A DNA stretch of 64,000 nucleotides. Source: a candidate division FCPU426 bacterium. GTDB taxonomy: Bacteria; Oederibacteriota; Muellerivitia; Muellerivitales; Muellerivitaceae. The position numbers and the translations under genes were made by a program. Shown here piece by piece: positions 1-64,000 of the stretch; position 1 is the first letter of the stretch; every line of letters starts with the position of its first letter. The notes below the pieces were generated by a model that worked only from the letters and a program-made list of their open reading frames with translations, made no database searches and was not told where the DNA came from. Location of the stretch: assembly GCA_963796105.1 (NCBI GenBank), contig CAWCKJ010000009.1, forward strand, positions 1 to 64,000, written 5' to 3'.

Positions 1-1857
1 CTGGTGCAGGAAGGCAATGGCCTTGATGATTCCAAGATATTTCTTGTGGTCGCGCCTAGCCCTCAAACTGCTGGCCGGGAAGGTCAGCTTCGGGGCGTAG
101 GGGTTCACCACGGCCAAGGGCTTCAAGAGCCTTTGGGCGTTCTGGTGCTTGGCCGCTATCCGTTCCTGTTCCCGCCGTTTCTTGATGCCTTCCAGGGTTT
201 CCAAGGCCCTCTGGTTCTCAAGTATTCGCTCGGTCATTTCCTTGGACTCGTCAATGGTCAGGGTGATAAACCGGTTTTGGGTTTCGTAGTCCATATCCAC
301 CGCCGTGGTCGTGAGCATCAGGGACACCGGCCCCTTGACCTGGTACTCGGCGGTACGGAGCTTCCCCGTTACCGGGTCTTTCCCGGTCGTGGCAATCGAA
401 AGGGCCTTGGAGCTTTGCAGGTTTCGGATGGAGTACCCCGCTTCCCGCATTCCCCCTTCTTCCTCGATGGCTAAAAGCTTGTGGCACAAACCGCCCTCGG
501 CCTTGTAGAAAAGGGCCTGTCCGGTCAGCCGGGTATATTTCTCGTAGTCCTCCCTGGGCACGAACCGCAAAACCGCGTCTTGCAGGGAAGACTTTCCCGC
601 CGCCGATCTTGATTGAACCAACATGCTCAAGGGGTCGTCCAGCTTCCGGGACACCGCGCACAAATACCCCATGAGCTTGTTGGCTTCCTCCCCCGTCAAC
701 CCGCAAGCCTCGAAATCTTCCAGGATTCGGTCAAGCAACCGGGGGTCTTTCAGGAAGCCCAAGGCCTCCCGCTCCTGCTCCTTGGTCATGGTGAAGGCTG
801 GAACCTTCGGCGCGTCCTCCGGCTCGAACTTTTCCGCCGTCTCGATGAGCTTCCCCAGGTCTTCCTGGATGAGCCCCTCATCCTGCGCGAAACAAACGCC
901 GCAAGCCTTGGCGAACAACACCCGGCCCCGGTGCGAATACAAGTCCACGCTGTCCAGGTAGAACCGTTTGGGCATGTCCGCGCAGAAAGCCTTCACCGTG
1001 ACTTTCAACTTGGTCTTGGACTTCTCCACGCCCTTGACCTCGTAGCGCCTCTCCCCGTACTGGATGGAAAAACCGGATTCGTTCCTCTCAAGGCCCGACG
1101 GTTCCCGCTTCTTCACTTCCTCGGATCGGATGGGCGTCTGGCCGTTGGCTTCCTTCAAGGCCCACTCGATAACGGAAGGTTCCACCGGCAAGGGTGGGAG
1201 CTTCACGGGGTAGGCCGTGACTTCCTCTTCCTTGAGTTGGGCCATGATGTAGGGGCTGGAAAAAGTGACGTAAGCTTCTTTGAGTCCGTGTTGTTGAAAC
1301 AGCCGCAAGTGGTCTTGGGATAACCCCTCGTCGCCCTGCGTCCAAAGCACTTCCTTGAAACCGGCCTGGGAAAGTAAAAGGGCGTCCAGGATGGAGGAAG
1401 TCAAAATCACCGAGCGGCCACGCTTCAAGGCTTGCCAATTCCAAACGCCCGACGCCGCTCCGGGCACCAACACGCCCTCACCGCTTCCGGCCTTGAGGCC
1501 GTACAGTCCCGCGCAGTCGCCCGACTCGGCAAACCACGGGAACACCACGCAACCCGCCAACACTTCCTGGGCCTGTTCGTCCATGAGCCCCAGGGCCTTC
1601 AAGTGTTCGGTCAATTCGGATTCTTCCGGGATCGTGGCAAGCAAGGAACCATTTACCCACCCCGTTTGGAAACCGTCCAGGACGGAAGTTTCCTTCAAGC
1701 CCACCTGGGCCAGGTAGTCCCGGCCCTTGGGGTCTTCCTCAAAGCTCTGGTGGTACAGGGCGGCCACCCGGTTCAAGAGCCTTTGGCGCTGTACCTCCGG
1801 GGCGGTCTTGGCATTGGGCGGGGTGGCCATCTTCATCCTGTTCTGTTTGTAGCTCAA
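1..1857 (-). CDS. Primase-like (degenerate TOPRIM) plus P-loop NTPase protein of Rhs-associated mobile islands; runs off window at its 3' end
   Basis: Hand-translated open frame absent from the ORF track: ...QRLLNRVAALYHQSFEEDPKGRDYL...GCVVFP...SGVWNWQAL...ILTSSILDALLL...GEEANKLMGYLCAVSRKLDDPLSMLVQSRSAAGKSSLQDAVL (Walker A)...LLAIEEE...RARRDHKKYLGIIKAIAFLHQ. Start is TTG 1857 or ATG 1836/1830. Confidence 0.8.
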   Translation of the reverse strand, partial: MSYKQNRMKMATPPNAKTAPEVQRQRLLNRVAALYHQSFEEDPKGRDYLAQVGLKETSVLDGFQTGWVNGSLLATIPEESELTEHLKALGLMDEQAQEVLAGCVVFPWFAESGDCAGLYGLKAGSGEGVLVPGAASGVWNWQALKRGRSVILTSSILDALLLSQAGFKEVLWTQGDEGLSQDHLRLFQQHGLKEAYVTFSSPYIMAQLKEEEVTAYPVKLPPLPVEPSVIEWALKEANGQTPIRSEEVKKREPSGLERNESGFSIQYGERRYEVKGVEKSKTKLKVTVKAFCADMPKRFYLDSVDLYSHRGRVLFAKACGVCFAQDEGLIQEDLGKLIETAEKFEPEDAPKVPAFTMTKEQEREALGFLKDPRLLDRILEDFEACGLTGEEANKLMGYLCAVSRKLDDPLSMLVQSRSAAGKSSLQDAVLRFVPREDYEKYTRLTGQALFYKAEGGLCHKLLAIEEEGGMREAGYSIRNLQSSKALSIATTGKDPVTGKLRTAEYQVKGPVSLMLTTTAVDMDYETQNRFITLTIDESKEMTERILENQRALETLEGIKKRREQERIAAKHQNAQRLLKPLAVVNPYAPKLTFPASSLRARRDHKKYLGIIKAIAFLHQ

Positions 1858-1974
1858 ATCCGCCCCCCAAAAAACTTGTCAAGGGCCTCGTGGCCCGAAT
1901 CCCCTTTTTTCTTCTGTTCAAGAGTAATACATTAGGTGCATCATTTTGTCAATCACCCAATGAAAAGGAGCTTC

Positions 1975-2388
1975 ATGACCTACAATTCCCCTCAAAACCA
2001 CTCCCAGGAGCAACCCTTGCCCCGCGTCAAAGTGCCCGCTCTCCCAGGTTCCGAATCCTTCGGCAAACGCCTTGCCCGCCTGCGGAAAGCCGCCGGGTAT
2101 TCCCAATACTCGCTCGCCGACGCCGTGGGAACATCCCAAAGAATGATCGCCCATTACGAAATCCACGACGGCAACCCGCCCTTGCACGCCTTCTACAAGC
2201 TCTGCAAAGCCCTCAACGTCACCGCCGACCAGTTGTTGGGTTTGGAAAAGGTCAAAGAAGAAAAGAAGGACAACCGCCTGCGGCGGCGTATCGCCCAAAT
2301 CGAGAAGCTACCGGAACCCATCCGCAAAACCGTAGCCCAATACCTCGACACCACCTTGGCCGCCTGGAACGCCAAAGGAAAGCCGTGA
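1975..2388 (+). CDS. XRE-family HTH transcriptional regulator
   Basis: FGKRLARLRKAAGYSQYSLADAVGTSQRMIAHYE...ALNVTADQLLG; AAGGAG SD before ATG 1975; divergent from the primase-like gene. Confidence 0.9.
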   Translation: MTYNSPQNHSQEQPLPRVKVPALPGSESFGKRLARLRKAAGYSQYSLADAVGTSQRMIAHYEIHDGNPPLHAFYKLCKALNVTADQLLGLEKVKEEKKDNRLRRRIAQIEKLPEPIRKTVAQYLDTTLAAWNAKGKP

Positions 2389-2726
2389 AGTTCTTCATCC
2401 CCCATTGCCCGCCCGAAATGGCCGAGGAAGTTTACGAGACCATACGCCCCAACTTCCCCAAACCGCCCACGGCCCGGCGCATCTACCGGCTGGAATACAG
2501 CCGCAACGGGGGAAGTTACGCGGCCCAGGTGGGGGAACCATCAGACGAGTTCGGGGGGGAATTTGTCCTCGCCATCTTTGAATACGGGGACAAAAAGGAC
2601 GGCCTCTACGTGCCCGCTTGCGTGGCCGGGGAAATCCACAAGGGCCAGCCGCGCCTGGCACCTGAGCCCAAGCATCACTTCATCCCAGCGGAAACAGTCA
2701 CCCGTATCTTGGACTTTGAAGGCTAG
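2385..2726 (+). CDS. Hypothetical protein (113 aa) translationally coupled to the XRE gene
   Basis: GTGA start/stop overlap at 2385-2388; protein-like composition (VKFFIPHCPPEMAEEVYE...); 3' part of track ORF 1890..2726. Confidence 0.6.
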   Translation: MKFFIPHCPPEMAEEVYETIRPNFPKPPTARRIYRLEYSRNGGSYAAQVGEPSDEFGGEFVLAIFEYGDKKDGLYVPACVAGEIHKGQPRLAPEPKHHFIPAETVTRILDFEG

Positions 2727-2755
2727 TGGGATTTAACTTTCTTCTCGGACATTAG

Positions 2756-3313
2756 TTAGTCGGTCACCCATACGGTTTTTAATTTTTCGCCCTTCCAGTA
2801 ATAAACCCTTTCGCCGCCCTTGTCGAAGGGGTTAAAAGAAAAACCGGCGCTTGTCATGTCCACCCATTTACCATTTCCCACGTCTTGGATTTTCCCCTGG
2901 GGTTCATACAACAAATACATATCAAGTATGGGAGGGGCAAATACTCTAAAGTCTTGGATCAATTGGACTTCCGGTTTGGCCGTATTCAAACCCAGGACTA
3001 GCACGAAAAACTTGATGCCCGATTCCGGTTTTTTGGAGTCCACCAACAACGCCGCGCAATCAGTGACCGAAGGACACCGAAAGTTTCCAATCACCAATCC
3101 CGGACTTTTCTTGGGATGATTCTTTTTAAAGTATTCTCGGATGTCACCATCCACATTGCTTAATTTCATCACGGTATAACCAGGATATTCGTGGGCCAAC
3201 AAGTCAGTTGCCGTCTTTACAAGCTCGGGGTTATAAGTCAGTGAAACTTCCTGTGAAAAGCCGACGGAAACACAAACAAAAATAAAACCAATAAACCAAA
3301 AAAACCTTTTCAT
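2756..3313 (-). CDS. Exported hypothetical protein, candidate orphan immunity protein
   Basis: Signal peptide MKRFFWFIGFIFVCVSVGFS; GAGGTG SD; AT-rich; downstream of the Rhs gene on the same strand. Confidence 0.7.
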   Translation of the reverse strand: MKRFFWFIGFIFVCVSVGFSQEVSLTYNPELVKTATDLLAHEYPGYTVMKLSNVDGDIREYFKKNHPKKSPGLVIGNFRCPSVTDCAALLVDSKKPESGIKFFVLVLGLNTAKPEVQLIQDFRVFAPPILDMYLLYEPQGKIQDVGNGKWVDMTSAGFSFNPFDKGGERVYYWKGEKLKTVWVTD

Positions 3314-3437
3314 TCTTCACCTCTTCATTACCAAATAAATGCGGACAACATATTGAGGGCTTGGAAGGTCGAGAAGGAAAAGGCTGAACAAAGGAAAAAT
3401 TACCATTTGTTTGCGCTGTTTGATTCTTCAATAGTCG

Positions 3438-3773
3438 TTATTTTTTTATTTTGAACCGTTTTGCAAGAGCGTCAAATGAATTAAGAATTGCGACTGCGGC
3501 TATTGCCACCAAAATCATCCAATAACCTTGATCCAAAAAACCCGCACCAAAAGAATAAGGAATTATTCGAAAGTAAAACAAAAACCAAATCGTTCCCATT
3601 ACCAAGGCCACCAAGGCCAGGAATAAAATCCAAGCTATAAAATAATTTTTGTAGTCTGATTTCTTCGGCCTCAAGAATAATAAGGCACCAACAAAAACCA
3701 CAATTAGCATTACATACAATTCCTGTAACTCACGAGGTGATAAAGGAGTATTACTCAAATTTAACCATTTCAC
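3438..3773 (-). CDS. Small 3-TM membrane protein, candidate cognate Rhs immunity protein
   Basis: Three hydrophobic segments, GGAGG SD, very AT-rich, first gene after the Rhs stop codon. Confidence 0.7.
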   Translation of the reverse strand: MKWLNLSNTPLSPRELQELYVMLIVVFVGALLFLRPKKSDYKNYFIAWILFLALVALVMGTIWFLFYFRIIPYSFGAGFLDQGYWMILVAIAAVAILNSFDALAKRFKIKK

Positions 3774-3812
3774 TAAATTCCTCCAAAAAAGTTAACATCT
3801 CCTAATTTTCAT

Positions 3813-6221
3813 TTATTTTTTACCATGGCAACCACTGTTGGGTGGATTCCCTGTTTGGGGAGTCGGAGCAGTTTGATTATCTTTTATATCTTGTTGAATG
3901 CCTAAAGCTCCTTTCGCAGCACCCGCTAACCCTACAATATTTTTTACTTTTTGCGCATTGGATAAGCCAAGCACATACAAGGTCAAATCTCCCGAATCCA
4001 CAACAAGTGGAATTTCCGGAAGAACAAAGGCACAAGCAAGCCCAACGCAATCGCAAAAAAGTTTTACATCTCCCGGAGTGACAGGGCGATTCCAGTTCGG
4101 GGGTAATTTATTTTTATAAGAACCCCAAAGCCCAAATGGATCAACCCATTGGAATGGGTTATTGTTTACCATTTCATATAAATTATTCCCAGCAAATTCA
4201 GCCAACGGGTCACGGTTCAACCATCTCCCCATATTCGCGTCATAAGCCCTGTACAAAGTCAGCTCGAGGTTGGCCGCCCTCTCCATGTACATCCCGGTAT
4301 ACCCAAAGTCCGTCGTCACCGCCTGACTAAAGACAGCCTGCCTGCCAAAGGCATCGTAATCGTAGCTCGCCTGGACTGTTCCACTACTAGTAGTCATTTC
4401 CCTCACGCTTCCCAGGTGGTCAAGCGTGTAATAATAATTCGTCCCGTTGATTTGCTCCCCATAGTCAAAGAACTGTTTCGTGACCGTGTGCCCTGTGCTG
4501 TCCCTCTCCTGGCATAGCGACGCCCCAATCCAGACAAATGTCTTGCTGGTTAGCACCGTTGAACCGTGGGATTCAACAATTCCCACACGACGGCCATATC
4601 CGTCATAAGAAAAAGTGAGGGTGTCGGGGACAGTGGGGGGAGTGGGGTTGAGGCTTGTCATTCCTACGAGTCTGTTAACAGCGTCCCAGGTATAGTTATA
4701 CGCTTGGGATGCCAATTCATTTCCATTCGCGTCATACTGGTACGGCACCGTATTCAAAACATGGTTTTTCACGATATTCACCGTACCATCACTGGCCACC
4801 TCTGTTACCGTGAGGGGTGTGCTAGTGCCCGTAATGGGCTGGATGGTAGTTGAATATTTGTTATTCGCATCTTCAGTCACCGCCTGGCCATTCACTGTCA
4901 CTGCCGCCGAGCGGCTTGTGGCACCGGTAACACTGATGGGTTTGTCCGTTTCGTTGGTGAGTTGGTTTAGGTTGTTGGTGGCAAAGGTGTGGTCATAAGT
5001 AGGGGTGTGTTCTATCATTCGGTTCCCCGCCGCATCATAACCATAAGTCACCGACTGGTTGGCCGTTAGGCCGTCAAATCCGCTCGTACCAGCGGTCATT
5101 GTCGCAGCTTGGAGTTCGCTATCTGGGTCATAACCCATGGCGTAGGTCTTGGCGTCTGCCGGGTTGTTATCCAATTGCTGTTGCCAGCTTTTGATATCGC
5201 CTTCCGGATTGTAAGTGTAACTGAACTTGGAAAGTGTTTGTCCGCTGGTACCGCCCGCACCGATGTTGGTAATATCCTTCAGGCTTCCAGAAGCTCCCAT
5301 AGGGTTGGATGGATTGAAATAATCCAGGTTCGTCTGCTGGCCATTTGGATAGTTAACTTGGGTAAGCCTGGCCGATTGGGGATCGTAGTTATAGGTGAAA
5401 GCCCCAGAAGGCGACAGAGGATTGGTAACTGTCGCTAATTCCGCGTTTGTATAACCATAAGTCTCGGCCACGCCGTCAATGGACCTATTAATCACACGTC
5501 CATCGGCGTCATAGACATAAGAAATCGCGGCAGAGGCCGCTCCCACAGGCTGTTGAATACTTTCCAGCCTTCCCCCACCCACCTGCCCAAAGGGGTAATA
5601 CTGGTATGTGGAGGTTCCAGTACTGTCCGTCATGTTCGTCAAACGACCCAATTGTGGGTCGTTGTAGGCCAAAGAAACGCTTGGGGTGGCCGCCTTCACG
5701 TTGAAATAATTTACGTTCAGTACCTTGTCATCCGTATCATACTTGTACTGGGTCACTTGCTGGTTGGGGTCCGTCACTTGGAACAACCGCTCGCCAGCCG
5801 AATCATACTGGTAAATGTATTGGCTCCCGTCTTGGTAGGTCTTGCTGATGGCACGTCCTTCCAGATCCCTGTTCCAGGAGGTCTTGTTTCCTTTCGGGTC
5901 GGTTAGGCTTGCCAATGCCCCACAGGCGCACCAGCCATAACCGGTGGATTGCTGTTTGGGGTCGGTCACAGCTGTCAACCTTTGGACTGCGTCGTATTGG
6001 TAGCCGGTCGTGCGGTTCTGCCTGTCCGTGAAGGAGACCAAGTCCAGCTTGGCGTAGGAATAGGTCTCATGCGTCAAATCCGGGAAATCGATTCTCGTTA
6101 CACGATCCCCGTTGTCGTAATGATAAACAAGGGTTCCATTGGCGGCGTCTGACCTGGTATGCGTCCTTCCACAATTGTCATAAGTGTAGGTTACTCCCGC
6201 CCCTGGCTGGGGTGGTACCAC
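3813..6221 (-). CDS. Rhs/YD-repeat core protein with C-terminal toxin tip; N-terminally truncated (orphan or pseudogene-like)
   Basis: Many YD repeats; core signature YYYTLDHLGSVR...YDAFG...FGYTG...RAYD...GRWLNRDP...NPFQWVDPFGL. The frame continues upstream (SYNYDSNGFLTS) with no SD/start, then stops near 6267. Confidence 0.9.
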   Translation of the reverse strand: MVPPQPGAGVTYTYDNCGRTHTRSDAANGTLVYHYDNGDRVTRIDFPDLTHETYSYAKLDLVSFTDRQNRTTGYQYDAVQRLTAVTDPKQQSTGYGWCACGALASLTDPKGNKTSWNRDLEGRAISKTYQDGSQYIYQYDSAGERLFQVTDPNQQVTQYKYDTDDKVLNVNYFNVKAATPSVSLAYNDPQLGRLTNMTDSTGTSTYQYYPFGQVGGGRLESIQQPVGAASAAISYVYDADGRVINRSIDGVAETYGYTNAELATVTNPLSPSGAFTYNYDPQSARLTQVNYPNGQQTNLDYFNPSNPMGASGSLKDITNIGAGGTSGQTLSKFSYTYNPEGDIKSWQQQLDNNPADAKTYAMGYDPDSELQAATMTAGTSGFDGLTANQSVTYGYDAAGNRMIEHTPTYDHTFATNNLNQLTNETDKPISVTGATSRSAAVTVNGQAVTEDANNKYSTTIQPITGTSTPLTVTEVASDGTVNIVKNHVLNTVPYQYDANGNELASQAYNYTWDAVNRLVGMTSLNPTPPTVPDTLTFSYDGYGRRVGIVESHGSTVLTSKTFVWIGASLCQERDSTGHTVTKQFFDYGEQINGTNYYYTLDHLGSVREMTTSSGTVQASYDYDAFGRQAVFSQAVTTDFGYTGMYMERAANLELTLYRAYDANMGRWLNRDPLAEFAGNNLYEMVNNNPFQWVDPFGLWGSYKNKLPPNWNRPVTPGDVKLFCDCVGLACAFVLPEIPLVVDSGDLTLYVLGLSNAQKVKNIVGLAGAAKGALGIQQDIKDNQTAPTPQTGNPPNSGCHGKK

Positions 6222-6364
6222 GGAAGTTAAAAATCCGTTCGAGTCATAGTTGTAAGAACAAAGGGGTCAGGACAACATTTATCACTTTGGATTCATCCCA
6301 AAACCCTATGCCAAAAACAGGCTCTTATTATGCCACCACATCAACAATTAGAAATGAGGAATTA

Positions 6365-6713
6365 GCCCCCCTACGCTATCTACCTTCGCATAAGCTTCGG
6401 TAGACAGGCAGCTTCTGGGGATAGAGAGTGAGGTGTTAGGAATAGACGGCAAAACAATGAAAACCCAGAAACATTAATTTCGCAGAGAGTTTGGAACTCC
6501 AGGATTTGTGCAATTTTATAGAAATGGATTATTTATCCGCCTTCGCCAGAACACCCCGGCTTTAGCCGGGGATGAATGGCTGAAAGAAGGGCTACGGTGG
6601 ATTCCGCATACGTCATGTCGGCGGATACTCGCCGAAGCCGCCTGTCCTCTGAAGCCTCGCGCAAGCGGATGGCGGAGGTGAGTCGATATAGGTACTACGA
6701 GCTTGCCCGTGGG
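6365..6713. repeat. Cluster of nested REP-like and IS200/IS605-like palindromes
   Basis: CTACCTTCGCATAAGCTTCGGTAG inside CCCCCCTACGCT..AGCTTCTGGGG; CCCCGGCTTTAGCCGGGG (6554-6571) inside ATCCGCCTTCGCC..GGCTACGGTGGAT; degenerate CCCACGGGCAAGCTCGTAGTAC on the - strand at 6692-6713. Confidence 0.6.
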
Positions 6714-6898
6714 GCTCCATGAAATTCTGGCCGGTTGGCGCCTGGAACGTCCTTGTACTCGGCCTTCAGCTTTTTCATTCTCGCTGCGTACATTTTCCGG
6801 AGAATCCCCACCTGTTCCCCATTTAATCCCAGTGCCTTGTCAAAACATCAATTTTAAATTCCGAATCACAACGGTCCTAAATAGTCTTTTGCCACAGT

Positions 6899-6976
6899 TG
6901 TACCGATCATCCATAAAAACATTGAGAGATCGGCACGATACCAGCCCCCATAACATCTTTATGGTAGGCTGGCATG
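6899..6976. repeat. Twin-hairpin module B, copy 1
   Basis: TGTACCGAT..CCATAAA..ATCGGCAC-GATACCAG..TTTATGG..CTGGCATG; homologous to 12484-12561 (inverted) and 26546-26626. Confidence 0.8.
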
Positions 6977-7056
6977 CATGGGATACATGGGATAAACCGA
7001 TTTACCTCAGAGACTCGGAGACCCTGCTACCACAAAGCAAAAGGCGAATATCTTTA

Positions 7057-7166
7057 GATCGTGACAAGAGCATAGCTCTTGCGCCGTTGGCGATATGGCC
7101 AAGCCCAAGTGCCTCCGGAAAAATAGTTTTTCCCGGAAGCCGTCGGCTGAGCCATATAACACGATC
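7057..7166 (+). repeat. 110-bp multi-stem module C, copy 1
   Basis: GATCGTG...CACGATC ends with internal hairpins; homologous to 12631-12740 and 13685-13794. Confidence 0.9.
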
Positions 7167-7420
7167 AATAAACAAGCCCTCAATTAAAAATTAGAATTCG
7201 ACGGCCTTTCCCCGGCCAATTTAAGGAGCAGGGGTGTTTTCGCTTTTTGGATCTCATCCCGCCAGTAAAGAAAGTCTTTCATGGGTTATATTTTAACCCA
7301 AGGTGGTTTCCCCCGTTCTCTGACGAATTATATGGAAAAGATTAAAATAAAGGGATTCCGAGCCCGCTTTGATTGCCGTATCTCTTCCTAGGGCATAAAA
7401 TCTTTTCTAAAGACTTAACT

Positions 7421-7470
7421 GGGGTTGCTTCGTCGCAAGCGCCCCGATTGGGGTGGCTTCTCGCAATGAC
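7421..7470. repeat. REP/RPE-like palindrome (TTGCTTCGTCGC...CTCGCAATGAC type)
   Basis: GTTGCTTCGTCGCAAGCGCCCCGATTGGGGTGGCTTCTCGCAATGAC, 17 bp upstream of kdpD. Confidence 0.55.
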
Positions 7471-7487
7471 ACTATTGGTAATTTCTA

Positions 7488-10181
7488 ATGATTGATAAAA
7501 GACCCGATCCAGACGCCCTATTGGAACGCATGCAGGCCCAGGAAGCGGTCTCCCGCAAGGGAAAGCTCAAGATATTCTTCGGGGCCTCGCCCGGCGTGGG
7601 AAAAACCTATGCCATGCTGGAGGCCGCCCGCGCCAAAAAGGCTGAGGGATTGGACGTGGTGGTGGGGATCGTCGAGACCCACGGCCGAGGGGAAACCGCC
7701 GCCCTTATGGATGGGATGGAACTGCTCCCAGCGCGCGATGTGGAATACCGGGGAACCAGCTTCAAGGAATTCGACATTGACGGGGCGCTTAAGCGCCGCC
7801 CGGGGCTCCTGCTGGTGGACGAGCTGGCCCACACCAACGCGGAAGGGTCGCGGCATCCCAAACGCTGGCAGGACGTCCAGGAACTCCTGGATTCCGGCGT
7901 CAACGTCTATAGCACCCTGAACGTCCAGCACCTGGAAAGCCTCAACGATATCGTGGCCCAGATCACGGGCATCGTCGTTCGCGAGACGCTCCCCGACAAG
8001 GTCCTTTCCCTGGCCGACGAGGTGGAGGTGATCGACCTTCCCCCGGACGATCTCCTGAAACGCCTGGAGGAGGGGAAAGTTTACCGCCCCGAGCAGGCCC
8101 AAAAGGCGGGGCAAAATTTCTTCCGCAAGGGCAACCTGACCGCGCTGAGGGAGCTGGCCCTTCGCACCACCGCGGACCGGGTGAACGACCAGGTCCTGGT
8201 TTACCGCAGGGACAAATCCATCACCAAGACCTGGGCCACGGTCGAGAGGCTCCTGGTTTGCGTAAGTTCCAGCACCTCCTCCGCCAGCCTGGTGCGCTCA
8301 GCCCACCGAATGGCGAAAAGCCTCAAGGCGGACTGGATCGCCATTTACGTGGAGACACCGGCCCAGGAGCGCCTTCCGGCGAACGTGCGGGCCAGGGCCA
8401 TACAGCACCTGAAGCTGGCCGAGCAGTTGGGAGCCGAAACCGCGACCCTCAGCGGGACAAACTTTTCCGAGGAAGTCATCGATTACGCCAGGGAACGCAA
8501 CGTCACCAAGATCTTCATCGGCAAGCCCACCGGTTACTCCTGGAAAAGCCTCTTTGCCCCCTCCCCCGTGGACCAGCTCCTGCGAAAAAGCGGGGATATC
8601 GACGTCTATGCCACACGGGGCGAGGAAGAGGATCTGAAGCCCCTGGGACGCAGGACCCTCCCCAAAGCCCCGAAATGGTCCGGCTACGCTTGGGCCCTCC
8701 TGGCCGTGGCGGCTTCCACGGGAGTCTCCTTCCTTCTCTTCAACCACGTGGACCTGGCAAACCTGATCATGGTCTATCTCCTGGGCATCCTGGCGCTTTC
8801 CTCTCGCCAGGGAATCGGCCCCTCCACCCTGGCGTCGTTCTTAAGCGTCATCGCCTTCGACTACTTTTTCGTGACCCCTCGTTTTTCCTTCGCCGTATCT
8901 GACACCCAATACGTCTTCATGTTCCTCGTGATGCTCCTGGTGGGCCTTTCCATCAGCAGCCTGACGGTGAGGGTGCGCCAACAAGCCAGGCTCTCGCGCT
9001 TGAGGGAGAGGCGCACCGCCGCCCTCTACGCTCTTTCCCGGGAGCTGGCCTCCACAAGGGGCACGGCGGAACTACTGGATATCGCGGTCAAACATATTTC
9101 AGAGGTTTTCGACTCCTCCGTAGTGGCCTTCCTGCCGGATTCGGAGGGACGCTTGAAGATCCAATGCGGGGCGGTGGAGGATTTCAACCTGACCGCGAAG
9201 GAAATGGGGGTGGCCCACTGGGCCTTCGACCTGGGGCAGATGGCGGGCAGGGGAACCGACACCCTTCCCTCCACCGAGGCCCTTTACCTTCCCCTCCTGG
9301 CCACCGGCGCTCCCGTGGGCGCTCTGGGGGTTAAAACCAAGGACCCGGAAAGATTGTTCATTCCCGAACAATTGCACCTGCTGGAAGCCTTCGCCCACCA
9401 GACAGCACTCGCTGTGGCCGGGGACAAGCTGGAGGACAAGCAGAGACAGACCCAAATGCAAGTGGAGACGGAGAAACTCCGCAGTTCCCTCTTGAGTTCG
9501 GTTTCCCACGACCTTCGAACGCCCCTGGCCGCCATCGCAGGTTCCATCTCGAGTCTCCTGGAAAACGGGCAGGCCCTGGACGCCTCCATCCGGAAGGACC
9601 TTTTGGAGAACGTCTATGGCGAGACGGAGCGCCTGGAACGCCTCGTCACGAACCTGCTGGATATGACCCGCTTGGAATCCGGCACCGTGAAACCCAACCT
9701 GGAGAACCAGCACCCAGCCGAGGTGATCGGCACCGCCATCTCCCGCCTGGAAAAGAAACTCAAGGGAAGGGACCTCCACACCCGGATCGCCCCGGACTTG
9801 CCCCTCATCCCCATGGACGGGCTGTTAATCGAGCAGGTGGTGGTGAACCTTTTAGAGAACGCCCTGAAATACACCCCCGAAGGGTCCCCCATCACCATCT
9901 CGGCCGATTTGCGCGGCAAAGAGTTGATCGTCCAGGTGGCCGACAAGGGCCCGGGGCTCCAGGACGGAGACCCGGCCAGGCTGTTCGACAAGTTTTATCA
10001 GGGCCCGCAAAAGGAGAAAAAAGGCGGAGCGGGGCTGGGCCTTTCCATCTGCAAGGGTATCGTGGAGATCCACGGCGGCACAATTGAGGCACTCGACAAT
10101 CCCGGGGGCGGCGCCTTGTTCCGTTTTACCATTCCCCTCCGCGGCGAGGTCGTTAAAATCCAGGAGGAAACCCATGGCTGA
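7488..10181 (+). CDS. kdpD: Sensor histidine kinase KdpD
   Basis: KGKLKIFFGASPGVGKTYAML, LVDELAHTN, KRWQDV, Usp domain, 4 TM, GAF, SVSHDLRTPL H-box, GAGLGLSIC. Confidence 0.97.
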   Translation: MIDKRPDPDALLERMQAQEAVSRKGKLKIFFGASPGVGKTYAMLEAARAKKAEGLDVVVGIVETHGRGETAALMDGMELLPARDVEYRGTSFKEFDIDGALKRRPGLLLVDELAHTNAEGSRHPKRWQDVQELLDSGVNVYSTLNVQHLESLNDIVAQITGIVVRETLPDKVLSLADEVEVIDLPPDDLLKRLEEGKVYRPEQAQKAGQNFFRKGNLTALRELALRTTADRVNDQVLVYRRDKSITKTWATVERLLVCVSSSTSSASLVRSAHRMAKSLKADWIAIYVETPAQERLPANVRARAIQHLKLAEQLGAETATLSGTNFSEEVIDYARERNVTKIFIGKPTGYSWKSLFAPSPVDQLLRKSGDIDVYATRGEEEDLKPLGRRTLPKAPKWSGYAWALLAVAASTGVSFLLFNHVDLANLIMVYLLGILALSSRQGIGPSTLASFLSVIAFDYFFVTPRFSFAVSDTQYVFMFLVMLLVGLSISSLTVRVRQQARLSRLRERRTAALYALSRELASTRGTAELLDIAVKHISEVFDSSVVAFLPDSEGRLKIQCGAVEDFNLTAKEMGVAHWAFDLGQMAGRGTDTLPSTEALYLPLLATGAPVGALGVKTKDPERLFIPEQLHLLEAFAHQTALAVAGDKLEDKQRQTQMQVETEKLRSSLLSSVSHDLRTPLAAIAGSISSLLENGQALDASIRKDLLENVYGETERLERLVTNLLDMTRLESGTVKPNLENQHPAEVIGTAISRLEKKLKGRDLHTRIAPDLPLIPMDGLLIEQVVVNLLENALKYTPEGSPITISADLRGKELIVQVADKGPGLQDGDPARLFDKFYQGPQKEKKGGAGLGLSICKGIVEIHGGTIEALDNPGGGALFRFTIPLRGEVVKIQEETHG

Positions 10182-10875
10182 CCAAGGCGTGATCCTGCTT
10201 ATCGAGGACGAGCTTCCCATCCGGCGGTTCCTGCGCCCCACACTTCAAAGCCACTCCTTCAAGGTGGTGGAGGCCCAAACGGGCGGGGAGGGCCTGGCCC
10301 TGGCCTCGTCGCACAATCCGGATATCGTGCTTTTGGACCTGGGGCTTCCCGACATGGACGGCCTGGAGGTAGTGAAGCGCCTGAGGGAATGGACCACGGT
10401 GCCCATCGTCATCATCACGGCCAGGGGCAAGGAGAAGGACAAGATCGCGGGCCTCGACGCCGGCGCGGACGACTACCTGACCAAGCCCTTTGACGTGGGG
10501 GAGTTGATGGCGCGCATCCGCGTGGCCCTGCGGCATTCCACGCTCCTGAAAAGCGGGGGGAAACAGGCCCCCCTCTTTGAGACGCCCGATTTCAAGGTGG
10601 ACCTTTCCGCCAGGGTAGTGACCGTCCGGGGCAAGGAAGTCCACCTGACGCCCAACGAGTACGACCTGCTGGCCTTTCTTATCCGCCATTCGGGCAAGGT
10701 GGTGACCCAGAAACAGATTCTCCAGGAGGTTTGGGGTCCCGCCAGCGGGGACCAGGTGCAGTATTTGCGGATTTACGTCTATCAGCTTCGCCATAAAATC
10801 GAGGCGGACCCCGACCGGCCCCGATACCTTCTCACCGAGTCAGGGGTGGGCTACCGCCTGAAAACGGAAGGATAA
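10174..10875 (+). CDS. kdpE: Response regulator KdpE
   Basis: LLIEDE, LLDLGLPDMDG, GADDYLTKPF, winged helix YLRIYVYQLRHKIE..TESGVGYR; AGGAGG SD; overlaps the kdpD stop. Confidence 0.95.
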   Translation: MADQGVILLIEDELPIRRFLRPTLQSHSFKVVEAQTGGEGLALASSHNPDIVLLDLGLPDMDGLEVVKRLREWTTVPIVIITARGKEKDKIAGLDAGADDYLTKPFDVGELMARIRVALRHSTLLKSGGKQAPLFETPDFKVDLSARVVTVRGKEVHLTPNEYDLLAFLIRHSGKVVTQKQILQEVWGPASGDQVQYLRIYVYQLRHKIEADPDRPRYLLTESGVGYRLKTEG

Positions 10876-10915
10876 GAAGGGCGCCCAGTTGCGCGCAGTT
10901 CACACTATCAGCGAA

Positions 10916-11551
10916 TCATCGGTTTTGCTCAAGCCTGCTCACGTTTAAACTGTACAACCCGTCTTTATCAAATTTGCCGATGATCAGAATGGCGTCGTCG
11001 TATTCCACGCTTTGATTCGTTTCCTTATTGAAAATCTTCCCTTTTCCAATCAGGGACAATTTAACGAATTGGGACATTTCTGTTTTATTCGGCGTGGCAA
11101 AGGTTTCAGCCGAGTGAATTCCGCCCTTAAAAAGATCATCAAAACTTTTCCGGCTCATCCCCAGGCGGATACCCTGCACCAAATCCCCGTCCAAGGATTT
11201 CGCGAGCCTGAAAGTTTTCCCCTTTTTCATTTTGAAATGATCCGATTTATGAACCGTGAAACCCAGGAGGGTTTCTTGATCCCCTCCCTTTTCCCCCGAC
11301 CAGAAATCAACAACGACGGAGCCATCCTGGGTGACGAAATACCGGGAGTCCGGATTCTCCTCGCCCTCACCGGTCGAAGCGATAGGATCCGTTCCCAATG
11401 ATTTCTCAACCTCGGACAAAGTATTTTTCCCCAACTGGAACCCTAAAAATTTCGTATAGGCCAGGGGATCAAACGCAAAGGCCGGTTGGACGAATAACAG
11501 GCCGCACGCGGCAACAAAAAGACCGGCTAAAAACTGATTTCCAACTTTCAT
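10916..11551 (-). CDS. Exported hypothetical protein
   Basis: GGAGG SD, then signal peptide MKVGNQFLAGLFVAACGLLFVQPAFA. Confidence 0.7.
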   Translation of the reverse strand: MKVGNQFLAGLFVAACGLLFVQPAFAFDPLAYTKFLGFQLGKNTLSEVEKSLGTDPIASTGEGEENPDSRYFVTQDGSVVVDFWSGEKGGDQETLLGFTVHKSDHFKMKKGKTFRLAKSLDGDLVQGIRLGMSRKSFDDLFKGGIHSAETFATPNKTEMSQFVKLSLIGKGKIFNKETNQSVEYDDAILIIGKFDKDGLYSLNVSRLEQNR

Positions 11552-11663
11552 ACCCGCCTCCATTAAAACGACAGTTATTTTAAATCTACCTAAAACCAGT
11601 CGGTGACAGGTAACAGCGCTGAAGCTCAAATTAAAATTTGATCAGGTTGGGCATTTTGCTCAA

Positions 11664-12050
11664 TCACCAGATCACTTTCAGCCCAGGGAACGCACGGATG
11701 CGTTTGTCCTTGCTGAGAATTGGGCATCCATACTCTTTGGCTGTGGCTACAAGAATACGATCCACTGGATCTCCGTGAAATTCACCTTCCAACCGGGTGC
11801 TCTTCACGGCGATTGCGGGCGTCAAGGGTGTCAATTGGATTTTCGGAAGTTTTAACGCTTGATCCACCCATACCTCAACATCCCGATCAAGTTCCAAACG
11901 TCTTTTCGCCACCAACATACCTACTTCCCAACAGCTGATGGCATTAACGTAGATGCCGTCCGCGGCCCGAATGGCTTTTGAAGCCATGGGGGAGAGTTGT
12001 GGAGAGCCCGCCGCCCACCAAATCCAAGCGTGGGTGTCCAGGAGGATCAT
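11664..12050 (-). CDS. vapC: PIN-domain VapC-family toxin
   Basis: MILLDTHAWIWW, AISCWEV, HGDPVDRILVATA, LSKD. Confidence 0.92.
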   Translation of the reverse strand: MILLDTHAWIWWAAGSPQLSPMASKAIRAADGIYVNAISCWEVGMLVAKRRLELDRDVEVWVDQALKLPKIQLTPLTPAIAVKSTRLEGEFHGDPVDRILVATAKEYGCPILSKDKRIRAFPGLKVIW

Positions 12051-12274
12051 TGATCGGCTTCCCAAGTGTCATCAAGCGGGGAGACAATATCCTTTTCGCT
12101 CAAGACACTACCATGAAGGAATGTTCCTTTTTTACCATTCTCCTTCAAAACGGGAGCGATTTTAGCCACTGGGATTCCATGTTTGGTGACCACGATAGTC
12201 TCATGGGCGCTGCTCACTTCATCTAATAACGACAGGCATTTGGCCTTAAAAACACCGGCGGCGATGGTTTTCAT
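12047..12274 (-). CDS. Phd/YefM-family antitoxin
   Basis: MKTIAAGVFKAKCLSLLDEV..TIVVTKHGIPVAKIAP; ATGA overlap with the toxin start. Confidence 0.92.
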   Translation of the reverse strand: MKTIAAGVFKAKCLSLLDEVSSAHETIVVTKHGIPVAKIAPVLKENGKKGTFLHGSVLSEKDIVSPLDDTWEADQ

Positions 12275-12287
12275 AAGCTCTCCTTTG

Positions 12288-12306
12288 TGACCACTTATCA
12301 TGGTCA
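12288..12306. promoter_or_regulatory. Probable TA autorepression operator
   Basis: TGACCA-N7-TGGTCA inverted repeat just upstream of the antitoxin SD. Confidence 0.55.
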
Positions 12307-12402
12307 TATTCCCACGGGAGAAAGGAGAAGTCAAGCCAACCTAACTGGGGGAAATCTTTGAAAAACTTGGGTATTTAGGAATCTTTCTGACGGTCACACC
12401 TA

Positions 12403-12884
12403 TCCAAAATAGACTTTAGTGGATTCGACTCGTTTTACTCGCTCACCATTCCCAAGAGATGCATGGGATAAACCGATTCACCTCATGCCAACCCTCCATA
12501 AAACTAATAGGGGGCTGGTATCGTACCAATCTCCACATATGCTTAATGGAAGATTGGCACAGGGACTCAGAGACTCAGCTACTGCTTTTGCCACGGATGC
12601 ATGGGATACATGGGATTTAAAGAAACTTCAGATCGTGACAAGAGCGCGGCTCTTGCGCCGTTGGCGATATGGCCCTGTCCGCGGACCGTGGAAAAATTAA
12701 TTTTTCCATCGGCCGCCGGCATGTGCCATAGAACACGATCGATAATCAAGCCTTCATTTAAAACTTAAAATTAAAAATATAAAATTCATTCTGTAATGAA
12801 TGCCTTGCCATCCCCTGCATCCCAGCTAAAAATCTGATTTATTTATTTTATTTCTTGGTTTTTATTTAATTTGGACGGCAAATG
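12403..12884. repeat. Composite structured intergenic element 1 (head, module B, module C, tail)
   Basis: 80-bp head matches 13499-13578 at 77/80; tail 12819-12884 matches 13859-13925; contains B (12484-12561) and C (12631-12740). Confidence 0.85.
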
Positions 12885-12899
12885 TCTGACGGTCCTAAA

Positions 12900-13433
12900 T
12901 CAGCGCAGGGACTCGTAATAAGACTTGAAGAGCTGAAAGCCCTCTTCCCACTCGCCCAAATTGGATTGGAGGTTGATATGCCCCTTCTCCCCCACGTCCA
13001 CCAGCTTGGACCCCCACTGCTCCGCCAAATGGCCGGAAAACTCGTAAGTCGCGTAAGGATCATTGCGGCTGGCCACAATCACCGAGGGAAAGGGGAACTT
13101 GGACTGGATGAAAGGCTTGAACCCCGCCGCTTCCTTGGGAAAACTTTCCGACTGAATATCGGGGGGAGCCGCCAAAAAAGCCCCCTTGATCCCAGGGTCC
13201 CTGAAGGACTGCGTCCATTGGGAAACGAGAAGACAGCCCAGGCTGTGGGCCATGAGGACCTTGGGGCCGGGGTTGAGTTTCATGAACATTCCCAGGTCGT
13301 CGACCCAGTTCCCGGCTTTGGGCTTGTCCCAATCCTGGTGCTCCACCCAGACGCCGCCCAGGCGCTGGAACCAAAAGTTCTGCCAATGGCCGGGCCCCGA
13401 ATTATTAATCCCGGCTAAATAGATGATTTTCAA
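12900..13433 (-). CDS. RBBP9/YdeN-family alpha/beta hydrolase
   Basis: GINNSGPGHWQ, AHSLGC nucleophile elbow, ASRNDPY, GHIN. Confidence 0.92.
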   Translation of the reverse strand: MKIIYLAGINNSGPGHWQNFWFQRLGGVWVEHQDWDKPKAGNWVDDLGMFMKLNPGPKVLMAHSLGCLLVSQWTQSFRDPGIKGAFLAAPPDIQSESFPKEAAGFKPFIQSKFPFPSVIVASRNDPYATYEFSGHLAEQWGSKLVDVGEKGHINLQSNLGEWEEGFQLFKSYYESLR

Positions 13434-13498
13434 CTGGACCGCTCCCGAAAATATTTTGAAGCGTTATTAGCCCCTAATTTAATATAAAACTACATCTT

Positions 13499-13925
13499 TC
13501 CAAATTAGACTCTAGTGGATTCGACTCGTTTTACTCGCTCACCATTCCCAAGAGATGCATGGGATAAACCAATTCACCACAGGGACTCAGGGACTCAGCT
13601 ACAGCAACAACTTCTCACCACGGGTTCCCACGGGAACCGCAGTGCTAACGCAACACAGTGGAAGATTTAATGGACTATTGTTTAGATCGTGTTCTATGGC
13701 ACAGCCGACGGCCTCCGGGAAAATCTATTTTTCCGAGGCCTTTGGATGCGCCATAAAGCTCGCAGGGCGCAAGAGCAAGGCTCTTGTCACGATCAAAGCT
13801 TTAACTGAGTCTCTGTGCTGTGCGAAGCACAACTGTGGTGAATAGTATTTTTTCCTGAATCCCAGCTAAAAATCCGATTTTATTTATCTTTGTTTCTTTG
13901 TTTTTATTTAATTTGGACAGCAATG
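13499..13925. repeat. Composite structured intergenic element 2 (head, inverted module C, tail)
   Basis: Same head and tail as 12403-12884 in the same orientation; module C at 13685-13794 is reverse-complemented. Confidence 0.85.
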
Positions 13926-13948
13926 GCAACTAATAATTATTTTCCGGG

Positions 13949-15142
13949 TTATTTCTTCTTCATCGCGGCCAGGATTTTGAAGTTGCTGTCGATGGTTTCC
14001 CTGAAGAGCTTGCAGTTCCCCTCGATATCGGGGCTTTGCCGCACCAGGTCCCCCCCCACCAGGAAGATGACCTCCCCGCCGTAGAATTCCACCAGCTCCG
14101 GCACCCTTTTCAGGTTCATTCCCCCGCCGGGCATGGGGAAGATGGGCTTTAATTTCCCCATGGGCATGGCGGCCCCCATCGTGATCCTGCGGCATTCCTC
14201 CGTGCTGAAGCCGAACCTTCCCCCGCTGTGCGGGAAAATGCTGGCGTCGGCCCCGGCCATGCGCATGAGCTGTCCGAAAAGCGCAAAATGGGAGATGCCG
14301 TTGTCGGGGCTGGTGACGAAGCTTCCCAGGAAGGCCGGATGGGCGAGGATCGGCAGGTCCACCGAGTCGTCGTCGGCCAACTCCCTCATGGAATCCATGC
14401 CCGTCAAGCCTGGGCAGATTAAAAGGGCGCCGGCTCCCTTGTCCTTTGCGAACCTCGCCCTTCTCTCAAGCTCCCCCGCGGGGGCCGTGACATTGGGCGC
14501 GTAGAGCGCGGGTTTTCCTGCTTTCTTGGCCCCGACCCGGACCGCCTCGACGCAACGCTCGACCCGTTCGGAAAAAGCCGCGAAAGACTGGTTGGCCAGC
14601 CCGTGGTCGTCCTTCACGATGTCGATCCCACCGGCCGCGAAATGTCCCGCCATTTCGGCCAATTCGGTTGCTGATAGCCCCATAGGCTTGAGGGCCGAAG
14701 CCAGGAGCGGCCTCGCGGGCGCGCCCAATAATTTCCTCAGGCCTTCCCGGCCGAACCGGGGGCCCTTGAAGCGGTTCCAGAAATTCCGGCAGTCCTTGAT
14801 AAGATCAAGCCTGAAACCCTTCTTCAGGCTGATGTTGCCGTAAAGGACGTTCAGGACCTGGGTCAGCTCGAAACCCGTGTCGTCGTTCAGGAAGGTGATG
14901 AGGGCCCTGGAGGCTTCCCCTGGCGCGCTGGGGTCAGGCCCGAACTCGGCGATCTGGCCGATCACATGATCCTTGATGAATCCCTCCGGAACCAGGTCCG
15001 CGGGAAACTCCACGGTTTGCTCCAGGCAGAGGTCGTTGGCTTTGGTGAGGGCTTCCTGACGGTCGCCGGTGAGGCGGTACCAGGCCCCGAACCGGTCGCA
15101 GTTGGAGCAGAATTCATGGCTACAGGGTTTGGGGTCAGCCAT
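13949..15142 (-). CDS. RuBisCO-like protein (form IV, R. rubrum-type, KDDH motif)
   Basis: EQTVEFP, NVLYGNISL, GPRFG, SALKPMGL, IVKDDHGLANQ, AHPAF, FPHSGGRFGFS, PGGGM. Confidence 0.92.
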   Translation of the reverse strand: MADPKPCSHEFCSNCDRFGAWYRLTGDRQEALTKANDLCLEQTVEFPADLVPEGFIKDHVIGQIAEFGPDPSAPGEASRALITFLNDDTGFELTQVLNVLYGNISLKKGFRLDLIKDCRNFWNRFKGPRFGREGLRKLLGAPARPLLASALKPMGLSATELAEMAGHFAAGGIDIVKDDHGLANQSFAAFSERVERCVEAVRVGAKKAGKPALYAPNVTAPAGELERRARFAKDKGAGALLICPGLTGMDSMRELADDDSVDLPILAHPAFLGSFVTSPDNGISHFALFGQLMRMAGADASIFPHSGGRFGFSTEECRRITMGAAMPMGKLKPIFPMPGGGMNLKRVPELVEFYGGEVIFLVGGDLVRQSPDIEGNCKLFRETIDSNFKILAAMKKK

Positions 15143-16149
15143 TAAAGAGCCTCCGCCTTGGAATCGCTGTGGACTGGGGTCAGATGCACCGACCCCAGGT
15201 CTTCCTGCGTTATTCCGAAGGACTTGCCGGCCATCTTTTCAATTTCCCGGACTAAAAACAAGCCGTCCATCTTATTTTCCTTCGCCAGGGTGGGGCGGCT
15301 GGCGCCGTGCAGGAAGCGGTCCTGGATGCCCATTCGGACCAGTTTGCACTTGATGCCTTTTTCAGCGATGACCTCGGCCACCGCCGTCCCTAATCCCCCG
15401 ATAATCGTGTGATTTTCCAGGGTGATGGCGCCCAGTTTTACCTTGGACAGGGCTTCCGGAATCTGGGGGTCCGTAAAGGGTTTTAGGGTGGAAATGTGGA
15501 GGTGCTCGATGGAAAACCCCTTGGACTTCAATACTTCCACGGCCTTGCGGGCCTCCTCGGTGCAGATGCCGGATGTGAAGAGCGCCAGGTCTTTGCCTGA
15601 GCTCAAGCGCCTCGCCTTGTTCAGGACCATGGGTTCGGAAGCGTCGAATAGACGGGGCAATTCCCCCCTTAGGGTCCTCACGTAAACGGGACCAGGCACG
15701 CGGTAGGCCGCCTCCAGGACCGTCTCGGCCTCGGTAGCGTCTCCCACTTCCAGCACCGTCATGTTGGGAAGGGACCTCATGATGGAAATGTCCTCAATAG
15801 CCTGGTGGGTGGCCCCGCCGGGGGTGAGAATGCCTGGCAGGAACCCGAACATCTTGACCGGAAGGTTGGGATAGGCGATCGACATGGCGATCTGGTCATA
15901 GGCCCGGCGGTAGATGAAAACCGCGAAGGTGTGCACGAGGGGCACGTAGCCTTCCCTGGCCATCCCGCCCGCGAAGCTCATCATGTTCTGCTCGGCGATG
16001 CCGAGTGAGAAGAACCTCTGGGGATAGGCGTTCTTGAAGAGATCCGCCTCGCAGGAGGAAGTCAGGTCCGCCGAAAAAACCAACACTTCCGGCTTGTCGG
16101 AGGCCCATTCCACCAGTTTCTTGGCGTGCACCCGGGAAAGGATTTCCAT
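15142..16149 (-). CDS. Transketolase-like protein, C-terminal (pyrimidine-binding) subunit
   Basis: SADLTSS, LGIAEQNMMSFAGGMA, RRAYDQI, GATHQAIED, ENHTIIGGLG; likely start MEILSR at 16149. Confidence 0.92.
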   Translation of the reverse strand: MEILSRVHAKKLVEWASDKPEVLVFSADLTSSCEADLFKNAYPQRFFSLGIAEQNMMSFAGGMAREGYVPLVHTFAVFIYRRAYDQIAMSIAYPNLPVKMFGFLPGILTPGGATHQAIEDISIMRSLPNMTVLEVGDATEAETVLEAAYRVPGPVYVRTLRGELPRLFDASEPMVLNKARRLSSGKDLALFTSGICTEEARKAVEVLKSKGFSIEHLHISTLKPFTDPQIPEALSKVKLGAITLENHTIIGGLGTAVAEVIAEKGIKCKLVRMGIQDRFLHGASRPTLAKENKMDGLFLVREIEKMAGKSFGITQEDLGSVHLTPVHSDSKAEAL

Positions 16150-16151
16150 GG

Positions 16152-17084
16152 TCAGCCCCCTCCCGGCATCGTCTTGAGGAAATCCTCGTAGGACTTTTTT
16201 TCCTCCGGGCTGTTGAAGCGCATGTAATGAAATTTGGGAGCCCGGCTCTTCAAGGGGTCCATTCCCTTCCAGGGGATCGTGTCGCAAAGAACCACCAAAG
16301 GTTTGCCGGGATGGGGAGTCATGGGCGGCGCGGCCAACTGCGCTGGGTCGTGGCCATTGACGCGGAAAGCCGCGCAGCCGAAGGCCTCGAAGCGGGCCTG
16401 GAGCGGCTCCATGCCCATGACGTCTGAGGTTTTCCCGTCGCATTGGTGGCCGTTCACATCCACGTAAATGCCCATGTTATCCAGCTTGTAATAGCTCATG
16501 GTTTGGGCGGCTTCCCAGACTTGGCCTGGTTGGAGCTCGCCGTCAGACATGAAGACCCAGACCTTGCCGGTGTCGCCCTTGAGCCTTCGGGCCAGCGCGA
16601 TACCCGCGGCCTGGCTGATGCCCTGGCCGAGGGAGCCGGTCATGACTTCCATGCCGGGGGAATGCTCGGCTCCGATCATCTCCAGGATGCCGCCGTCCTT
16701 GTTGAAATCTTTGAAGCCCCGTTCGTCCATCCGGCGGGTTTCCACCAGCGCGGCGTAAAGCACGAGGGAATAGTGCGTGGGGGAAAGGATGAAGCGGTCA
16801 AAATCCCGGCCCTTGGGGCCGTTGTAGAAGTCGCCCCGGCGGTAGTCCGGGTTGCCCTCGCCAGGCACCCCGGCGAAGGAAGCGGGTTTGATGGGGACTG
16901 GCACAGGACCCAGTTTCATGACGCGGGTGTAAAGGGTGGCGAAAATTTCCGCTGAGGAGCAGGCCTGGCTTAGGTAGCCGCCGTTGTGCCGGAGCGTATG
17001 TTCCAGGACCCTGCGGCGTATGCCGGAAGCCACGCGCGCTGTTTCCTGGGCGTGATAGGTTTCGCCGTCAACCAAGCCGAGCAT
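16152..17084 (-). CDS. Transketolase-like protein, N-terminal (TPP-binding) subunit
   Basis: DRFILSPTH, TGSLGQG, TPP motif SDGELQPGQVWEA...DVN, VNGHD. Confidence 0.92.
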   Translation of the reverse strand: MLGLVDGETYHAQETARVASGIRRRVLEHTLRHNGGYLSQACSSAEIFATLYTRVMKLGPVPVPIKPASFAGVPGEGNPDYRRGDFYNGPKGRDFDRFILSPTHYSLVLYAALVETRRMDERGFKDFNKDGGILEMIGAEHSPGMEVMTGSLGQGISQAAGIALARRLKGDTGKVWVFMSDGELQPGQVWEAAQTMSYYKLDNMGIYVDVNGHQCDGKTSDVMGMEPLQARFEAFGCAAFRVNGHDPAQLAAPPMTPHPGKPLVVLCDTIPWKGMDPLKSRAPKFHYMRFNSPEEKKSYEDFLKTMPGGG

Positions 17085-17314
17085 GAACCCTCCCCAGGTT
17101 CGAAAGGATGGGGCCCCGCACCGACCTAGCGAGGGGCTGAATGAAGGTCATCATAATGAAGGGACGCCAGGATAGGCAAGCAAGGAAAAATCGCCTCAAG
17201 CCACAACCCCACCTTAATTCACATGAAATTAACCGACACATCCGCCCCGGCTTACCGTCTAATGGGCGGTGTCCGATGTACCGGAAACCATCCCTCTATT
17301 CAGGAGGTCCATTG

Positions 17315-19543
17315 GTGCTCTTTCATTTTCCTCTCAAAAAAATCTTAGTCGTTTCCCTATTTTTAACATTGATAACAAGGCCCTGTCCCGCCGCCCTCCT
17401 GGTGGACGACTGCGAGGGCACGGCCCAATCCAACACCCTGGGAGGGGTCTGGTCCTCCTGGTGCGACCCCAACTCCAGCGTCGCCCCCAAACCCTTCACC
17501 TTCACTGAGGGAGGATACCAATCCGAACATTGCGCGAGGGTGGACTACGAACTCAAGCCCGGCATTTCGTATCCTTACGCCGGCATGAACACTACCTTCA
17601 AGGCCACCGATCTTTCCTCATACGAGGGAGTGCGTTTCCTGGCCAAGGGGGAGGGCTCCTGGAATTGCCAGGTCCCCCTCACTTCCACCAGCACCGAGTA
17701 CAACCATTTCGGCTCCCCCCTCGAGCTTACCCCCGATTGGAAGCTGTTTGAGCTTCCCTTTTCCCAACTGGTCCAGACTTGGGGCACCCATAAAACCTGG
17801 GACCCCACCCAGGTCACGGGGGTCCAATGGTCCGCAGGCGGCTCGGCCGGCTCCAAGGGCTACATCTGCGTGGACGGAATCGAGTTTTACAAGAAGGCCG
17901 AGGCGAGCCTGAAGCCTCCCGAGGCCAATCCCATCCTGAAGGAGCCCAAGGTCAACCAGCAAGGCTACCTGCCGGGCGCGGAGAAATATTTCGCGCTCAC
18001 TGAATTCCAGGGCGGCCCCAGACTGGGCGACCGCTTCAAAATCCAGGACGAAGCGGGAAAGACGGCTTATGCCGGAACCATTCGCGCCGACGCGGTAGAT
18101 GACACGCCTTCCACAGGCGAGAAGGTCTTCCAAGCGGATTTTTCGGGCTTGACCCGTCCGGGCCGTTACACCGTGGAAGTGGGCGGCCTCAAGTCCCAGC
18201 CCTTCGAGGTCGGCCCTTCGGTCTATCTTCCCCTCTTTAAGGACGCCTTGAGGTGCTTTTACGTCATCCGTTGCGGCACCGCCGTCGATGATCCCGTGAC
18301 CAGCATCAAACACCCGCCATGCCACCTGAAGGACGCGCCATCCCACGAGGACAGCAGGGTCCTGGACCTTTCCGGTGGCTGGCATAACGCGGACGATTAC
18401 GGCAAGTGGGTGCTGGAGGAGGGCCTCAGTTGTTCCTGGATGCTGTGGCTCTACGAGTTCAAGGAAAAGCAGATGGCCGGCTTGAAGATCGATATCCCGG
18501 AGTCTTCCAATGGAATGTCCGACCTGCTCAACCAGGCCAAGTGGGGCCTGGATTGGATGCTCAAGATGCAAAGGCCCGACGGGAGCGTTTTGCACAAGGT
18601 GGACGGGGAAGACCATTTTTGCGTCGGGACCCCTCCGGAAAAGGACCCTTTTCCCCGGTACTACAAAAAGCCTGGAACCATCGACGCGGCGGATTTCGTG
18701 GGGACCCTGTGCCTGGCCTCCCGGGCCTTCCGCAAGGCCAATCCCGCCTATGCCGATAAGTGTTTAGCCGCGGCCAAGAAAGCCTGGAATTGGCTGGAGC
18801 AAAACCCGAATGTAGTCGAACGCGATACCGACTACCTGGACATGGACCCTTCCCAGGAAAAAATCTGGGCCTTGGGGGAAATGGCACGCGTGACTGGAGA
18901 CCCAGTTTTGATGGAACGCTTCGGGAAGGAAGCGCCGTTGGAAAATCTCAAACAGGGCAGTTGGATGGAACCCCAATTTTTCGGCTATATGGCCCTGTGT
19001 TTGGACCCAGAATCGCCGGCCCCCTTGAAAGAGGCGATCCGAAAGGCCTTGGTCCAGGCTTGCGACGATCTGGTGAAGGCTTCCCAGGCCAACGGCTACG
19101 GCGTGGTCCAGGCGGCGAACGAGTATTGGTGGGAATCCAACGAAAACCTTTTGGACAAGACCAGCCTGCTTCTTTTTGGTTTCGAGGCCACGGGCAACGC
19201 CCTGTACCGCGAGACGGCCCTGAGGCAGATGGACTGGCTGTTGGGCGAGAACAGCCTTGGTTTTTCCTTCGTCACGGGCCATGGGACCCGCTCCACGTCG
19301 CATCCCTGGCACTGGACCAGCCATGATTACGGGAAACTCATGCCGGGTTGGGTTTCAGGCGGTCCCAACCAATATCCCGCCGGAGCTGACACCCTCCTGG
19401 TTTCCGTCATCAACCGAGGCACACCGCCCGCCAAGTGTTTCGTGGACGCCAACAACTCAAGCGGTTCCTGGGCCTCCAACGAGGGGGAAACCTCCGAAAC
19501 CGCGGCGCTCGTGTTCTGCGCGGGATACCTTTCGGGCCAATAA
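17315..19543 (+). CDS. Secreted GH9-family glycoside hydrolase with N-terminal CBM11/CIA30-like and Ig-like domains
   Basis: AGGAGG SD before GTG 17315; KVNQQGY Ig domain; GGWHNADDYGK; WGLDWMLKMQ; DWLLGENSLGFSFVTGHG; SWASNE. Confidence 0.88.
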   Translation: MLFHFPLKKILVVSLFLTLITRPCPAALLVDDCEGTAQSNTLGGVWSSWCDPNSSVAPKPFTFTEGGYQSEHCARVDYELKPGISYPYAGMNTTFKATDLSSYEGVRFLAKGEGSWNCQVPLTSTSTEYNHFGSPLELTPDWKLFELPFSQLVQTWGTHKTWDPTQVTGVQWSAGGSAGSKGYICVDGIEFYKKAEASLKPPEANPILKEPKVNQQGYLPGAEKYFALTEFQGGPRLGDRFKIQDEAGKTAYAGTIRADAVDDTPSTGEKVFQADFSGLTRPGRYTVEVGGLKSQPFEVGPSVYLPLFKDALRCFYVIRCGTAVDDPVTSIKHPPCHLKDAPSHEDSRVLDLSGGWHNADDYGKWVLEEGLSCSWMLWLYEFKEKQMAGLKIDIPESSNGMSDLLNQAKWGLDWMLKMQRPDGSVLHKVDGEDHFCVGTPPEKDPFPRYYKKPGTIDAADFVGTLCLASRAFRKANPAYADKCLAAAKKAWNWLEQNPNVVERDTDYLDMDPSQEKIWALGEMARVTGDPVLMERFGKEAPLENLKQGSWMEPQFFGYMALCLDPESPAPLKEAIRKALVQACDDLVKASQANGYGVVQAANEYWWESNENLLDKTSLLLFGFEATGNALYRETALRQMDWLLGENSLGFSFVTGHGTRSTSHPWHWTSHDYGKLMPGWVSGGPNQYPAGADTLLVSVINRGTPPAKCFVDANNSSGSWASNEGETSETAALVFCAGYLSGQ

Positions 19544-19572
19544 AAACACCGGTCCCCTTTTAAGCGACAGCG

Positions 19573-20613
19573 CTACTGGTTCAGCATCCCCTTGAAAAAA
19601 GATCCTGACTCTGTGGGGGTGTAATCCCAGTCCTTGAAGAGCGGCATGGGCCATCCAGGGCCGTCGTAGAAAACGAACGCCGTCCAGGACATGCCCCTTG
19701 TCTTAGCGAAGGCCAGGATGCGGCGTCCATAGTCCGTGTCGGCCTTGTAGACCTCCGGCATCACTGTGTCATGGGGGTCAAATCCAAACTCGGTCAATAT
19801 CACCGGATAATCCTTGGCCAGGTATCCAAAATCCCTTTCCCAATTTTCTTCCCAAGCCCCCTTGGGCGCGTGTCCGGGATAGGGATGTGCCGCGAACGCG
19901 ATTCCCTTGTTTCTCAAAGGTTCGGCGGAAACACCTCTCAAGTCGTAGGCCCATTGGAGGCCGCCTACCACGGGAATCGCCCGGGGATTATGGGCATAAA
20001 TCACGTCAATCATTTCGTCCGCCATGTCCTTCCATTGGGACCAGGCCAAATGCCCGCCTTTCCAATCCATGGCGGCCGGCTCGTTGAATATCTCGTAAAA
20101 GGCCACGGCCGGCTCGTCCTTGTACCTTTCCGCGACAGAGGCCCAGAAGTCCCTCATTTCCGGCAAGGTGGTCCTCATTTCCTCCTGCCACGGTTCCTGG
20201 AAAATCCCGGAAATCGGATTGCCGATGGAATGCCAATCCACCATGACATACATCCCATGCCTCTTACTCCAATCCACAGCCTGGGCGAGCGCGGTCAGGT
20301 ACCTTTCCTTGCCGATTTTCCGGTAACTGCCCGGATCGATGGGAACGCGCACCAAGCGCGCGCCCCAAGCCGCGGCTTGTTTGAAGTAATCCTCAGTCCA
20401 ATGACCTTCCTGTTGGAGGATGGAGGGATAGCAGAGGTTGAGGCCCTTGAGGACCACTGTGTTTCCATTCGCATCCACGAAATGGTTTCCTTGGACCTTG
20501 AGAAGCACTAGGGAATTTGGGACTTCATTCACCCGGATTGAGCTAAGCGCACAGCTGGTGGCCAGGGCTGCCAATAAGCACAAAACGCCAGCCCGTAAAA
20601 ATAATTTTTTCAT
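19573..20613 (-). CDS. GH5-family glycoside hydrolase, probable lipoprotein
   Basis: LATSC lipobox-like; VRVP, VDWH, YEIFNEP (acid/base), AHPY, LTEFG (nucleophile). Confidence 0.9.
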   Translation of the reverse strand: MKKLFLRAGVLCLLAALATSCALSSIRVNEVPNSLVLLKVQGNHFVDANGNTVVLKGLNLCYPSILQQEGHWTEDYFKQAAAWGARLVRVPIDPGSYRKIGKERYLTALAQAVDWSKRHGMYVMVDWHSIGNPISGIFQEPWQEEMRTTLPEMRDFWASVAERYKDEPAVAFYEIFNEPAAMDWKGGHLAWSQWKDMADEMIDVIYAHNPRAIPVVGGLQWAYDLRGVSAEPLRNKGIAFAAHPYPGHAPKGAWEENWERDFGYLAKDYPVILTEFGFDPHDTVMPEVYKADTDYGRRILAFAKTRGMSWTAFVFYDGPGWPMPLFKDWDYTPTESGSFFKGMLNQ

Positions 20614-20713
20614 GTCAGACACTCCTGGTGTCAGGAATCGTCGAGGAAAAAGTTAAGCGCTTCATTAGACGAGGGTTTTGCAATAGGTGTCATTGGAATA
20701 TATCGTTACAAAT

Positions 20714-20749
20714 AAAAAAACCCCGGGCTCGGCGTGGGCCCGGGGTTTT
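20714..20749 (-). terminator. Rho-independent terminator
   Basis: CCCCGGGC-loop-GCCCGGGG followed by T7 on the - strand, just after the stop at 20764. Confidence 0.8.
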
Positions 20750-20763
20750 AACTTCCGATTAAA

Positions 20764-21840
20764 TTATTTCTCGATGGTGATTTCCCCAACCTCAAAACCA
20801 TGCGAGCCAGGTGTTATGGGAGCGAGGTTAAAAGTCTCGATCCGGGACAAATCCTGCTTGGCCCCCTTCTTGGCGTCCGTCGGCTGGTAATAAGGGTTCA
20901 AGACGATGTCCTTGAAGTCCAGCGTGACCGTTTCCCAGCCTGATCCGCGGGTGGATGGCACCGCCCCGAAATAAGCGTTCTGGTTGGCGTCGTTGAACCC
21001 GAATTGCAGGGCGATGGGCTCATCCGATTTGACCTTGATGACCACCTGCTTGGCCCCGGTCCAATCCTGCCCATCCCAGCTATCCCCGGCCCGGAACCAG
21101 CCGCCGCACCATCCCCCGACCTTGAACGAATAGTTGTACCCCAGGACTTTCTTTCCATCGGCGTCGGGATCGTTTTTCACTGCCAGTTTGGCGAAGGTTC
21201 CCTTCTTGTCGTCCGCGAAAGTCCCATAGGAACTCTTCTCCAGCATGGTGAAATCCTGGACTACCAGGGTCTTGCCAGCCGGAGCGATTCCCGTCGAGGC
21301 CTCGACCTTGCCCTTGATCGAGGAAACGGGACCGATCAGATAGGAGGAAGTTCCGTGAGCCTGGGGTTGGATGACCAACGAAACGATCTTGTTCCAACGG
21401 ATCTTGGCGTCCTTTGGCGCGTCCGGCATGGGCCAGGGCGTTTTCTTGAACAGCGAAAGGGGGATGATGAAATCCGTCCAATCCGCCGAGGTCACCTTGA
21501 CCTTGGTGACATATTGCGTTTTTTGGTCGTCCGTGAGCCCCACCATGATCAGTCCTGGCGTCAGGGTCTTGGCCTTGAAAGAGACGGCCGACATGCCGGT
21601 CAGGTCCCCCTCGGCCAGTGTCCAAGCTCCGCCCCAGCTCACCAGGTTGCAGGTGATCTTGAGGGCTTCTTCCCCCTCGGGGCCCTGGGCCTTTTCCATC
21701 TTGACCGTGGAACCTTCCTTATCGGTGAAGACTCCCGCGGTCTTTCCGGGATTCATCACGGTCCAATCCTGCAGGACCGCCGCCCCCGCGAGGGAAACAA
21801 GCGCCCAAGCCAGGGCCGCTCCCATGAGATTTTTTTTCAT
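20764..21840 (-). CDS. Secreted protein with two CBM11/CIA30-like carbohydrate-binding domains, no catalytic domain seen
   Basis: Signal peptide; repeated DLTG..VSFKAK / DWTG..VVIKVK and WTDFIIPLSLF / WETVTLDFKDI patterns, similar to the GH9 N-domain. Confidence 0.7.
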   Translation of the reverse strand: MKKNLMGAALAWALVSLAGAAVLQDWTVMNPGKTAGVFTDKEGSTVKMEKAQGPEGEEALKITCNLVSWGGAWTLAEGDLTGMSAVSFKAKTLTPGLIMVGLTDDQKTQYVTKVKVTSADWTDFIIPLSLFKKTPWPMPDAPKDAKIRWNKIVSLVIQPQAHGTSSYLIGPVSSIKGKVEASTGIAPAGKTLVVQDFTMLEKSSYGTFADDKKGTFAKLAVKNDPDADGKKVLGYNYSFKVGGWCGGWFRAGDSWDGQDWTGAKQVVIKVKSDEPIALQFGFNDANQNAYFGAVPSTRGSGWETVTLDFKDIVLNPYYQPTDAKKGAKQDLSRIETFNLAPITPGSHGFEVGEITIEK

Positions 21841-22065
21841 ATCGCACCTCCATTGAAATGTAAAACACGTTCAATCAACCGCGCAAATTAGACGACGTTT
21901 TCTATCGAAGTGTCGTCATTTGAATTTAATTCACTTTCACCTCAGAGAGTCACAGTTAAAATTTATCAAAATCCTTCTTTTTCCTTACATTCAACGACAT
22001 TTCGATGCGTTGAGACCAATCCGTTAACGGGTTTTAATGTCATGAAAAGTATTCAAGAAAGAACT

Positions 22066-22473
22066 TTATTTTCCAGAAGGCCCTACGGCAATGGCGGTCG
22101 GGCCGGAGTCGGTGGTCCAAAGGAAGCGGTCCATTCGACCATGGATGCGGTCGTGGATCTTCACGAATTGGTCGGCCTGGTCCGGCGTCAAGACCCTGAC
22201 GATGGCGTCCTCGCCCTGCCGGTCCAGGGTGCCAACCTGGAATTTCCACTGATGGCGCAATTCCTCCATCCGGTCCTTCTGGTCGGATAAGATCTCCCCG
22301 ATCCTCACTTTTTGATCGGAATTAAGTTTCAAGTCCTGGTCCAACTGGGCCAAGAGCCGGTCCGCGGGGTTCCAGGACCCCAGGGTCCGCTCGTAATAAA
22401 CCCTCATCATCCAGGACCCCCCGGCCAGGCCCGCCATCAGGCCGAGAATCAAGAATACGAAATATTTACTCAT
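22066..22473 (-). CDS. Membrane-anchored Spy/CpxP-like periplasmic protein
   Basis: N-terminal TM; LKLNSDQ and VLTPDQ (LTxxQ) motifs; third gene of the ECF operon. Confidence 0.7.
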   Translation of the reverse strand: MSKYFVFLILGLMAGLAGGSWMMRVYYERTLGSWNPADRLLAQLDQDLKLNSDQKVRIGEILSDQKDRMEELRHQWKFQVGTLDRQGEDAIVRVLTPDQADQFVKIHDRIHGRMDRFLWTTDSGPTAIAVGPSGK

Positions 22474-22483
22474 GGGTTTTCCT

Positions 22484-22876
22484 TTATGGTCTGAAGGATT
22501 GGTTCCGGCTCATGGATCCCTGGGTGGAATCGTTCCAAGCGAAAGACTTGTCCGCGTTCACCCAGGAGCGCTCCGGGTGCCAGAAGGCGGCGATAACCAG
22601 GAAAGCGGCGACCGCGGTTCCCGCCAGAGGCGCCAATAGGCCCCGCCAGAAGATCACGCGCCGCTCCGGAAGATGAGCCATGACGCGCTGGTTGAAACCA
22701 GGCGGCAGGGGCGCGTCTCTCCAGCGTTCCACCAGGGCCCGGCAGTCCGCGCAGGACTCCAGGTGGAGAACCACCGTCAACCTCTCGGCCCCCTTCAATT
22801 CCCCCCGCCGGTATTCCCCGGCTTTCCCAAATATTTCCTCATGCAGCATGGTTTTTCCCTCATTCAGGCCGGACAT
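22484..22876 (-). CDS. Zinc-binding (ZAS) anti-sigma factor
   Basis: HLESCADC (HxxxCxxC) followed by one TM helix. Confidence 0.85.
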   Translation of the reverse strand: MSGLNEGKTMLHEEIFGKAGEYRRGELKGAERLTVVLHLESCADCRALVERWRDAPLPPGFNQRVMAHLPERRVIFWRGLLAPLAGTAVAAFLVIAAFWHPERSWVNADKSFAWNDSTQGSMSRNQSFRP

Positions 22877-22906
22877 CAGCCGGTCGATTCCCGTCCTTCA
22901 AACCCA

Positions 22907-23512
22907 TCAGCCCCCATTAGACGAAGGCTCCTCCAAAAAGTGTTGAAGCTTCATTCTGGCCCTTTTTAAACGGCCCTTGACCCCATCCAGGCTCAACCCC
23001 AATTCCCCCGCGATCTGCTCATAGGAGAGTTTTCCCTTATCCAGCATCAACTGGATCACCCTTCTCTCCCCCTCGCTCAGGGCCCCCAGCATCCCCTCGG
23101 TGACTTTCGGAAGGGGTTCAGGTGAATCCTGGGTGCCATCCACCGCCACAACCTGTATGGATTTCCCGCCCTCCTGGAGCCCTTCCAGGGAAAAGATATG
23201 CCTGCGGTTTTTCTTGCGGATCATGTCCTTGCAGTGATTAACGGCGATCCGGGTGATCCAGGTCCTGAACGAAGAAGCCCCCTTATAGGATGAAAGCCCG
23301 CGGTAAGCCTTGATGAAGGCCACCTGGGCGGCTTCCTCGGCCTCATGGGGGTCGCCGAGAACAGCCAGGCAGAGCTGGTATAGGTTTGTCCCATGGCGCT
23401 CCACTATTTCGGCGTAGAGGTCCCGATTCCCCGCGAGGATTTCCCGGATGAGCTCCTTCTCTTTGATGGCGGCACCCCTTCGGATTTTATGGGTAATACG
23501 GCTCCAAGCCAT
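22907..23512 (-). CDS. ECF RNA polymerase sigma factor
   Basis: AEEAAQVAFIKAY, SFRTWITRIAVNHCKD, SYEQIAGELGLSLDGVKGRLKRAR. Confidence 0.93.
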   Translation of the reverse strand: MAWSRITHKIRRGAAIKEKELIREILAGNRDLYAEIVERHGTNLYQLCLAVLGDPHEAEEAAQVAFIKAYRGLSSYKGASSFRTWITRIAVNHCKDMIRKKNRRHIFSLEGLQEGGKSIQVVAVDGTQDSPEPLPKVTEGMLGALSEGERRVIQLMLDKGKLSYEQIAGELGLSLDGVKGRLKRARMKLQHFLEEPSSNGG

Positions 23513-23618
23513 TATACCCCTGACATGATCCTGTGGTTTTTCAAGGAATTAGACGAAGTTCAGGAACAGAGGTGTCGCTTAATTCCTTTGGAACGGCTGA
23601 TATTGTCGAGTTTTAGAC

Positions 23619-24575
23619 TTAAACGCCTGGCGGGAAAAACACCAAAAGGGCGGTGCCGACAAAAAGCAATATTCCCAGAACGGTTTGAGTCTTGACCCAA
23701 AGATTGTTCCGATGGCTCCAGGAATACCTGGGTTTGGCGATTAGGCCGATGACAGCCCCGCAGGCGAAACCCGCGATATGGGCGCCGTTGTCGGCGTGGA
23801 TGAAAAAGCCGAAAAGGACCGTATAGAGGGTCCACTTTACCATCAAGTCCCTGACGGACCGGCCCATGGGGGTACCATCCCTCTGTCCCCAACCAGCGGC
23901 CAGGCCGCAGAGGCCCATGATAGCTCCAGAGGCGCCAATGGCCGGGGCGTGAAGGCCCAGGACCTCGCTTCCCACATTGGCCAGGATCCCCGTCAGCATG
24001 AAGTAGAACAGGACCCTTCCCTTGCCGAAGATTTCCTCCAGCGTCGGCCCGATCTGCTGGAGCGCCATGAGGTTGAAGAGAATGTGTAAAAACCCCGCGT
24101 GAAGGAGGATTGCGGTGGACAGGCGCCACCATTGCCCGGCCCAGACATAGGGAGGATAGTGGGCGCCAAAACGCATGAGGGTTTCGATGTCAAAGGACAT
24201 CAAGCCCCCGCCGCCCTGGTAAACCATCAGCCTGACATAGGCCGCCACGCAAACCGCCGTGATAACGCCGGTGACGGAACCGAATTTCGGGAGGGTGAAG
24301 CCCATTCGGCGCATTATTTCCCAGAAGCGGAAAGAAAGCCTCTTTCCGCAGGCGGAGCAGGTTTTATTGTTCTTGTCCTGAAGGCTCCCACAATGGGGGC
24401 AGACCTTATGCTCGTAGGTGATGTGCTCGACCGTGGATTGCCCCTGGGCCTTCGCCCGCCCCATGGATTCCCGCCAGGCGATGAGCTTCCAACGCAGGCG
24501 CACGGGATTCACCCCAAAAAACGAGGCGACTTTGACCACCCAGTCGATCCAGTCGGTCTTCCCCGGCTCTTCCAT
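23619..24575 (-). CDS. Rhomboid intramembrane serine protease with N-terminal zinc ribbon
   Basis: CPHC..CSAC, QWWRL, HAGFLHILFN, GASG, AHIAG. Confidence 0.92.
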   Translation of the reverse strand: MEEPGKTDWIDWVVKVASFFGVNPVRLRWKLIAWRESMGRAKAQGQSTVEHITYEHKVCPHCGSLQDKNNKTCSACGKRLSFRFWEIMRRMGFTLPKFGSVTGVITAVCVAAYVRLMVYQGGGGLMSFDIETLMRFGAHYPPYVWAGQWWRLSTAILLHAGFLHILFNLMALQQIGPTLEEIFGKGRVLFYFMLTGILANVGSEVLGLHAPAIGASGAIMGLCGLAAGWGQRDGTPMGRSVRDLMVKWTLYTVLFGFFIHADNGAHIAGFACGAVIGLIAKPRYSWSHRNNLWVKTQTVLGILLFVGTALLVFFPPGV

Positions 24576-24577
24576 GC

Positions 24578-25129
24578 TCACCTGGCCTTCCACTCCCTCA
24601 GGCGCCTTTCCATTTGGCCGATATGGTGCTCGATGTGCCAGATATTCATGCCCACCATGTTTTCCACTGTCCGGACGCCGAATTCAGGATGCTTGACACG
24701 CTTAGTCCAGGCTGAGGGCCCGGCTCTTTTAATCAGGTCGGCGTTGGCTTTCCGGAGGATTTGGATCAGCGCCAATGCTTGCAGGGGGTCGGCCTTGGAG
24801 TAAAGGGTCGCGGCGGGCCATTTGGAGTGGTCCCAGGCGCTGACCATGGAGCCATTCTCGGCTACTGCCTTACGGAAGCGCATGTAAACATTGGCTTCCT
24901 GGTCGGCCAGGTGCCAAATCGCCTCGGCGACGCACCAATTTCCTTTTTTGGCCGTGTAGGTCCACATGGAACGGGGACATTTCCGGAGGGTTTGCCGCAC
25001 CCTCTCTCCACCCCTGGCAAAAGCCGCCAGTTTTCCGGAGCGGCTCCAGTGTTGGACCTCTTCCCTCAATTCAGCGCGCTTCTTGTCCGCTGGCGTCATC
25101 GTTATCTGGATATTCTTGGATTTTGGCAT
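24578..25129 (-). CDS. DinB-family protein
   Basis: WCVAEAIWHLAD, HPEFG, WHIEHHIGQM. Confidence 0.85.
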   Translation of the reverse strand: MPKSKNIQITMTPADKKRAELREEVQHWSRSGKLAAFARGGERVRQTLRKCPRSMWTYTAKKGNWCVAEAIWHLADQEANVYMRFRKAVAENGSMVSAWDHSKWPAATLYSKADPLQALALIQILRKANADLIKRAGPSAWTKRVKHPEFGVRTVENMVGMNIWHIEHHIGQMERRLREWKAR

Positions 25130-25208
25130 TGGAGAAACCTTTCCGCCGAAAAAATCCGGCAATGAGATCGGAAAATCATCACAAATTAATAATTCAAAAT
25201 CGTGTCTA

Positions 25209-26240
25209 TTACTGCCCTACCACCAATAGATGGAAAGTATCAGGCAGTATTCTGGGCCTGGGCTTGGGATTGTCCGCCGTGGGTGTGGGAGGCGGCAAGG
25301 TTTCCGCGGTGGCCAATACGACATGGCCTGTCTTGAGATCCACAGCCATGGTCCTGGCCCCCAGCTCGGTTTTCGCGTTCTCCACTACCCAATAGCGGTC
25401 CGGCGTTTCCGCGTGGACCACGCTCAAGGTCCCGTCCCCGCAGGAATTGTAGACGACTCCCCGGTCCTGGTCGTAGGCGGTCGCGTCAATGCGTTTTCCG
25501 ATCGGCAGGGTCTTAATCACTTTCCCGTTGGTGGAATCCATGATCACCATGAGTTCATTATGGCAGCCAATAAAAAGCCGGTGGTTCACGGGGTCAATGG
25601 CCATTCCGGCGGGAGACTTGCCCGGCGCTGTCGGCCAGCGCTGGGCGACCTTCAGACCCTTGGAGTCGATCACGGCCACTTCATCCTTGTCCTCGATACA
25701 ATCGAAGACCTGACCTTTCCCATTGGCAGCGGCCGACTCGGGTTTTCCTCCCAAATCCAGCGTTTTGAATACCTTCAAGCTTCTGGCCCCGATGACCGTG
25801 GCGTTGCCCGGCTCCCCGTTGAAGGAAAAAACCTGGCGGGTGGCGGGATCGAACAAGATACCGTCAGCGCCTTTCTGGGCAGGCACCTTCCGCACGACTT
25901 TGAGGGTTTTCAAGTCGAATACCGCCACTAGGCCGTCCTCCCCGCTGGTAATGAAACCCCTGTTGAATTGGGGCGCGAGGGCGATGCCGTGGCAGTGGTG
26001 GAGGCCCCGAATCTGGCCGATCACTTTCAAGCTGTCGGCGTCCAACACCACCACTTCCGTGTCATGGCTCAAATATAGTTTCCGAGCCTGGCTGTCGAGC
26101 GTCAGGCAATCCCAGCCCATATCCCCCGGAACCGGTACTCTTTTCAGGACTTTGTATCCGGCCAGGTAATCCGCGGCGGCGGTGCCACAGACCAAAGCCG
26201 ATAATAGGATGGATAAAAACAGGATTCTGGCGCTTCCCAT
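25209..26240 (-). CDS. Secreted YncE/YVTN-type beta-propeller protein
   Basis: Signal peptide; GWDCLTLD, HGIAL, repeated blades, GARTMAVD. Confidence 0.88.
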   Translation of the reverse strand: MGSARILFLSILLSALVCGTAAADYLAGYKVLKRVPVPGDMGWDCLTLDSQARKLYLSHDTEVVVLDADSLKVIGQIRGLHHCHGIALAPQFNRGFITSGEDGLVAVFDLKTLKVVRKVPAQKGADGILFDPATRQVFSFNGEPGNATVIGARSLKVFKTLDLGGKPESAAANGKGQVFDCIEDKDEVAVIDSKGLKVAQRWPTAPGKSPAGMAIDPVNHRLFIGCHNELMVIMDSTNGKVIKTLPIGKRIDATAYDQDRGVVYNSCGDGTLSVVHAETPDRYWVVENAKTELGARTMAVDLKTGHVVLATAETLPPPTPTADNPKPRPRILPDTFHLLVVGQ

Positions 26241-26338
26241 GTTTCCCCCCGAATGTTGATTGCCTCCGGTCCCTTAGGAACGCCTGAGATGACCGGATTC
26301 GAGGGATTACTTTACCACGGTTGGGTTTGCAATGCCTG

Positions 26339-26372
26339 AAAACAAGAAGCCCGGGGAGAAACCTCCCCGGGC
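26339..26372 (-). terminator. Terminator-like hairpin
   Basis: GCCCGGGGAG-GTTT-CTCCCCGGGC-TTCTTGTTTT on the - strand. Confidence 0.6.
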
Positions 26373-26545
26373 CCTATTCCCCTTTTCCAAGAAAAACCCA
26401 TCGCTGGATTTTTCCGGATAATCAAGGGACGGCCCTCCGCACCGCAGCGTAGGGCAGGGCTTCGGTTCACCACTTGGCCGGGGCATTATCCCCGGCCACC
26501 CATTGGCCACCGGCCAAGGGCAGTTAAATTCACGAGTACACGGCT

Positions 26546-26626
26546 TGTACCGATTCACCATAAAGCAGTTAAGTAAATCGGCACTATACCGAACTTTCAT
26601 TAAAGAATTTATTGAGGTTCGGCATG
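26546..26626. repeat. Twin-hairpin module B, copy 3
   Basis: TGTACCGAT..CCATAAA..ATCGGCAC-TATACCGAAC..TTTATTG..GTTCGGCATG; abuts palindrome CCCCGGCTAAAAGCCGGGG (26628-26646). Confidence 0.75.
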
Positions 26627-26661
26627 TCCCCGGCTAAAAGCCGGGGCCTGAAATCAGCCGG

Positions 26662-27396
26662 TCAATTCGACTCGGCCAGCCCCATTTGCGTGAGCTTCGG
26701 GAAAAGGATGTTGTTTTCCAGGTGAATGTGCTGGTGCACATCCGCCTCCAGCTCTCGGATGCCCTCGTATAAACCCTTAAAGGACATGCAGGCCCCTTCC
26801 GGCGGGGTCAAGCCGTTGGTCAGGCGATGAATTTCCAAAAATCCCTCACCCGTCACGCCGTGCTCCCACATGAGAACCTTCAGGGGTTGGCTCAGGACCG
26901 GGCCCTGGGGTACCGGTTGGGCTATATTTCCCGCCTCCCGTTCCTCTTCCAATCGTCTCAAGAAGGCGAATACCACCTGCTCTTCCTTGGCCATGTGACC
27001 GTCCAATTCCCGGCCCATTTCTCCCACCTTGTCCCTCAATTCCAACAGTTCCGGATGCTTCTCGCCGTGGACTTTCACCACCTTTTCCGCCAAACCCAAA
27101 AGCCTGGAGGTCTGGGTCCTGGTATAGACGTGATGTTTTTCCACGATGTAATCGAGGAATTCCACCAGGGGTCGATTCGTCCAATCCATAAATACCGTAT
27201 CCGGGTTCGACCTGGCCTGGATTTTTCCCAGTAAATCCAAGGTCTCCTTGACGGGGACTCCCGCCAACTCACAGGCTTCTTTTAAACTCCGGCGTCCCCC
27301 GCAGCAGTAATCCAGTTTCAATTCTTCCATGAACGGGATCGCTCCCTTTACCTCCACGGCGATTTTCCCGACCGGCATGATTTCGGTGATTTCCAT
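26662..27396 (-). CDS. ric: Iron-sulfur cluster repair di-iron protein (YtfE/ScdA)
   Basis: LDYCCGG, IVEKHH, VHG, HMAKEE, EH, HIHLENNILFP. Confidence 0.95.
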   Translation of the reverse strand: MEITEIMPVGKIAVEVKGAIPFMEELKLDYCCGGRRSLKEACELAGVPVKETLDLLGKIQARSNPDTVFMDWTNRPLVEFLDYIVEKHHVYTRTQTSRLLGLAEKVVKVHGEKHPELLELRDKVGEMGRELDGHMAKEEQVVFAFLRRLEEEREAGNIAQPVPQGPVLSQPLKVLMWEHGVTGEGFLEIHRLTNGLTPPEGACMSFKGLYEGIRELEADVHQHIHLENNILFPKLTQMGLAESN

Positions 27397-27445
27397 AATT
27401 GCCCCCCTGGCGGTTTGATTACAGGTTGATGTTGTTTCAATGGAA

Positions 27446-27489
27446 ATAATAGGAGGCCAGAGAATGAATCGCCGTGACCCAAGTCACGG
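27446..27489 (-). promoter_or_regulatory. CRP/FNR-family class II promoter of ric
   Basis: Palindrome CCGTGAC-CCAA-GTCACGG (GTGA-N6-TCAC) at 27472-27489, centred about 41.5 bp upstream of a start inferred from -10 TATTAT (27446-27451). Confidence 0.65.
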
Positions 27490-27559
27490 GATCATCCTTT
27501 AGTTTTGGGAGGTATTTAAGGCTTTTAAGCTAAAAAGGCGGATTTTGGATGAAGTGAAT

Positions 27560-27793
27560 CTAGTCCGTGCCCTCATTGTATTTCACGTCGGAATGGAGGG
27601 CCGAAACTTTGCGTTTGATGAGGTGGTTGAGATCCGTGCAGCAGGTGATGTAACGAAGGATATGGGGGCCTTCCTGTCCTGAGTGGAAAGAGTCAAAGGA
27701 AGGGTGGATATCATCAATGGGACATTTGACAGATTCGATGAATTTTCTTAATCCGTCCGGACTGGCGCTTTGGAAATGGACCTCAATAAACAT
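27560..27793 (-). CDS. Small hypothetical protein
   Basis: 77-aa ORF filling the gap, co-oriented with neighbours, G-rich SD-like sequence upstream. Confidence 0.45.
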   Translation of the reverse strand: MFIEVHFQSASPDGLRKFIESVKCPIDDIHPSFDSFHSGQEGPHILRYITCCTDLNHLIKRKVSALHSDVKYNEGTD

Positions 27794-27888
27794 TTTTAAC
27801 CCCCGCCCATAAGTTCGACCAAGAGAGGATCGTCTGAACCCTGGTCATTTTAACCGGGCCATCCTAGCGCCCAAAAGGATTTTTCAGA

Positions 27889-29049
27889 TCAAAAAGCCTT
27901 TTCTAGGATTTCCCCGAGTTCCTCCAGGGAGAGTTCAACAGGATTGCCTTTCATGCTGGAAGCTTTGGAGGCCTTATCGCGGATCAAGCCGAAATCCCCC
28001 CTTTTCACCCCCAATTCGGAAAGGCGGGGTATTTTCAATTCTTTCCTCAATTTTTCACATAATTCCACACCATCCTCCGCCCGAGCCTGGGATTTTCCCG
28101 TCAAGATTACCGCCGCTTCCTGGTACCGCTTGAGGGCGGGATGGCTGGGCTGTCTTTGGGCCAGCGCTTTCAGGTTCATGTCCGTCACTGCCGGAAGCAG
28201 GGCCGCGCAGATCCCCCCGTGCGCCGCCCCATACATGCCCCCTAGGGGAGCCGCGAAACCGTGGACCGCTCCAAGCTTGGCGTTGGCAAGAGCGATGCCG
28301 CTGAAATGGCTAGCCAGGACCATATCCTCCCTGGCTTGAAGATCAGAGCCGTCCAGGAAGGCTTTGGAAAGCGACCGGACCGCCCGGGCCATGCCCTCTT
28401 TGCAGAGAACATCAGTAAAGGGGTTGGGCGTCCGGCAGGTGTAGGATTCCAGGAGCTGGCAAAGCGCGTCCATGCCGGTGGTGGCTGTGACTTCGGGCGG
28501 GACCGTGAGGGTCAATCGGGGGTCCAGCACCACGACTCTGGGAACCATGGAGGGATGGCGCAGGCTCACCTTGACCTTGTGCTCTGGGGAAGTTAAAACC
28601 GCGTTGCGGGTGGCCTCTGTTCCTGTCCCGGCGGTGGTGGGAACGGCCGCGAAAAACAAGGGGGAGTTCGACAGGGCATGCCCTTTTCCGATGACTTCCA
28701 GGTAATCCAGGAGGTCCCCCTGGTTGGCCGCCATGGCGGCAATGGCCTTGCCGGCGTCCAAGACGCTTCCCCCGCCCACAGCCACGACTCCCAGACAGTT
28801 ATTGATCCGAGCGAGCTTGGCGCCCTCTCGAACGCAATCAACCGTGGGCTCGCTCCGGACCGACATGGAAACTGTTTCCACGCCCGAGCTCCGGAGGGAA
28901 TCCAGCGCTTCCCGGGCCCTGGAAGGACTGGACCCGCAAACCAGCAGGATCTTTGAAGCGAAGGGTTTTGTCTCGGCACCTAATTTGGAGACGGTTCCGG
29001 AGCCAAAAAGGACTTTTCCCGGCATCGTCACTTCAAAGGGATCGGTCAT
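27889..29049 (-). CDS. Iron-containing alcohol dehydrogenase
   Basis: GGGSVLDAGK, PTTAGTGTEAT, GMDALCQLLE, GAVHG, HG. Confidence 0.93.
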   Translation of the reverse strand: MTDPFEVTMPGKVLFGSGTVSKLGAETKPFASKILLVCGSSPSRAREALDSLRSSGVETVSMSVRSEPTVDCVREGAKLARINNCLGVVAVGGGSVLDAGKAIAAMAANQGDLLDYLEVIGKGHALSNSPLFFAAVPTTAGTGTEATRNAVLTSPEHKVKVSLRHPSMVPRVVVLDPRLTLTVPPEVTATTGMDALCQLLESYTCRTPNPFTDVLCKEGMARAVRSLSKAFLDGSDLQAREDMVLASHFSGIALANAKLGAVHGFAAPLGGMYGAAHGGICAALLPAVTDMNLKALAQRQPSHPALKRYQEAAVILTGKSQARAEDGVELCEKLRKELKIPRLSELGVKRGDFGLIRDKASKASSMKGNPVELSLEELGEILEKAF

Positions 29050-29053
29050 CCCA

Positions 29054-29359
29054 TCACCAGCCAGCCGAGTCGGGAAACAGGCTTTGATATTTCAACCCCT
29101 TCCGGGGCTCAGCCATCATGGTTTCCACCCCGTCGCGGAACTTGAGGTAATGGGGCGTTTCCCGATGGGCCGCGTGGGCTTCCTTGCTTTTGTAAGCCTC
29201 GATCAGGACGAACTTGGTGGCGTCGTCCCCTCCCTGCACCACGTCAAACCGGGCGACGCCCGGTTCCTTCAGGCTGGCTTTCGCGTTCTCCAGGATGGCC
29301 TTCTTGAAATCCTCGACGCACTCCTTCTTCACGCTCACATGGACAATGAGTACCAGCAT
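29054..29359 (-). CDS. Antibiotic biosynthesis monooxygenase / LsrG-like protein
   Basis: KEPGVARFDV, FVLIEAY, AHRETPHY; AGGAGG SD. Confidence 0.88.
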   Translation of the reverse strand: MLVLIVHVSVKKECVEDFKKAILENAKASLKEPGVARFDVVQGGDDATKFVLIEAYKSKEAHAAHRETPHYLKFRDGVETMMAEPRKGLKYQSLFPDSAGW

Positions 29360-29385
29360 GGCGCCCTCCTTTGGTCTTACCAGGA

Positions 29386-30552
29386 TTATAAGCAAGCCCG
29401 AAGGATGGATTCCACGTCCTTGAGTTCCAGTCTCTTATAGGCTCCCAGGGGGCCGTTACGGACGGCTTTCTTGGCCATCTCCAGGATCCGCTTGTCGTCG
29501 ATGCCGGCGTCCTTGAGGGAGATTGGCGCGCCGACGGATTTAAAAAATTTCTTGGTGCGCTCGATGCCCTCCAGTCCGATTTCCTTGTCGGTCCTGCCGG
29601 CGGTCTCCACTCCCCAGACCCTCACCGCGAATTGCTTGAACTTGCCCGGTCCCGCGTCCAATACATGCTTCATCCATTGGGGCGAGAGGATAGCCAGGCC
29701 CGCGCCATGCGCGATGTCGTAGGCCGCGGAAAGCTCGTGCTCGATCCCGTGGGTGGCCCAGTCCCCCTGCTTGCCCAGGCCCAGTAAGTTGTTCAAAGCC
29801 ATGGTTCCGCACCAGAGGATATTGGCCCTGGCGTCGTAATCCTTGGGGTTGCGGATCACTTTGGGGGCGTTCTCAATGACGGTAGAAAGGACCGCCTCGG
29901 CCATTCGGTCCTGCAGGGGGGTCTCCTCGACATGGCTGAAATACTGCTCAAACACATGCACCATGATGTCCACCAAGCCGTTGGCGGTCTGGTCCGGGGG
30001 AACCGAAAAGGTGGTCTGGGGATCCAGGATGGAAAAGCGCGGCTGGAGGATCAGGGGAGTGACCAGTCCGAGCTTTTCGCCGGTTACAGGGTTTGAGACG
30101 ACCGAATTGCCGTTCATTTCCGTGCCGGTGGCGGCCAGGGTGAGAACGCAACCGATGGGAAGGGCTTGGGTGGCCGGTACCTTGTACTGGTAAAGGTCCC
30201 ATACATCCCCGTCATAAAGGGCTCCCACCGCCATGCCCTTGGCGGCGTCAATGGCGCTCCCTCCTCCTACGCCAAGAACCAAGTCCACCTTTTCCTTTTT
30301 GCAAATGGCCACTCCCTCGCGGACAGAATCCACGCGCGGATTGGGTTTCACCCCCTTCACCTCAAAAACCTTTTTTCCGGCCTTCTGGAGTTCTTTCTGG
30401 ACGCGGTCATATAAGCCCGATGCGTGCACGCTTTTCCCGCCCGTAACCAAAAGAACCTTGAGGCCGAATTTGGCAAGTTCGGTTGGGAGCTTCGAGAGGG
30501 AATCCTTTCCGAAAATAAGACGGGTTTGGGTTTGAAACTCAAAATCCAGCAT
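29386..30552 (-). CDS. Iron-containing alcohol dehydrogenase (BdhA/YqhD-like)
   Basis: PNPR, GGGSAID, TLAATGTEMN, DWATHGIEHELSA, HGAGLA. Confidence 0.93.
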   Translation of the reverse strand: MLDFEFQTQTRLIFGKDSLSKLPTELAKFGLKVLLVTGGKSVHASGLYDRVQKELQKAGKKVFEVKGVKPNPRVDSVREGVAICKKEKVDLVLGVGGGSAIDAAKGMAVGALYDGDVWDLYQYKVPATQALPIGCVLTLAATGTEMNGNSVVSNPVTGEKLGLVTPLILQPRFSILDPQTTFSVPPDQTANGLVDIMVHVFEQYFSHVEETPLQDRMAEAVLSTVIENAPKVIRNPKDYDARANILWCGTMALNNLLGLGKQGDWATHGIEHELSAAYDIAHGAGLAILSPQWMKHVLDAGPGKFKQFAVRVWGVETAGRTDKEIGLEGIERTKKFFKSVGAPISLKDAGIDDKRILEMAKKAVRNGPLGAYKRLELKDVESILRACL

Positions 30553-30788
30553 GGAATGTCTCCTTGGTTTTTTACCCCGCGAAAATCGGCGGGGTGACTG
30601 AAAATGGAATTTCCCCAGGCAATGGATGACCTGAAGTCAATTCCAAGCAGGTTGATGCTACCACCAGTTTCCAGCTCCCGCAAATTGATAGCCGGTAAAA
30701 TCGGAAGTTTCTCAAGAAGGCAAGAAAGCGTTTGCAAGAAATGAAAAGAATGAACCGACGAGGGAAAAACCTGGAATCGGGGCCGTGT

Positions 30789-31265
30789 CTAGGACTCTGG
30801 GTTTAATCTCGCGATGGCATAATTCAAGAGACCCGCGAATGTGACCCAGGCCAGGTAGGGGGCGAGAAGCCAGGCTGATGCAGCGTCCAGGCGCTGGAAT
30901 TGCATGATAGTCAGCGCGATGAATACCCAAAGGGCCACCAGCTCCCGGAAGGCCAGCCAAAGAGCCTGCATGCCGAAAAAAACGTAGCTCCAAAAGGCGT
31001 TCAGGAAAAGCTGGATGAAGAAGAAGCCTAGCGCGGTGTTGCGGCCTGCCACGTAATCATGGAGGCTCCAAACCCGGTAGAGGGCGGCGCCCATGAGCAG
31101 GTACAGAAGGGTCCAGACCGGCCCGAAGATCCAATTCGGGGGGTTGAAGGAAGGTTTTCTCAGGCCTTTGTACCATCCTGGGATTTTGTGACGCGTGAAA
31201 ACGCTTCCGACGCCTCCTGCCGCAAGGCAAAGAACGGCGCATCCGATCATTTTTAAAATTTCCAT
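30789..31265 (-). CDS. tspO: TspO/MBR tryptophan-rich sensory protein
   Basis: WYKGLRKPSFNPPNWIFGPVWTLLY, LNAFWS, PYLAWVTFA. Confidence 0.95.
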   Translation of the reverse strand: MEILKMIGCAVLCLAAGGVGSVFTRHKIPGWYKGLRKPSFNPPNWIFGPVWTLLYLLMGAALYRVWSLHDYVAGRNTALGFFFIQLFLNAFWSYVFFGMQALWLAFRELVALWVFIALTIMQFQRLDAASAWLLAPYLAWVTFAGLLNYAIARLNPES

Positions 31266-31363
31266 AGCCTCATTTTTGCATTTTTTTGTTTCAAGTCAAA
31301 GCCCCATCCTTGAAAATAACCTTTCGCACCCGCCAAGCCGCCGTAGTGCGCAAAGGAACCCGA

Positions 31364-33667
31364 ATGGAAAACAAAGAAAATTTCTTTGAAAAGGCCGAAT
31401 CGCTCGTGGCTAGGATGACGCTCCAGGAAAAAATCCACATGTTGACGGGTGACGGCTGGTGGAAAACCCATTCTATCCAGCGCCTAGGAATCCCCTCCAT
31501 CCGCATGACGGACGGGCCCCACGGGCTCCGGAAAATTCAAGGGGCGAATATGACCGTCAGTGTTCCCGCCACCTGTTTCCCTACCGCGTCCGCCATGGCC
31601 TCTTCCTGGGACCCTGGCCTCCTGCGCAAAGTCGGAACCGCCCTGGCCGAGGAATGCCAGGCCAACGACGTGCAAATTCTGCTGGGCCCCGGGAACAACC
31701 TCAAGCGTTCCCCTTTAGGAGGACGTAATTTCGAGTATTACTCTGAGGATCCTCACCTGTCTGGCACGATGGCTTCCGCATTCATCCAAGGAGTTCAGGG
31801 CGGGGGCGTAGGCACTTCCCTTAAGCATTTCGCGGCCAACAACCAGGAATTCGAGCGCCTGGCCACCAGTTCCAACATGGATGAAAGGACCCTTCGGGAA
31901 CTCTACCTGAGGGCCTTCGAAATCCCAGTGAAGGAGGCCCAGCCCTGGTCCGTCATGGCGGCATATAACAAGCTGAACGGCACCTACGCCACGGAAAATT
32001 CCTGGCTCCTTCAGGAAACCCTCAGGGACCTCTGGGGATTCCAGGGTTTCGTGGTCTCGGATTGGGGCGCGGTCAACGACCGGGTGGAGGGATTAAAGTC
32101 CGGGAACAACCTGGAGATGCCCGGCACTAAAGATTACAACAGCCGCAAAATCCTCCAGGCGGTCAAGGCCGGAATAATCACCAAGACCTGTCTCGGCAAG
32201 AGGGCGGCCGAATTACTCGCGGTAGTCCTCAGGGCGAAAGCCTGCCAAAAGCGGGGTTCCTCTTTCAGCAGGGACGCCCATCACCAGCTCGCAAGACAAG
32301 TGGCCTCCGAAAGCATAGTCCTTTTAAAAAACAAAGGCGGTTTGCTTCCCCTCAATAGCCGCCGCGCCAGAAAAATCGCCCTGATCGGCGCCTTCGCCAA
32401 ATCTCCCCGTTTCCAAGGCGCCGGAAGCTCCCAGGTTAACCCGACCAGGGTCTCGAACGCATTCGATGAGCTCACGCGCTTAGGGGGAAATGATTTTCAT
32501 TTCAACTGGGCCAAGGGTTATGAAATGAACGGCACCACCTCCAAGAAACTGGTCCTAGAGGCTGTCCGTCTCGCGAAAAAGTCGGAACTCGTGGTCTTGT
32601 TCGCGGGTCTTCCTGATAGTTACGAATCCGAGGGTTTTGACCGCATTACCCTGGACTTGCCTGCAGGCCACAACAACTTGATTGAGACCGTGGCCAAAGC
32701 CCAGCCGAATTTAGCGGTCGTATTGATGAATGGTTCGTCCGTGGCCATGCCCTGGGTCCACAGGGCCCAAGCCATCGTGGAGGGGTGGCTAGGCGGACAA
32801 GCTGGGAGCGGCGCCATCGCCGACATCCTTCTGGGCAAGGTGAATCCTTCCGGAAAGCTTTCGGAGACCTTTCCTGTTCGTCTAGAGGACACCCCGGCTT
32901 TTCCCGAGTTCCCCGGCGAGAACCTGAACACGAACTATGGTGAGGGCCTTCACATCGGGTACCGCCATTACGACGCGCGGAAAATCGAGCCTTTGTTTCC
33001 CTTTGGTTTCGGCCTGAGCTACACGACTTTTGCCTTTTCCGGCCTCTTCGTCAGCCGCGTTCCAAAGGGCTTCCGGGTCACGTGCACGGTCAAAAACACA
33101 GGCAAGGTCGAGGGAGCGGAGGTAGTCCAACTTTATATCCATGAGCAACAGCCAAGGGTCACACGGCCGGTTCAGGAGCTCAAGGCCTTTGAGAGGATTT
33201 TCCTTAAACCGGGGGTATCCAAAAAAATCCACTTTCGTCTGGATGACCGCGCTTTCGCCTATTGGGATGTCCGGCTTCATGATTGGAACGTAATCGCCGG
33301 GAAATTCGATATCCGAGTGGGCTCCTCCTCCCGCGACCTCCCCCTCTTTAAAACGATAGATCATCCCGGAACACCTCTCCGATGTCCTCCATTGACGCGG
33401 GATTCCATGGGCAAGGAATTCACCAGACATCCCAAGGGAAAGATTTATTTAAGGAAACTCCTCTATGCCACAGGCTTGATGGAGTCGATTGGGGGCAGGC
33501 GGCGAAAGACTGTAAAGCTTAACCCCGAGGAAAAGGCGGATATCATAAAAGCGGAGAAAGCCCTGATGGCCTTCTTAAACGAGCTTCCTGTCAAAAAAAT
33601 ATCCCTTTTTTCGGAGGGAAAGTTCACAGATCGGATGCTGGAGACGATCCTGAGAAAGACGAGGTGA
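31364..33667 (+). CDS. GH3 beta-glucosidase (cytoplasmic) with Fn3-like domain
   Basis: TDGPHGLRK, GGRNFEYYSEDP, KHFAAN, VVSDWG, ESEGFDR, PFGFGLSYT. Confidence 0.95.
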   Translation: MENKENFFEKAESLVARMTLQEKIHMLTGDGWWKTHSIQRLGIPSIRMTDGPHGLRKIQGANMTVSVPATCFPTASAMASSWDPGLLRKVGTALAEECQANDVQILLGPGNNLKRSPLGGRNFEYYSEDPHLSGTMASAFIQGVQGGGVGTSLKHFAANNQEFERLATSSNMDERTLRELYLRAFEIPVKEAQPWSVMAAYNKLNGTYATENSWLLQETLRDLWGFQGFVVSDWGAVNDRVEGLKSGNNLEMPGTKDYNSRKILQAVKAGIITKTCLGKRAAELLAVVLRAKACQKRGSSFSRDAHHQLARQVASESIVLLKNKGGLLPLNSRRARKIALIGAFAKSPRFQGAGSSQVNPTRVSNAFDELTRLGGNDFHFNWAKGYEMNGTTSKKLVLEAVRLAKKSELVVLFAGLPDSYESEGFDRITLDLPAGHNNLIETVAKAQPNLAVVLMNGSSVAMPWVHRAQAIVEGWLGGQAGSGAIADILLGKVNPSGKLSETFPVRLEDTPAFPEFPGENLNTNYGEGLHIGYRHYDARKIEPLFPFGFGLSYTTFAFSGLFVSRVPKGFRVTCTVKNTGKVEGAEVVQLYIHEQQPRVTRPVQELKAFERIFLKPGVSKKIHFRLDDRAFAYWDVRLHDWNVIAGKFDIRVGSSSRDLPLFKTIDHPGTPLRCPPLTRDSMGKEFTRHPKGKIYLRKLLYATGLMESIGGRRRKTVKLNPEEKADIIKAEKALMAFLNELPVKKISLFSEGKFTDRMLETILRKTR

Positions 33668-33860
33668 TTTCCCGAGAAGTTTAACGAGGGTTAAATCCAA
33701 GAAACTTCTTGGAAAAATCTGGCAGGAAAAAATTTAAAATCTTTCGATCCAACGCATTCCATTTCCTAACCCTCACCTCAACTGCCCTGAACCTACCAAG
33801 CGAATAGTGCGGCAGGGTTGTCCCAACTGTCAATAAAACATTCGGAACTGGCTCCTAACT

Positions 33861-35099
33861 TTATTTTGTTCCCCCTTTTTGAACATTAATGGCCGGTCCT
33901 GTTTCTCCTGTTCTCTCGAGGATTTCCAAACAGGCCCTTCCCGTGTGATAAGGGCATTTCCACAAACCCGCGATCTCGCGCTTAATATCCGGCATGCCAT
34001 TATCATTGATGCCCGCAAACCATTCGCCGCCAGGTCGTAAAAAATACTTTTTGCAATATTCCCATGCCAACTTGGACTTCTCAAAATAGAGATCTTTTCC
34101 GGTCATCTCGTAAGCATTGAAGAAACCAACCATAGCTTCCGCCTGCATCCACCATTCCTTGCCGGGTTTCAGGGATCCATCCGCCTCCTTTTCGTTCAAA
34201 ACGCCCCCTTGGGCGTCAAGACCTTCCCCCAGGACCGCTTGGGCCATACTAACGGCGATGGGCGTGACTTTCTTTAATAGGCTTTCTCGCCTAGTTGCTT
34301 CGGCGGCCTCGATCAAGAGCCAACTGCCTTCGATATCATGACCGTAAGATATATTTCCCGAGACTTCATTCCACTCCATATCAAAAAAAAGCCCGAAATG
34401 ACGGTTAGGCATGATGATTTTCTCTAAAAAAACATTTAGTAAGCTTTCCAGTGATTCGATCACGGGCCCCGCAGGATCATATTGGGCAAGTAGCGAGTAT
34501 GCCTCCAGAATATGAAGGTTCGTGTTCATCGATTTGGGGGTGTTAAGATCCTTCTCGGATAGCCGGGTATCCTGAACTGGCGCCCAGTCGCGCCCAAGGG
34601 CGTCGAGGTAACCTCCTTCGATGGGATCCCTTCCATATCTTTCCACCATATGGAAAATTTTTTTCGCCTCATCCAAAGCCTGCCGGTCGCCAGACGCTTG
34701 TGAAAATTCAGAGAACGCATATATCGCGAAAGCTTGCCCGTAAAATTTCTTGGTGGTGTCAAGGGGTTTGCCCTTGTGGTCGACAAGCCAGAAGACGCCC
34801 CCATGCTCTCGGTCCAGGAAATGATCCCGGAGATACCGGTACATCAACTCGGCGGCACGGATATACTTCTCATTCCCCAACCTGGAATAGGCCCGGGAAA
34901 AGGTCCACAAAATGCGCGTCGCCAAAATCACGCCCTTATCCGCCGTCGGATCGGCGGTACCCTGGCCGTTCACCGAACCCTGGAATCCGCCCGAATCGAA
35001 ATCGATGATGTTCCGTAACCAATAAGCAAGAATGTCATCCGTCAATTCGTTGAGCACTTCTTCACGGTATCTGATTAAGTCTGTTTTTATTTTTACCAA
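33861..35099 (-). CDS. AGE-family epimerase, probably cellobiose 2-epimerase
   Basis: RILWTFS, YGQAFAIY, KSMNTNLHILEAY, SYGHDIEGSWL, WWMQAEA, WKCPYH; start position uncertain. Confidence 0.88.
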   Translation of the reverse strand: MVKIKTDLIRYREEVLNELTDDILAYWLRNIIDFDSGGFQGSVNGQGTADPTADKGVILATRILWTFSRAYSRLGNEKYIRAAELMYRYLRDHFLDREHGGVFWLVDHKGKPLDTTKKFYGQAFAIYAFSEFSQASGDRQALDEAKKIFHMVERYGRDPIEGGYLDALGRDWAPVQDTRLSEKDLNTPKSMNTNLHILEAYSLLAQYDPAGPVIESLESLLNVFLEKIIMPNRHFGLFFDMEWNEVSGNISYGHDIEGSWLLIEAAEATRRESLLKKVTPIAVSMAQAVLGEGLDAQGGVLNEKEADGSLKPGKEWWMQAEAMVGFFNAYEMTGKDLYFEKSKLAWEYCKKYFLRPGGEWFAGINDNGMPDIKREIAGLWKCPYHTGRACLEILERTGETGPAINVQKGGTK

Positions 35100-35280
35100 G
35101 TCACCCTCTTCAATCCAAGAACTGCATATTACTTTTCGGATCAAATTTGGGCAAATAATAACCATTAAACCTCTGAATAACTAAAATAAAACACAAAACA
35201 GAGATTTCAACCCAAAGTATTTCACGGGAAAACACGGGTTTACTAGGTATTGGGAGAGAAATCGCGCAGGAAAAGGCCTA

Positions 35281-38200
35281 TTACTGTTTCACCAGAATCT
35301 TGAGCGTTTGCCTGGCGATCACGTGATCTCCGGAGTCCTTCTGCTCGGTCTTGCAGATGTAGAGCCCGCTGGCGATCCCAGCCGCATTCCATGCCGCCTG
35401 GCTGGTCCCTGCAACGCCCCTCACTTCCGTCACCAGTTCTCCCGCCAGGTCGTAAATCTTGACACTCAGGCTCAATCCCGGCACCGCACCCTGGAAGGTC
35501 ACGATCTTGATTCCGTCTGTCAGGGGGTTCGGATAGGCCCAAACCTTGGCAAGGGATGGCTTCGGGTTGTTCACCACCAGAACAGAAGTGACGATCATCG
35601 TCTCCCCGCCCTTCCCGTCGGTGGAATGCACTTCGATAAAGTAGTTCCCGTTGGGTACGACCGTCCCATTGGAAGCGTACCCGTCCCAAACCACCTGTAC
35701 CCCATTATTAGTCTTAATGGTTAGTGTTCCGTCCGTCGGGGAACCCGGCTCTAACACCCCGCTGGACAATTTTACCGAGGTGATCACCACCCCCTGGGGG
35801 TTTTCCACCACGCTATACAGCGACCGCACGATCTCCCCTGCTTCGTTGTAGATGTCGATGGTTACCTTCTCCAACTGCCTGCTCACCACCACGTTCAAGA
35901 TGACGCTCGAGTCCACGCCGAACGAGTCGATATTGTCCACCTTGAGGTAGTAATCCCCGTTGGGGACCGGGCTTCCATCCTGGTTCGTCCCGTCCCACAC
36001 CGTGATGAAGTGGTTCTGATCCATGATTGTCACGGGGCTGTTTAAGCCGTTGATCAAGTTCCCGTTCTGAAATTGCAGGTTCACCAAGGGCTGGGAATAT
36101 TCGGTCACTAGAAGGGTCTTCACCAGCTCCCCCGCCTCGTTGTAAACCCCAATTCGAACCGTGTAGTTCCCCATGACCATGAGGGTCGCGCAGGCCGACT
36201 TTGACAAGGACCCCGGGTAGGAGTAGGCCGCGCAGTTCACCAGGGGCCCACCCTGGGTGAAGGTGTTGATGGTGACAATGTAGCTTAGCTGATAGTTTCC
36301 AGGGGCCAGAGTCGGGAAAGTCCAGTTCATGACCGTCACCCCGCCCGCCACGTTCGTAACCGCAGAGGTCCCGGCCGGAGAAGTCCCGAAGGATACGAAA
36401 CTGCATTGGGCCGGCAGGGGGTCGCTCACCGTCAACCCAGTCACGAAGTTATAGGCCACGTTCACGTTCAGGGTGTAGGTCACAGCGTCCCCCGGCAGCC
36501 CTTGGGGCTCGGATTCCAGCTTTTGCAGGGTCACCACCGCGGTAGGGGTGGGAGTCCAGGTCGGCGTAAAGGTGTTAGTGGGCGTGTTGGTGTTCGTCGG
36601 GGTATAGGTTTTTGTTGGGGTATTGGTCGGGGTCGGCGTATTCGTGGGGGTAAAGGTATTGGTTGGAGTGAAAGTGTTGGTCGGGGTGGGGGTATTCGTC
36701 GGCGTGTTGGTATTGGTTGGCGTGTAGGTCGGCGTAGGAGTGTTGGTATTCGTCGGCGTGTTGGTGGGGGTAAATGTGTTGGTCGGAGTATATGTGTTGG
36801 TCGGCGTATAGGTCGACGTGGGGGTTGGAGTATTCGTCGGGGTGTAAGTGTTCGTTGGGGTGTTCGTCGGGGTAAAGGTATTGGTCGGCGTGGGAGTGTT
36901 GGTCAGGGTAAAGGACGGGGTGGGTGTCGGGGTATTGGTGGGGGTGTAAGTGTTCGTCGCCGTGTTGGTATTGGTAGGAGTGGGGGTATTCGTCGGCGTA
37001 TAGGTGGAGGTATTTGTGTTGGTCGGTGTGGGTGTCGGAGTGTTTGTCTGCGTATTCGTGGGGCTGTTGGTATTCGTCGGCGTGTTGCTATTGGTGTTGG
37101 TCGGCGTGTTCGTCGGGGTATTCGTCGGGGTAAAGGTATTAGTCGGCGTAGAGGTTGGTGTATTTGTCGGTGTACTCGTGGGGCTATTGGTTTTAGTCGG
37201 CGTGTTGGTGTTTGTCGGAGTCGGGGTATTTGTGGGTGTGTAGGTAGATGTACTGGTGTTGGTGGGTGTAGGGGTAGGTGTATTGGTCGGCGTATTCGTG
37301 GGGGTGTTGGTATTCGTGGGAGTGTAGCTGGGGGTGCTGGTCGGGTTATTCGTCGGCGTGCTTGTAGGTGTGGAAGTCGGGGTACTCGTCGAGGTGTTTG
37401 TCGGGGTGGGGGTCGCAGTGTTGGTGTTGGTTGGAGTTGGGGTATTCGTGGGTGTGGGGGTAGGCGTACTTGTGGGTGTATTCGTCGAGGTAAAGGAATT
37501 GGTCGGCGTAGGGGTCGGTGTACTCGTTGGTGTGGAAGTGGGCGTGTTGGTATTGGTGGGAGTGTTTGTCGAAGTGGGGGTCGGGGTCGGAGTGTAAGAA
37601 TTCGTCGGGGTAGGCGTCGGGGACTGAGTTCCGGTCGAGGTCAAGGTGGGCGTCGGAGTGTTTGTTGGTGTGGGTGTCGAAGTGGAGGTATTGGTTGGGG
37701 TGGGGGTAGGCGTGTTTGTCGGTGTATTAGTTGGAGTATTCGTAGGCGTGGGCGTTGAAGTGGCCGTAGGTGTATTGGTCGGTGTATTCGTTGGAGTATT
37801 AGTGGGCGTTAGAGTGGGCGTATTCGTAGGCGTAGGGGTCGGAGTGTTTGTTCGCGTAGGTGTCGAAGTGGAGGTATTGGTTGGAGTTGGGGTAGGCGTA
37901 TTTGTCGGCGTGTTAGTCGAAGTATTGGTCGAGGTGGGCGTAGGGGTGTTCGTCGGAGTTGGAGTAGGTGTGTTTGTCGGCGTATTGGTCGGGGTATTTG
38001 TAGGAGTAGGAGTGAATGTGACTGTGGGTGTATTCGTCGGAGTCGCCGTAGGGGTTGGAGTAAAGGTATTGGTAAAGGTATTTGTCGGGGACTGGGTTCC
38101 GGTTGGAGTAAGGGTGGGAGTCGGCGTGTTCGTCGGTGTCGAGGTCAATGTTGGTGTCGGGGTGGTGGTAGGCGTGTTCGTGGGTGTGGGGGTCGGGGTA

Positions 38201-41200
38201 CTCGTCGGCGTATTCGTCGGAGTAGGGGTGGGAGTGGCCGTAGGGGTCGGGGTCGGAGTGTTCGTGGGCGTGGGTGTAGGAGTATTGGTAGAAGTCGGAG
38301 TGGGTGTTGTCGTAGGGGTCGGAGTGGGCGTATTCGTTGGGGTAGGAGTAGGCGTATTCGTGGGAGTGGGGGTGGGTGTTGTAGTGGAAGTAGGCGTTGG
38401 GGTATTGGTCGGGGTTTTTGTTGGGGTGCTGGTCGGTGTGGGCGTAGGAGTTGTCGTGGGGGTCGGGGTCGGAGTATTCGTCGGTGTGTTGGTTGGAGTA
38501 TTCGTCAGCGTCGGTGTCGGCGTAATCGTGGGAGTGTTGGTCGGAGTAGGTGTCGGTGTGAGCGTCGGAGTAAGCGTCGGTGTATTGGTTGGGGATTGAG
38601 TACCTGTCGGGGTTAGGGTGGGTGTGGGAGTGTTAGTGGGAGTGGGCGTCAAAGTCGGCGTCGGGGTGGTCGTGGGAGTGTTGGTGGGAGTTGGGGTTGG
38701 AGTTTTGGTGGGTGTGTTGGTTGGCGTGGGTGTTGGCGTCGTCGTGGGAGTAGGAGTTGGGGTATTGGTGGGAGTCAGTGTCGGAGTATTGGTGGGGGTA
38801 GGAGTGGGCGTGGTTGTTGGAGTGGGCGTAGGGGTGTTCGTGGGGGTATTGGTCGGGGTATTGGTGGGGGTCGGGGTAGGTGTCGTTGTTGGAGTCGGGG
38901 TCGGAGTATTCGTGGGTGTCCGGGTCGGGGTATTCGTTGGTGTTGGTGTGGGGGTGGTTGTTGGGGTTGGAGTTGGCGTATTGGTTGGGGTATTCGTGGG
39001 GGTATTCGTGGGAGTGGGTGTTGCGGTCGTAGTCGGGGTCGTAGTCGGCGTGTTCGTCGGCGTCAAGGTCGGGGTATTGGTGGGAGTAGGCGTCGGAGTC
39101 GTCGTCGGAGTAGGGGTGGGTGTATTCGTTGGCGTCGGAGTTGGGGTTCTTGTGGGAGTTGGCGTGGGTGTTGTCGTAGGGGTTGGAGTTGGTGTATTCG
39201 TCGGGGTCGGGGTCGAGGTATTGGTGGGAGTGGGCGTAGGGGTCGTTGTCGGAGTAGGTGTGGATGTATTCGTTGACGTCGGAGTTGGGGTTCTTGTGGG
39301 AGTTGGCGTGGGTGTTGTCGTAGGGGTTGGAGTTGGTGTATTCGTCGGGGTCAGCGTCGGGGTATTGGTGGGGGTGGGTGTCGGGGTCGTCGTCGGAGTG
39401 GGAGTAGAAGTGTTCGTCGGTGTCTTTGTCGGAGTGTTGGTCGGTGTCGGTGTAGGCGTAATGGTGGGGGTGTTAGTGGGAGTGGGCGTAGGCGTCAGCG
39501 TTGGAGTGAGAGTCGGAGTATTAGTTGGGGATTGGGTTCCCGTTGGGGTGAGAGTCGGCGTGGGAGTGTTTGTCGGTGTGGGTGTCAAAGTGGGTGTTGG
39601 TGTTGTCGTAGGGGTATTCGTCGGGGTTGGCGTTGGAGTCTTGGTCGGAGTGTTGGTGGGCGTAGGCGTCGGAGTGGTTGTTGGAGTTGGTGTCGGGGTG
39701 TTGGTCGGCGTATTGGTTGGGGTATTGGTGGGAGTTGGCGTCGGTGTCATCGTGGGCGTGGGGGTCGGCGTGTTCGTGGGTGTATTGGTCGGTGTAGGCG
39801 TTGGGGTCGGAGTCGGCGTCCTGGTCGGGGTAGGAGTGGGGGTGTTCGTTGGGGTTGGAGTAGGCGTGTTCGTCGGAGTTGGCGTCGGTGTCGTCGTGGG
39901 CGTGGGGGTCGGCGTGTTCGTGGGTGTATTGGTCGGTGTAGGCGTTGGGGTCGGAGTCGGCGTCCTGGTCGGGGTAGGAGTGGGGGTGTTCGTTGGGGTT
40001 GGAGTAGGCGTGTTCGTCGGAGTTGGCGTCGGTGTCGTCGTGGGCGTGGGGGTCGGCGTGTTCGTGGGTGTATTGGTCGGTGTAGGCGTTGGGGTCGGAG
40101 TCGGCGTCCTGGTCGGGGTAGGAGTGGGGGTGTTCGTTGGGGTTGGAGTAGGCGTGTTAGTCGGAGTTGGCGTCGGTGTCGTCGTGGGCGTGGGGGTCGG
40201 CGTGTTCGTGGGCGTATTAGTCGGTGTAGGCGTTGGGGTCGGAGTCGGCGTCCTGGTCGGGGTAGGAGTGGGGGTGTTCGTTGGGGTTGGAGTAGGCGTG
40301 TTAGTCGGAGTTGGCGTCGGTGTCGTCGTGGGCGTGGGGGTCGGCGTGTTCGTGGGCGTATTAGTCGGTGTAGGCGTTGGGGTCGGAGTCGGCGTCCTGG
40401 TCGGGGTAGGAGTGGGGGTGTTCGTTGGGGTTGGAGTAGGCGTGTTCGTCGGAGTTGGCGTCGGTGTCGTCGTGTGCGTGGGGGTCGGCGTGTTCGTGGG
40501 TGTATTGGTCGGTGTAGGCGTTGGGGTCGGAGTCGGCGTCCTGGTCGGGGTAGGAGTGGGGGTGTTCGTTGGGGTTGGAGTAGGCGTGTTCGTCGGAGTT
40601 GGCGTCGGTGTCGTCGTGGGCGTGGGGGTCGGCGTGTTCGTGGGTGTATTGGTCGGTGTAGGCGTTGGGGTCGGAGTCGGCGTCCTGGTCGGGGTAGGAG
40701 TGGGGGTGTTCGTTGGGGTTGGAGTAGGCGTGTTCGTCGGAGTTGGCGTCGGTGTCGTCGTGGGCGTGGGGGTCGGCGTGTTCGTGGGTGTATTGGTCGG
40801 TGTAGGCGTTGGGGTCGGAGTCGGCGTCCTGGTCGGGGTAGGAGTGGGGGTGTTGGTTGGAGTTGGAGTGGGCGTGTTCGTCGGAGTTCTGGTAGGAGTA
40901 GGCGTTGGCGTGGGAGTTGGAGTGGGTGTATTCGTAGGAGTATTGGTTGGAGTGTTCGTCGGAGTAGGCGTGGGCGTTTTGGTAGGTGTAGGAGTTGGTG
41001 TCGGTGTGTTGGTGGGGGTTGGAGTCGGCGAAGGAGTGGGCGTGGGAGTCGGAGTCCTGGTCGGAGTAGGCGTTGGGGTGGGAGTCGGCGTGTTTGTTGG
41101 TGTAGGGGTATTTGTCGGCGTGGGCGTTTTTGTGGGTGTAGGCGTTGGAGTCGGAGTGTTGGTATAAGTATACGTAAAAGTGGGCGTGGTGGCGCAAACA

Positions 41201-42762
41201 ACGGTGATAGCAATGTTGTTGCTGTTCACGGGCCCCCCGCCCGCCCAACTGGCCACACCCTTGTCCGTGACAACCTGGCAATAATCACTGGTATTAACGC
41301 TGTAGGAACCCACGAAAAACGTGATCGGGGCACAAGCCCCGCCTGGCATGCCGGTAACCAACCAACTCAGGGTTGGATAAGTCGTGGATAAAGGATTGAT
41401 TGTCACAGTGTTGCTGCCCACAGTGATCGTATATTGACTGTAATTGGGCCCCTGGAATGCCCATCCCAAAGGATTGGTGATGTTGTCCGTCACAGTGATT
41501 CCGTTGCCAGGCCCCGCTCCCGCCGCGTTGCACAAATTGATCGTCATCGTAATGGCCCCGGTATCCGGATAGTTAGAGGTAGGGCCACCGGTTGTCTTGG
41601 TCAAGGACGGGTTGGGAGGAACCGGTGTGGGCGTATTGGTCACGGTAGGGGTGTTGGTAAAGCAGGGACGGTTCACCGTCACAGGCGGGTTGGAAGTTTT
41701 AGTACCGCCCGAGTAACCCACGCTCGCAGTATTGGAGATCGTTTGGCATTGGTTCCCCAGCCAATAGTAATCCTCCATGCTGGCCATCAAGGTCACGCAG
41801 GAATTGCCTTGGAAATCACCCCAGATCGCTGTGGCCCCGTTTCCAGCGGGTGCCGGCCAGCTGGCCTGTCCACCTATCAAAGAAACGGGAGATATGGCTG
41901 GAACTAACCAGCCTACAAAACCCAAAGGCGCCGTTCCAACTTGAGAATCAATCAGAGTCACGCCGCCCGACGTCACAGGGCCCCCAGTGTCGCAAACCAC
42001 CACTTGAAATGTCACGAACATGTCATTACTGCCATTGGTGACTTGCGAACCGGCGACAAGGGTTTTCGTGATAGTCAGCGTAGGCGGTCCGGCTGTGGGC
42101 TGGGGTGGTGGGATGGTGGTAGCTTGAGTGTAAAAAAGACCCCCGTTGCAATTGGTGGTGCTGTAATCACCATCAGTGGTGGAAGCTGTGAAGGGTACAA
42201 TTTGGCCCGATACGGGATTGAAAATTCCTTGGCCCCAGCAGCAATAACCCGAGGTAGTGTTGACAACAACCGGGGCAATCCAGGTGCCTCCTGTCCCTGT
42301 GTAATTAGTCGCGTACCAGTTGGTTGCTGGAGGCGAGGCTGGATTTCCAGCACTCACGTAATCCATAGATACACCGGCGGTTGAACTGGTGATCTCGGAA
42401 TGATTCCCTCCCTGGCAGGTGATATCCAAATCCCAGGAGGCATAGAGATTGTTGCAAGCAGTGTTTTGGGTAAAAACAGATACATAAACTTTGGCGCCGG
42501 TTAAAAGCGATGTGGGTACTGTGATACAACCGGGCGGGCAGGAACCAGTTCCATCCCAGTTGCAATAAGCGATTTGGCCCAGGTAAACACCACCCACATA
42601 GACTTGGGACCAGTCATCACTGGCTATACAAATCTGTGCGGAAGTAGGAGTGCATTGGGCCGACAACTTTATAGGAACTCCCAATAAAAACAGTACTCCT
42701 AATATCGTTATGAGTCGAATGCCGTGATATTTTCTTTTTTTACATTCTGATAAACTGCTCAT
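35281..42762 (-). CDS. Giant secreted Pro/Thr-stalk protein (2493 aa): Cys-rich head, DUF11-like domains, ~1550-aa PT region, DUF11 + 2 FlgD-Ig + T9SS-like C-terminal domain
   Basis: Signal peptide; TPTPTNTP repeats at ~36541-41190; [37 protein letters not shown] tail. Confidence 0.9.
39731..40854. repeat. Near-perfect 144-bp tandem repeat, about 7.8 copies (48-aa unit)
   Basis: Unit marker (T/C)GTATT(G/A)GTCGGTGTAGGCG recurs at 39781, 39925, 40069, 40213, 40357, 40501, 40645 and 40789. Confidence 0.92.
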
Positions 42763-43269
42763 TAAATCTACCCCGCTTGAATTTTCAAACAGTTTTCAGG
42801 TTAAACTTTCGACAACTGATTATAATCTTTTTAAAAACCATTTTCATGGTAAAAGCTTTAACGATAAATATATGCATATTTTGTACCAATATGGTTACCC
42901 CGAAGATTCTTGAAAGACCTAAAAATCTTCATTTTCCTGCATTTCTCGTTAAACTAGGGTAGTTTTCGGTTGTTCCTTTTGTCAGTTTTCCGAGTTTTTT
43001 GGGCTTTTTTTGACTAGGTTTGAAAACAATGGAATATTCAAGCGGTTTTCTTCGTCGATTCCCATCCCCGCAGAAATGACACATTTAGTTGTTTATTGTC
43101 GATTTTTCCAAATAGATTTTAATCATTAAATGCAGGAAGGTTTTCTTGGGATTATTGAATCAAAGGACAACTGATTCAGTAATAGAGAAGGAGTTTTAAG
43201 ATTAAATAAAATTCTAGAATAACTTTAAACGGCTACACTTGAAAATTTGGTGTTAAACAACCCCAGATG

Positions 43270-46200
43270 TTAATGCTCCACCAGGACCTTAATTGTCTGC
43301 TTGGCAATGATCTTCCCGGTAAGGTCCTTCTGTTCCACCTTGGCGATGTAGAGTCCACTTGAGATTCCAGCGGCGTTCCAGGTCACCCGGCTCGTTCCTC
43401 CAGCGCCTTTCAGCTCCGTCACCAGTTCCCCAGCCAGGTCATAGATCCTCACCGTCAGGTTCACGTTCGTGACAGATCCCTGGAATTCCACTTGGCTGAA
43501 TCCACCGGTTAAGGGGTTCGGATAAGCCCATACTTTCGGTACCGTCTGTTTCGCGTTGTTCAACACCATCACCGACGTCACGATCACCGTCTCCCCGCCT
43601 TTTCCATCGGTCGAGTGCACCTCGATGAAGTATTTCCCGTTGGGTACCACCACCCCGCTTGAGGCGTATCCTGTCCAGATGGCTGTCACCCCGTTATTTG
43701 TCGTAATAATCAGGTTCCCGTCCGTCGGCGATCCCGGCTCCAACACCGTCCCTGACAGCTTCACCCCCGTAATCACCGTCCCTTGAGGGTCCTCCACCAC
43801 GCTGTATAGCGTGTCTACGATCTCACCCGCCTCGTTGTAGATGTCGATCGTCACCTTTTCCAATGACCTGCTCACCACCACGTTCAATACCACGCTCTTG
43901 TCCACCCCGAAGGAGTCCACATTGTCCACCTTCACGTAATAGTCACCATTGGGCACGGGGTTCCCGTTCTGGTCCGTCCCGTTCCATACCGTGATCTGGG
44001 TGTTCTGGTCGTAGATTAATATCGGGTCATTGAGTCCATTAATCAGGTCCCCGTTCTTCAACTGCAGGTCCACCAAGGGCTGGGAATATTGAGTCACCAA
44101 GAGTGTCTTCACCAATTCTCCCGCCTCGTTATACACCCCGATCTTCACCGTGTAGCTCCCCGTCACCATCAATGTCGCGCAGGAACTTAAAGGCGATATT
44201 CCCGGATAGGTCAAGACCGCGCAGTTCACGATCGGTCCCGCCGGCGTGAAACTGTTAATCGACACCGTATAGGTGAGTTGGTAGTTCCCTGGAGTAAGAG
44301 TGGGTAATGTCCAGTTCATCATGGTCACCCCGCCTGATACGGTGGTCACGGCCGAGGTCCCGGCTGGGGAGACCCCAAAGGCCACGAAAGTGCAGTTGGG
44401 AGGAAGTTGGTCCTGCACCACTACCCCAGGGGCGTTGGCATTGGAGACATTCACATTCAAGGTATAGGTCACCATGTCCCCTGAGGAACCGGTTGATTCC
44501 GACTCCTGCTTTTGCAAGGTTAATGCCGCCGCGGGAGTGGGGGTAGGGGTGAAGGTCGCCGTGGGGGTAGGTGTCAGGGTATTGGTATTCGTGGGTGTAT
44601 TGGTGGCTGTAAGCGTATTCGTGGGAGTGGGGGTATTGGTAGGCGTCCTAGTCGGGGTTGGAGTCGGCGTATTGGTTGCAGTATTGGTGGCAGTCGGAGT
44701 GTTGGTATTGGTCGGGGTATTCGTGGCCGTATAGGTGTTGGTGGGGGTGGGAGTATTGGTAGCTGTATTGGTGTTAGTCGGGGTATTGGTATTGGTTGGC
44801 GTATTTGTGTTTGTCGGAGTGTTGGTGGCGGTATAGGTGTTGGTAGCGGTATTGGTATTCGTCGGCGTGGCGGTATCAGTCGGGGTATTGGTATTGGTAG
44901 GTGTATTGGATGTAGTCGAAGTGGGGGTATTGGTTGGGGTGTTGGTGGGAGTGTTGGTATTCGTCGATGTGGCGGTATCCGTAGGGGTATTGGTATTCGT
45001 GGGCGTATTGGTAGGTGTAGACGTGGGGGTATTGGTTGGAGTTGGGGTGGGTGTATATGTTTCCGTCGGGGTGGAAGTGTCTGTCGGAGTATAGGAATTC
45101 GTCGGGGTAAATAAGGGTGTATAAGTCCAAGTAGGGGTATCAGTGTAAGTATCTGTGTACGTGGATGTTGGAGTCTGCGTGGGCGTATTCGTAAAAGTTG
45201 GGGTCGGGGTGGTGGTGGGAGTATTGGTCGAGGTATTCGTCGGTGTTGAAGTGGGCGTGGCCGTTGGTGTGGGAGTAGGTGTCGTAGTTGGAGTACTCGT
45301 AGGTGTTGGGGAAGGTGTCAATGTCGGGGTGACCGTAAAGGTGTTTGTGGGAGATGTCGTCCCGGTTGAGGTATTCGTTGGGGTCGGGGTAACGGTTGGG
45401 GTGGAAGTAGGCGTAGGTGTGGGCGTGGTGGTCGGGGTGGGGGTTGGGGTATTGGTCGGAGTAGACGTAGGCGTATTCGTCGGTGTGGGGGTAGGCGTGG
45501 TTGTGGGAGTTGATGTGGGTGTTGGCGTCGGGGTCCTCGTCGGGGTATTGGTGGGTGTCGGCGTAGGAGTTGTCGTAGGCGTAGGAGTTGGCGTGTTGGT
45601 TGGTGTAGAAGTCGGGGTATTGGTAGGCGTCGGCGTGGGGGTCACAGTCGGAGTGGGCGTGGGAGTAGGGGTTGGGGTCTTAGTCGGTGTGATGGTGGGC
45701 GTATTCGTGGGCGGCTGAGTTCCTGTAGGAGTATTCGTCGGCGTTGGCGTGATGGTAGGGGTTGGAGTCATGGTAGGCGTCGGGGTGATCGTCGGGGTTG
45801 GGGTAGGCGTACGGGTCGGGGTAGAGGTGGGGGTATTGGTCGGGGTTGGAGTTGGGGTCGTGGTTGGTGTCGGAGTAGGTGTATTGGTCGGCGTTGGCGT
45901 CGGGGTTCTCGTGGGGGTCGGTGTAGGCGTTGTCGTTGGGGTAGGTGTGGGCGTATTCGTAGGTGTGGGTGTCGGTGTATTCGTCGGTGTAGGTGAAGGC
46001 GTCAGGGTCGGGGTGGGTGTGGGCGTATTGGTCGGCGTGGGTGTCGGTGTCCTTGTGGGAGTAGGTGTCGGCGTCGTGGTGGGAGTGGGCGTTGGCGTAT
46101 TGGTCGGTGTGGGCGTTGGGGTATTTGTGGGTGTTGGCGTGGGAGTCGTTGTCGGGGTTGGAGTCGGGGTAGGGGTTGGCGTCCTTGTGGGGGTATTGGT

Positions 46201-49149
46201 AGGCGTTGGTGTGGGTGTAATGGTGGGAGTATTGGTGGGTGTCGGCGTCGGGGTTTTGGTCGGGGTGATGGTAGGAGTATTCGTGGGCGACTGGGTCCCG
46301 GTTGGGGTATTTGTGGGTGTAGGGGTAATGGTCGGGGTCGGCGTGGGTGTGGGAGTAGGCGTAGTCGTTGGGGTATTGGTCGTGGTCGGCGTGGGCGTCC
46401 TGGTCGGGGTATTCGTGGGCGTCGGGGTAGGTGTGGTTGTCGGTGTTGGAGTAGGAGTGCGTGTGGGAGTTGGGGTTGGCGTGTTGGTTGGTGTTGGAGT
46501 AGGAGTTGTTGTTGGGGTGGGTGTCGGGGTATTGGTAGGGGTCGGCGTTGGAGTCCTCGTCGGAGTGGGCGTTGGGGTGGTTGTGGGTGTTGGTGTGGGC
46601 GTGTTGGTGGGTGTATTGGTAGGAGTCGGAGTGGGAGTGTTGGTCGGGGTTCGAGTCGGTGTTGGCGTTGGCGTGTTGGTAGGGGTCGGAGTGGGGGTAT
46701 TGGTCGGGGTGGGAGTGGGAGTGGTTGTCGGCGTCGGTGTAGGTGTCCTAGTCGGGGTCGGGGTGGGTGTGTTGGTAGGAGTTGGAGTCGGTGTCGTGGT
46801 CGGGGTTGGAGTAGGCGTGTTGGTGGGCGTAGGAGTTGGGGTTCTCGTAGGGGTTGGTGTCGGGGTCGTAGTGGGTGTAGGAGTAGGCGTATTGGTAGGG
46901 GTCGGGCTAGGAGTAGGGGTGGGCGTGGGGGTGGGTGTCCTGGTAGGTGTGGGCGTAGGAGTTACGGTTGGGGTTGGGGTAGGTGTGTTAGTGGGAGTCG
47001 GGGTGGGTGTTGTTGTGGGTGTGGGTGTCGGGGTACGTGTAGGAGTCGGTGTGGGTGAAGGCGTCGGGGTTGGTGTCGGGGTGTTAGTAGGGGTTGGAGT
47101 CCTGGTTGGCGTAGGGGTCGGGGAAACAGTTGGCGTGGGGGTTGGTGAGGGTGTGGGGGTTGGGGTATTTGTGGGGGTAGGTGTTGGAGTTCTGGTCGGG
47201 GTGTTAGTCGGCGTCGGAGTAGGTGTATTGGTTGGGGTCGGTGTGGGTGTTCGAGTAGGGGTTGGAGATGGCGTTGGGGTCGGCGTGGGGGTTGGCGTAT
47301 TAGTTGGAGTGTTTGTCGGGGTGGGTGTCGGCGTCCTCGTGGGTGTGGGGGTAGGTGAAGGCGTTGGTGTGGGAGTGGGAGTGTTGGTGGGTGTTGGAGT
47401 TGGGGTCCTAGTCGGGGTAGGGGTAGGAGTCGGGGTATTGGTGGGTGTGGGGGTTGGGGTCAGGCTCCTGGTTGGCGTTGGAGAAGGAGTGGGAGTTGGG
47501 GTATTGGTACGGGTAGGAGTCGGTGTATAAGTGAATGTTGGAGTATAAGTGTAAGTATATGTGTAAGTATATGTAAAGGTCGGGGTACTGCACTGTTGGG
47601 TGATGGCTACGGTACTAGTGGTCAATGGACAGCCGGAAATCAATTCGGAATAATCAGTAAATACTGAACAGTTGGCTGGTTGGCTATTGAATTGATAATT
47701 CAATTCCCAAGTTACGCATTGACTGGGTGCCAATCCAAAATAAACAATGGTTGGAGGAACACTGTTATTGCCGCCGGTAGGAGCCGCATAACTGACCCCG
47801 GCACCTGTCACATGAGTGTTTGCGTCATTCATGTTGCAACCGCTGGTATCGCCGCAAAAGCCCAATAAAGCCAGGTTTCCGCCGGCGTATCCCGTGGCTA
47901 CATCCGTAATGGTTACTGACGCTTGGGTAACAGTGCCACTATTGCAAACCGCGATATCGAAAGTAACACCGGTTCCTCCTTGGAAATTGGCCGGAAGGGT
48001 GTTCGCAAGCTTTTTCGATATCGTGAAGGGATTTACTCCGACAGTTACCGCACCTGGCACTCCCGTACCGGCGCTGCTGGTGACCGAGGCCGTGTTGGGA
48101 TAGTTGCCTGTACATGCAGACCCCACCTGCTCAACAACTTTCAAGGTCACCGGAGTCTGACAGGCAGTCAGGTTGCCGACGCTCCAGGTGAGAGTGCCCC
48201 CCGAGTAAGTCGCGGTTCCCTGCCCCGCCGTGGCGCTCGTGTAAGTGAAACAACTCGGCAATGGATCTGTGACTGTGACGTTGGTTTCCGCCGCGATGTT
48301 ATAAACACTCAAGTTCCGGAAAGTGATGTCACCCTGGTTCGCCTGAAAGCCGAAATCACCTGTAGAATAGGTATTCAGGTTGTTGTCCGTGACTGTCAAC
48401 TGCCAGCCCGGTTCCGCCGTGCCCGATTGCCATATTTTCGCTAAAAGCTGGTTGCCGCAAATGCGCACGCGGTAGGAAAACCAGGTGTTGCGCGAAATGC
48501 AGGGAACTGTGGCCTGGGTGGTGGTGGTGTTGTTCCCATCAGTAAAGGAAGTATTGGTACAAGAACTTCCTTGAACTGTGTCGTAGAAAAGCCTGCTGGT
48601 TCCATTACAAGTATCGCTCAACTGCCATTGGTCGGCCCGGAGCATGAAATATTGCTGGCAGTTGGCGTAGCGCGGTATAAAAACAGTGTCGTCATCGCCG
48701 GAGAGAGCTGAATCGGGAAGGCAAGACTCGTAGGTAAATTCAACATTCGGCCCAACTGACACGTTGGATATGATTTGGGGGTATTGGCTTACCGCCGCTG
48801 AGTTGTATGGCCCGTAATTAAGACCCGTGCATCCCCCGGTTTCAGCCCGGATTCCCCAGGAAGCTCCGGTCCAACCATAGGTCGCTCCACTGCTGGCTGT
48901 CCCTGCGTTGGTCCAGCCCGTTGGGACAGATCCGCTGGTTAAAGCATAGGAATCGACTAGGTCCGAGGCTGTGTCGCCTGGTTGCACCACAAGGGTGTAG
49001 GTGATGGGAGCGCAGGGTAAGTAAGAAGTATTGTCCGCGATCTTGGTAACCATGGCGGCGTTCGCAGGCAAGAAGGAACAAACGACTAATGCCAAAACTA
49101 TTAAAAAACTAAGAGACCGGCGAACGGTCAGGTTATCAATTTTTTTCAT
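43270..49149 (-). CDS. Giant secreted Pro/Thr-stalk protein (1959 aa), paralogous tail, different head
   Basis: Signal peptide; lectin-like and DUF11-like head; PT region ~44530-47590; ~420-aa tail aligns with that of 35281..42762. Confidence 0.9.
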
Positions 49150-49529
49150 ATTAAAATTCTAAATCCTAATTATTACTTACAAACTCGAACATCCATTACA
49201 AACGTTATGAGTAATTATCTCGCAAAAGATGGTTAATTTTATTATAAAACCTGCAAAAAACGTTCCACCTTCAGGTATTTTTTAGGGCCTAAAAACGTGA
49301 TATTTCAGCCAAATCATCCCGAAAAGATTGGAAATCCAGGAATCAATTCCAAAAATGTCAGTTTTTTTGTTTTTCTAGGGTTTATTTTGACTATCTATGG
49401 TTAATCCCCATGATACTTGGCGAGTGGGGTATTCTTAAAAGAAGTGCATTGATCCCTGAAAATTAGGAAAATGATTCACTCCGTTTTGTTTCCCAAAATC
49501 AAAAACGATAACTTCATCGGTAGGATCAA

Positions 49530-51572
49530 ATGCTGGAAACTGACCCTAAAATCCAAAAACGTAAAATATTCACCCTGACTCGGCTTCTGGTAATTTTAAT
49601 CTTGGCGGGAATTTCCATTTTAATCTGGACACTCCACCAACGCGCTGAGCGGGAAAAAATTGAGAACAGGCCCGACATTCTGGAACCCCTGGCTTTCCAG
49701 CCGCTACCCCTCGGGGCCATCAAGCCCAAAGGCTGGCTATTGGACCAGCTCCAGCTTCAGGCAAGCGGACTCTCGGGGCATCTGGACGAATTCTGGCCTG
49801 ATATCTCTCAGAGCGGCTGGATTGGGGGCAAGGGAGAAGGTTGGGAGCGAGGGCCCTATTGGCTGGACGGCGTTGTTCCCCTCGCGTTCTTGCTTGATGA
49901 CCCTAAGCTCAAAAAAAAAGTCACCCATTGGATGGACTATATCCTTAACCACCAGCTTCCCGACGGATGGCTGGGACCCGAACAAGGCGCTACCCCTTAC
50001 GGTTTCAAGCCCTACCAGAATCCAGTGCGCGACCCATGGCCGCAATTCGTCATTCTCAAGGCCATGTCCCAATACGAGGAAGCCACCGGCGACAAGAGAA
50101 TCATTCCGGCAATGCGGAAAGATCTCCAAAGCTTGAACACCCAACTGGACCAGAGAAAATTATTCGGTTGGAATTTCTTCAGGTGGCAGGACCTTTTGGT
50201 CAGTATCTACTGGCTTTACGACCGGACCGGAGAGTCCTGGCTTTTGGAACTGGCGAGGAAGACGGCCATCCAGGGTTATAATTGGCCTAAGCATTTCTCC
50301 GACTTGCCGGTCAAGGAAAAGACCAAGGAATGGAACATGGTGGCCCACGTGGTCAATAACGCCATGGGCCTTAAGGCCCCGGCCATCCTCTACCGCCTGA
50401 CGGGAGAAGACTTGTTCAAAAAGTCATCGCTGAAAGCCCTGCAGGAGCTGGATCGCTGGCACGGCGAACCCAACGGCCTTATGAGCGGCGATGAGTGCCT
50501 AGCGGGAAGGAGTCCCTCTCAAGGCACGGAATTATGCGCCATCGTGGAAACCATGTTCTCCCTGGAAACTGACCTGTCAATCCTTGGAAGCACCGTCTTC
50601 GCCGACCGTCTGGAAAAAATCGCCTTCAACGCCCTCCCTGCCGCCTTCACGAATGACTATTGGTGCCATCAATATGTGGAGCAATCTAACCAGGTCGTCT
50701 GTGCTTTTTTTAAGGAGCCTGTTTATTCCACAAACACCGGCGGCGCCAACATTTTCGGTTTGGAACCCCATTACGGTTGCTGCACCTCCAATATGCACCA
50801 GGGATGGCCCAAGCTGGTTTCCCATTTGTGGATGAAAACACCGGATGGGGGTTTAGCAGCCGTGGCCTACGCGCCAAGCTTGGTGGAGTACCAGTTTTCA
50901 GGCGTCCCCGTTCGAATTGAGCTGGAAACGAATTATCCCTTCAGCGAGGACCTGCTTTTTAAGGTTTCGGTTCCCAATGTTGTTGAATTCCCTCTCTATT
51001 TACGCGTGCCGGGTTGGGCGGAAGGGGCCACTTTAAAAATGCCTGATGGAAGCATTCAAACCCTCAAGGCTGGCTGTTACCAAAAAATATTGCGCGCCTG
51101 GGCTGGAAATCAAACTTTATCCCTACATTTGCCGATGAACTTCCGGTTGTATGGGGGCATGAATGATTCCGTAAGCGTGGAGAGGGGGCCTTTGGTATAC
51201 AGCCTGGGTCTCAAGGAAAACTGGGTAAAATTCCAGCCATTCAGGTTCCAACCCCGGAATAATCCTAAGAATGATTTCGCAGTCTTGCCCCAAAGTCCTT
51301 GGAATTACGGGCTGGTGCTTGACAAAAGCCATCTCGGCAAATCGCTGACATTTCAGGACAGCCCTCTTAAGGGAAATCCCTTTTCATCAGAAGGTACTCC
51401 AGAACATATCTTGGTGCAAGCCAAGCGTATTCCAAACTGGATGGATTCCCAAGGAGCGCCTTCCCCCCCTCCCCAAAGCCCTGTCAAGACTGACGTTTCC
51501 GCGGAGGGATTAACCCTTGTTCCATATGGATCCACCCGTTTGCGAGTCACCGAATTCCCGGTTTGTAAATAA
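49530..51572 (+). CDS. GH127-like beta-L-arabinofuranosidase, N-terminal membrane anchor
   Basis: GWERGPYWLDG, HVVN, SGDE, GTELCAIVE, LEKIAFNALP, YGCCTSNMHQGWPK, RGPLVY. Confidence 0.9.
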   Translation: MLETDPKIQKRKIFTLTRLLVILILAGISILIWTLHQRAEREKIENRPDILEPLAFQPLPLGAIKPKGWLLDQLQLQASGLSGHLDEFWPDISQSGWIGGKGEGWERGPYWLDGVVPLAFLLDDPKLKKKVTHWMDYILNHQLPDGWLGPEQGATPYGFKPYQNPVRDPWPQFVILKAMSQYEEATGDKRIIPAMRKDLQSLNTQLDQRKLFGWNFFRWQDLLVSIYWLYDRTGESWLLELARKTAIQGYNWPKHFSDLPVKEKTKEWNMVAHVVNNAMGLKAPAILYRLTGEDLFKKSSLKALQELDRWHGEPNGLMSGDECLAGRSPSQGTELCAIVETMFSLETDLSILGSTVFADRLEKIAFNALPAAFTNDYWCHQYVEQSNQVVCAFFKEPVYSTNTGGANIFGLEPHYGCCTSNMHQGWPKLVSHLWMKTPDGGLAAVAYAPSLVEYQFSGVPVRIELETNYPFSEDLLFKVSVPNVVEFPLYLRVPGWAEGATLKMPDGSIQTLKAGCYQKILRAWAGNQTLSLHLPMNFRLYGGMNDSVSVERGPLVYSLGLKENWVKFQPFRFQPRNNPKNDFAVLPQSPWNYGLVLDKSHLGKSLTFQDSPLKGNPFSSEGTPEHILVQAKRIPNWMDSQGAPSPPPQSPVKTDVSAEGLTLVPYGSTRLRVTEFPVCK

Positions 51573-51636
51573 TGAATATTTGACACCCATGAATGCGAGA
51601 AGAAATATTTCCTGAACCACAGGCAGGAAAAAGCTT

Positions 51637-54438
51637 TTATTCCCTCGGACTTTGAAGCATGAAAAGATAATCCCTCAAGGCTTCCCGTTGTTTCTGGGAA
51701 TCCCCATGGAAATATTGCGTAATCGGCGAGGCACCCTGGGGCCAGAAACCAGGCATGCGGGTTCCCGGCATGAGGTCGTCCGGATTTTTCAGCCATTCCA
51801 CCACCCAATCCGGCTTTAAACGCATATGCACTTTCAACAAATCCGGCGCCGCAGAATTGAGATCCGGCGGAATCTTATTACCTAATACGTGGCACTTTTG
51901 GCACTGTAATTTGCCGAACAGGGCATGTGCCTGGGCCAAATCATTTCCCTTCAAGGGGGTCGTGGAATAATCCTTGAAAGGGAATACTTGGTCATCCCTT
52001 AGGTTGAAATAAGATATGACATTGCTGGTGTCCTCGTCATTCCAATGAAAGCTAGGCATGCGAATGTGAAGCCAAGGCCGGATGGCTTGAACATTCGTTA
52101 GAAAATCATGGAACCAGCCAATTTGAACCTTGGAACCTTCCTTGCGAAGGTTGGGGGGAGCCAGTGAAAAATCCAAACCCTCTTTCTCATATATTTGCCT
52201 GATCTTACCACCCTGGTCCTCGATCAGATGGCAACCCCTGCAATTGAACTTGGCGATAACCCGCCGCCCTTTTTCCAATAGGGGTCCATTTCCATGGATA
52301 CCCGCCATCATCTCATCGGGTATGTAGCTGTTGGTTAGTCCCAAGACCGCTGTTACGATCGCATCCCGGTCGGAATCCGAAAGGTAAAAGTTAGGCATCT
52401 TCAGCCGGTCTTGGAAAGCCTGAACCCGGATATCATAAAACTGGCGGGGATTGGAAAGCTTCGCGTTGATAAAAGCCTCGTGTGTATGAGGCAGATTAGT
52501 CAGGCCGAAATCAATCTGGCTAATCTGCTTGGAACCCCATTCGGACAATTCGGTTCCTATACCCTGGGCCGTCTCAAAACCCTGGATTATATGACAGCCG
52601 TAACAACCGTACTTAACCAGACTCTTCTGTCCCAAAAGCTTTTGCTTGTCCGCCTCAGCCATTGCTCTGACCTGGGATTGGGCGGCGGTCTGGCCCATTT
52701 GAATTTTCAAGTAATCCACCAGTAAAGCATCCCGCGCGGTCAGATCGGCTTTTGGGGATTCCAGTTGCTCGAAGTCAATATTTCTCTTTGAAGAGAGATA
52801 AGCGGTAAGATCGGAAGCCTCCTTGGCCGACAACCTCAGATTGGGCATGCGCGTATCGGGATCATAACGGCGGGGATCCTTGATCCAACTGTAGATCCAG
52901 GGAGATGAAAGTTTACTTCCCACGGATGAAAGGTCCGGAGCAAAATTCGCGTGGTAACTGGTGATGTCATCGATTCCGTGGCAGGCCGCGCAGCCCACCG
53001 TCTTGAAAAGTTTCTTACCTTCCACGGCATTGCCGGGAAGGGGCGATTCCATGGGGCGGTAGTCCCCCGAGTGGTCGTAAAGATAATCCACAATGGAAGT
53101 CATCTCGGCTTTGGTCTTGGCGAGACCTTCCTTGTCCTTATTGTTGTCTTGCTGGAAATAACTGGGCATCCGAGCCTCGGGATTGTAGGCGTGTGGATTC
53201 CAAACCCACTTCAGGACAAAATTTCTTTGAAGTTTTCCTTTGATCCTCAGCAGATTGGGCCCAGCTTTCGGCATGTTTTCGAGGTTCTTGACCTTGTGGC
53301 AACCCACGCAACCCCTTACCACCATGAGTTCCCTACCCTTATCCAACGTTGGGGCGAAGTTGACGTGTTGTTGAGTCCCATGGCACTTGAGACAGGAACC
53401 CTCGGTATACTTCAAGGGAAGCATGGGAACGGGCACACCCTCCGGTTCTTTCCAGCCGAATTTCTTTTTCCACTTAAGGGCCATTTCCTCGTTATTAGGA
53501 ACATGAGCGCAGGTATTGAAGTTGACGGCTTCCCCCACACCTCCATGGCAAACCGTACAACCGATCTTATCCAGAGGATGGGGGCTGGTGGCGCCTAGGT
53601 AGAGATCCAAATGGGGGTGGGTTCGGTACGGCTGGGGGGCGTCCTCAAAACCCTTTTGGTCGATTGCCAAGTGGCAGGTCGTACACCTGTCCACCCTCAT
53701 GGTACGGGCAAAGTAAAGATCCTCAGGCAGGTTCTTCAACACAATCTGGTTCACCTTCAGGGTTGGGGACATGAAATCTAAAAGCATCGCGTTCCGGAAT
53801 TGGAAGATAGAGTTGAAACTTAAATTCCGATACTTGGTTTTTAGGAGATTGAGTTTGGCCGTGAGTTTTTTGATCCGGTCAGAGAGGTCATCCCGCCGGC
53901 CGTTTATGGCAGATAATGCTTTCTCGGTCTCTCCCTGGGCCTGTCGAAGCTCAAAAAGCTTCTGGTTCATCCGGTTGGCGTCGTCGATAAGGCCGTTGAG
54001 TTTTTTCTCAAGACCCGGGTTTTCCCGGTGTTCCTTCAGGAAATGCTCGGTATAGTCATATTTAACCGCGTCGATCCGGGCTTTTCCAAGGAGATAATCG
54101 CCGTTCAGCTTGTAGATTTGAGCGTCCTTGAGCGCTATTTCCTTCTGGAAGTTTTCAATTTGGTCACCGTGAGATTTCAAATCATGGTTGGCTTCCTGCA
54201 AGTCAGCTTGTAATTGATTAACCTGGGTCCAGTCCACTTCCGAGTTCACCAGCGGGTACTGCTCCCGGATCTTGGCCCTTTGAAGTCGCATGAAACCGCG
54301 CTGGTAGGCTTTCCAGGGCTTGTTGTAGTCGAACCAGGCCATCAGGACCACGCAAACGAGCAAAGCCATGCTGGACCCAAGAAAAACCTTGGTCAAAGTA
54401 TGGACGTTGTAAACCCGTTCGTCCTTGATATCAGCCAA
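51637..54438 (-). CDS. Membrane-anchored octaheme cytochrome c of a Rieske/cyt b complex
   Basis: Eight CxxCH motifs (CTTCH, CTVCH, CLKCH, CVGCH, CAACH, CYGCH, CRGCH, CQKCH); N-terminal TM and coiled coil; RMP/KMP Met-ligand motifs. Confidence 0.92.
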   Translation of the reverse strand: MADIKDERVYNVHTLTKVFLGSSMALLVCVVLMAWFDYNKPWKAYQRGFMRLQRAKIREQYPLVNSEVDWTQVNQLQADLQEANHDLKSHGDQIENFQKEIALKDAQIYKLNGDYLLGKARIDAVKYDYTEHFLKEHRENPGLEKKLNGLIDDANRMNQKLFELRQAQGETEKALSAINGRRDDLSDRIKKLTAKLNLLKTKYRNLSFNSIFQFRNAMLLDFMSPTLKVNQIVLKNLPEDLYFARTMRVDRCTTCHLAIDQKGFEDAPQPYRTHPHLDLYLGATSPHPLDKIGCTVCHGGVGEAVNFNTCAHVPNNEEMALKWKKKFGWKEPEGVPVPMLPLKYTEGSCLKCHGTQQHVNFAPTLDKGRELMVVRGCVGCHKVKNLENMPKAGPNLLRIKGKLQRNFVLKWVWNPHAYNPEARMPSYFQQDNNKDKEGLAKTKAEMTSIVDYLYDHSGDYRPMESPLPGNAVEGKKLFKTVGCAACHGIDDITSYHANFAPDLSSVGSKLSSPWIYSWIKDPRRYDPDTRMPNLRLSAKEASDLTAYLSSKRNIDFEQLESPKADLTARDALLVDYLKIQMGQTAAQSQVRAMAEADKQKLLGQKSLVKYGCYGCHIIQGFETAQGIGTELSEWGSKQISQIDFGLTNLPHTHEAFINAKLSNPRQFYDIRVQAFQDRLKMPNFYLSDSDRDAIVTAVLGLTNSYIPDEMMAGIHGNGPLLEKGRRVIAKFNCRGCHLIEDQGGKIRQIYEKEGLDFSLAPPNLRKEGSKVQIGWFHDFLTNVQAIRPWLHIRMPSFHWNDEDTSNVISYFNLRDDQVFPFKDYSTTPLKGNDLAQAHALFGKLQCQKCHVLGNKIPPDLNSAAPDLLKVHMRLKPDWVVEWLKNPDDLMPGTRMPGFWPQGASPITQYFHGDSQKQREALRDYLFMLQSPRE

Positions 54439-54450
54439 TGAACTTTCCTT

Positions 54451-55536
54451 TCAAATATTAAAAAAGAATTCTGGAATGGAGATGATGTATTTCAGGTTCA
54501 AAACCCACCTCAGGATCATTTTGATCGGAAGCGCCGCCATCATGAGGGACAAGTTGATCAGGATGGCGTAGCGCACGATGCCCATCCGTTCCAACAATCT
54601 ACCAAAGAGAGGCACCATCTTGGTCAAAAGAGGCGGCAAACCAGTAAAATAAAGGATCACGATCAGGAATCCCCAGATCTCCCGAAGAAACCAGTTGTGC
54701 GGCAGGCCCATCCCCAGCCATTTCACCCAAACATATTCTGAGACGTTTACATTGTTCAAGACCACCACTTTATGGATGTCCCATTCCTCAAAGGGACCAA
54801 AAAAGTTCCATGCAGGTCCGCGGAGGAAAGTGCCCAGGAAGATAAGGGTGACCCAAAGGATAAAAAAGCCGAAGAGGAACGGAATGATCGCCATCTTGCG
54901 CTCATTGAAGGTGTAATATCCGTTTCCGGCGGGATTCTTATCAATATAAGGAATGGACATAAGACCCACGATAATGAATGTTGGAAATACCACCCCGGCA
55001 AGCCAGGGGTCGTAATAAACCAGCATCTCCTGCAGGCCCAGGAAATACCAGGGCGCCTTGGAAGGATTAGGAGTCCAAGCAGGCGTAGCAGGCTCCTCCA
55101 GAGGCGCTTTCAGATAGAAGGACCAGGCCAGAAGTGCCACTCCCGCGATGACCGTGACGATAAACTCGATATAAACCAAGTCGGGCCAGACATATGTTTT
55201 CTTGTCTGAAGTCTCCTTTTCCACGGGACCTTGGCCCTGTGCCAGCCGTTTGTCGTTCACAGTCGCTTGCCGGAAGGATAGCCAAGTAAAGAAAGCCACA
55301 GAGAAAACCATGATGAAGATGGGGAAATTATCAGCCTTTGTAGAAATTTCACGGAAATGGCCGTTGAACATGGAGAGTCCTAAAATAGCCAACACACCAA
55401 GGAAAAGTTTCAAGACGAATTTGGGTTCTGTCCATTTGTCTCGGTAATGGATCATGGCCCAAAAACCTGTGACCGAGAAAATGAAATACATATAGGGCTG
55501 GAACAGAAAATTTGTGACTTGAATTAAGTAGTGCAT
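54451..55536 (-). CDS. Cytochrome b6 subunit IV-like polytopic protein (extended)
   Basis: VWPDL, APLEEPA, TPNPSKAPWYFLGLQEML (PEWY-equivalent), PYID; extra TM helices. Confidence 0.85.
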   Translation of the reverse strand: MHYLIQVTNFLFQPYMYFIFSVTGFWAMIHYRDKWTEPKFVLKLFLGVLAILGLSMFNGHFREISTKADNFPIFIMVFSVAFFTWLSFRQATVNDKRLAQGQGPVEKETSDKKTYVWPDLVYIEFIVTVIAGVALLAWSFYLKAPLEEPATPAWTPNPSKAPWYFLGLQEMLVYYDPWLAGVVFPTFIIVGLMSIPYIDKNPAGNGYYTFNERKMAIIPFLFGFFILWVTLIFLGTFLRGPAWNFFGPFEEWDIHKVVVLNNVNVSEYVWVKWLGMGLPHNWFLREIWGFLIVILYFTGLPPLLTKMVPLFGRLLERMGIVRYAILINLSLMMAALPIKMILRWVLNLKYIISIPEFFFNI

Positions 55537-55581
55537 CTATCCTCAATTAATCGTTTTAAACTTCTCTTCATAAACAGATTC

Positions 55582-56418
55582 TTACAGGGGCCCTGAAATG
55601 CCGCCGTCCTTGCGCACCCGCCAAAAATGAACCGCCATAAAGGTTGCGGCTACAATCGGAATGAACACACAATGAAGCACATAAAAACGGAGCAGGGTCG
55701 CCTCAGAAACGAAATGCCCTCCTAAAAGGGCAAAATGAATGTCCGATCCTCCGTGCACCAGATGGACTCCCCCTATTTGAATCATGGAAGCTCCAGGTCC
55801 TTCGTAACCCAGGAATGGAGTGGCGCGCGCCATGTTGGTACCCACTGTGATGGCCCACATGGCCAACTGATCCCAAGGGAGCAGATAACCTGTAAAGGAA
55901 AGAAGGAGCGTCAATACCAGAAGCACTACGCCTACCACCCAATTGAATTCTCTTGGCGGTTTATAGGAACCTGTCATAAAAACCCTGAACATATGAAGCC
56001 AAACCGCGATGACCATAGCATGGGCTCCCCAACGGTGGATTTCCCGCATGATTCCCAATGGAACATGTTCCCTCAGGGCCACGATATCATTGAAGGCGTA
56101 TTCAGCGGTCGGTCTGTAATAAAACATCAAAAGCAATCCAGAAATGGTGAGATTCAAAAAAAGGAAGAAGGACAATCCGCCCATGCACCAGGTATAGCTC
56201 ATCTTGATCCCAGAATAACGCACCTTAACCGGATGCAAATGCAGGAAAACGTTCGAGAGCACCGCCATGATCCGGTTTCGGGGCGTATCGGGATATCCAT
56301 GCCGGAAAATAGATTTCCAAACCTGTCCCTCGGATACAGCCTTTTTCACCAACGAAAGCGCCGGGGCCTTCGCCCTTAAATCGCTGATCGTTTTTTTAAG
56401 TCCTTCCAGCATTCCCAT
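55582..56418 (-). CDS. Cytochrome b6-like subunit (split cyt b, N-terminal part)
   Basis: [42 protein letters not shown]. Confidence 0.93.
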
Positions 56419-56486
56419 CTCCTCCCCCTATAAATTCCGGAAATCGAACCCAGAATTCAACCCTTCAATCCTCGTTTATAATCTTT

Positions 56487-57266
56487 TCAGGCTTTGTACT
56501 CCAGAAAAGACCCCGGTAAACCCCATTGCCCAAGTTCCTGCTGGTACTTGACGCCTTCGTCCACCTCAATCTGTCCATCATCCGCCAAGGAAATCCTGAA
56601 GCGTTCTAAAGGCCTAGGAGCAGGTCCCTCGAAGTTGACGCCGGTAACGTAAAAACCGCTGCCATGGCAGGGACACTTGAACTTCTGCTCTGTCTGGAGC
56701 CAATTGGGCGTACAGCCCAAGTGGGTGCAAATGGTGGAGAGGGCATAAAATCCTTTTTCCTCCCGAACAATCCAAACCCGGTGCTCATTCTTGAACCTTT
56801 CGTCAACCCCAAGCGCAAACTGGTCGGGAACCCCCACCTTAAATTGGAGCGGGGGTTCAAAGGTAACGTTGGGGAAAAAGAACCTTAGCACAGTACTGAG
56901 AGCTCCCATGGTTGCGGCTGTAAAAGCGACCCAAGCCCACCCCAGAAGAGTGATGAATGATCTGCGGGTCATGGGTGGGTTCAGGTCCAAACCCCCTGCA
57001 GACACTTCGACTAAGGACCGTTTTGGAGTTTTAGGTTTCGGTTCAGGTACTTGTTCTTTATTGGAAGCAAAGTGGTAAAAAGTCAAGGAAAGGAGAACTA
57101 CCGCGTAAAGGGCGACCAAACCCATGATGACCCATGCGGTCAGGGGAAGGGTCTTGGTATGAATTTCTTCCTTTGCCGCAAAAACACCAGTCGACCAGAG
57201 AAGAACAGGGATAACCAAGAATGAGACCAACCGCGCGAATCGGAAGGATTTTAATAATTCGGACAC
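56487..57266 (-). CDS. Rieske 2Fe-2S subunit
   Basis: CTHLGC and CPCHGS boxes, GPAPRPL, internal TRRSF Tat motif. Confidence 0.95.
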   Translation of the reverse strand: MSELLKSFRFARLVSFLVIPVLLWSTGVFAAKEEIHTKTLPLTAWVIMGLVALYAVVLLSLTFYHFASNKEQVPEPKPKTPKRSLVEVSAGGLDLNPPMTRRSFITLLGWAWVAFTAATMGALSTVLRFFFPNVTFEPPLQFKVGVPDQFALGVDERFKNEHRVWIVREEKGFYALSTICTHLGCTPNWLQTEQKFKCPCHGSGFYVTGVNFEGPAPRPLERFRISLADDGQIEVDEGVKYQQELGQWGLPGSFLEYKA

Positions 57267-57322
57267 CGTGACTCCCCAGGTTTAAAAATAACCACGAATG
57301 TTATAATTTAAGATTGGTCCCC

Positions 57323-57352
57323 AAAAAAAAGCCACCCCCTTTTGGGGAGTGG
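57323..57352 (-). terminator. Rho-independent terminator in the leader of the Rieske operon
   Basis: CCACTCCC-CAAAA-GGGGGTGG followed by C and T8 on the - strand. Confidence 0.7.
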
Positions 57353-57383
57353 TAAAGCTCGGACAACCCATTGAGCGAGGGGT

Positions 57384-57413
57384 ATTCTAGTCTGGTAATT
57401 TTTTAAGTGTCAA
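57384..57413 (-). promoter_or_regulatory. Sigma70-type promoter
   Basis: TTGACA-18 bp-TAGAAT on the - strand. Confidence 0.7.
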
Positions 57414-57572
57414 GAATACGTCAGGTAAAATCGACTATTTTTATCGGGTTTTTCACAATTCACGGTTTATCCCTGAAGTTCTTGCCAAATATTTTTAACC
57501 ATTCATCTTCCCAATGTAACACAGCTTCTCCCTCTAATAGCCATGAGTCTCCAGTATTGGGCATTAAATACT

Positions 57573-58895
57573 TCAGAACAAACTTCCAGATCGTCTCTCG
57601 CCTACGAGGTGATAATTCCGTTCCTGGATCGCCTTTACCAGCGTGGCCCTATCCTTATATAGGGATTGTGTTCTCAATTTTTCAATAAGGTACCCCGATT
57701 GAAACCAGATGCTGGCAATGACACATATCAAACCAAATACCCTCCAGAGTCTGTCCGAGTCAAACCGAGCCCAAATATAGAAAGAATAGACTATGACTAG
57801 AGGGGCCAGGATGAAATACATATGAGCCAAAGGGGGCTTTGAAGTAAAACAAAAAGCTGTCCAAACGAGCATGAAGGATGCAAAAATAAGAAGCCCTATT
57901 TTTCTTGAGTCGATATTTTTTTTATCTTTTTTAAACCCGAGTAGCAAAAGAACGACCGGTTGAAGCCACCCCAGAAACATTAAAAACAATCCCGGAAGGG
58001 CTATCCAGGGAACCTGCTTAAGAAGAAAATCCAAACGTTGGCGCGAATGCTCCCCGATGAACCTGGGCACCTCATAACAAGCGAAAGAAAGATACCGCGC
58101 TAGAATGGTAAAAAAAGAGAAAAAGTTATCCGAGTTAAATGCCACCGCCAACCCAATGGCTTCCGACCCTCGAGAGAAACCATACTTTAAAAACGTCGGC
58201 ATTATAAATAGGAGTGGAAAAAAGGAGCCCATCAAAAAACCCAGCAAAGGTTGGTAAAGTTGTCGCAGACCTGATTTCCAATGTAAAAACAAAGGTAGCA
58301 TTAACAAGGGAAGAAGAAGAACCCAGGAATAATGTAATTGCATGTCCCAAAAAAGGCCGAAACCCATTAATGCGAAAGACATCCCCGGGGGTATTCTGTT
58401 GAGCGAAAAACCGGGAATGGATTCCATAAGTCCTATAAAAAAAAGAGTACTTCCTAGAAAAAGATAAGACGGGTTATAAACACTTGCCCCCATGTGAAGA
58501 GTCCAGGGAAGAAGAGCTGACCACGCAAAGACAAATACCAGAGAGAGCTCGGGAAGACGTAGGGTAATGTACCAGGAAAGTAGCGCAATTGCTGATGTTG
58601 AAAGCAGACTCGCCAGTATAAATGGCGCCTCTGGTATGGGAAGAAGATAAAACGGGAAGCCCACCAAAAAGGCTTCCAACGCCCCTGGTATTTGGGAATG
58701 AAACCCTTTGTGAATCCCCGAAAGTACGTACTCGTCCGGCCCAAAATACGGCCAACCTCCTTGGCAAAACCATTTCATGCCAAGCAGATAAGTTTGAAGA
58801 TAATCGTCATCTCGAAAGGGCTGGGATAATCCAAAAACCAACCGGAATACAAATAAGAAAACAAAAAGAAGAATGAATTTCCAACGATTGCTCAG
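57573..58895 (-). CDS. Polytopic membrane protein, GT-C/PMT-like glycosyltransferase candidate
   Basis: About 10 TM segments; acidic loop RDDDY after TM1; probable CTG start at 58895 behind AAGGAG. Confidence 0.6.
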   Translation of the reverse strand: MSNRWKFILLFVFLFVFRLVFGLSQPFRDDDYLQTYLLGMKWFCQGGWPYFGPDEYVLSGIHKGFHSQIPGALEAFLVGFPFYLLPIPEAPFILASLLSTSAIALLSWYITLRLPELSLVFVFAWSALLPWTLHMGASVYNPSYLFLGSTLFFIGLMESIPGFSLNRIPPGMSFALMGFGLFWDMQLHYSWVLLLPLLMLPLFLHWKSGLRQLYQPLLGFLMGSFFPLLFIMPTFLKYGFSRGSEAIGLAVAFNSDNFFSFFTILARYLSFACYEVPRFIGEHSRQRLDFLLKQVPWIALPGLFLMFLGWLQPVVLLLLGFKKDKKNIDSRKIGLLIFASFMLVWTAFCFTSKPPLAHMYFILAPLVIVYSFYIWARFDSDRLWRVFGLICVIASIWFQSGYLIEKLRTQSLYKDRATLVKAIQERNYHLVGERRSGSLF

Positions 58896-58938
58896 TTAAA
58901 TCTCCTTTTGAATGCAATCCCAATGGGGCTGAAGGATT

Positions 58939-61255
58939 TTAATTAGTAATAAGAAATTCACTTTTGAGATGGATGTCTTTCGATGAAGAACCTACCTGAA
59001 TTTGAACTCGACCCGGTTCAACATTCCAAGATCCTTGCGCGGGATCTAATGGCCTTTCCTTATTTTCTCGCCAATATGCAAGATCAGAAGCCTTAACGGC
59101 AAATTGAATTTCCTTGGTTTTTCCCGGTTCCAAAAAAACTCTTTGGAAACCCTTTAATTCCTTGTTCGGTCTTTGGATTTTGGAATCCATATATTTCAAG
59201 TAAAGCTGAACCACCTCGTCGCCTGGTCTTGAACCACTATTAATCAATTCAAAGGTGACATTTATCTGCCCGTTTGTTTTCACGGATGTTGTATTCATCT
59301 TTAAATTTGAATATTTAAAATTCGTGTAGCTTAAACCATAGCCAAACGGGAAGAGGGGTTCTCCTTTAAAGTAAAGGTAGGTGTGGCCATGGCGGATATC
59401 GTAGTCCATCATAGGCGGAAGTTGATCTATAGAGCGGGGCCAAGTTTCCACCAAACGACCGCCCGGATTGACATCCCCAAATAAGGCTTCAGCCAAAGCG
59501 GTTCCACTTTCCTGTCCACTATGGGCCATGTGAAGAATGGCTGGAACATGATCAACGGTCCAGGTCATAGTGAAAGGAAAACTGCTGATAAGAGCCACAA
59601 TTGTGCGCGGGTTTGCATGTAAAACTTTCTTAATCAATTCTTCCTGCCGAAGATCCATGGATTCCCGGTCCAGAGATTCCTTGCCCTCCGCAGTCGAATC
59701 GCGCTTTCCCCATCCCCCATTACCCAGGGGATGATTCCCGGCGCAGACAATTGCCGCATCACATGAACGCGCTAATTTTTCGGCAGCTCCGCCTGTGTTA
59801 TCTTGAGCGAATTGAACCCGGACGCCTTCTCCCAATCGTTTTTGAATTCCCTCCAATGGGGAAATTCGATATGGAGCGTCCCCTCCATACCAATCTGAAA
59901 TCACCATATCCGCATAAGGTCCAATTACAGCCAGGGATCGAATCTTTCCAGCATCAAGGGGAAGCAATCTTCCCTTATTCTTCAACAATACGATTGATTC
60001 TCGAGCAGCCCTCAAAGCCAGCGTTTTGTGCTCCACACTCTCCCAGGGAAGTTCTTTTCCCACGTTGCGGTAAGGTACCATCTCAGGGGGATCTATCATC
60101 CCTAGACGAATCATCACGCGAAAAACACCCCGCAAGGATTCGTCCATTTGTGAATCCGACAAAATTTCTTGACCCAAGGCGGTACGAACTGGTTCCTCAA
60201 AACGGTCCAAGAATTGATTGATTCCCGATTTAACGCAATCGGCCGCAGCCTCCTCCAGCTTCGAATAACGTTTATGCTCGGTTACCAGATTCTCCATCGC
60301 TCCCCCATCGGTACAGATGATGCCGTCGTGACCCCAGTCCTGAATGACAACGTTCTTAAGGAAAGGGTTGACCGCACAGGGAATCCCGTTGACCGCGTTG
60401 TAGGCCGCCATCATGCCCTGCGCCTTGGCATCCCGAATGGCCATTCGAAAAGGCACTGAATAATACTCCCGAAAAAGCCTTGAGTCATAAATAGATACCC
60501 ACGGGCAAGCCCGTGGTACTAAAATCAAAATTCAAGCTTCGCTTGCCGTGCTTTCAGCACGGTGGCCTTTCACCCACGGGCAAGCCCGTGGAACTCAAAG
60601 CGGCCGGATTGGAGGAACTGCTCACTCGGCCTTTCTCATTACTATTGGAGAGAAAATGTTTCAAGAGGGATGCACATTGGAGGTAATGTGGATCCTCTCC
60701 TTGAAGACCCCGGGTCATGGCCGTAGCCATGGTTCCGTTGAAAAAAGAGTCTTCCCCAAAGCATTCCTCAGTACGGCCCCAGCGGGGGTCCCGGCCCAAA
60801 TCGGCGTTTGGCGCCCTCACGACCAAACCACCCCGGTGGTACATGGGGCTTTCCCAAAGGTACCGAATTTCTCTGCCTTCGGCCTTACCCACTTGTCGCA
60901 CCAGTTCGGAGTCCCAAGTTTCTCCCAGACCGATGGCCTGGGGAAATTGTGTTGTCGGAACTGGGTCTCCTCTTCCCCAATTCCCTACTTCACCCAAAGC
61001 AAGACCGTGTAATCCTTCAACATGCCCCGTTCCCTTGACCCAAAGACGCGGAATATCCGGAACTGTGCTCAAACAGCGAATTTTCTCCTCCCGTGACATC
61101 AAGGAGAGAAGATTGGTAATTCTTTCTTCAATATACAAGTCGGGATTTTGAAATGGATATTGATAGTTCTTTTTAATCGCGCCCATGGCAGGAATTAGGA
61201 GGAAGCACAGAACAAAACGAGCAAATCGGGGCAAAGTACTATTTCGTTTTCGCAT
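58939..61255 (-). pseudogene. Secreted GH3 beta-glucosidase/xylosidase interrupted by a 118-bp insertion
   Basis: Two track ORFs (60554..61255 and 58939..60528) fuse in frame as ..RVSSSSN/YDSRLFREYY.. when 60490-60607 is removed; RDPRWGRTEE, KHF, ICTDGG, PFGYGLSYT. Confidence 0.9.
60490..60607. mobile_element. Non-autonomous IS200/IS605-like hairpin element (PATE/MITE-type)
   Basis: Two directly repeated subterminal hairpins CCCACGGGCAAGCCCGTGG, internal hairpin GCCGTGCTTTCAGCACGGT, no TIRs, no target duplication beyond a 1-nt ambiguity. Confidence 0.82.
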
Positions 61256-61397
61256 AGCAGGCGTAATAAAGATTCATTTGTAAACCTATCCATTTAATAT
61301 TACTTTCGATTTATCCAGAAATCACATCTGTTGCCCTGCCCCCCCAAGACAAATTTTCATCTATTATTGGTTTTTTATGTGTTTTTGTTAAGCGGAA

Positions 61398-63281
61398 TCA
61401 ACGCTTCAAACCTTCCATTCGCTTTGCGCAAAGAAGAGCCAGATCCTTCCGATTCGAGCGGGAATAAATGAACTCCAAATTGTGGTAAAACTCCGGATAC
61501 CTACCCTGGGAGCGGCGGAGGGCCTCCAGGTAGAACGCTTCCGCCGCGTCGCTCCGATTATTCATGAGGCTGAAAAGAGCCAAGGAATGGAGGCCTTGGG
61601 GATAATCCGGTGTGACGACAAAATCTTTCCAAAAACAATTCCAGGCCGACGGGAGAGGCATCTGAAGAAGTTCATGGGCTTTACGAGTGATGTCTTTAGA
61701 AATACCATTTTGAGCTAAAATCTTCTCGTAATCTAAGCCCGGGGTAAGATCCAAATAGCCTTTGCGAAGGAAAATCACGGACGACCCATCCATATAAACA
61801 GGACGCCAATCCGGCAACTTGGACAGCTCGAACTGCCACTGCATGGACTCTAGCGGTATGTAACAAATGATATTCGCATGGTATTTATCCGCGAGCGGCT
61901 TCAATCCCCCAAGGCTGAAGGATGTCATATATTCCTTGAAAAATTCCCGTCCCATAACCTCTAACCGGCCGTCAATAAATGTTTTCTGTTGTCCCTGCCA
62001 ATCCATCCAACTTCCAGATTCAAGTGGGTTTAATACTCGACCATCCAAGTGATTCTGTTTCAGGAATACACAAGCCCTTTCTGGGAGAAAATCCCGGTTC
62101 AAACCCAGGCCGGTAACATTCCACCATCGTTCAGGTATATAGTATGCGCCGGTAGAGACCCTTAAGCAAAGCCCTCCGATTAGAATCGTGAAAGCCAGCG
62201 GCAAAATAGTTTTTTTCAAAATTGGGAAATTGAAATTTTTAAGCCATCTATGTTTTAAATCTTGAAAAAATATTCCGGCATGGGGAGCGCACGCAATCAT
62301 ATATAAAGGAATATTCCTTATAGCAGCCGCAGATAAATATAAAAAAATAAATATCAAAAGCACTTCATGGATTTTTCTTTTTCTGAGTGTTGCTAGGAGC
62401 ATGAGTATCAAGCAAACGCTGAATAGTTTGTAAATGAAGAGTCCAGGTGAAAGGCTAGATTGAGCCAAGCCACTCAAAGTCCATGAGGATTGAAACTCAA
62501 AAATGCTGGACTTAAAAACATTAGAACTGGCTACTGTTTTTAGAAGGTCAAAAGGAAAAATAAACCCATGAAAGAAATAGGGATTAACCAGACAGGCGAG
62601 CAAACTCCATCCAAAATACTTCAAGAGATGGAAATCGATTTTTCTTGAGTGAAAAGAGCTCGATAAAATAAACATACCTAATATGACTAAACCGATCGCG
62701 AACAATCCCTCCACATTGGCCCATGCCAACATAATAAAAGGTATTAGATACAGGCAACTCTTGATTTTCCCGTTTCTTTTTTCAACCTCCAAAAGAAGAA
62801 AGTTCATAAAAATCCAACTGAGTGTTTCTGGTCTGGCCCAAAAGCGGAATTCCGACGTTAGAAGAACCGCCAACAATAAAACTATGCATAACCATTCCGA
62901 AGCGCCCGACTGACGTATACGTTTCCAAACAAGGTAAATAAGCAAGAGAATCAGGAGAATATTAACGATGCAAATAAAGCTATATCCCCCGATCATATAA
63001 ATTAAATATAGAAAAACCTGGTAAAGCCAATGAATATCCAGATATTTATGGTTTGATACGGTATAGGTGAAGGAATCACTGACTGGAAAACATTTGTGAT
63101 CTAAGATCCATTTCCCGCCCATTAAGTGGTAACCCAGATCGGGATCGGAAAGAAGACGGGAACTGAAAAGAACTGCCAGAAGAAATCCGGCGACCATAGC
63201 GTAGGTCCAAGGATTCTCCCAACGCCGACTTGATGATGCCTCCGCCGGAATTATTAAATCAACAGGGAATACCACTTCCAT
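61398..63281 (-). CDS. Polytopic membrane protein (GT-C-like) with C-terminal TPR-like helices
   Basis: DPDLGYHL..G..IL, WLYQV, RPE, WANVEG, FIDGR; many TM segments; AEAFYLEALR..FYHNL tail. Confidence 0.65.
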   Translation of the reverse strand: MEVVFPVDLIIPAEASSSRRWENPWTYAMVAGFLLAVLFSSRLLSDPDLGYHLMGGKWILDHKCFPVSDSFTYTVSNHKYLDIHWLYQVFLYLIYMIGGYSFICIVNILLILLLIYLVWKRIRQSGASEWLCIVLLLAVLLTSEFRFWARPETLSWIFMNFLLLEVEKRNGKIKSCLYLIPFIMLAWANVEGLFAIGLVILGMFILSSSFHSRKIDFHLLKYFGWSLLACLVNPYFFHGFIFPFDLLKTVASSNVFKSSIFEFQSSWTLSGLAQSSLSPGLFIYKLFSVCLILMLLATLRKRKIHEVLLIFIFLYLSAAAIRNIPLYMIACAPHAGIFFQDLKHRWLKNFNFPILKKTILPLAFTILIGGLCLRVSTGAYYIPERWWNVTGLGLNRDFLPERACVFLKQNHLDGRVLNPLESGSWMDWQGQQKTFIDGRLEVMGREFFKEYMTSFSLGGLKPLADKYHANIICYIPLESMQWQFELSKLPDWRPVYMDGSSVIFLRKGYLDLTPGLDYEKILAQNGISKDITRKAHELLQMPLPSAWNCFWKDFVVTPDYPQGLHSLALFSLMNNRSDAAEAFYLEALRRSQGRYPEFYHNLEFIYSRSNRKDLALLCAKRMEGLKR

Positions 63282-63562
63282 TGGTTTTACCTTTCTAGGA
63301 AAAAAGGGATTGAAAGTTATCCTTAAGACAATGGTGTTGGAGCAATTGCAAATGGAAGGAGTTGTGAGCGAAGGAATCTATTGTTTATTTTAAACCCGTT
63401 TATGAGGATTTTTGTTAGGAATGTTTTACCGCTAAAAAGGGCACTCATTCTAAGGAAATAAACTCTTCGGAAGGGTTAAAACAGGTCCCTGATTTATTTG
63501 TCAATAGTTTCTGAACTAAAATTTAACGTTACCACATTTCTTTAGCTGGGAACGTTGGGACT

Positions 63563-64000
63563 TTATTTTCTATCTACTATAGGGACATAAGAACGCTTCG
63601 TTTCCCCTTGGTAGATTTGGCGTGGTCGAGCGATACGGGTATCCTTAGAATGTCTCATTTCCCGCCAGTGGGCTAACCATCCCGGAACCCGTCCGATGGC
63701 GAATAGTACCGTGAACATATTGATAGGAAATCCCGCTGCCTTCAAAATCAACCCGGAATAAAAATCCACATTGGGATATAGTTTTCGGCTGAGGAAGTAA
63801 TCATCCTTCAAAGCGATTTCCTCTAATTTTAGGGCGATGTCAAAGGCTGGATCCACCATGCCGGGTTTTTTCAGGAGCGAATGGCAAAGTTCCTTGATAA
63901 TCTTAGCCCGGGGATCGAAATTTTTATATACCCTGTGCCCAAAACCCATCAACTTACCCCTGTTGTTCTTGATGTCCTCTACAAAAGCCTCGGGGGTCGT
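63563..64000 (-). CDS. gltA: Citrate synthase, 3' part (5' end outside window)
   Basis: [46 protein letters not shown]. Confidence 0.97.

Follow-up and report, generated by a model that had tools for sequence, protein, structure and literature searches.

Three cloverleaf modules in the window

The window, by which we mean the whole 64,000-nucleotide stretch analyzed here, contains three copies of a short module, each lying between genes and amid other repeats (Table 1). Reinspection of the sequence bore out the parts listed in the preliminary description: a closing stem GATCGTG/CACGATC, a hairpin CAAGAGC/GCTCTTG with the loops ATA, GCG and CTT, a short CGCC hairpin that is altered in copy 3, and a long arm. 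The coordinates and the length of 110 bp given there for each copy were likewise correct.

Table 1. Module copies and surrounding repeat features in the window
Feature	Positions	Strand	Remarks
Left type A arm (9-nt-period GGGAT arm) of copy 1 mosaic	6891..6993	+	Split by the twin hairpin
Twin-hairpin unit, ~76 bp	6900..6975	+	Separate repeat family, inserted in left arm of copy 1
Type B arm motif (GACTC-type) before copy 1	7006..7018	+	
Cloverleaf module copy 1	7057..7166	+	GTG stem type; between RHS-repeat gene and kdpD
Twin-hairpin unit upstream of copy 2	12485..12560 (approximate ends)	-	
Left type A arm of inverted repeat around copy 2	12590..12616	+	Stops 14 bp before module GATC
Cloverleaf module copy 2	12631..12740	+	Flanked by Phd-type antitoxin gene and serine hydrolase gene
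Right type A arm of inverted repeat around copy 2	12810..12823	+	
Type B arm, one side of copy 3	13578..13590	+	
Cloverleaf module copy 3	13685..13794	-	Flanked by serine hydrolase gene and RuBisCO-like gene
Type B arm, other side of copy 3	13805..13817	-	Inverted relative to 13578..13590

All three copies are predicted to fold as a four-way junction. Compared to dinucleotide shuffles, z-scores range from -4.9 to -7.7 for RNA folding and from -5.8 to -7.5 for DNA folding, on both strands, and in each of the 12 folds none of 200 shuffles was as stable as the module. ARAGORN predicts no tRNA or tmRNA gene in the window, in agreement with the earlier view that the module is not a tRNA. Nor does the window contain a match to any Rfam family at the gathering threshold, as had been anticipated; a search of five loci at E values up to 1 returned only two sub-threshold matches to miRNA hairpins.

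Copies across the genome

The count of three given earlier holds for the window, whereas the source genome (G000) carries 37 copies, 34 of them intact. Intact copies measure 111 bp (25 copies), 110 bp (7) or 112 bp (2), and three others are stretched by inserts to 136, 188 and 250 bp. Length is still tightly held, and 'exactly 110 bp' is true of the window copies but owes something to luck; when these are aligned, gaps fall at different columns, so their equal length is partly chance. Copy 3 is 98% identical to a copy elsewhere in the genome (C2:371267).

None of the 37 copies overlaps a called gene, and the neighboring genes are mutually unrelated. Most copies (32/37) lie between co-directional genes, a setting shared by 620 of the genome's 990 long spacers (P = 0.001), and the module is oriented with transcription in 18 cases and against it in 14. 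Copies are also clustered, with 17/37 having another copy within 8 kb, where 8.7 would be predicted from the full set of mosaic sites (P = 0.009). Local copying was considered and set aside: mean similarity is no higher for copies up to 11 kb apart (0.803, against 0.786; P = 0.23), and the finding of near-closest relatives in 4 of 10 neighboring pairs (P = 0.04) is a weak sign of it. One GIY-YIG gene adjoins a single copy.

Covariation without strand preference

Among the genome copies, 11 of 43 base pairs have changed on both sides, a count that includes shared descent, and 93.9% of cells are paired. The covariation score was reached by none of 500 shuffles and also lies above slid controls. 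Paired columns differ at a rate of 0.157, compared to 0.395 for unpaired columns. These data support the earlier proposal of a conserved cloverleaf-like fold.

This fold has no favored strand. Wobble positions are evenly split between G-T (51) and A-C (49), and folding energies are equal on both strands. Of the 33 distinct copies, 30 adopt the four-way shape as RNA on the given strand and 31 on the reverse strand; as DNA, the corresponding numbers are 29 and 29. That both strands fold equally well, and that orientation ignores transcription, makes an RNA gene unlikely.

Copies with the ATG-type (flipped) closing stem form a single clade (12/12 copies, support 0.999) and thus were founded by one inversion. 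One copy carries the long arm inverted.

The module is embedded in repeat mosaics

The preliminary description overlooked a nested arrangement, in which the module is the core of larger repeat-armed mosaics. A type A arm accompanies 34 of the 37 copies and related mosaic motifs the other 3; in this genome, the module is never found outside mosaics. At 29 of 32 measurable ends, the distance from arm to GATC is 12 or 14 bp. Of 82 copy pairs with a similarity of 88% or more, 21 on the left side and 22 on the right lose their likeness 0–4 nt from the GATC; these pairs are related to one another, and the flank swaps represent perhaps a dozen events. Four other copies have the linker that follows the type B motif of copy 1 attached at the other end of the module. 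AT-rich linkers found beside the core occur only there, so the two travel together. An outermost weak inverted repeat was seen at too few copies to define the ends of the element. Beyond the module ends, 36 of the 37 copies have no direct repeat, and the remaining one has a direct repeat of 2 bp.

Distribution among relatives

A covariance model found the module in 2 of 99 genomes of the phylum and not in another genome of the same genus (G001). At 11 of 11 orthologous sites in the latter the module is missing, with 7 sites lacking any mosaic and 4 carrying a different one; window copy 2 offered no usable orthologous site. The unit that is present or absent is the whole mosaic. Arms are found in 17 of 31 genomes of the family, G000 included, mostly around short AT-rich fillers.

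Distant versions of the module occur once in G000 (C3:602.5 kb) and twice in a genome of another genus (G015), which also has four GxxExxY matches (see below). They share the architecture of the module, and all lie between arms of the same design. The short hairpins with three-base loops and the long arm are kept across the main, C3:602.5 kb and G015 subfamilies despite little shared sequence.

When copy 2 was compared to 41 genomes by blastn, matches were confined to G000, apart from 25 bp of G002 that match the AT-rich tip and were put down to chance. An exact pattern scan of the genome collection gave no matches, and a second scan gave two, both being the G015 copies. Viral sequences returned none in one scan and one chance match in the next; plasmid and phage collections contained no match to the module. 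In metagenomes, the exact pattern was absent, and a loose pattern hit at least 119 loci; among those listed, no model match fell below E = 0.15, and the best (L235) was rejected as a hairpin within a different 7-mer repeat. Two DNA sequencing runs, each with a small share of this genome, gave only sparse, short contigs, from which no usable evidence of empty, inverted or excised forms emerged. Where matches in G000 are split, the enclosed inserts are short repeats only, with no transposase-bearing element among them, and the wider collections added no other member of the family.

Shared arms with GxxExxY nuclease genes

In G000, type A arms also enclose a GxxExxY gene (C4:589 kb), and the same arms enclose GxxExxY genes in G001 and G013 (L106, L115). 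Gene-less arm copies outnumber gene-bearing ones. No module adjoins a GxxExxY gene, the nearest in G000 being ∼1.1 kb away, and 29 GxxExxY loci of relatives contained no true module match. The module is absent from the majority of relatives that have arms and GxxExxY genes, so the arm system can do without the core.

GxxExxY proteins (PF13366, PDDEXK_3) are listed as having unknown function (PMC3424549). All 7,999 of the 7,999 candidates scored gave a match. By sequence, no solved relative was found, and Foldseek returned no match at E = 0.001. The fold model resembles PD-(D/E)XK nucleases generally, with Z-scores all below 8 (best 7.7, Cas4-like; Hjc, 6.2), and this comparison indicates no junction-specific activity. 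A nuclease alone offers no evident joining step.

Comparison with known repeats

Our search of the literature, which covered the main texts of largely open-access papers, found no description of the module or of the GxxExxY arms. A close likeness is to REP/BIME/REPIN elements, which (PMC3337134, PMC3733652, PMC8266576) are extragenic, multi-copy, palindromic, mosaic, variable among strains and devoid of target duplication; REP elements are thought there to act as folded single-stranded DNA, and some REP dimers are described inside longer palindromes. However, REP hairpins are given as 20–40 bp, compared to a branched core of 110 bp here, and the GTAG or CGTC tag of REP/REPIN is found at the ends of none of the 37 copies in G000. 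In one of the two G015 copies, CGTC overlaps the first base. No RAYT gene here is flanked by the module: all 16 Y1 matches have other ends, with the nearest copy ∼0.6–0.9 kb away. Moreover, unlike in REP/RAYT systems, the host arms of the module are those of a PD-(D/E)XK gene.

The bcr1 repeat of the Bacillus cereus group (PMC3184786) is likewise small and dispersed at non-conserved positions, and compensatory changes preserve its cruciform-like fold. It measures ∼155 bp, is flanked by 5-bp direct repeats and is reported to be transcribed; the module lacks direct repeats, bears three arms on its closing stem and invariably lies within other repeats. In Ssn/SRM (NTS-ssnA-NTS), a small single-domain nuclease gene is flanked by a repeat that also exists in many gene-less copies, and the nuclease cuts single-stranded DNA near this repeat (PMC11893778). 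We take this system as the working model for the arms. Ssn is, however, a GIY-YIG enzyme with a short directional hairpin as its repeat, and the repeats of the Ssn-like gene in G000 are unrelated to the module. The GxxExxY cassette has the same arms and the same central slot, filled by a gene or by AT-rich filler rather than by a conserved four-way-junction core. Other candidate genes were discarded: two four-helix-bundle genes carry other repeats, and two IS200 genes have different ends. A DUF559 gene was not found.

DISCUSSION

Of the two candidates put forward earlier, a folded single-stranded DNA substrate fits these observations, whereas a structured non-coding RNA fails on strand symmetry, random orientation and unrelated neighbors. 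In our preferred reading, to which we assign a probability of about one half, a non-autonomous selfish element of REP/MITE-like character has the module as its structured DNA core and probably owes its movement to the GxxExxY system acting in trans.

A serious rival, albeit one we consider unlikely, is that TIRtron-type HUH (Y1) transposases serve the module as RAYTs serve REPINs, nicking and rejoining the folded single strand and placing the core within arms that were already there. Cleavage and rejoining of folded single-stranded DNA is known for HUH enzymes (PMC8266576), and the clustering of the module and its lack of target duplication are compatible with such a route. G000 has 14 TIRtron (TIRYT) transposase genes, which are over-represented near the module: 8 of 37 copies, versus 3 of 115 other mosaics, lie within 5 kb of one (Fisher P = 0.0006, for observations that are not independent), and at three loci the gene sits between two copies 6–7 kb apart. 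This proximity could, however, stem from shared residence in variable regions. No TIRtron-type gene lies within 400 bp of a copy, and their terminal repeats, which fit the GGGGWSAS motif given in PMC3733652, have nothing in common with the module or its arms. Besides the missing tag noted above, distribution among genomes argues against this route: G072 has 18 transposase matches and lacks the module, while the module-bearing G015, a genome that is 82% complete, gave no match with the TIRtron transposase as query. Improbable too, in our estimation, is that the core is a passive passenger, which entered an arm-bounded element once and was amplified with it, the fold persisting through gene conversion and template switching between copies with no recognizing protein. 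Dispensability in relatives, the single founding inversion of the ATG-stem clade and the joint travel of linkers and core would all be expected of a passenger, and perfect strand symmetry is what template switching yields. Yet the held length (110–112 bp), the retention of hairpins and long arm in subfamilies sharing little sequence, and the sharp change of flanks at the GATC ends suggest that the core boundary is recognized.

A structured non-coding RNA family or cis-regulatory RNA has very little probability left. Strong covariation and fixed architecture would suit it, and copies between co-directional genes may be read through; bcr1, with its cruciform-like fold, provides a precedent for transcription. 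Against these stand the unbiased wobble pairs and energies, the random orientation, the unrelated neighbors, the absence from orthologous sites in the same genus and the lack of an Rfam match. Least probable, and largely refuted, is that the module is a MITE of the classical kind, whose 7-bp terminal inverted repeats are used by a DDE transposase with a 4-bp target duplication. The module is, like a MITE, short, non-coding, multi-copy and present or absent at orthologous sites; it has 7-bp inverted ends, and IS1595-type transposase genes adjoin two copies. Additionally, a junction at C4:675058, GATCATGATC, resembles an empty site with a shared CATG. But MITE terminal repeats are 15–30 bp (the outer arms here being longer inverted repeats), MITEs duplicate their target site, which is not seen in 36 of 37 copies, and the module is confined to mosaics. 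In the larger GTG type, the two inner 4-mers form an inverted rather than a direct repeat, and the search gave no corresponding empty site. A search by paired flanks yielded nothing convincing beyond C4:675058, the sole core-missing junction found, which can be a slippage deletion.

How might an element moved in trans by the GxxExxY system spread? In DNA made single-stranded at a replication fork, in a transcription bubble or by supercoil-driven extrusion, arms and core would fold, and a nuclease bound to an arm would cut within it, at a set distance. Through template switching, host repair would copy core and arm into a new spacer or exchange what fills the central slot, be it a short AT-rich filler, a nuclease gene or the cloverleaf. 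Such copying would favor modules in which the fold is retained, and compensatory changes, with an arm inversion now and then, would arise from template switching across the stems itself.

A bolder and rather doubtful version casts the cloverleaf as a hyper-parasite: a single-stranded DNA unit, shaped like a junction and with its own recognized ends, that occupies the slot of the GxxExxY gene and is both cut and swapped by that nuclease. If so, this would be a mobile-DNA system without transposase or recombinase, and the module would be the first defined DNA substrate for the huge, uncharacterized GxxExxY family.

This analysis removes a false candidate for a non-coding RNA, and it illustrates how covariation like that of an RNA can appear in dispersed DNA repeats, which strand symmetry then gives away. 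The fixed distance of 12–14 bp between arm and core, together with the sharp GATC boundaries, predicts where a cut would be made. The module provides a compact test substrate for asking how REP-like repeats spread without a dedicated transposase and what role the abundant GxxExxY nucleases play.

Conservation of a cloverleaf repeat

The three window copies have the positions, stems and loops given in the preliminary description, and each of their six strands folds into a closing stem and three arms, far below shuffled sequences under both RNA and DNA folding, which bears out the cloverleaf-like shape proposed there. An iterated profile search of the whole genome (4.98 Mb, 16 contigs) recovered 34 intact copies and three stretched by inserts, and a covariance model was concordant. 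Intact copies measure 111 bp (n = 25), 110 bp (n = 7) or 112 bp (n = 2); hence the claim of exactly 110 bp, true of the window copies, becomes one of near-constant length genome-wide. Pairwise identity ranges from 62% to 100%. In the 34-copy alignment, 93.9% of cells are paired, compared to 34–44% in slid controls. Two-sided changes occur at 11 of 43 pairs, and the covariation score was reached by none of 500 shuffles, although these counts overstate independent events because the copies are related. The second hairpin alone shows several fully paired variants. The preliminary description had held that the module is not a tRNA, and had staked its reading on covariation and on the lack of an Rfam match; no tRNA was found in the window, no Rfam match was found for the module, and the alignment covaries above shuffles.

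The model search of related genomes proposed there matched 2 of 99 phylum genomes, the window's own and one from another genus (G015), whose two copies retain all four helices despite many changes. No further family member came from pattern scans of genome, virus and metagenome collections (for metagenomes, among the matches listed), and plasmid and phage searches gave no further module.

Strand symmetry

Two candidates had been offered, a structured RNA and a folded DNA substrate. Imperfect pairs are equally G-T (51) and A-C (49), mean fold energies do not differ between strands (P = 0.17 as RNA, 0.08 as DNA), and, on either strand, 29 to 31 of the 33 distinct copies have a four-way junction as their minimum-energy shape. 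By our gene calls, all 37 copies are intergenic. Co-directional gene pairs surround 32 of them, above the 63% background (P = 0.001), with the module oriented with transcription in 18 and against it in 14. No common family was seen among 78 ORFs scanned around the copies. Strand symmetry, random orientation and unrelated neighbors favor folded DNA and argue against a noncoding RNA.

Arms and central slot

A mosaic of other repeats surrounds every copy (37/37). The type A arm, an inverted-repeat arm with a 9-nt GGGAT period, clusters with 34 copies and related motifs with the other three; the distance from arm end to the module's terminal GATC is 12 or 14 bp in 29 of 32 measurable cases. A structure-first scan found one distant copy in the window's genome, between type A arms. 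In G015, both copies are set 12–13 bp in from arms that share this design but belong to another sequence type, the exact type A pattern having no match in that genome. Type A arms in the window's genome also enclose AT-rich filler of about 50 bp and, at 589 kb of contig C4, one of its two GxxExxY (PF13366) genes. GxxExxY genes of relatives are flanked by arms of the same design, which among the matches listed are again of type A in the congeneric genome (G001) and in G013. Of 31 family genomes, 17 carry the type A pattern, mostly around short fillers. Given that the same arms surround filler, GxxExxY gene or module, the module is a core that occupies the central slot of a nested element with repeat arms. 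Nesting extends to a separate twin-hairpin repeat inserted into arms and into two of the three stretched modules.

Features in the window and elsewhere (window positions unless a contig is named; G000, the window's genome)
Feature	Position	Remarks
Module copy 1	7057..7166 (+)	110 bp; RHS-repeat gene / kdpD
Module copy 2	12631..12740 (+)	110 bp; antitoxin gene / serine hydrolase gene
Module copy 3	13685..13794 (-)	110 bp; same serine hydrolase gene / RuBisCO-like gene
Twin hairpin	6900-6975; 12485-12560	~76 bp; >100 motif matches genome-wide
Stretched modules with twin-hairpin insert	C4:458098; C2:103303	
90-bp direct repeat	12396-12485; 13492-13581	93% alike, 1.1 kb apart around serine hydrolase gene; conserved box ahead of type A arm
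Type A arm in G013	L119 on C7; C21:965-1239	Direct repeats ~120-170 bp apart, array-like
Short hairpin repeat	7424-7470	Just upstream of kdpD; kind flanking the Ssn-like GIY-YIG gene of G000 (C4:166.5 kb); expanded Ssn-type version at same place in G001
Locus L306 in G001	G001:C24:49.3-50.8 kb	Site of a full cloverleaf mosaic in G000; here one type A arm, same orientation, and Ssn-type repeat; apparent transposase ORF, presumably IS30-like
Two cloverleaf copies, 6-7 kb apart, with a TIRtron-type transposase gene in between	C2:97.6-103.6 kb; C2:154.5-161.6 kb; C6:193.0-200.4 kb	4-8 kb spacing of pairs also recurs without such a gene
TIRtron-type terminal repeat motif	6263-6271	Right upstream of RHS-repeat gene; no transposase alongside
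Palindromes	6692-6713; 60499-60516; 60574-60591	Match the ends of the two IS200-type genes of G000; no transposase here
Giant paralogous ORFs	35281-42762; 43270-49149	2,493 and 1,959 aa; very long Thr-Pro tracts, which account for GC-skew block at 36-48 kb
RuBisCO-like gene, then split transketolase genes	13949-17084	Possible sugar-acid or methylthio pathway cluster

Probable mobility and candidate enzymes

The covariance model found no module in G001 (93% complete), and none is present there at any of 11 orthologous sites, the two window sites being syntenic on one side only. Seven sites lack any mosaic (dxs, dnaB, galT-galK, judged from gap length, tsaD, lemA, ymdB and the RuBisCO-like gene beside window copy 3), and four carry a different one (xseA, kdpD beside window copy 1, and two others). 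The unit gained or lost between the two genomes is the whole mosaic. Among 82 pairs of copies at least 88% alike, unrelated flanks start 0–4 nt from GATC in 21 on the left and 22 on the right. The linker that adjoins the left end of window copy 1 adjoins the right end of four other copies. All 12 copies of the ATG-stem clade are flipped with respect to the arm, a single founding event, and the long arm is inverted in one copy. Neither a target duplication nor a GTAG or CGTC tag was found at module ends in this genome. At C4:675058, a single junction was found exactly without the core, but since the shared CATG forms a direct repeat there, this junction may have arisen by deletion and need not be a pre-insertion site. 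Linkers adjoining the core were never found without it in this genome, and this speaks against numerous new insertions of the core into empty slots.

As to the enzyme, we put first an arm-driven model in which GxxExxY would move the module, by analogy with Ssn nucleases, described in PMC11893778 as cutting single-stranded DNA near their flanking repeats. Gene and module share arms, the spacing from arm to module is fixed, and GxxExxY occurs in both module-bearing genomes; against this, no module lies beside any GxxExxY gene in the window's genome or at relatives' loci. The predicted GxxExxY structure is confident (pLDDT 93.8) and resembles PD-(D/E)XK nucleases generally (Cas4-like, Z 7.7; Hjc, 6.2), none standing out; PDDEXK_3 function is listed as unknown in PMC3424549. 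TIRtron-type HUH transposases, 14 in this genome, are the alternative candidate: 8 of 37 module copies have such a gene at a distance of 5 kb or less, versus 3 of 115 other mosaics, and module copies cluster. However, the transposase genes have ends different from the module's, genome G072 has 18 transposase matches yet lacks the module, and G015, where the module is present, gave no match to the TIRtron transposase query.

Relation to known repeats

The module works like REP/BIME/REPIN mosaics (PMC3337134, PMC3733652, PMC8266576) and, like bcr1 (PMC3184786), keeps a branched fold through compensatory change. It nevertheless departs from REP, MITE, bcr1 and Ssn in the tests that define them, and literature searches of main texts returned no description of it. 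The module is real, well conserved and undescribed as a sequence family. It is best read as belonging to the palindromic selfish-repeat kind rather than as an RNA gene, and we consider it very probable (roughly 85%) that the unit forms a DNA repeat core within mobile mosaics.

Follow-up and report, generated by a model that had tools for sequence, protein, structure and literature searches.

Mosaic elements flanking a serine hydrolase gene in a candidate division FCPU426 bacterium: probable members of a genome-wide miniature-transposon family

Closest described systems and the locus

According to the available excerpts of a study of Acinetobacter (PMC6382973), a miniature transposon (MITE) is expected to share its terminal inverted repeats (TIRs) and its duplication length with a parent insertion sequence (IS). 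MITEAba12, described there with ISAba12, is small and non-coding, has AT-rich ends and TIRs, carries a 9-bp target duplication as does the co-resident IS with related ends, and occurs in many intergenic copies of which only a part have kept the duplication. The elements considered here are like it in all these respects. The differences lie in size and fit: in the same excerpts MITEAba12 measures 111-114 bp and matches its IS perfectly, whereas the family described here spans 209-510 bp, is far more heterogeneous, forms a mosaic of other repeat families, and agrees with the ends of its candidate IS at 15 of 20 positions. For the IS4 family, the excerpted parts of De Palmenaer et al. (2008, PMC2266710) give 5'-CA ends and duplications of about 10 bp as typical; the candidate mobiliser discussed below, which has a DDE_Tnp_1 domain, shows 5'-CA ends and duplications of 9 bp, close to that length.

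Two further systems resemble the locus. REP, BIME and REPIN repeats of proteobacteria (PMC2817692, PMC3116915, PMC3333891, PMC1525189, PMC3733652) are intergenic mosaics of short palindromic modules in both orientations into which other mobile elements insert, all as here, and a module of the present family (B, below) is a mirrored hairpin pair like a REPIN. REPs lack target duplications, whereas the arms of the elements described here are transposon ends with duplications; no RAYT gene flanked by repeats was found in this genome, and the heads of the B hairpins carry no GTAG tag. With the attC cassette arrays of integrons the elements share imperfect palindromes, all oriented alike, on either side of a single gene. 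In contrast with attC arrays, they form no integrase-adjacent array, have transposon ends and duplications, and lie at about 240 unrelated intergenic sites.

The window, the whole stretch of DNA that was analysed, comprises 64,000 nt (contig CAWCKJ010000009.1, positions 1 to 64,000). The initial annotation described two composite elements with fixed arms and shuffled interiors on either side of one gene, and read them as a cassette-like system that captures or shuffles genes. The two elements are probably copies of a genome-wide, transposase-less MITE family with mosaic interiors, whose likely mobiliser is an IS4-type transposase from another part of the genome, and hence ordinary mobile DNA and not a cassette system. 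The gene identities given at the outset (RuBisCO-like protein (RLP) operon, ydeN, toxin-antitoxin pair) are confirmed by Pfam matches to RuBisCO_large, Ser_hydrolase, PhdYeFM and PIN. The features of the locus are as follows.

6867-7198, forward strand: element 3, truncated family member with canonical left end, inverted module B (6900-6976) in its usual hot spot, then 9-mers and module C (7056-7166); right end missing
11664-12334, reverse strand: Phd/YefM antitoxin (12047-12334) and PIN toxin (11664-12065) pair; Pfam PhdYeFM and PIN
12386-12394, no strand: left copy of the target duplication of element 1, TCTGACGGT; 9/9 the same as 12885-12893
12395-12884, forward strand: element 1, 490-bp copy assigned to the MITE family; left-end and right-end models match, 9-bp duplication perfect
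12395-12419, forward strand: left TIR of element 1, CACACCTATCCAAAAT...; 42 terminal copies genome-wide, 15/20 against the left end of the IS4-family element
12420-12457, forward strand: head insert of 38 nt, private to elements 1 and 2
12810-12884, forward strand: right arm of element 1, made up of the remnant of an inverted 9-mer, AT-rich sequence and the right terminal repeat, terminus ...TTTGGACGGCAAATG
12885-12893, no strand: right copy of the target duplication of element 1, 9 bp
12900-13433, reverse strand: serine hydrolase (YdeN-type) gene between the two elements; Pfam PF06821 (Ser_hydrolase), E 6.7e-49
13491-13925, forward strand: element 2, 435-bp copy assigned to the MITE family, oriented like element 1, without target duplication
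13949-15142, reverse strand: RLP gene, RuBisCO_large 1.6e-29; first gene of a collinear block

Ends, flanks and the candidate mobiliser

The likeness of elements 1 and 2 is real at both ends. Their heads (12403-12482 and 13499-13578) are identical at 77 of 80 positions, and a repeat search extends the match to 93% over 90 nt (12396-12485 and 13492-13581); their tails (12810-12884 and 13850-13925) share 66 identities in 77 alignment columns, with sub-blocks at 93% of 27 nt and 91% of 35 nt. The bounds first proposed, 12403-12884 and 13499-13925, were right at the tail and too short at the head, the true ends being 12395-12884 and 13491-13925. Stop codons lie 15 nt from element 1 (12884 to 12900) and 23 nt from element 2 (13925 to 13949), close to the 16-24 nt given before.

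Each full copy of the family opens with a left end, CACACCTGTCCAAAAT..., closes with an inverted right end, ...ATTTGGACGGCAATG, and carries imperfect TIRs (5'-CA...GTCCAAA / TTTGGAC...TG-3'): when CACACCTGTCCAAAAT of the left end is set against CATTGCCGTCCAAATT of the inverted right end, 11 of 16 positions agree, among them the 9-nt core GTCCAAA.T. A block of two mirrored 9-mers follows inside each end, with the sequence RCATGGGAT at the left and ATCCCCTGM at the right. The foldback between head and tail that had been proposed for element 1 holds as a general pairing, with the mirrored 9-mers present in most family members.

The arms are not a local duplication, a reading ruled out by copies throughout the genome. 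With the three elements as queries, blastn gives 448 matches, spread over at least 10 of the genome's 16 contigs, and iterated nhmmer searches find 204 copies of module B, 113 9-mer blocks, 39 copies of module C, 27 right ends, 74 of module X and 43 of module Y; module D, an AT-rich spacer, is excluded from the counts, its nhmmer model having drifted from 6 to 89 matches. There are 42 canonical, terminal left ends. All 27 right ends finish in a GGAC..ATG-like terminus beyond which the sequences diverge. Besides elements 1 and 2, 16 left and right ends pair at a distance of 209-510 bp. MITEs are by the usual criterion about 50-600 bp long; these pairs and the two elements (490 and 435 bp) fall within that size, and none has a transposase gene. 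None of the five open reading frames searched, four inside elements and one starting at the terminal ATG of element 1, belongs to a Pfam family, and neither does that at 6703-7194. The frame from the terminal ATG (12882-13418, 178 aa) runs antisense to the hydrolase gene, which has Pfam support, and is regarded as a shadow frame. The absence of an enzyme for the elements from the window is borne out.

The flanks of the copies carry the mark of insertion. Among the 18 paired copies (elements 1 and 2 included) the 9-nt flanks agree at 9/9 positions in seven, 8/9 in five, 7/9 in one, 6/9 in two and 5/9 in three, so that 12 of 18 reach at least 8/9, against 3 of 306 mismatched-flank controls (none at 9/9, three at 8/9). 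An empty site is seen at C4:1346951-1347463, where the flanks lie 667 nt apart in this genome and 73 nt apart, with no element between them, in a genome of the same genus; it is the one empty site among three loci compared, the other two having a single collinear flank. Nearly all copies are intergenic: called genes make up 77% of the genome by conservative calls, which miss some genes, but contain none of the 39 C modules, one of the 113 9-mer blocks, two of the 27 right ends and 12 of the 204 B modules. The part of the initial annotation that saw a modular repeat system, mobile now or formerly, is supported.

In the case of element 1, a perfect duplication of its own shows a simple insertion between the hydrolase and antitoxin genes: the element entered by itself, the spacer having already linked the hydrolase gene with the toxin-antitoxin pair. 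Element 2 has no duplication. Its flanks agree at 5/9 positions, the level of the mismatched controls, and its right end is identical at 15 of 15 positions to an internal repeat of the IS4-family element. Of the contigs assembled from small shares (0.09 and 0.07) of two public DNA runs, all only 151-230 nt long, two bridge the left junction of element 1 and the right junction of element 2, and none bears on empty sites or inverted modules. Element 3, described before as armless, retains a canonical left end from 6867 (terminal model match at 6868-6897), and only its right end is absent. That it is built of the same parts with B flipped is correct, the B of element 1 (12484-12561) recurring inverted at 6900-6976.

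Related ends and an equal duplication length point to the transposase of a 1412-bp IS4-family element, or of an older relative, as the putative mobiliser. This protein of 389 aa has DUF4372 and DDE_Tnp_1 domains (PF01609, E 3.4e-23) and scores 269 bits against the IS4-family model NF033592 of NCBIfam (cut-off 115). Nine full copies of the element, at least 99.6% identical, are present together with an interrupted copy and a fragment, and perfect 9-bp duplications are seen in 10 of 10 copies. The ends of MITE and IS, CACTGCTGTCCTAGATAAAC and CACACCTGTCCAAAATAGAC, agree at 15 of 20 positions. The likeness is confined to the TGTCC-type terminal motif, with no further homology, and the pairing is thus based on about 16-20 nt and the duplication length. 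A second IS4-type element (C4:1260942-1262262) has less MITE-like ends (10/20) and was set aside. The IS copies are near-identical and the MITE copies 80-94% alike, so that the current burst of the IS is more recent than the majority of MITE insertions. A search of the same-genus genome, which has 26 MITE matches in an assembly of 60 contigs and 93% completeness, did not find the IS but only an IS4-type transposase of 36-37% identity. Identical multi-copy IS elements are often lost from fragmented assemblies.

Interior modules and their possible function

Between the arms the two elements differ, with C forward in one (12630-12740) and inverted in the other (13685-13794), exactly as first described. 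Their modules are as follows.

12484-12561, forward strand: module B, 78-nt twin-hairpin (REPIN-like) unit nested in element 1; 204 copies after strand de-duplication
12585-12619, forward strand: second internal copy of the subterminal block, GCCACGG and two RCATGGGAT 9-mers; left-end model positions 19-53
12630-12740, forward strand: module C of element 1, a closing stem and three hairpins; 39 copies
13606-13680, forward strand: module X of element 2, holding the GGTTCCCACGGGAACC hairpin; 30-nt core in 74 copies
13685-13794, reverse strand: module C of element 2, inverted; repeat-search and profile matches
13795-13850, forward strand: module Y of element 2; 43 copies

The family as a whole shows 73 architectures at its 237 loci. 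Module B, whose DNA fold has a z-score of -1.9 on one strand and -3.6 on the other, is found both in tandem arrays and at 68 solo loci, and element 2 is uninterrupted at the point where B sits in element 1. The X-C-Y frame of element 2 recurs at C2:371267 and C2:103303. Within the mosaic, B is nested at recurrent points, C takes either orientation depending on the subfamily, and further short modules, X and Y, replace each other; the interiors would have been shuffled by nested insertion, by inversion between the closing-stem repeats of C itself and by exchange between copies.

Module C is a 112-nt four-way junction with a DNA fold of -35.8 kcal/mol (z -6.4, 12630-12740), direct with respect to 7056-7166 and inverted with respect to 13685-13794. 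Its fold is kept by compensatory changes: 96.9% of cells are paired, and 72 double-change cells compare with 22.6 +/- 5.0 in shuffles, a number that none of 500 shuffles reaches, and with 2-10 when the partners are slid. Such a fold counts in favour of a reading in which the elements are intergenic signals under host selection, acting as terminators, as hairpins that stabilise RNA or as sites of protein binding, and their repetition reflects function. This very unlikely reading draws further on a subterminal 31-nt block with 97-100% identity across several genera, seen among the 14 same-family genomes (of 24) with any match to the 212-nt element, and on the co-directional genes flanking 16 of 18 copies. 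However, module C was found in its own genome only among 41 searched, as fits a young selfish burst; the orientation of copies relative to flanking genes is mixed (11 versus 5); Rfam gives no match at the gathering score in the whole window, nor at E up to 1 in 6800-14000; and the target duplications demonstrate transposition. Neither promoter-like nor terminator-like content exceeds that of shuffles (4 versus 2.2 +/- 1.5 and 2 versus 2.7 +/- 2.2 in consensus scans). The elements may have a secondary, co-opted role.

Within the MITE reading, a bolder and rather improbable extension may be considered. Module C could be a second-order, hairpin-dependent parasite that rides and flips inside a DDE-type MITE, a species-specific burst whose fold is policed by compensatory change, with the MITE copies serving as recombination joints that place small islets of accessory genes.

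The bracketed gene and alternative forms of mobility

A highly improbable alternative is that the elements are palindromic repeats of the REP or BIME type, mobilised in single-stranded form by a Y1 (RAYT-type) enzyme rather than by a DDE transposase. Module B, as a mirrored hairpin pair found in tandem or at its 68 solo loci, resembles such repeats, and of 16 Y1_Tnp matches in the genome, 14 lie in open frames of about 307-320 aa and five have modules within 2.5 kb. Against this stand the other 11 Y1 genes, which have no module within 2.5 kb, and the 9-bp duplications and TIRs of the outer element. Y1 transposition leaves no target duplication. The expectation that the arms would consistently flank RAYT/Y1 genes fails, no regular flanking pair being present among the 16 matches, and the RAYT link was rejected. 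Movement by Y1 may apply to B, the nested unit; it does not account for the arms.

The bracketed gene is variable, as the cassette proposal had anticipated: hydrolase genes occur in 3 of 24 same-family genomes and none was found in the same-genus genome, so that stable synteny without the elements is not what the relatives show. Collinearity with the same-genus genome runs from 13972 to about 38900, at least 25 kb, and a DNA query of that genome with the 2.4 kb of 11594-13971 found no counterpart, including for the toxin-antitoxin pair. Element 2, without duplication, stands at the exact edge of this collinear block, with the toxin-antitoxin pair and the hydrolase gene on the variable side.

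This patchy distribution, the 2.4 kb without counterpart and the private head insert and tail variant common to elements 1 and 2 could be taken to mean that the pair and the hydrolase gene form a composite, cassette-like unit in which directly oriented MITEs carry the gene, much like the MITE pairs that surround integrons in Acinetobacter; pairs of MITEs placed around genes in the manner of a composite transposon are described (PMC6382973). This is the least probable reading of all, largely refuted by the pattern of duplications: the outer flanks of the pair (12386-12394 and 13926-13934) are unlike, TCTGACGGT against GCAACTAAT, and element 1 has its own perfect duplication, its inner and outer copies both its own, as a single insertion beside an antitoxin gene to which the hydrolase gene was already adjacent. 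None of the five hydrolase loci in three other genomes has any module or the same neighbours. An integron reading was likewise set aside, no match to the integron integrase model TIGR02249 in this genome exceeding the 265-bit cut-off (best 67.2 bits, as in control genomes). The idea of a new cassette-like system of gene capture is not supported, the arms being the inverted ends of MITEs.

Under the preferred reading, elements 1 and 2 as members of a MITE family, their common private head and tail suggest siblings of one master copy. Full copies of the 38-nt head insert are confined in the genome to these two elements (blastn-short), with a further 24-nt match at C4:908563 and a partial nhmmer match of 37 positions at C2:152874. 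The missing duplication of element 2 and its position at the edge of synteny make it likely a scar of recombination between two family members. A short-pattern search of the genome for the reciprocal junction gave nothing convincing; a candidate reciprocal product at C11:95.7-96.6 kb (74% identity to same-genus genes downstream of RLP) has no MITE beside it and was rejected. The position of copies at edges of synteny, with four MITE-bearing places compared (element 2 and three others), hints, without showing, that the repeats aid the rearrangement of accessory genes.

Fixed arms with shuffled interiors are explained here by ordinary means, as transposon ends enclosing nested and exchanged repeat modules, and a false lead for a new gene-capture system is removed. 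In its place stand a named and testable pair of MITE and transposase, and a catalogue of the repeats that fill the spacers of an uncultured soil lineage and of the grammar by which they combine, made up of MITE ends, 9-mer blocks, a twin-hairpin unit and a species-specific structured module.

Repeat family and its ends

Elements 1 (12395-12884) and 2 (13491-13925), which flank a hydrolase gene, have in common a head (77/80 identical between 12403-12482 and 13499-13578; 93% over 90 nt of the head region in a repeat search of the window) and a tail (66 identities in 77 alignment columns), as the initial annotation had described. Its gene names are also borne out by Pfam: a Phd/PIN pair, a YdeN-type serine hydrolase, and an RLP gene accompanied by split transketolase genes, every one of them encoded on the minus strand. 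Between the right end and the stop codon of the gene upstream lie 15 nt for element 1 and 23 nt for element 2. Element 3 (6867 to ~7198) had been called armless, but it begins with a canonical left end that carries B at the hot spot; C follows, and the element breaks off before the right end. The positions of B, a 78-nt twin-hairpin unit, and C, a 112-nt four-way-junction module, are as follows.

Modules B and C in the three elements
12484-12561, unit B, 78 nt, element 1
12630-12740, module C, forward, element 1
13685-13794, module C, inverted, element 2
6900-6976, unit B, inverted, element 3
7056-7166, module C, forward, element 3

A 178-aa open frame (12882-13418, plus strand) begins exactly at element 1's terminal ATG and spans the whole hydrolase gene in antisense; no Pfam family matches it, and we regard it as a shadow frame.

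The arms are no local peculiarity: with the three elements as blastn queries, the own genome returns 448 matches on at least 10 of its 16 contigs, and the coverage profile along the elements resolves modules with sharp borders. Copies were counted by iterated nhmmer, with double hits on both strands removed and an AT-rich spacer model, which drifted, left out.

Copies in the own genome (iterated nhmmer)
Module B: 204
9-mer blocks (two RCATGGGAT): 113
Module X (short interior module): 74
Module Y (short interior module): 43
Module C: 39
Tails: 27
Heads of the window form: 2 full, 1 partial

There are 73 distinct architectures among 237 module loci, and B also forms tandem arrays. At C2:112807-113345 and C2:158386-158988, 7-8 B-type units repeat head-to-tail every 75-77 nt; one of these arrays lies ~260 nt upstream of a Y1-transposase gene (318-aa open frame; C2:159178-159504). 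By gene calls that make 77% of the genome coding, 0/39 copies of C, 1/113 9-mer blocks and 2/27 tails lie inside genes.

All aligned tails terminate at ...TTTAATTTGGACGGC(A/T)ATG and diverge beyond it, and alignment of the flanks of C shows that a left end recurs, CACACCTGTCCAAAATAGACTTTAGCCACAGATG with the 9-mers behind it. The left-end model has 131 matches in the own genome, 42 of them including the terminal part. Left end and inverted right end have in common CA, five bases and GTCCAAA.T, and 9-mer blocks stand behind both in mirror orientation. In elements 1 and 2 the head consists of this family left end plus an insert of 38 nt (12420-12457) that is present in full only in these two elements across the own genome; their tail is a shorter right-end variant that a few other copies carry. 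At 12458-12483 with 12562-12584, and at 13554-13605, the grammar of the subterminal block recurs in other words, CACCACAG then two GGGACTCAG 9-mers; this module, found inverted beyond C in other copies, may mark the terminus of a sister family of elements.

Left and right ends form 16 pairs of 209-510 bp, or 18 with elements 1 and 2. Genes on both sides are co-directional at 16/18 paired copies, the right end facing the upstream gene in 11 of these and the reverse holding in 5. Matches to a 212-nt element occur in 14 of 24 same-family genomes, and outside a 31-nt subterminal block the MITE is recognisable only within the same genus. The block itself (TTAGCCACAGATGCATGGGATACATGGGAT) retains 97-100% identity across several genera (e.g. 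G024:C41:28602-38349, G013, G021, G006, G010), and in these relatives' genomes its copies often face each other in pairs ~100 nt apart.

Transposition footprint and candidate transposase

The 9-bp flanks of the 18 paired copies were compared with 306 mismatched-flank controls; the 113 controls outside the table have 2-4 of 9 positions identical.

Flank identity in paired copies and controls
9/9: 7/18 copies, 0/306 controls
8/9: 5/18 copies, 3/306 controls
7/9: 1/18 copies, 16/306 controls
6/9: 2/18 copies, 47/306 controls
5/9: 3/18 copies, 127/306 controls

Element 1 is flanked by TCTGACGGT at 12386-12394 and 12885-12893, and because the duplication is on both sides, the element inserted alone into a ~67-nt spacer already joining the hydrolase and antitoxin genes. 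The flanks of element 2 differ, without duplication. One copy elsewhere (C4:1346951-1347463) has an empty-site counterpart in the same-genus genome, where its flanks are 73 nt apart versus 667 nt here.

An own-genome search for the degenerate end motif as inverted pairs led to a 1412-bp IS4-family element, with nine full copies of 99.6-100% identity (C4:453969-455380 and eight further places on C3, C4, C6 and C10), one copy split by a 1.3-kb insert (C3:4186-6901) and one fragment. Its 389-aa transposase carries DUF4372 and DDE_Tnp_1 and scores 269 bits against NCBIfam NF033592 (IS4 family; cut-off 115). Perfect 9-bp duplications stand at 10/10 IS copies, which are a very recent burst. The left end of the IS is identical to the MITE left end at 15/20 positions, and an internal motif repeat is identical to element 2's right end at 15/15 bases; the comparison found nothing in common beyond the end motif. 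Among IS4 family traits are 5'-CA ends and duplications near 10 bp (PMC2266710), and a MITE is expected to have the ends and duplication length of its parent IS (PMC6382973). From the related ends and the equal duplication length we infer that the IS4-family transposase is a candidate mobiliser of the MITE. Against this pairing, most MITE copies are much older than the IS copies, and the IS4-type transposase of the same-genus genome is only 36-37% identical; that genome has 26 MITE matches, up to 94% over full length. Identical IS copies may be absent from the same-genus assembly because it comprises 60 contigs and is 93% complete.

B may move by a Y1/RAYT mechanism; the arms do not, given their 9-bp duplications, and modules lie within 2.5 kb of only 5 of the 16 Y1_Tnp matches. 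Parts of the element may serve the host, though promoter and terminator scans lend this no support and the data do not require it. A cassette-like, composite unit of hydrolase gene and two elements is contradicted by the target duplication pattern, and no integron integrase in the own genome scores over the model cut-off.

Mosaic interiors and module C

A sequence that is unbroken in element 2 is split by B in element 1 (GATTCACC / ACAGGGACTCAG), and in ~20 other copies B occupies one fixed left-end point, after ...CCACAGATG and before CATGGGAT. Subfamilies of C vary in closing stem (GATCGTG or GATCATG), flanking spacers and orientation relative to the MITE ends. In either orientation C starts nearly equidistant from the left 9-mer block, which suggests old inversions between its closing-stem repeats followed by amplification, not per-locus switching. 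The interior frame of element 2 (X, inverted C, Y) is found elsewhere in the own genome too. Element 1 is apparently a chimera, made from two family members, since it has an internal second subterminal block (12585-12619) and from there onward resembles copy C4:730555-730795 (88% over 242 nt). At C4:458097-458285 and C2:103303-103552, copies of C are split by B within the long hairpin, so that nesting reaches at least three levels.

As DNA, C folds into three hairpins within a closing stem (-35.8 kcal/mol, z -6.4, for one strand; -36.9 kcal/mol, z -6.9, for the other). RNAalifold, given an alignment of 34 of the 35 full-length copies, predicts 34 pairs, of which nine have two-sided pair-keeping changes; 96.9% of cells pair. 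Double-change cells number 72, against 22.6 +/- 5.0 on shuffling (0/500 shuffles reach 72) and 2-10 in slid controls; the copies being kin, independent events are fewer than these cells, and repeated change is still shown by three pair types at one position. C has no Rfam match and, among 41 genomes searched, was found in the own genome alone, a single 29-nt match in another (E 2.8e-4) being taken as chance.

Gene neighbourhood and synteny

Of 24 same-family genomes, 3 have the hydrolase gene; it was not found in the same-genus genome. Its five homologous loci have no MITE modules, and their neighbours differ. From 13972 to ~38900 the window is collinear with a single contig of the same-genus genome. 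A lone B unit lies at 26547-26626, in a 1.2-kb stretch (~26350-27562) that is only ~80 nt in the collinear contig. Left of 13972 there is no collinearity: in the same-genus genome the kdpDE block and a 237-aa ORF are found on different contigs and among different neighbours, the toxin-antitoxin pair has no match, and the downstream side of the RLP gene has other genes and no element. Positions 1-7500 have no match there in a DNA search at E 1e-30; this part starts at the contig end and includes the gene for an 802-aa RHS-repeat protein (3813-6221, minus strand).

The duplication-less element 2 stands at the edge of the long conserved block, a position that fits recombination between two family members; a reciprocal product was not found. 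At 2/3 other MITE loci tested, too few for a statistical test, one flank only is collinear.

The elements belong to a MITE family of an uncultured soil lineage. Its ends are IS4-type, REPIN-like and other repeats are nested inside it, and its locus architecture recalls BIMEs. Only two features are worth a further look: module C, which is structured and species-specific, and the placing of MITE copies at synteny edges.
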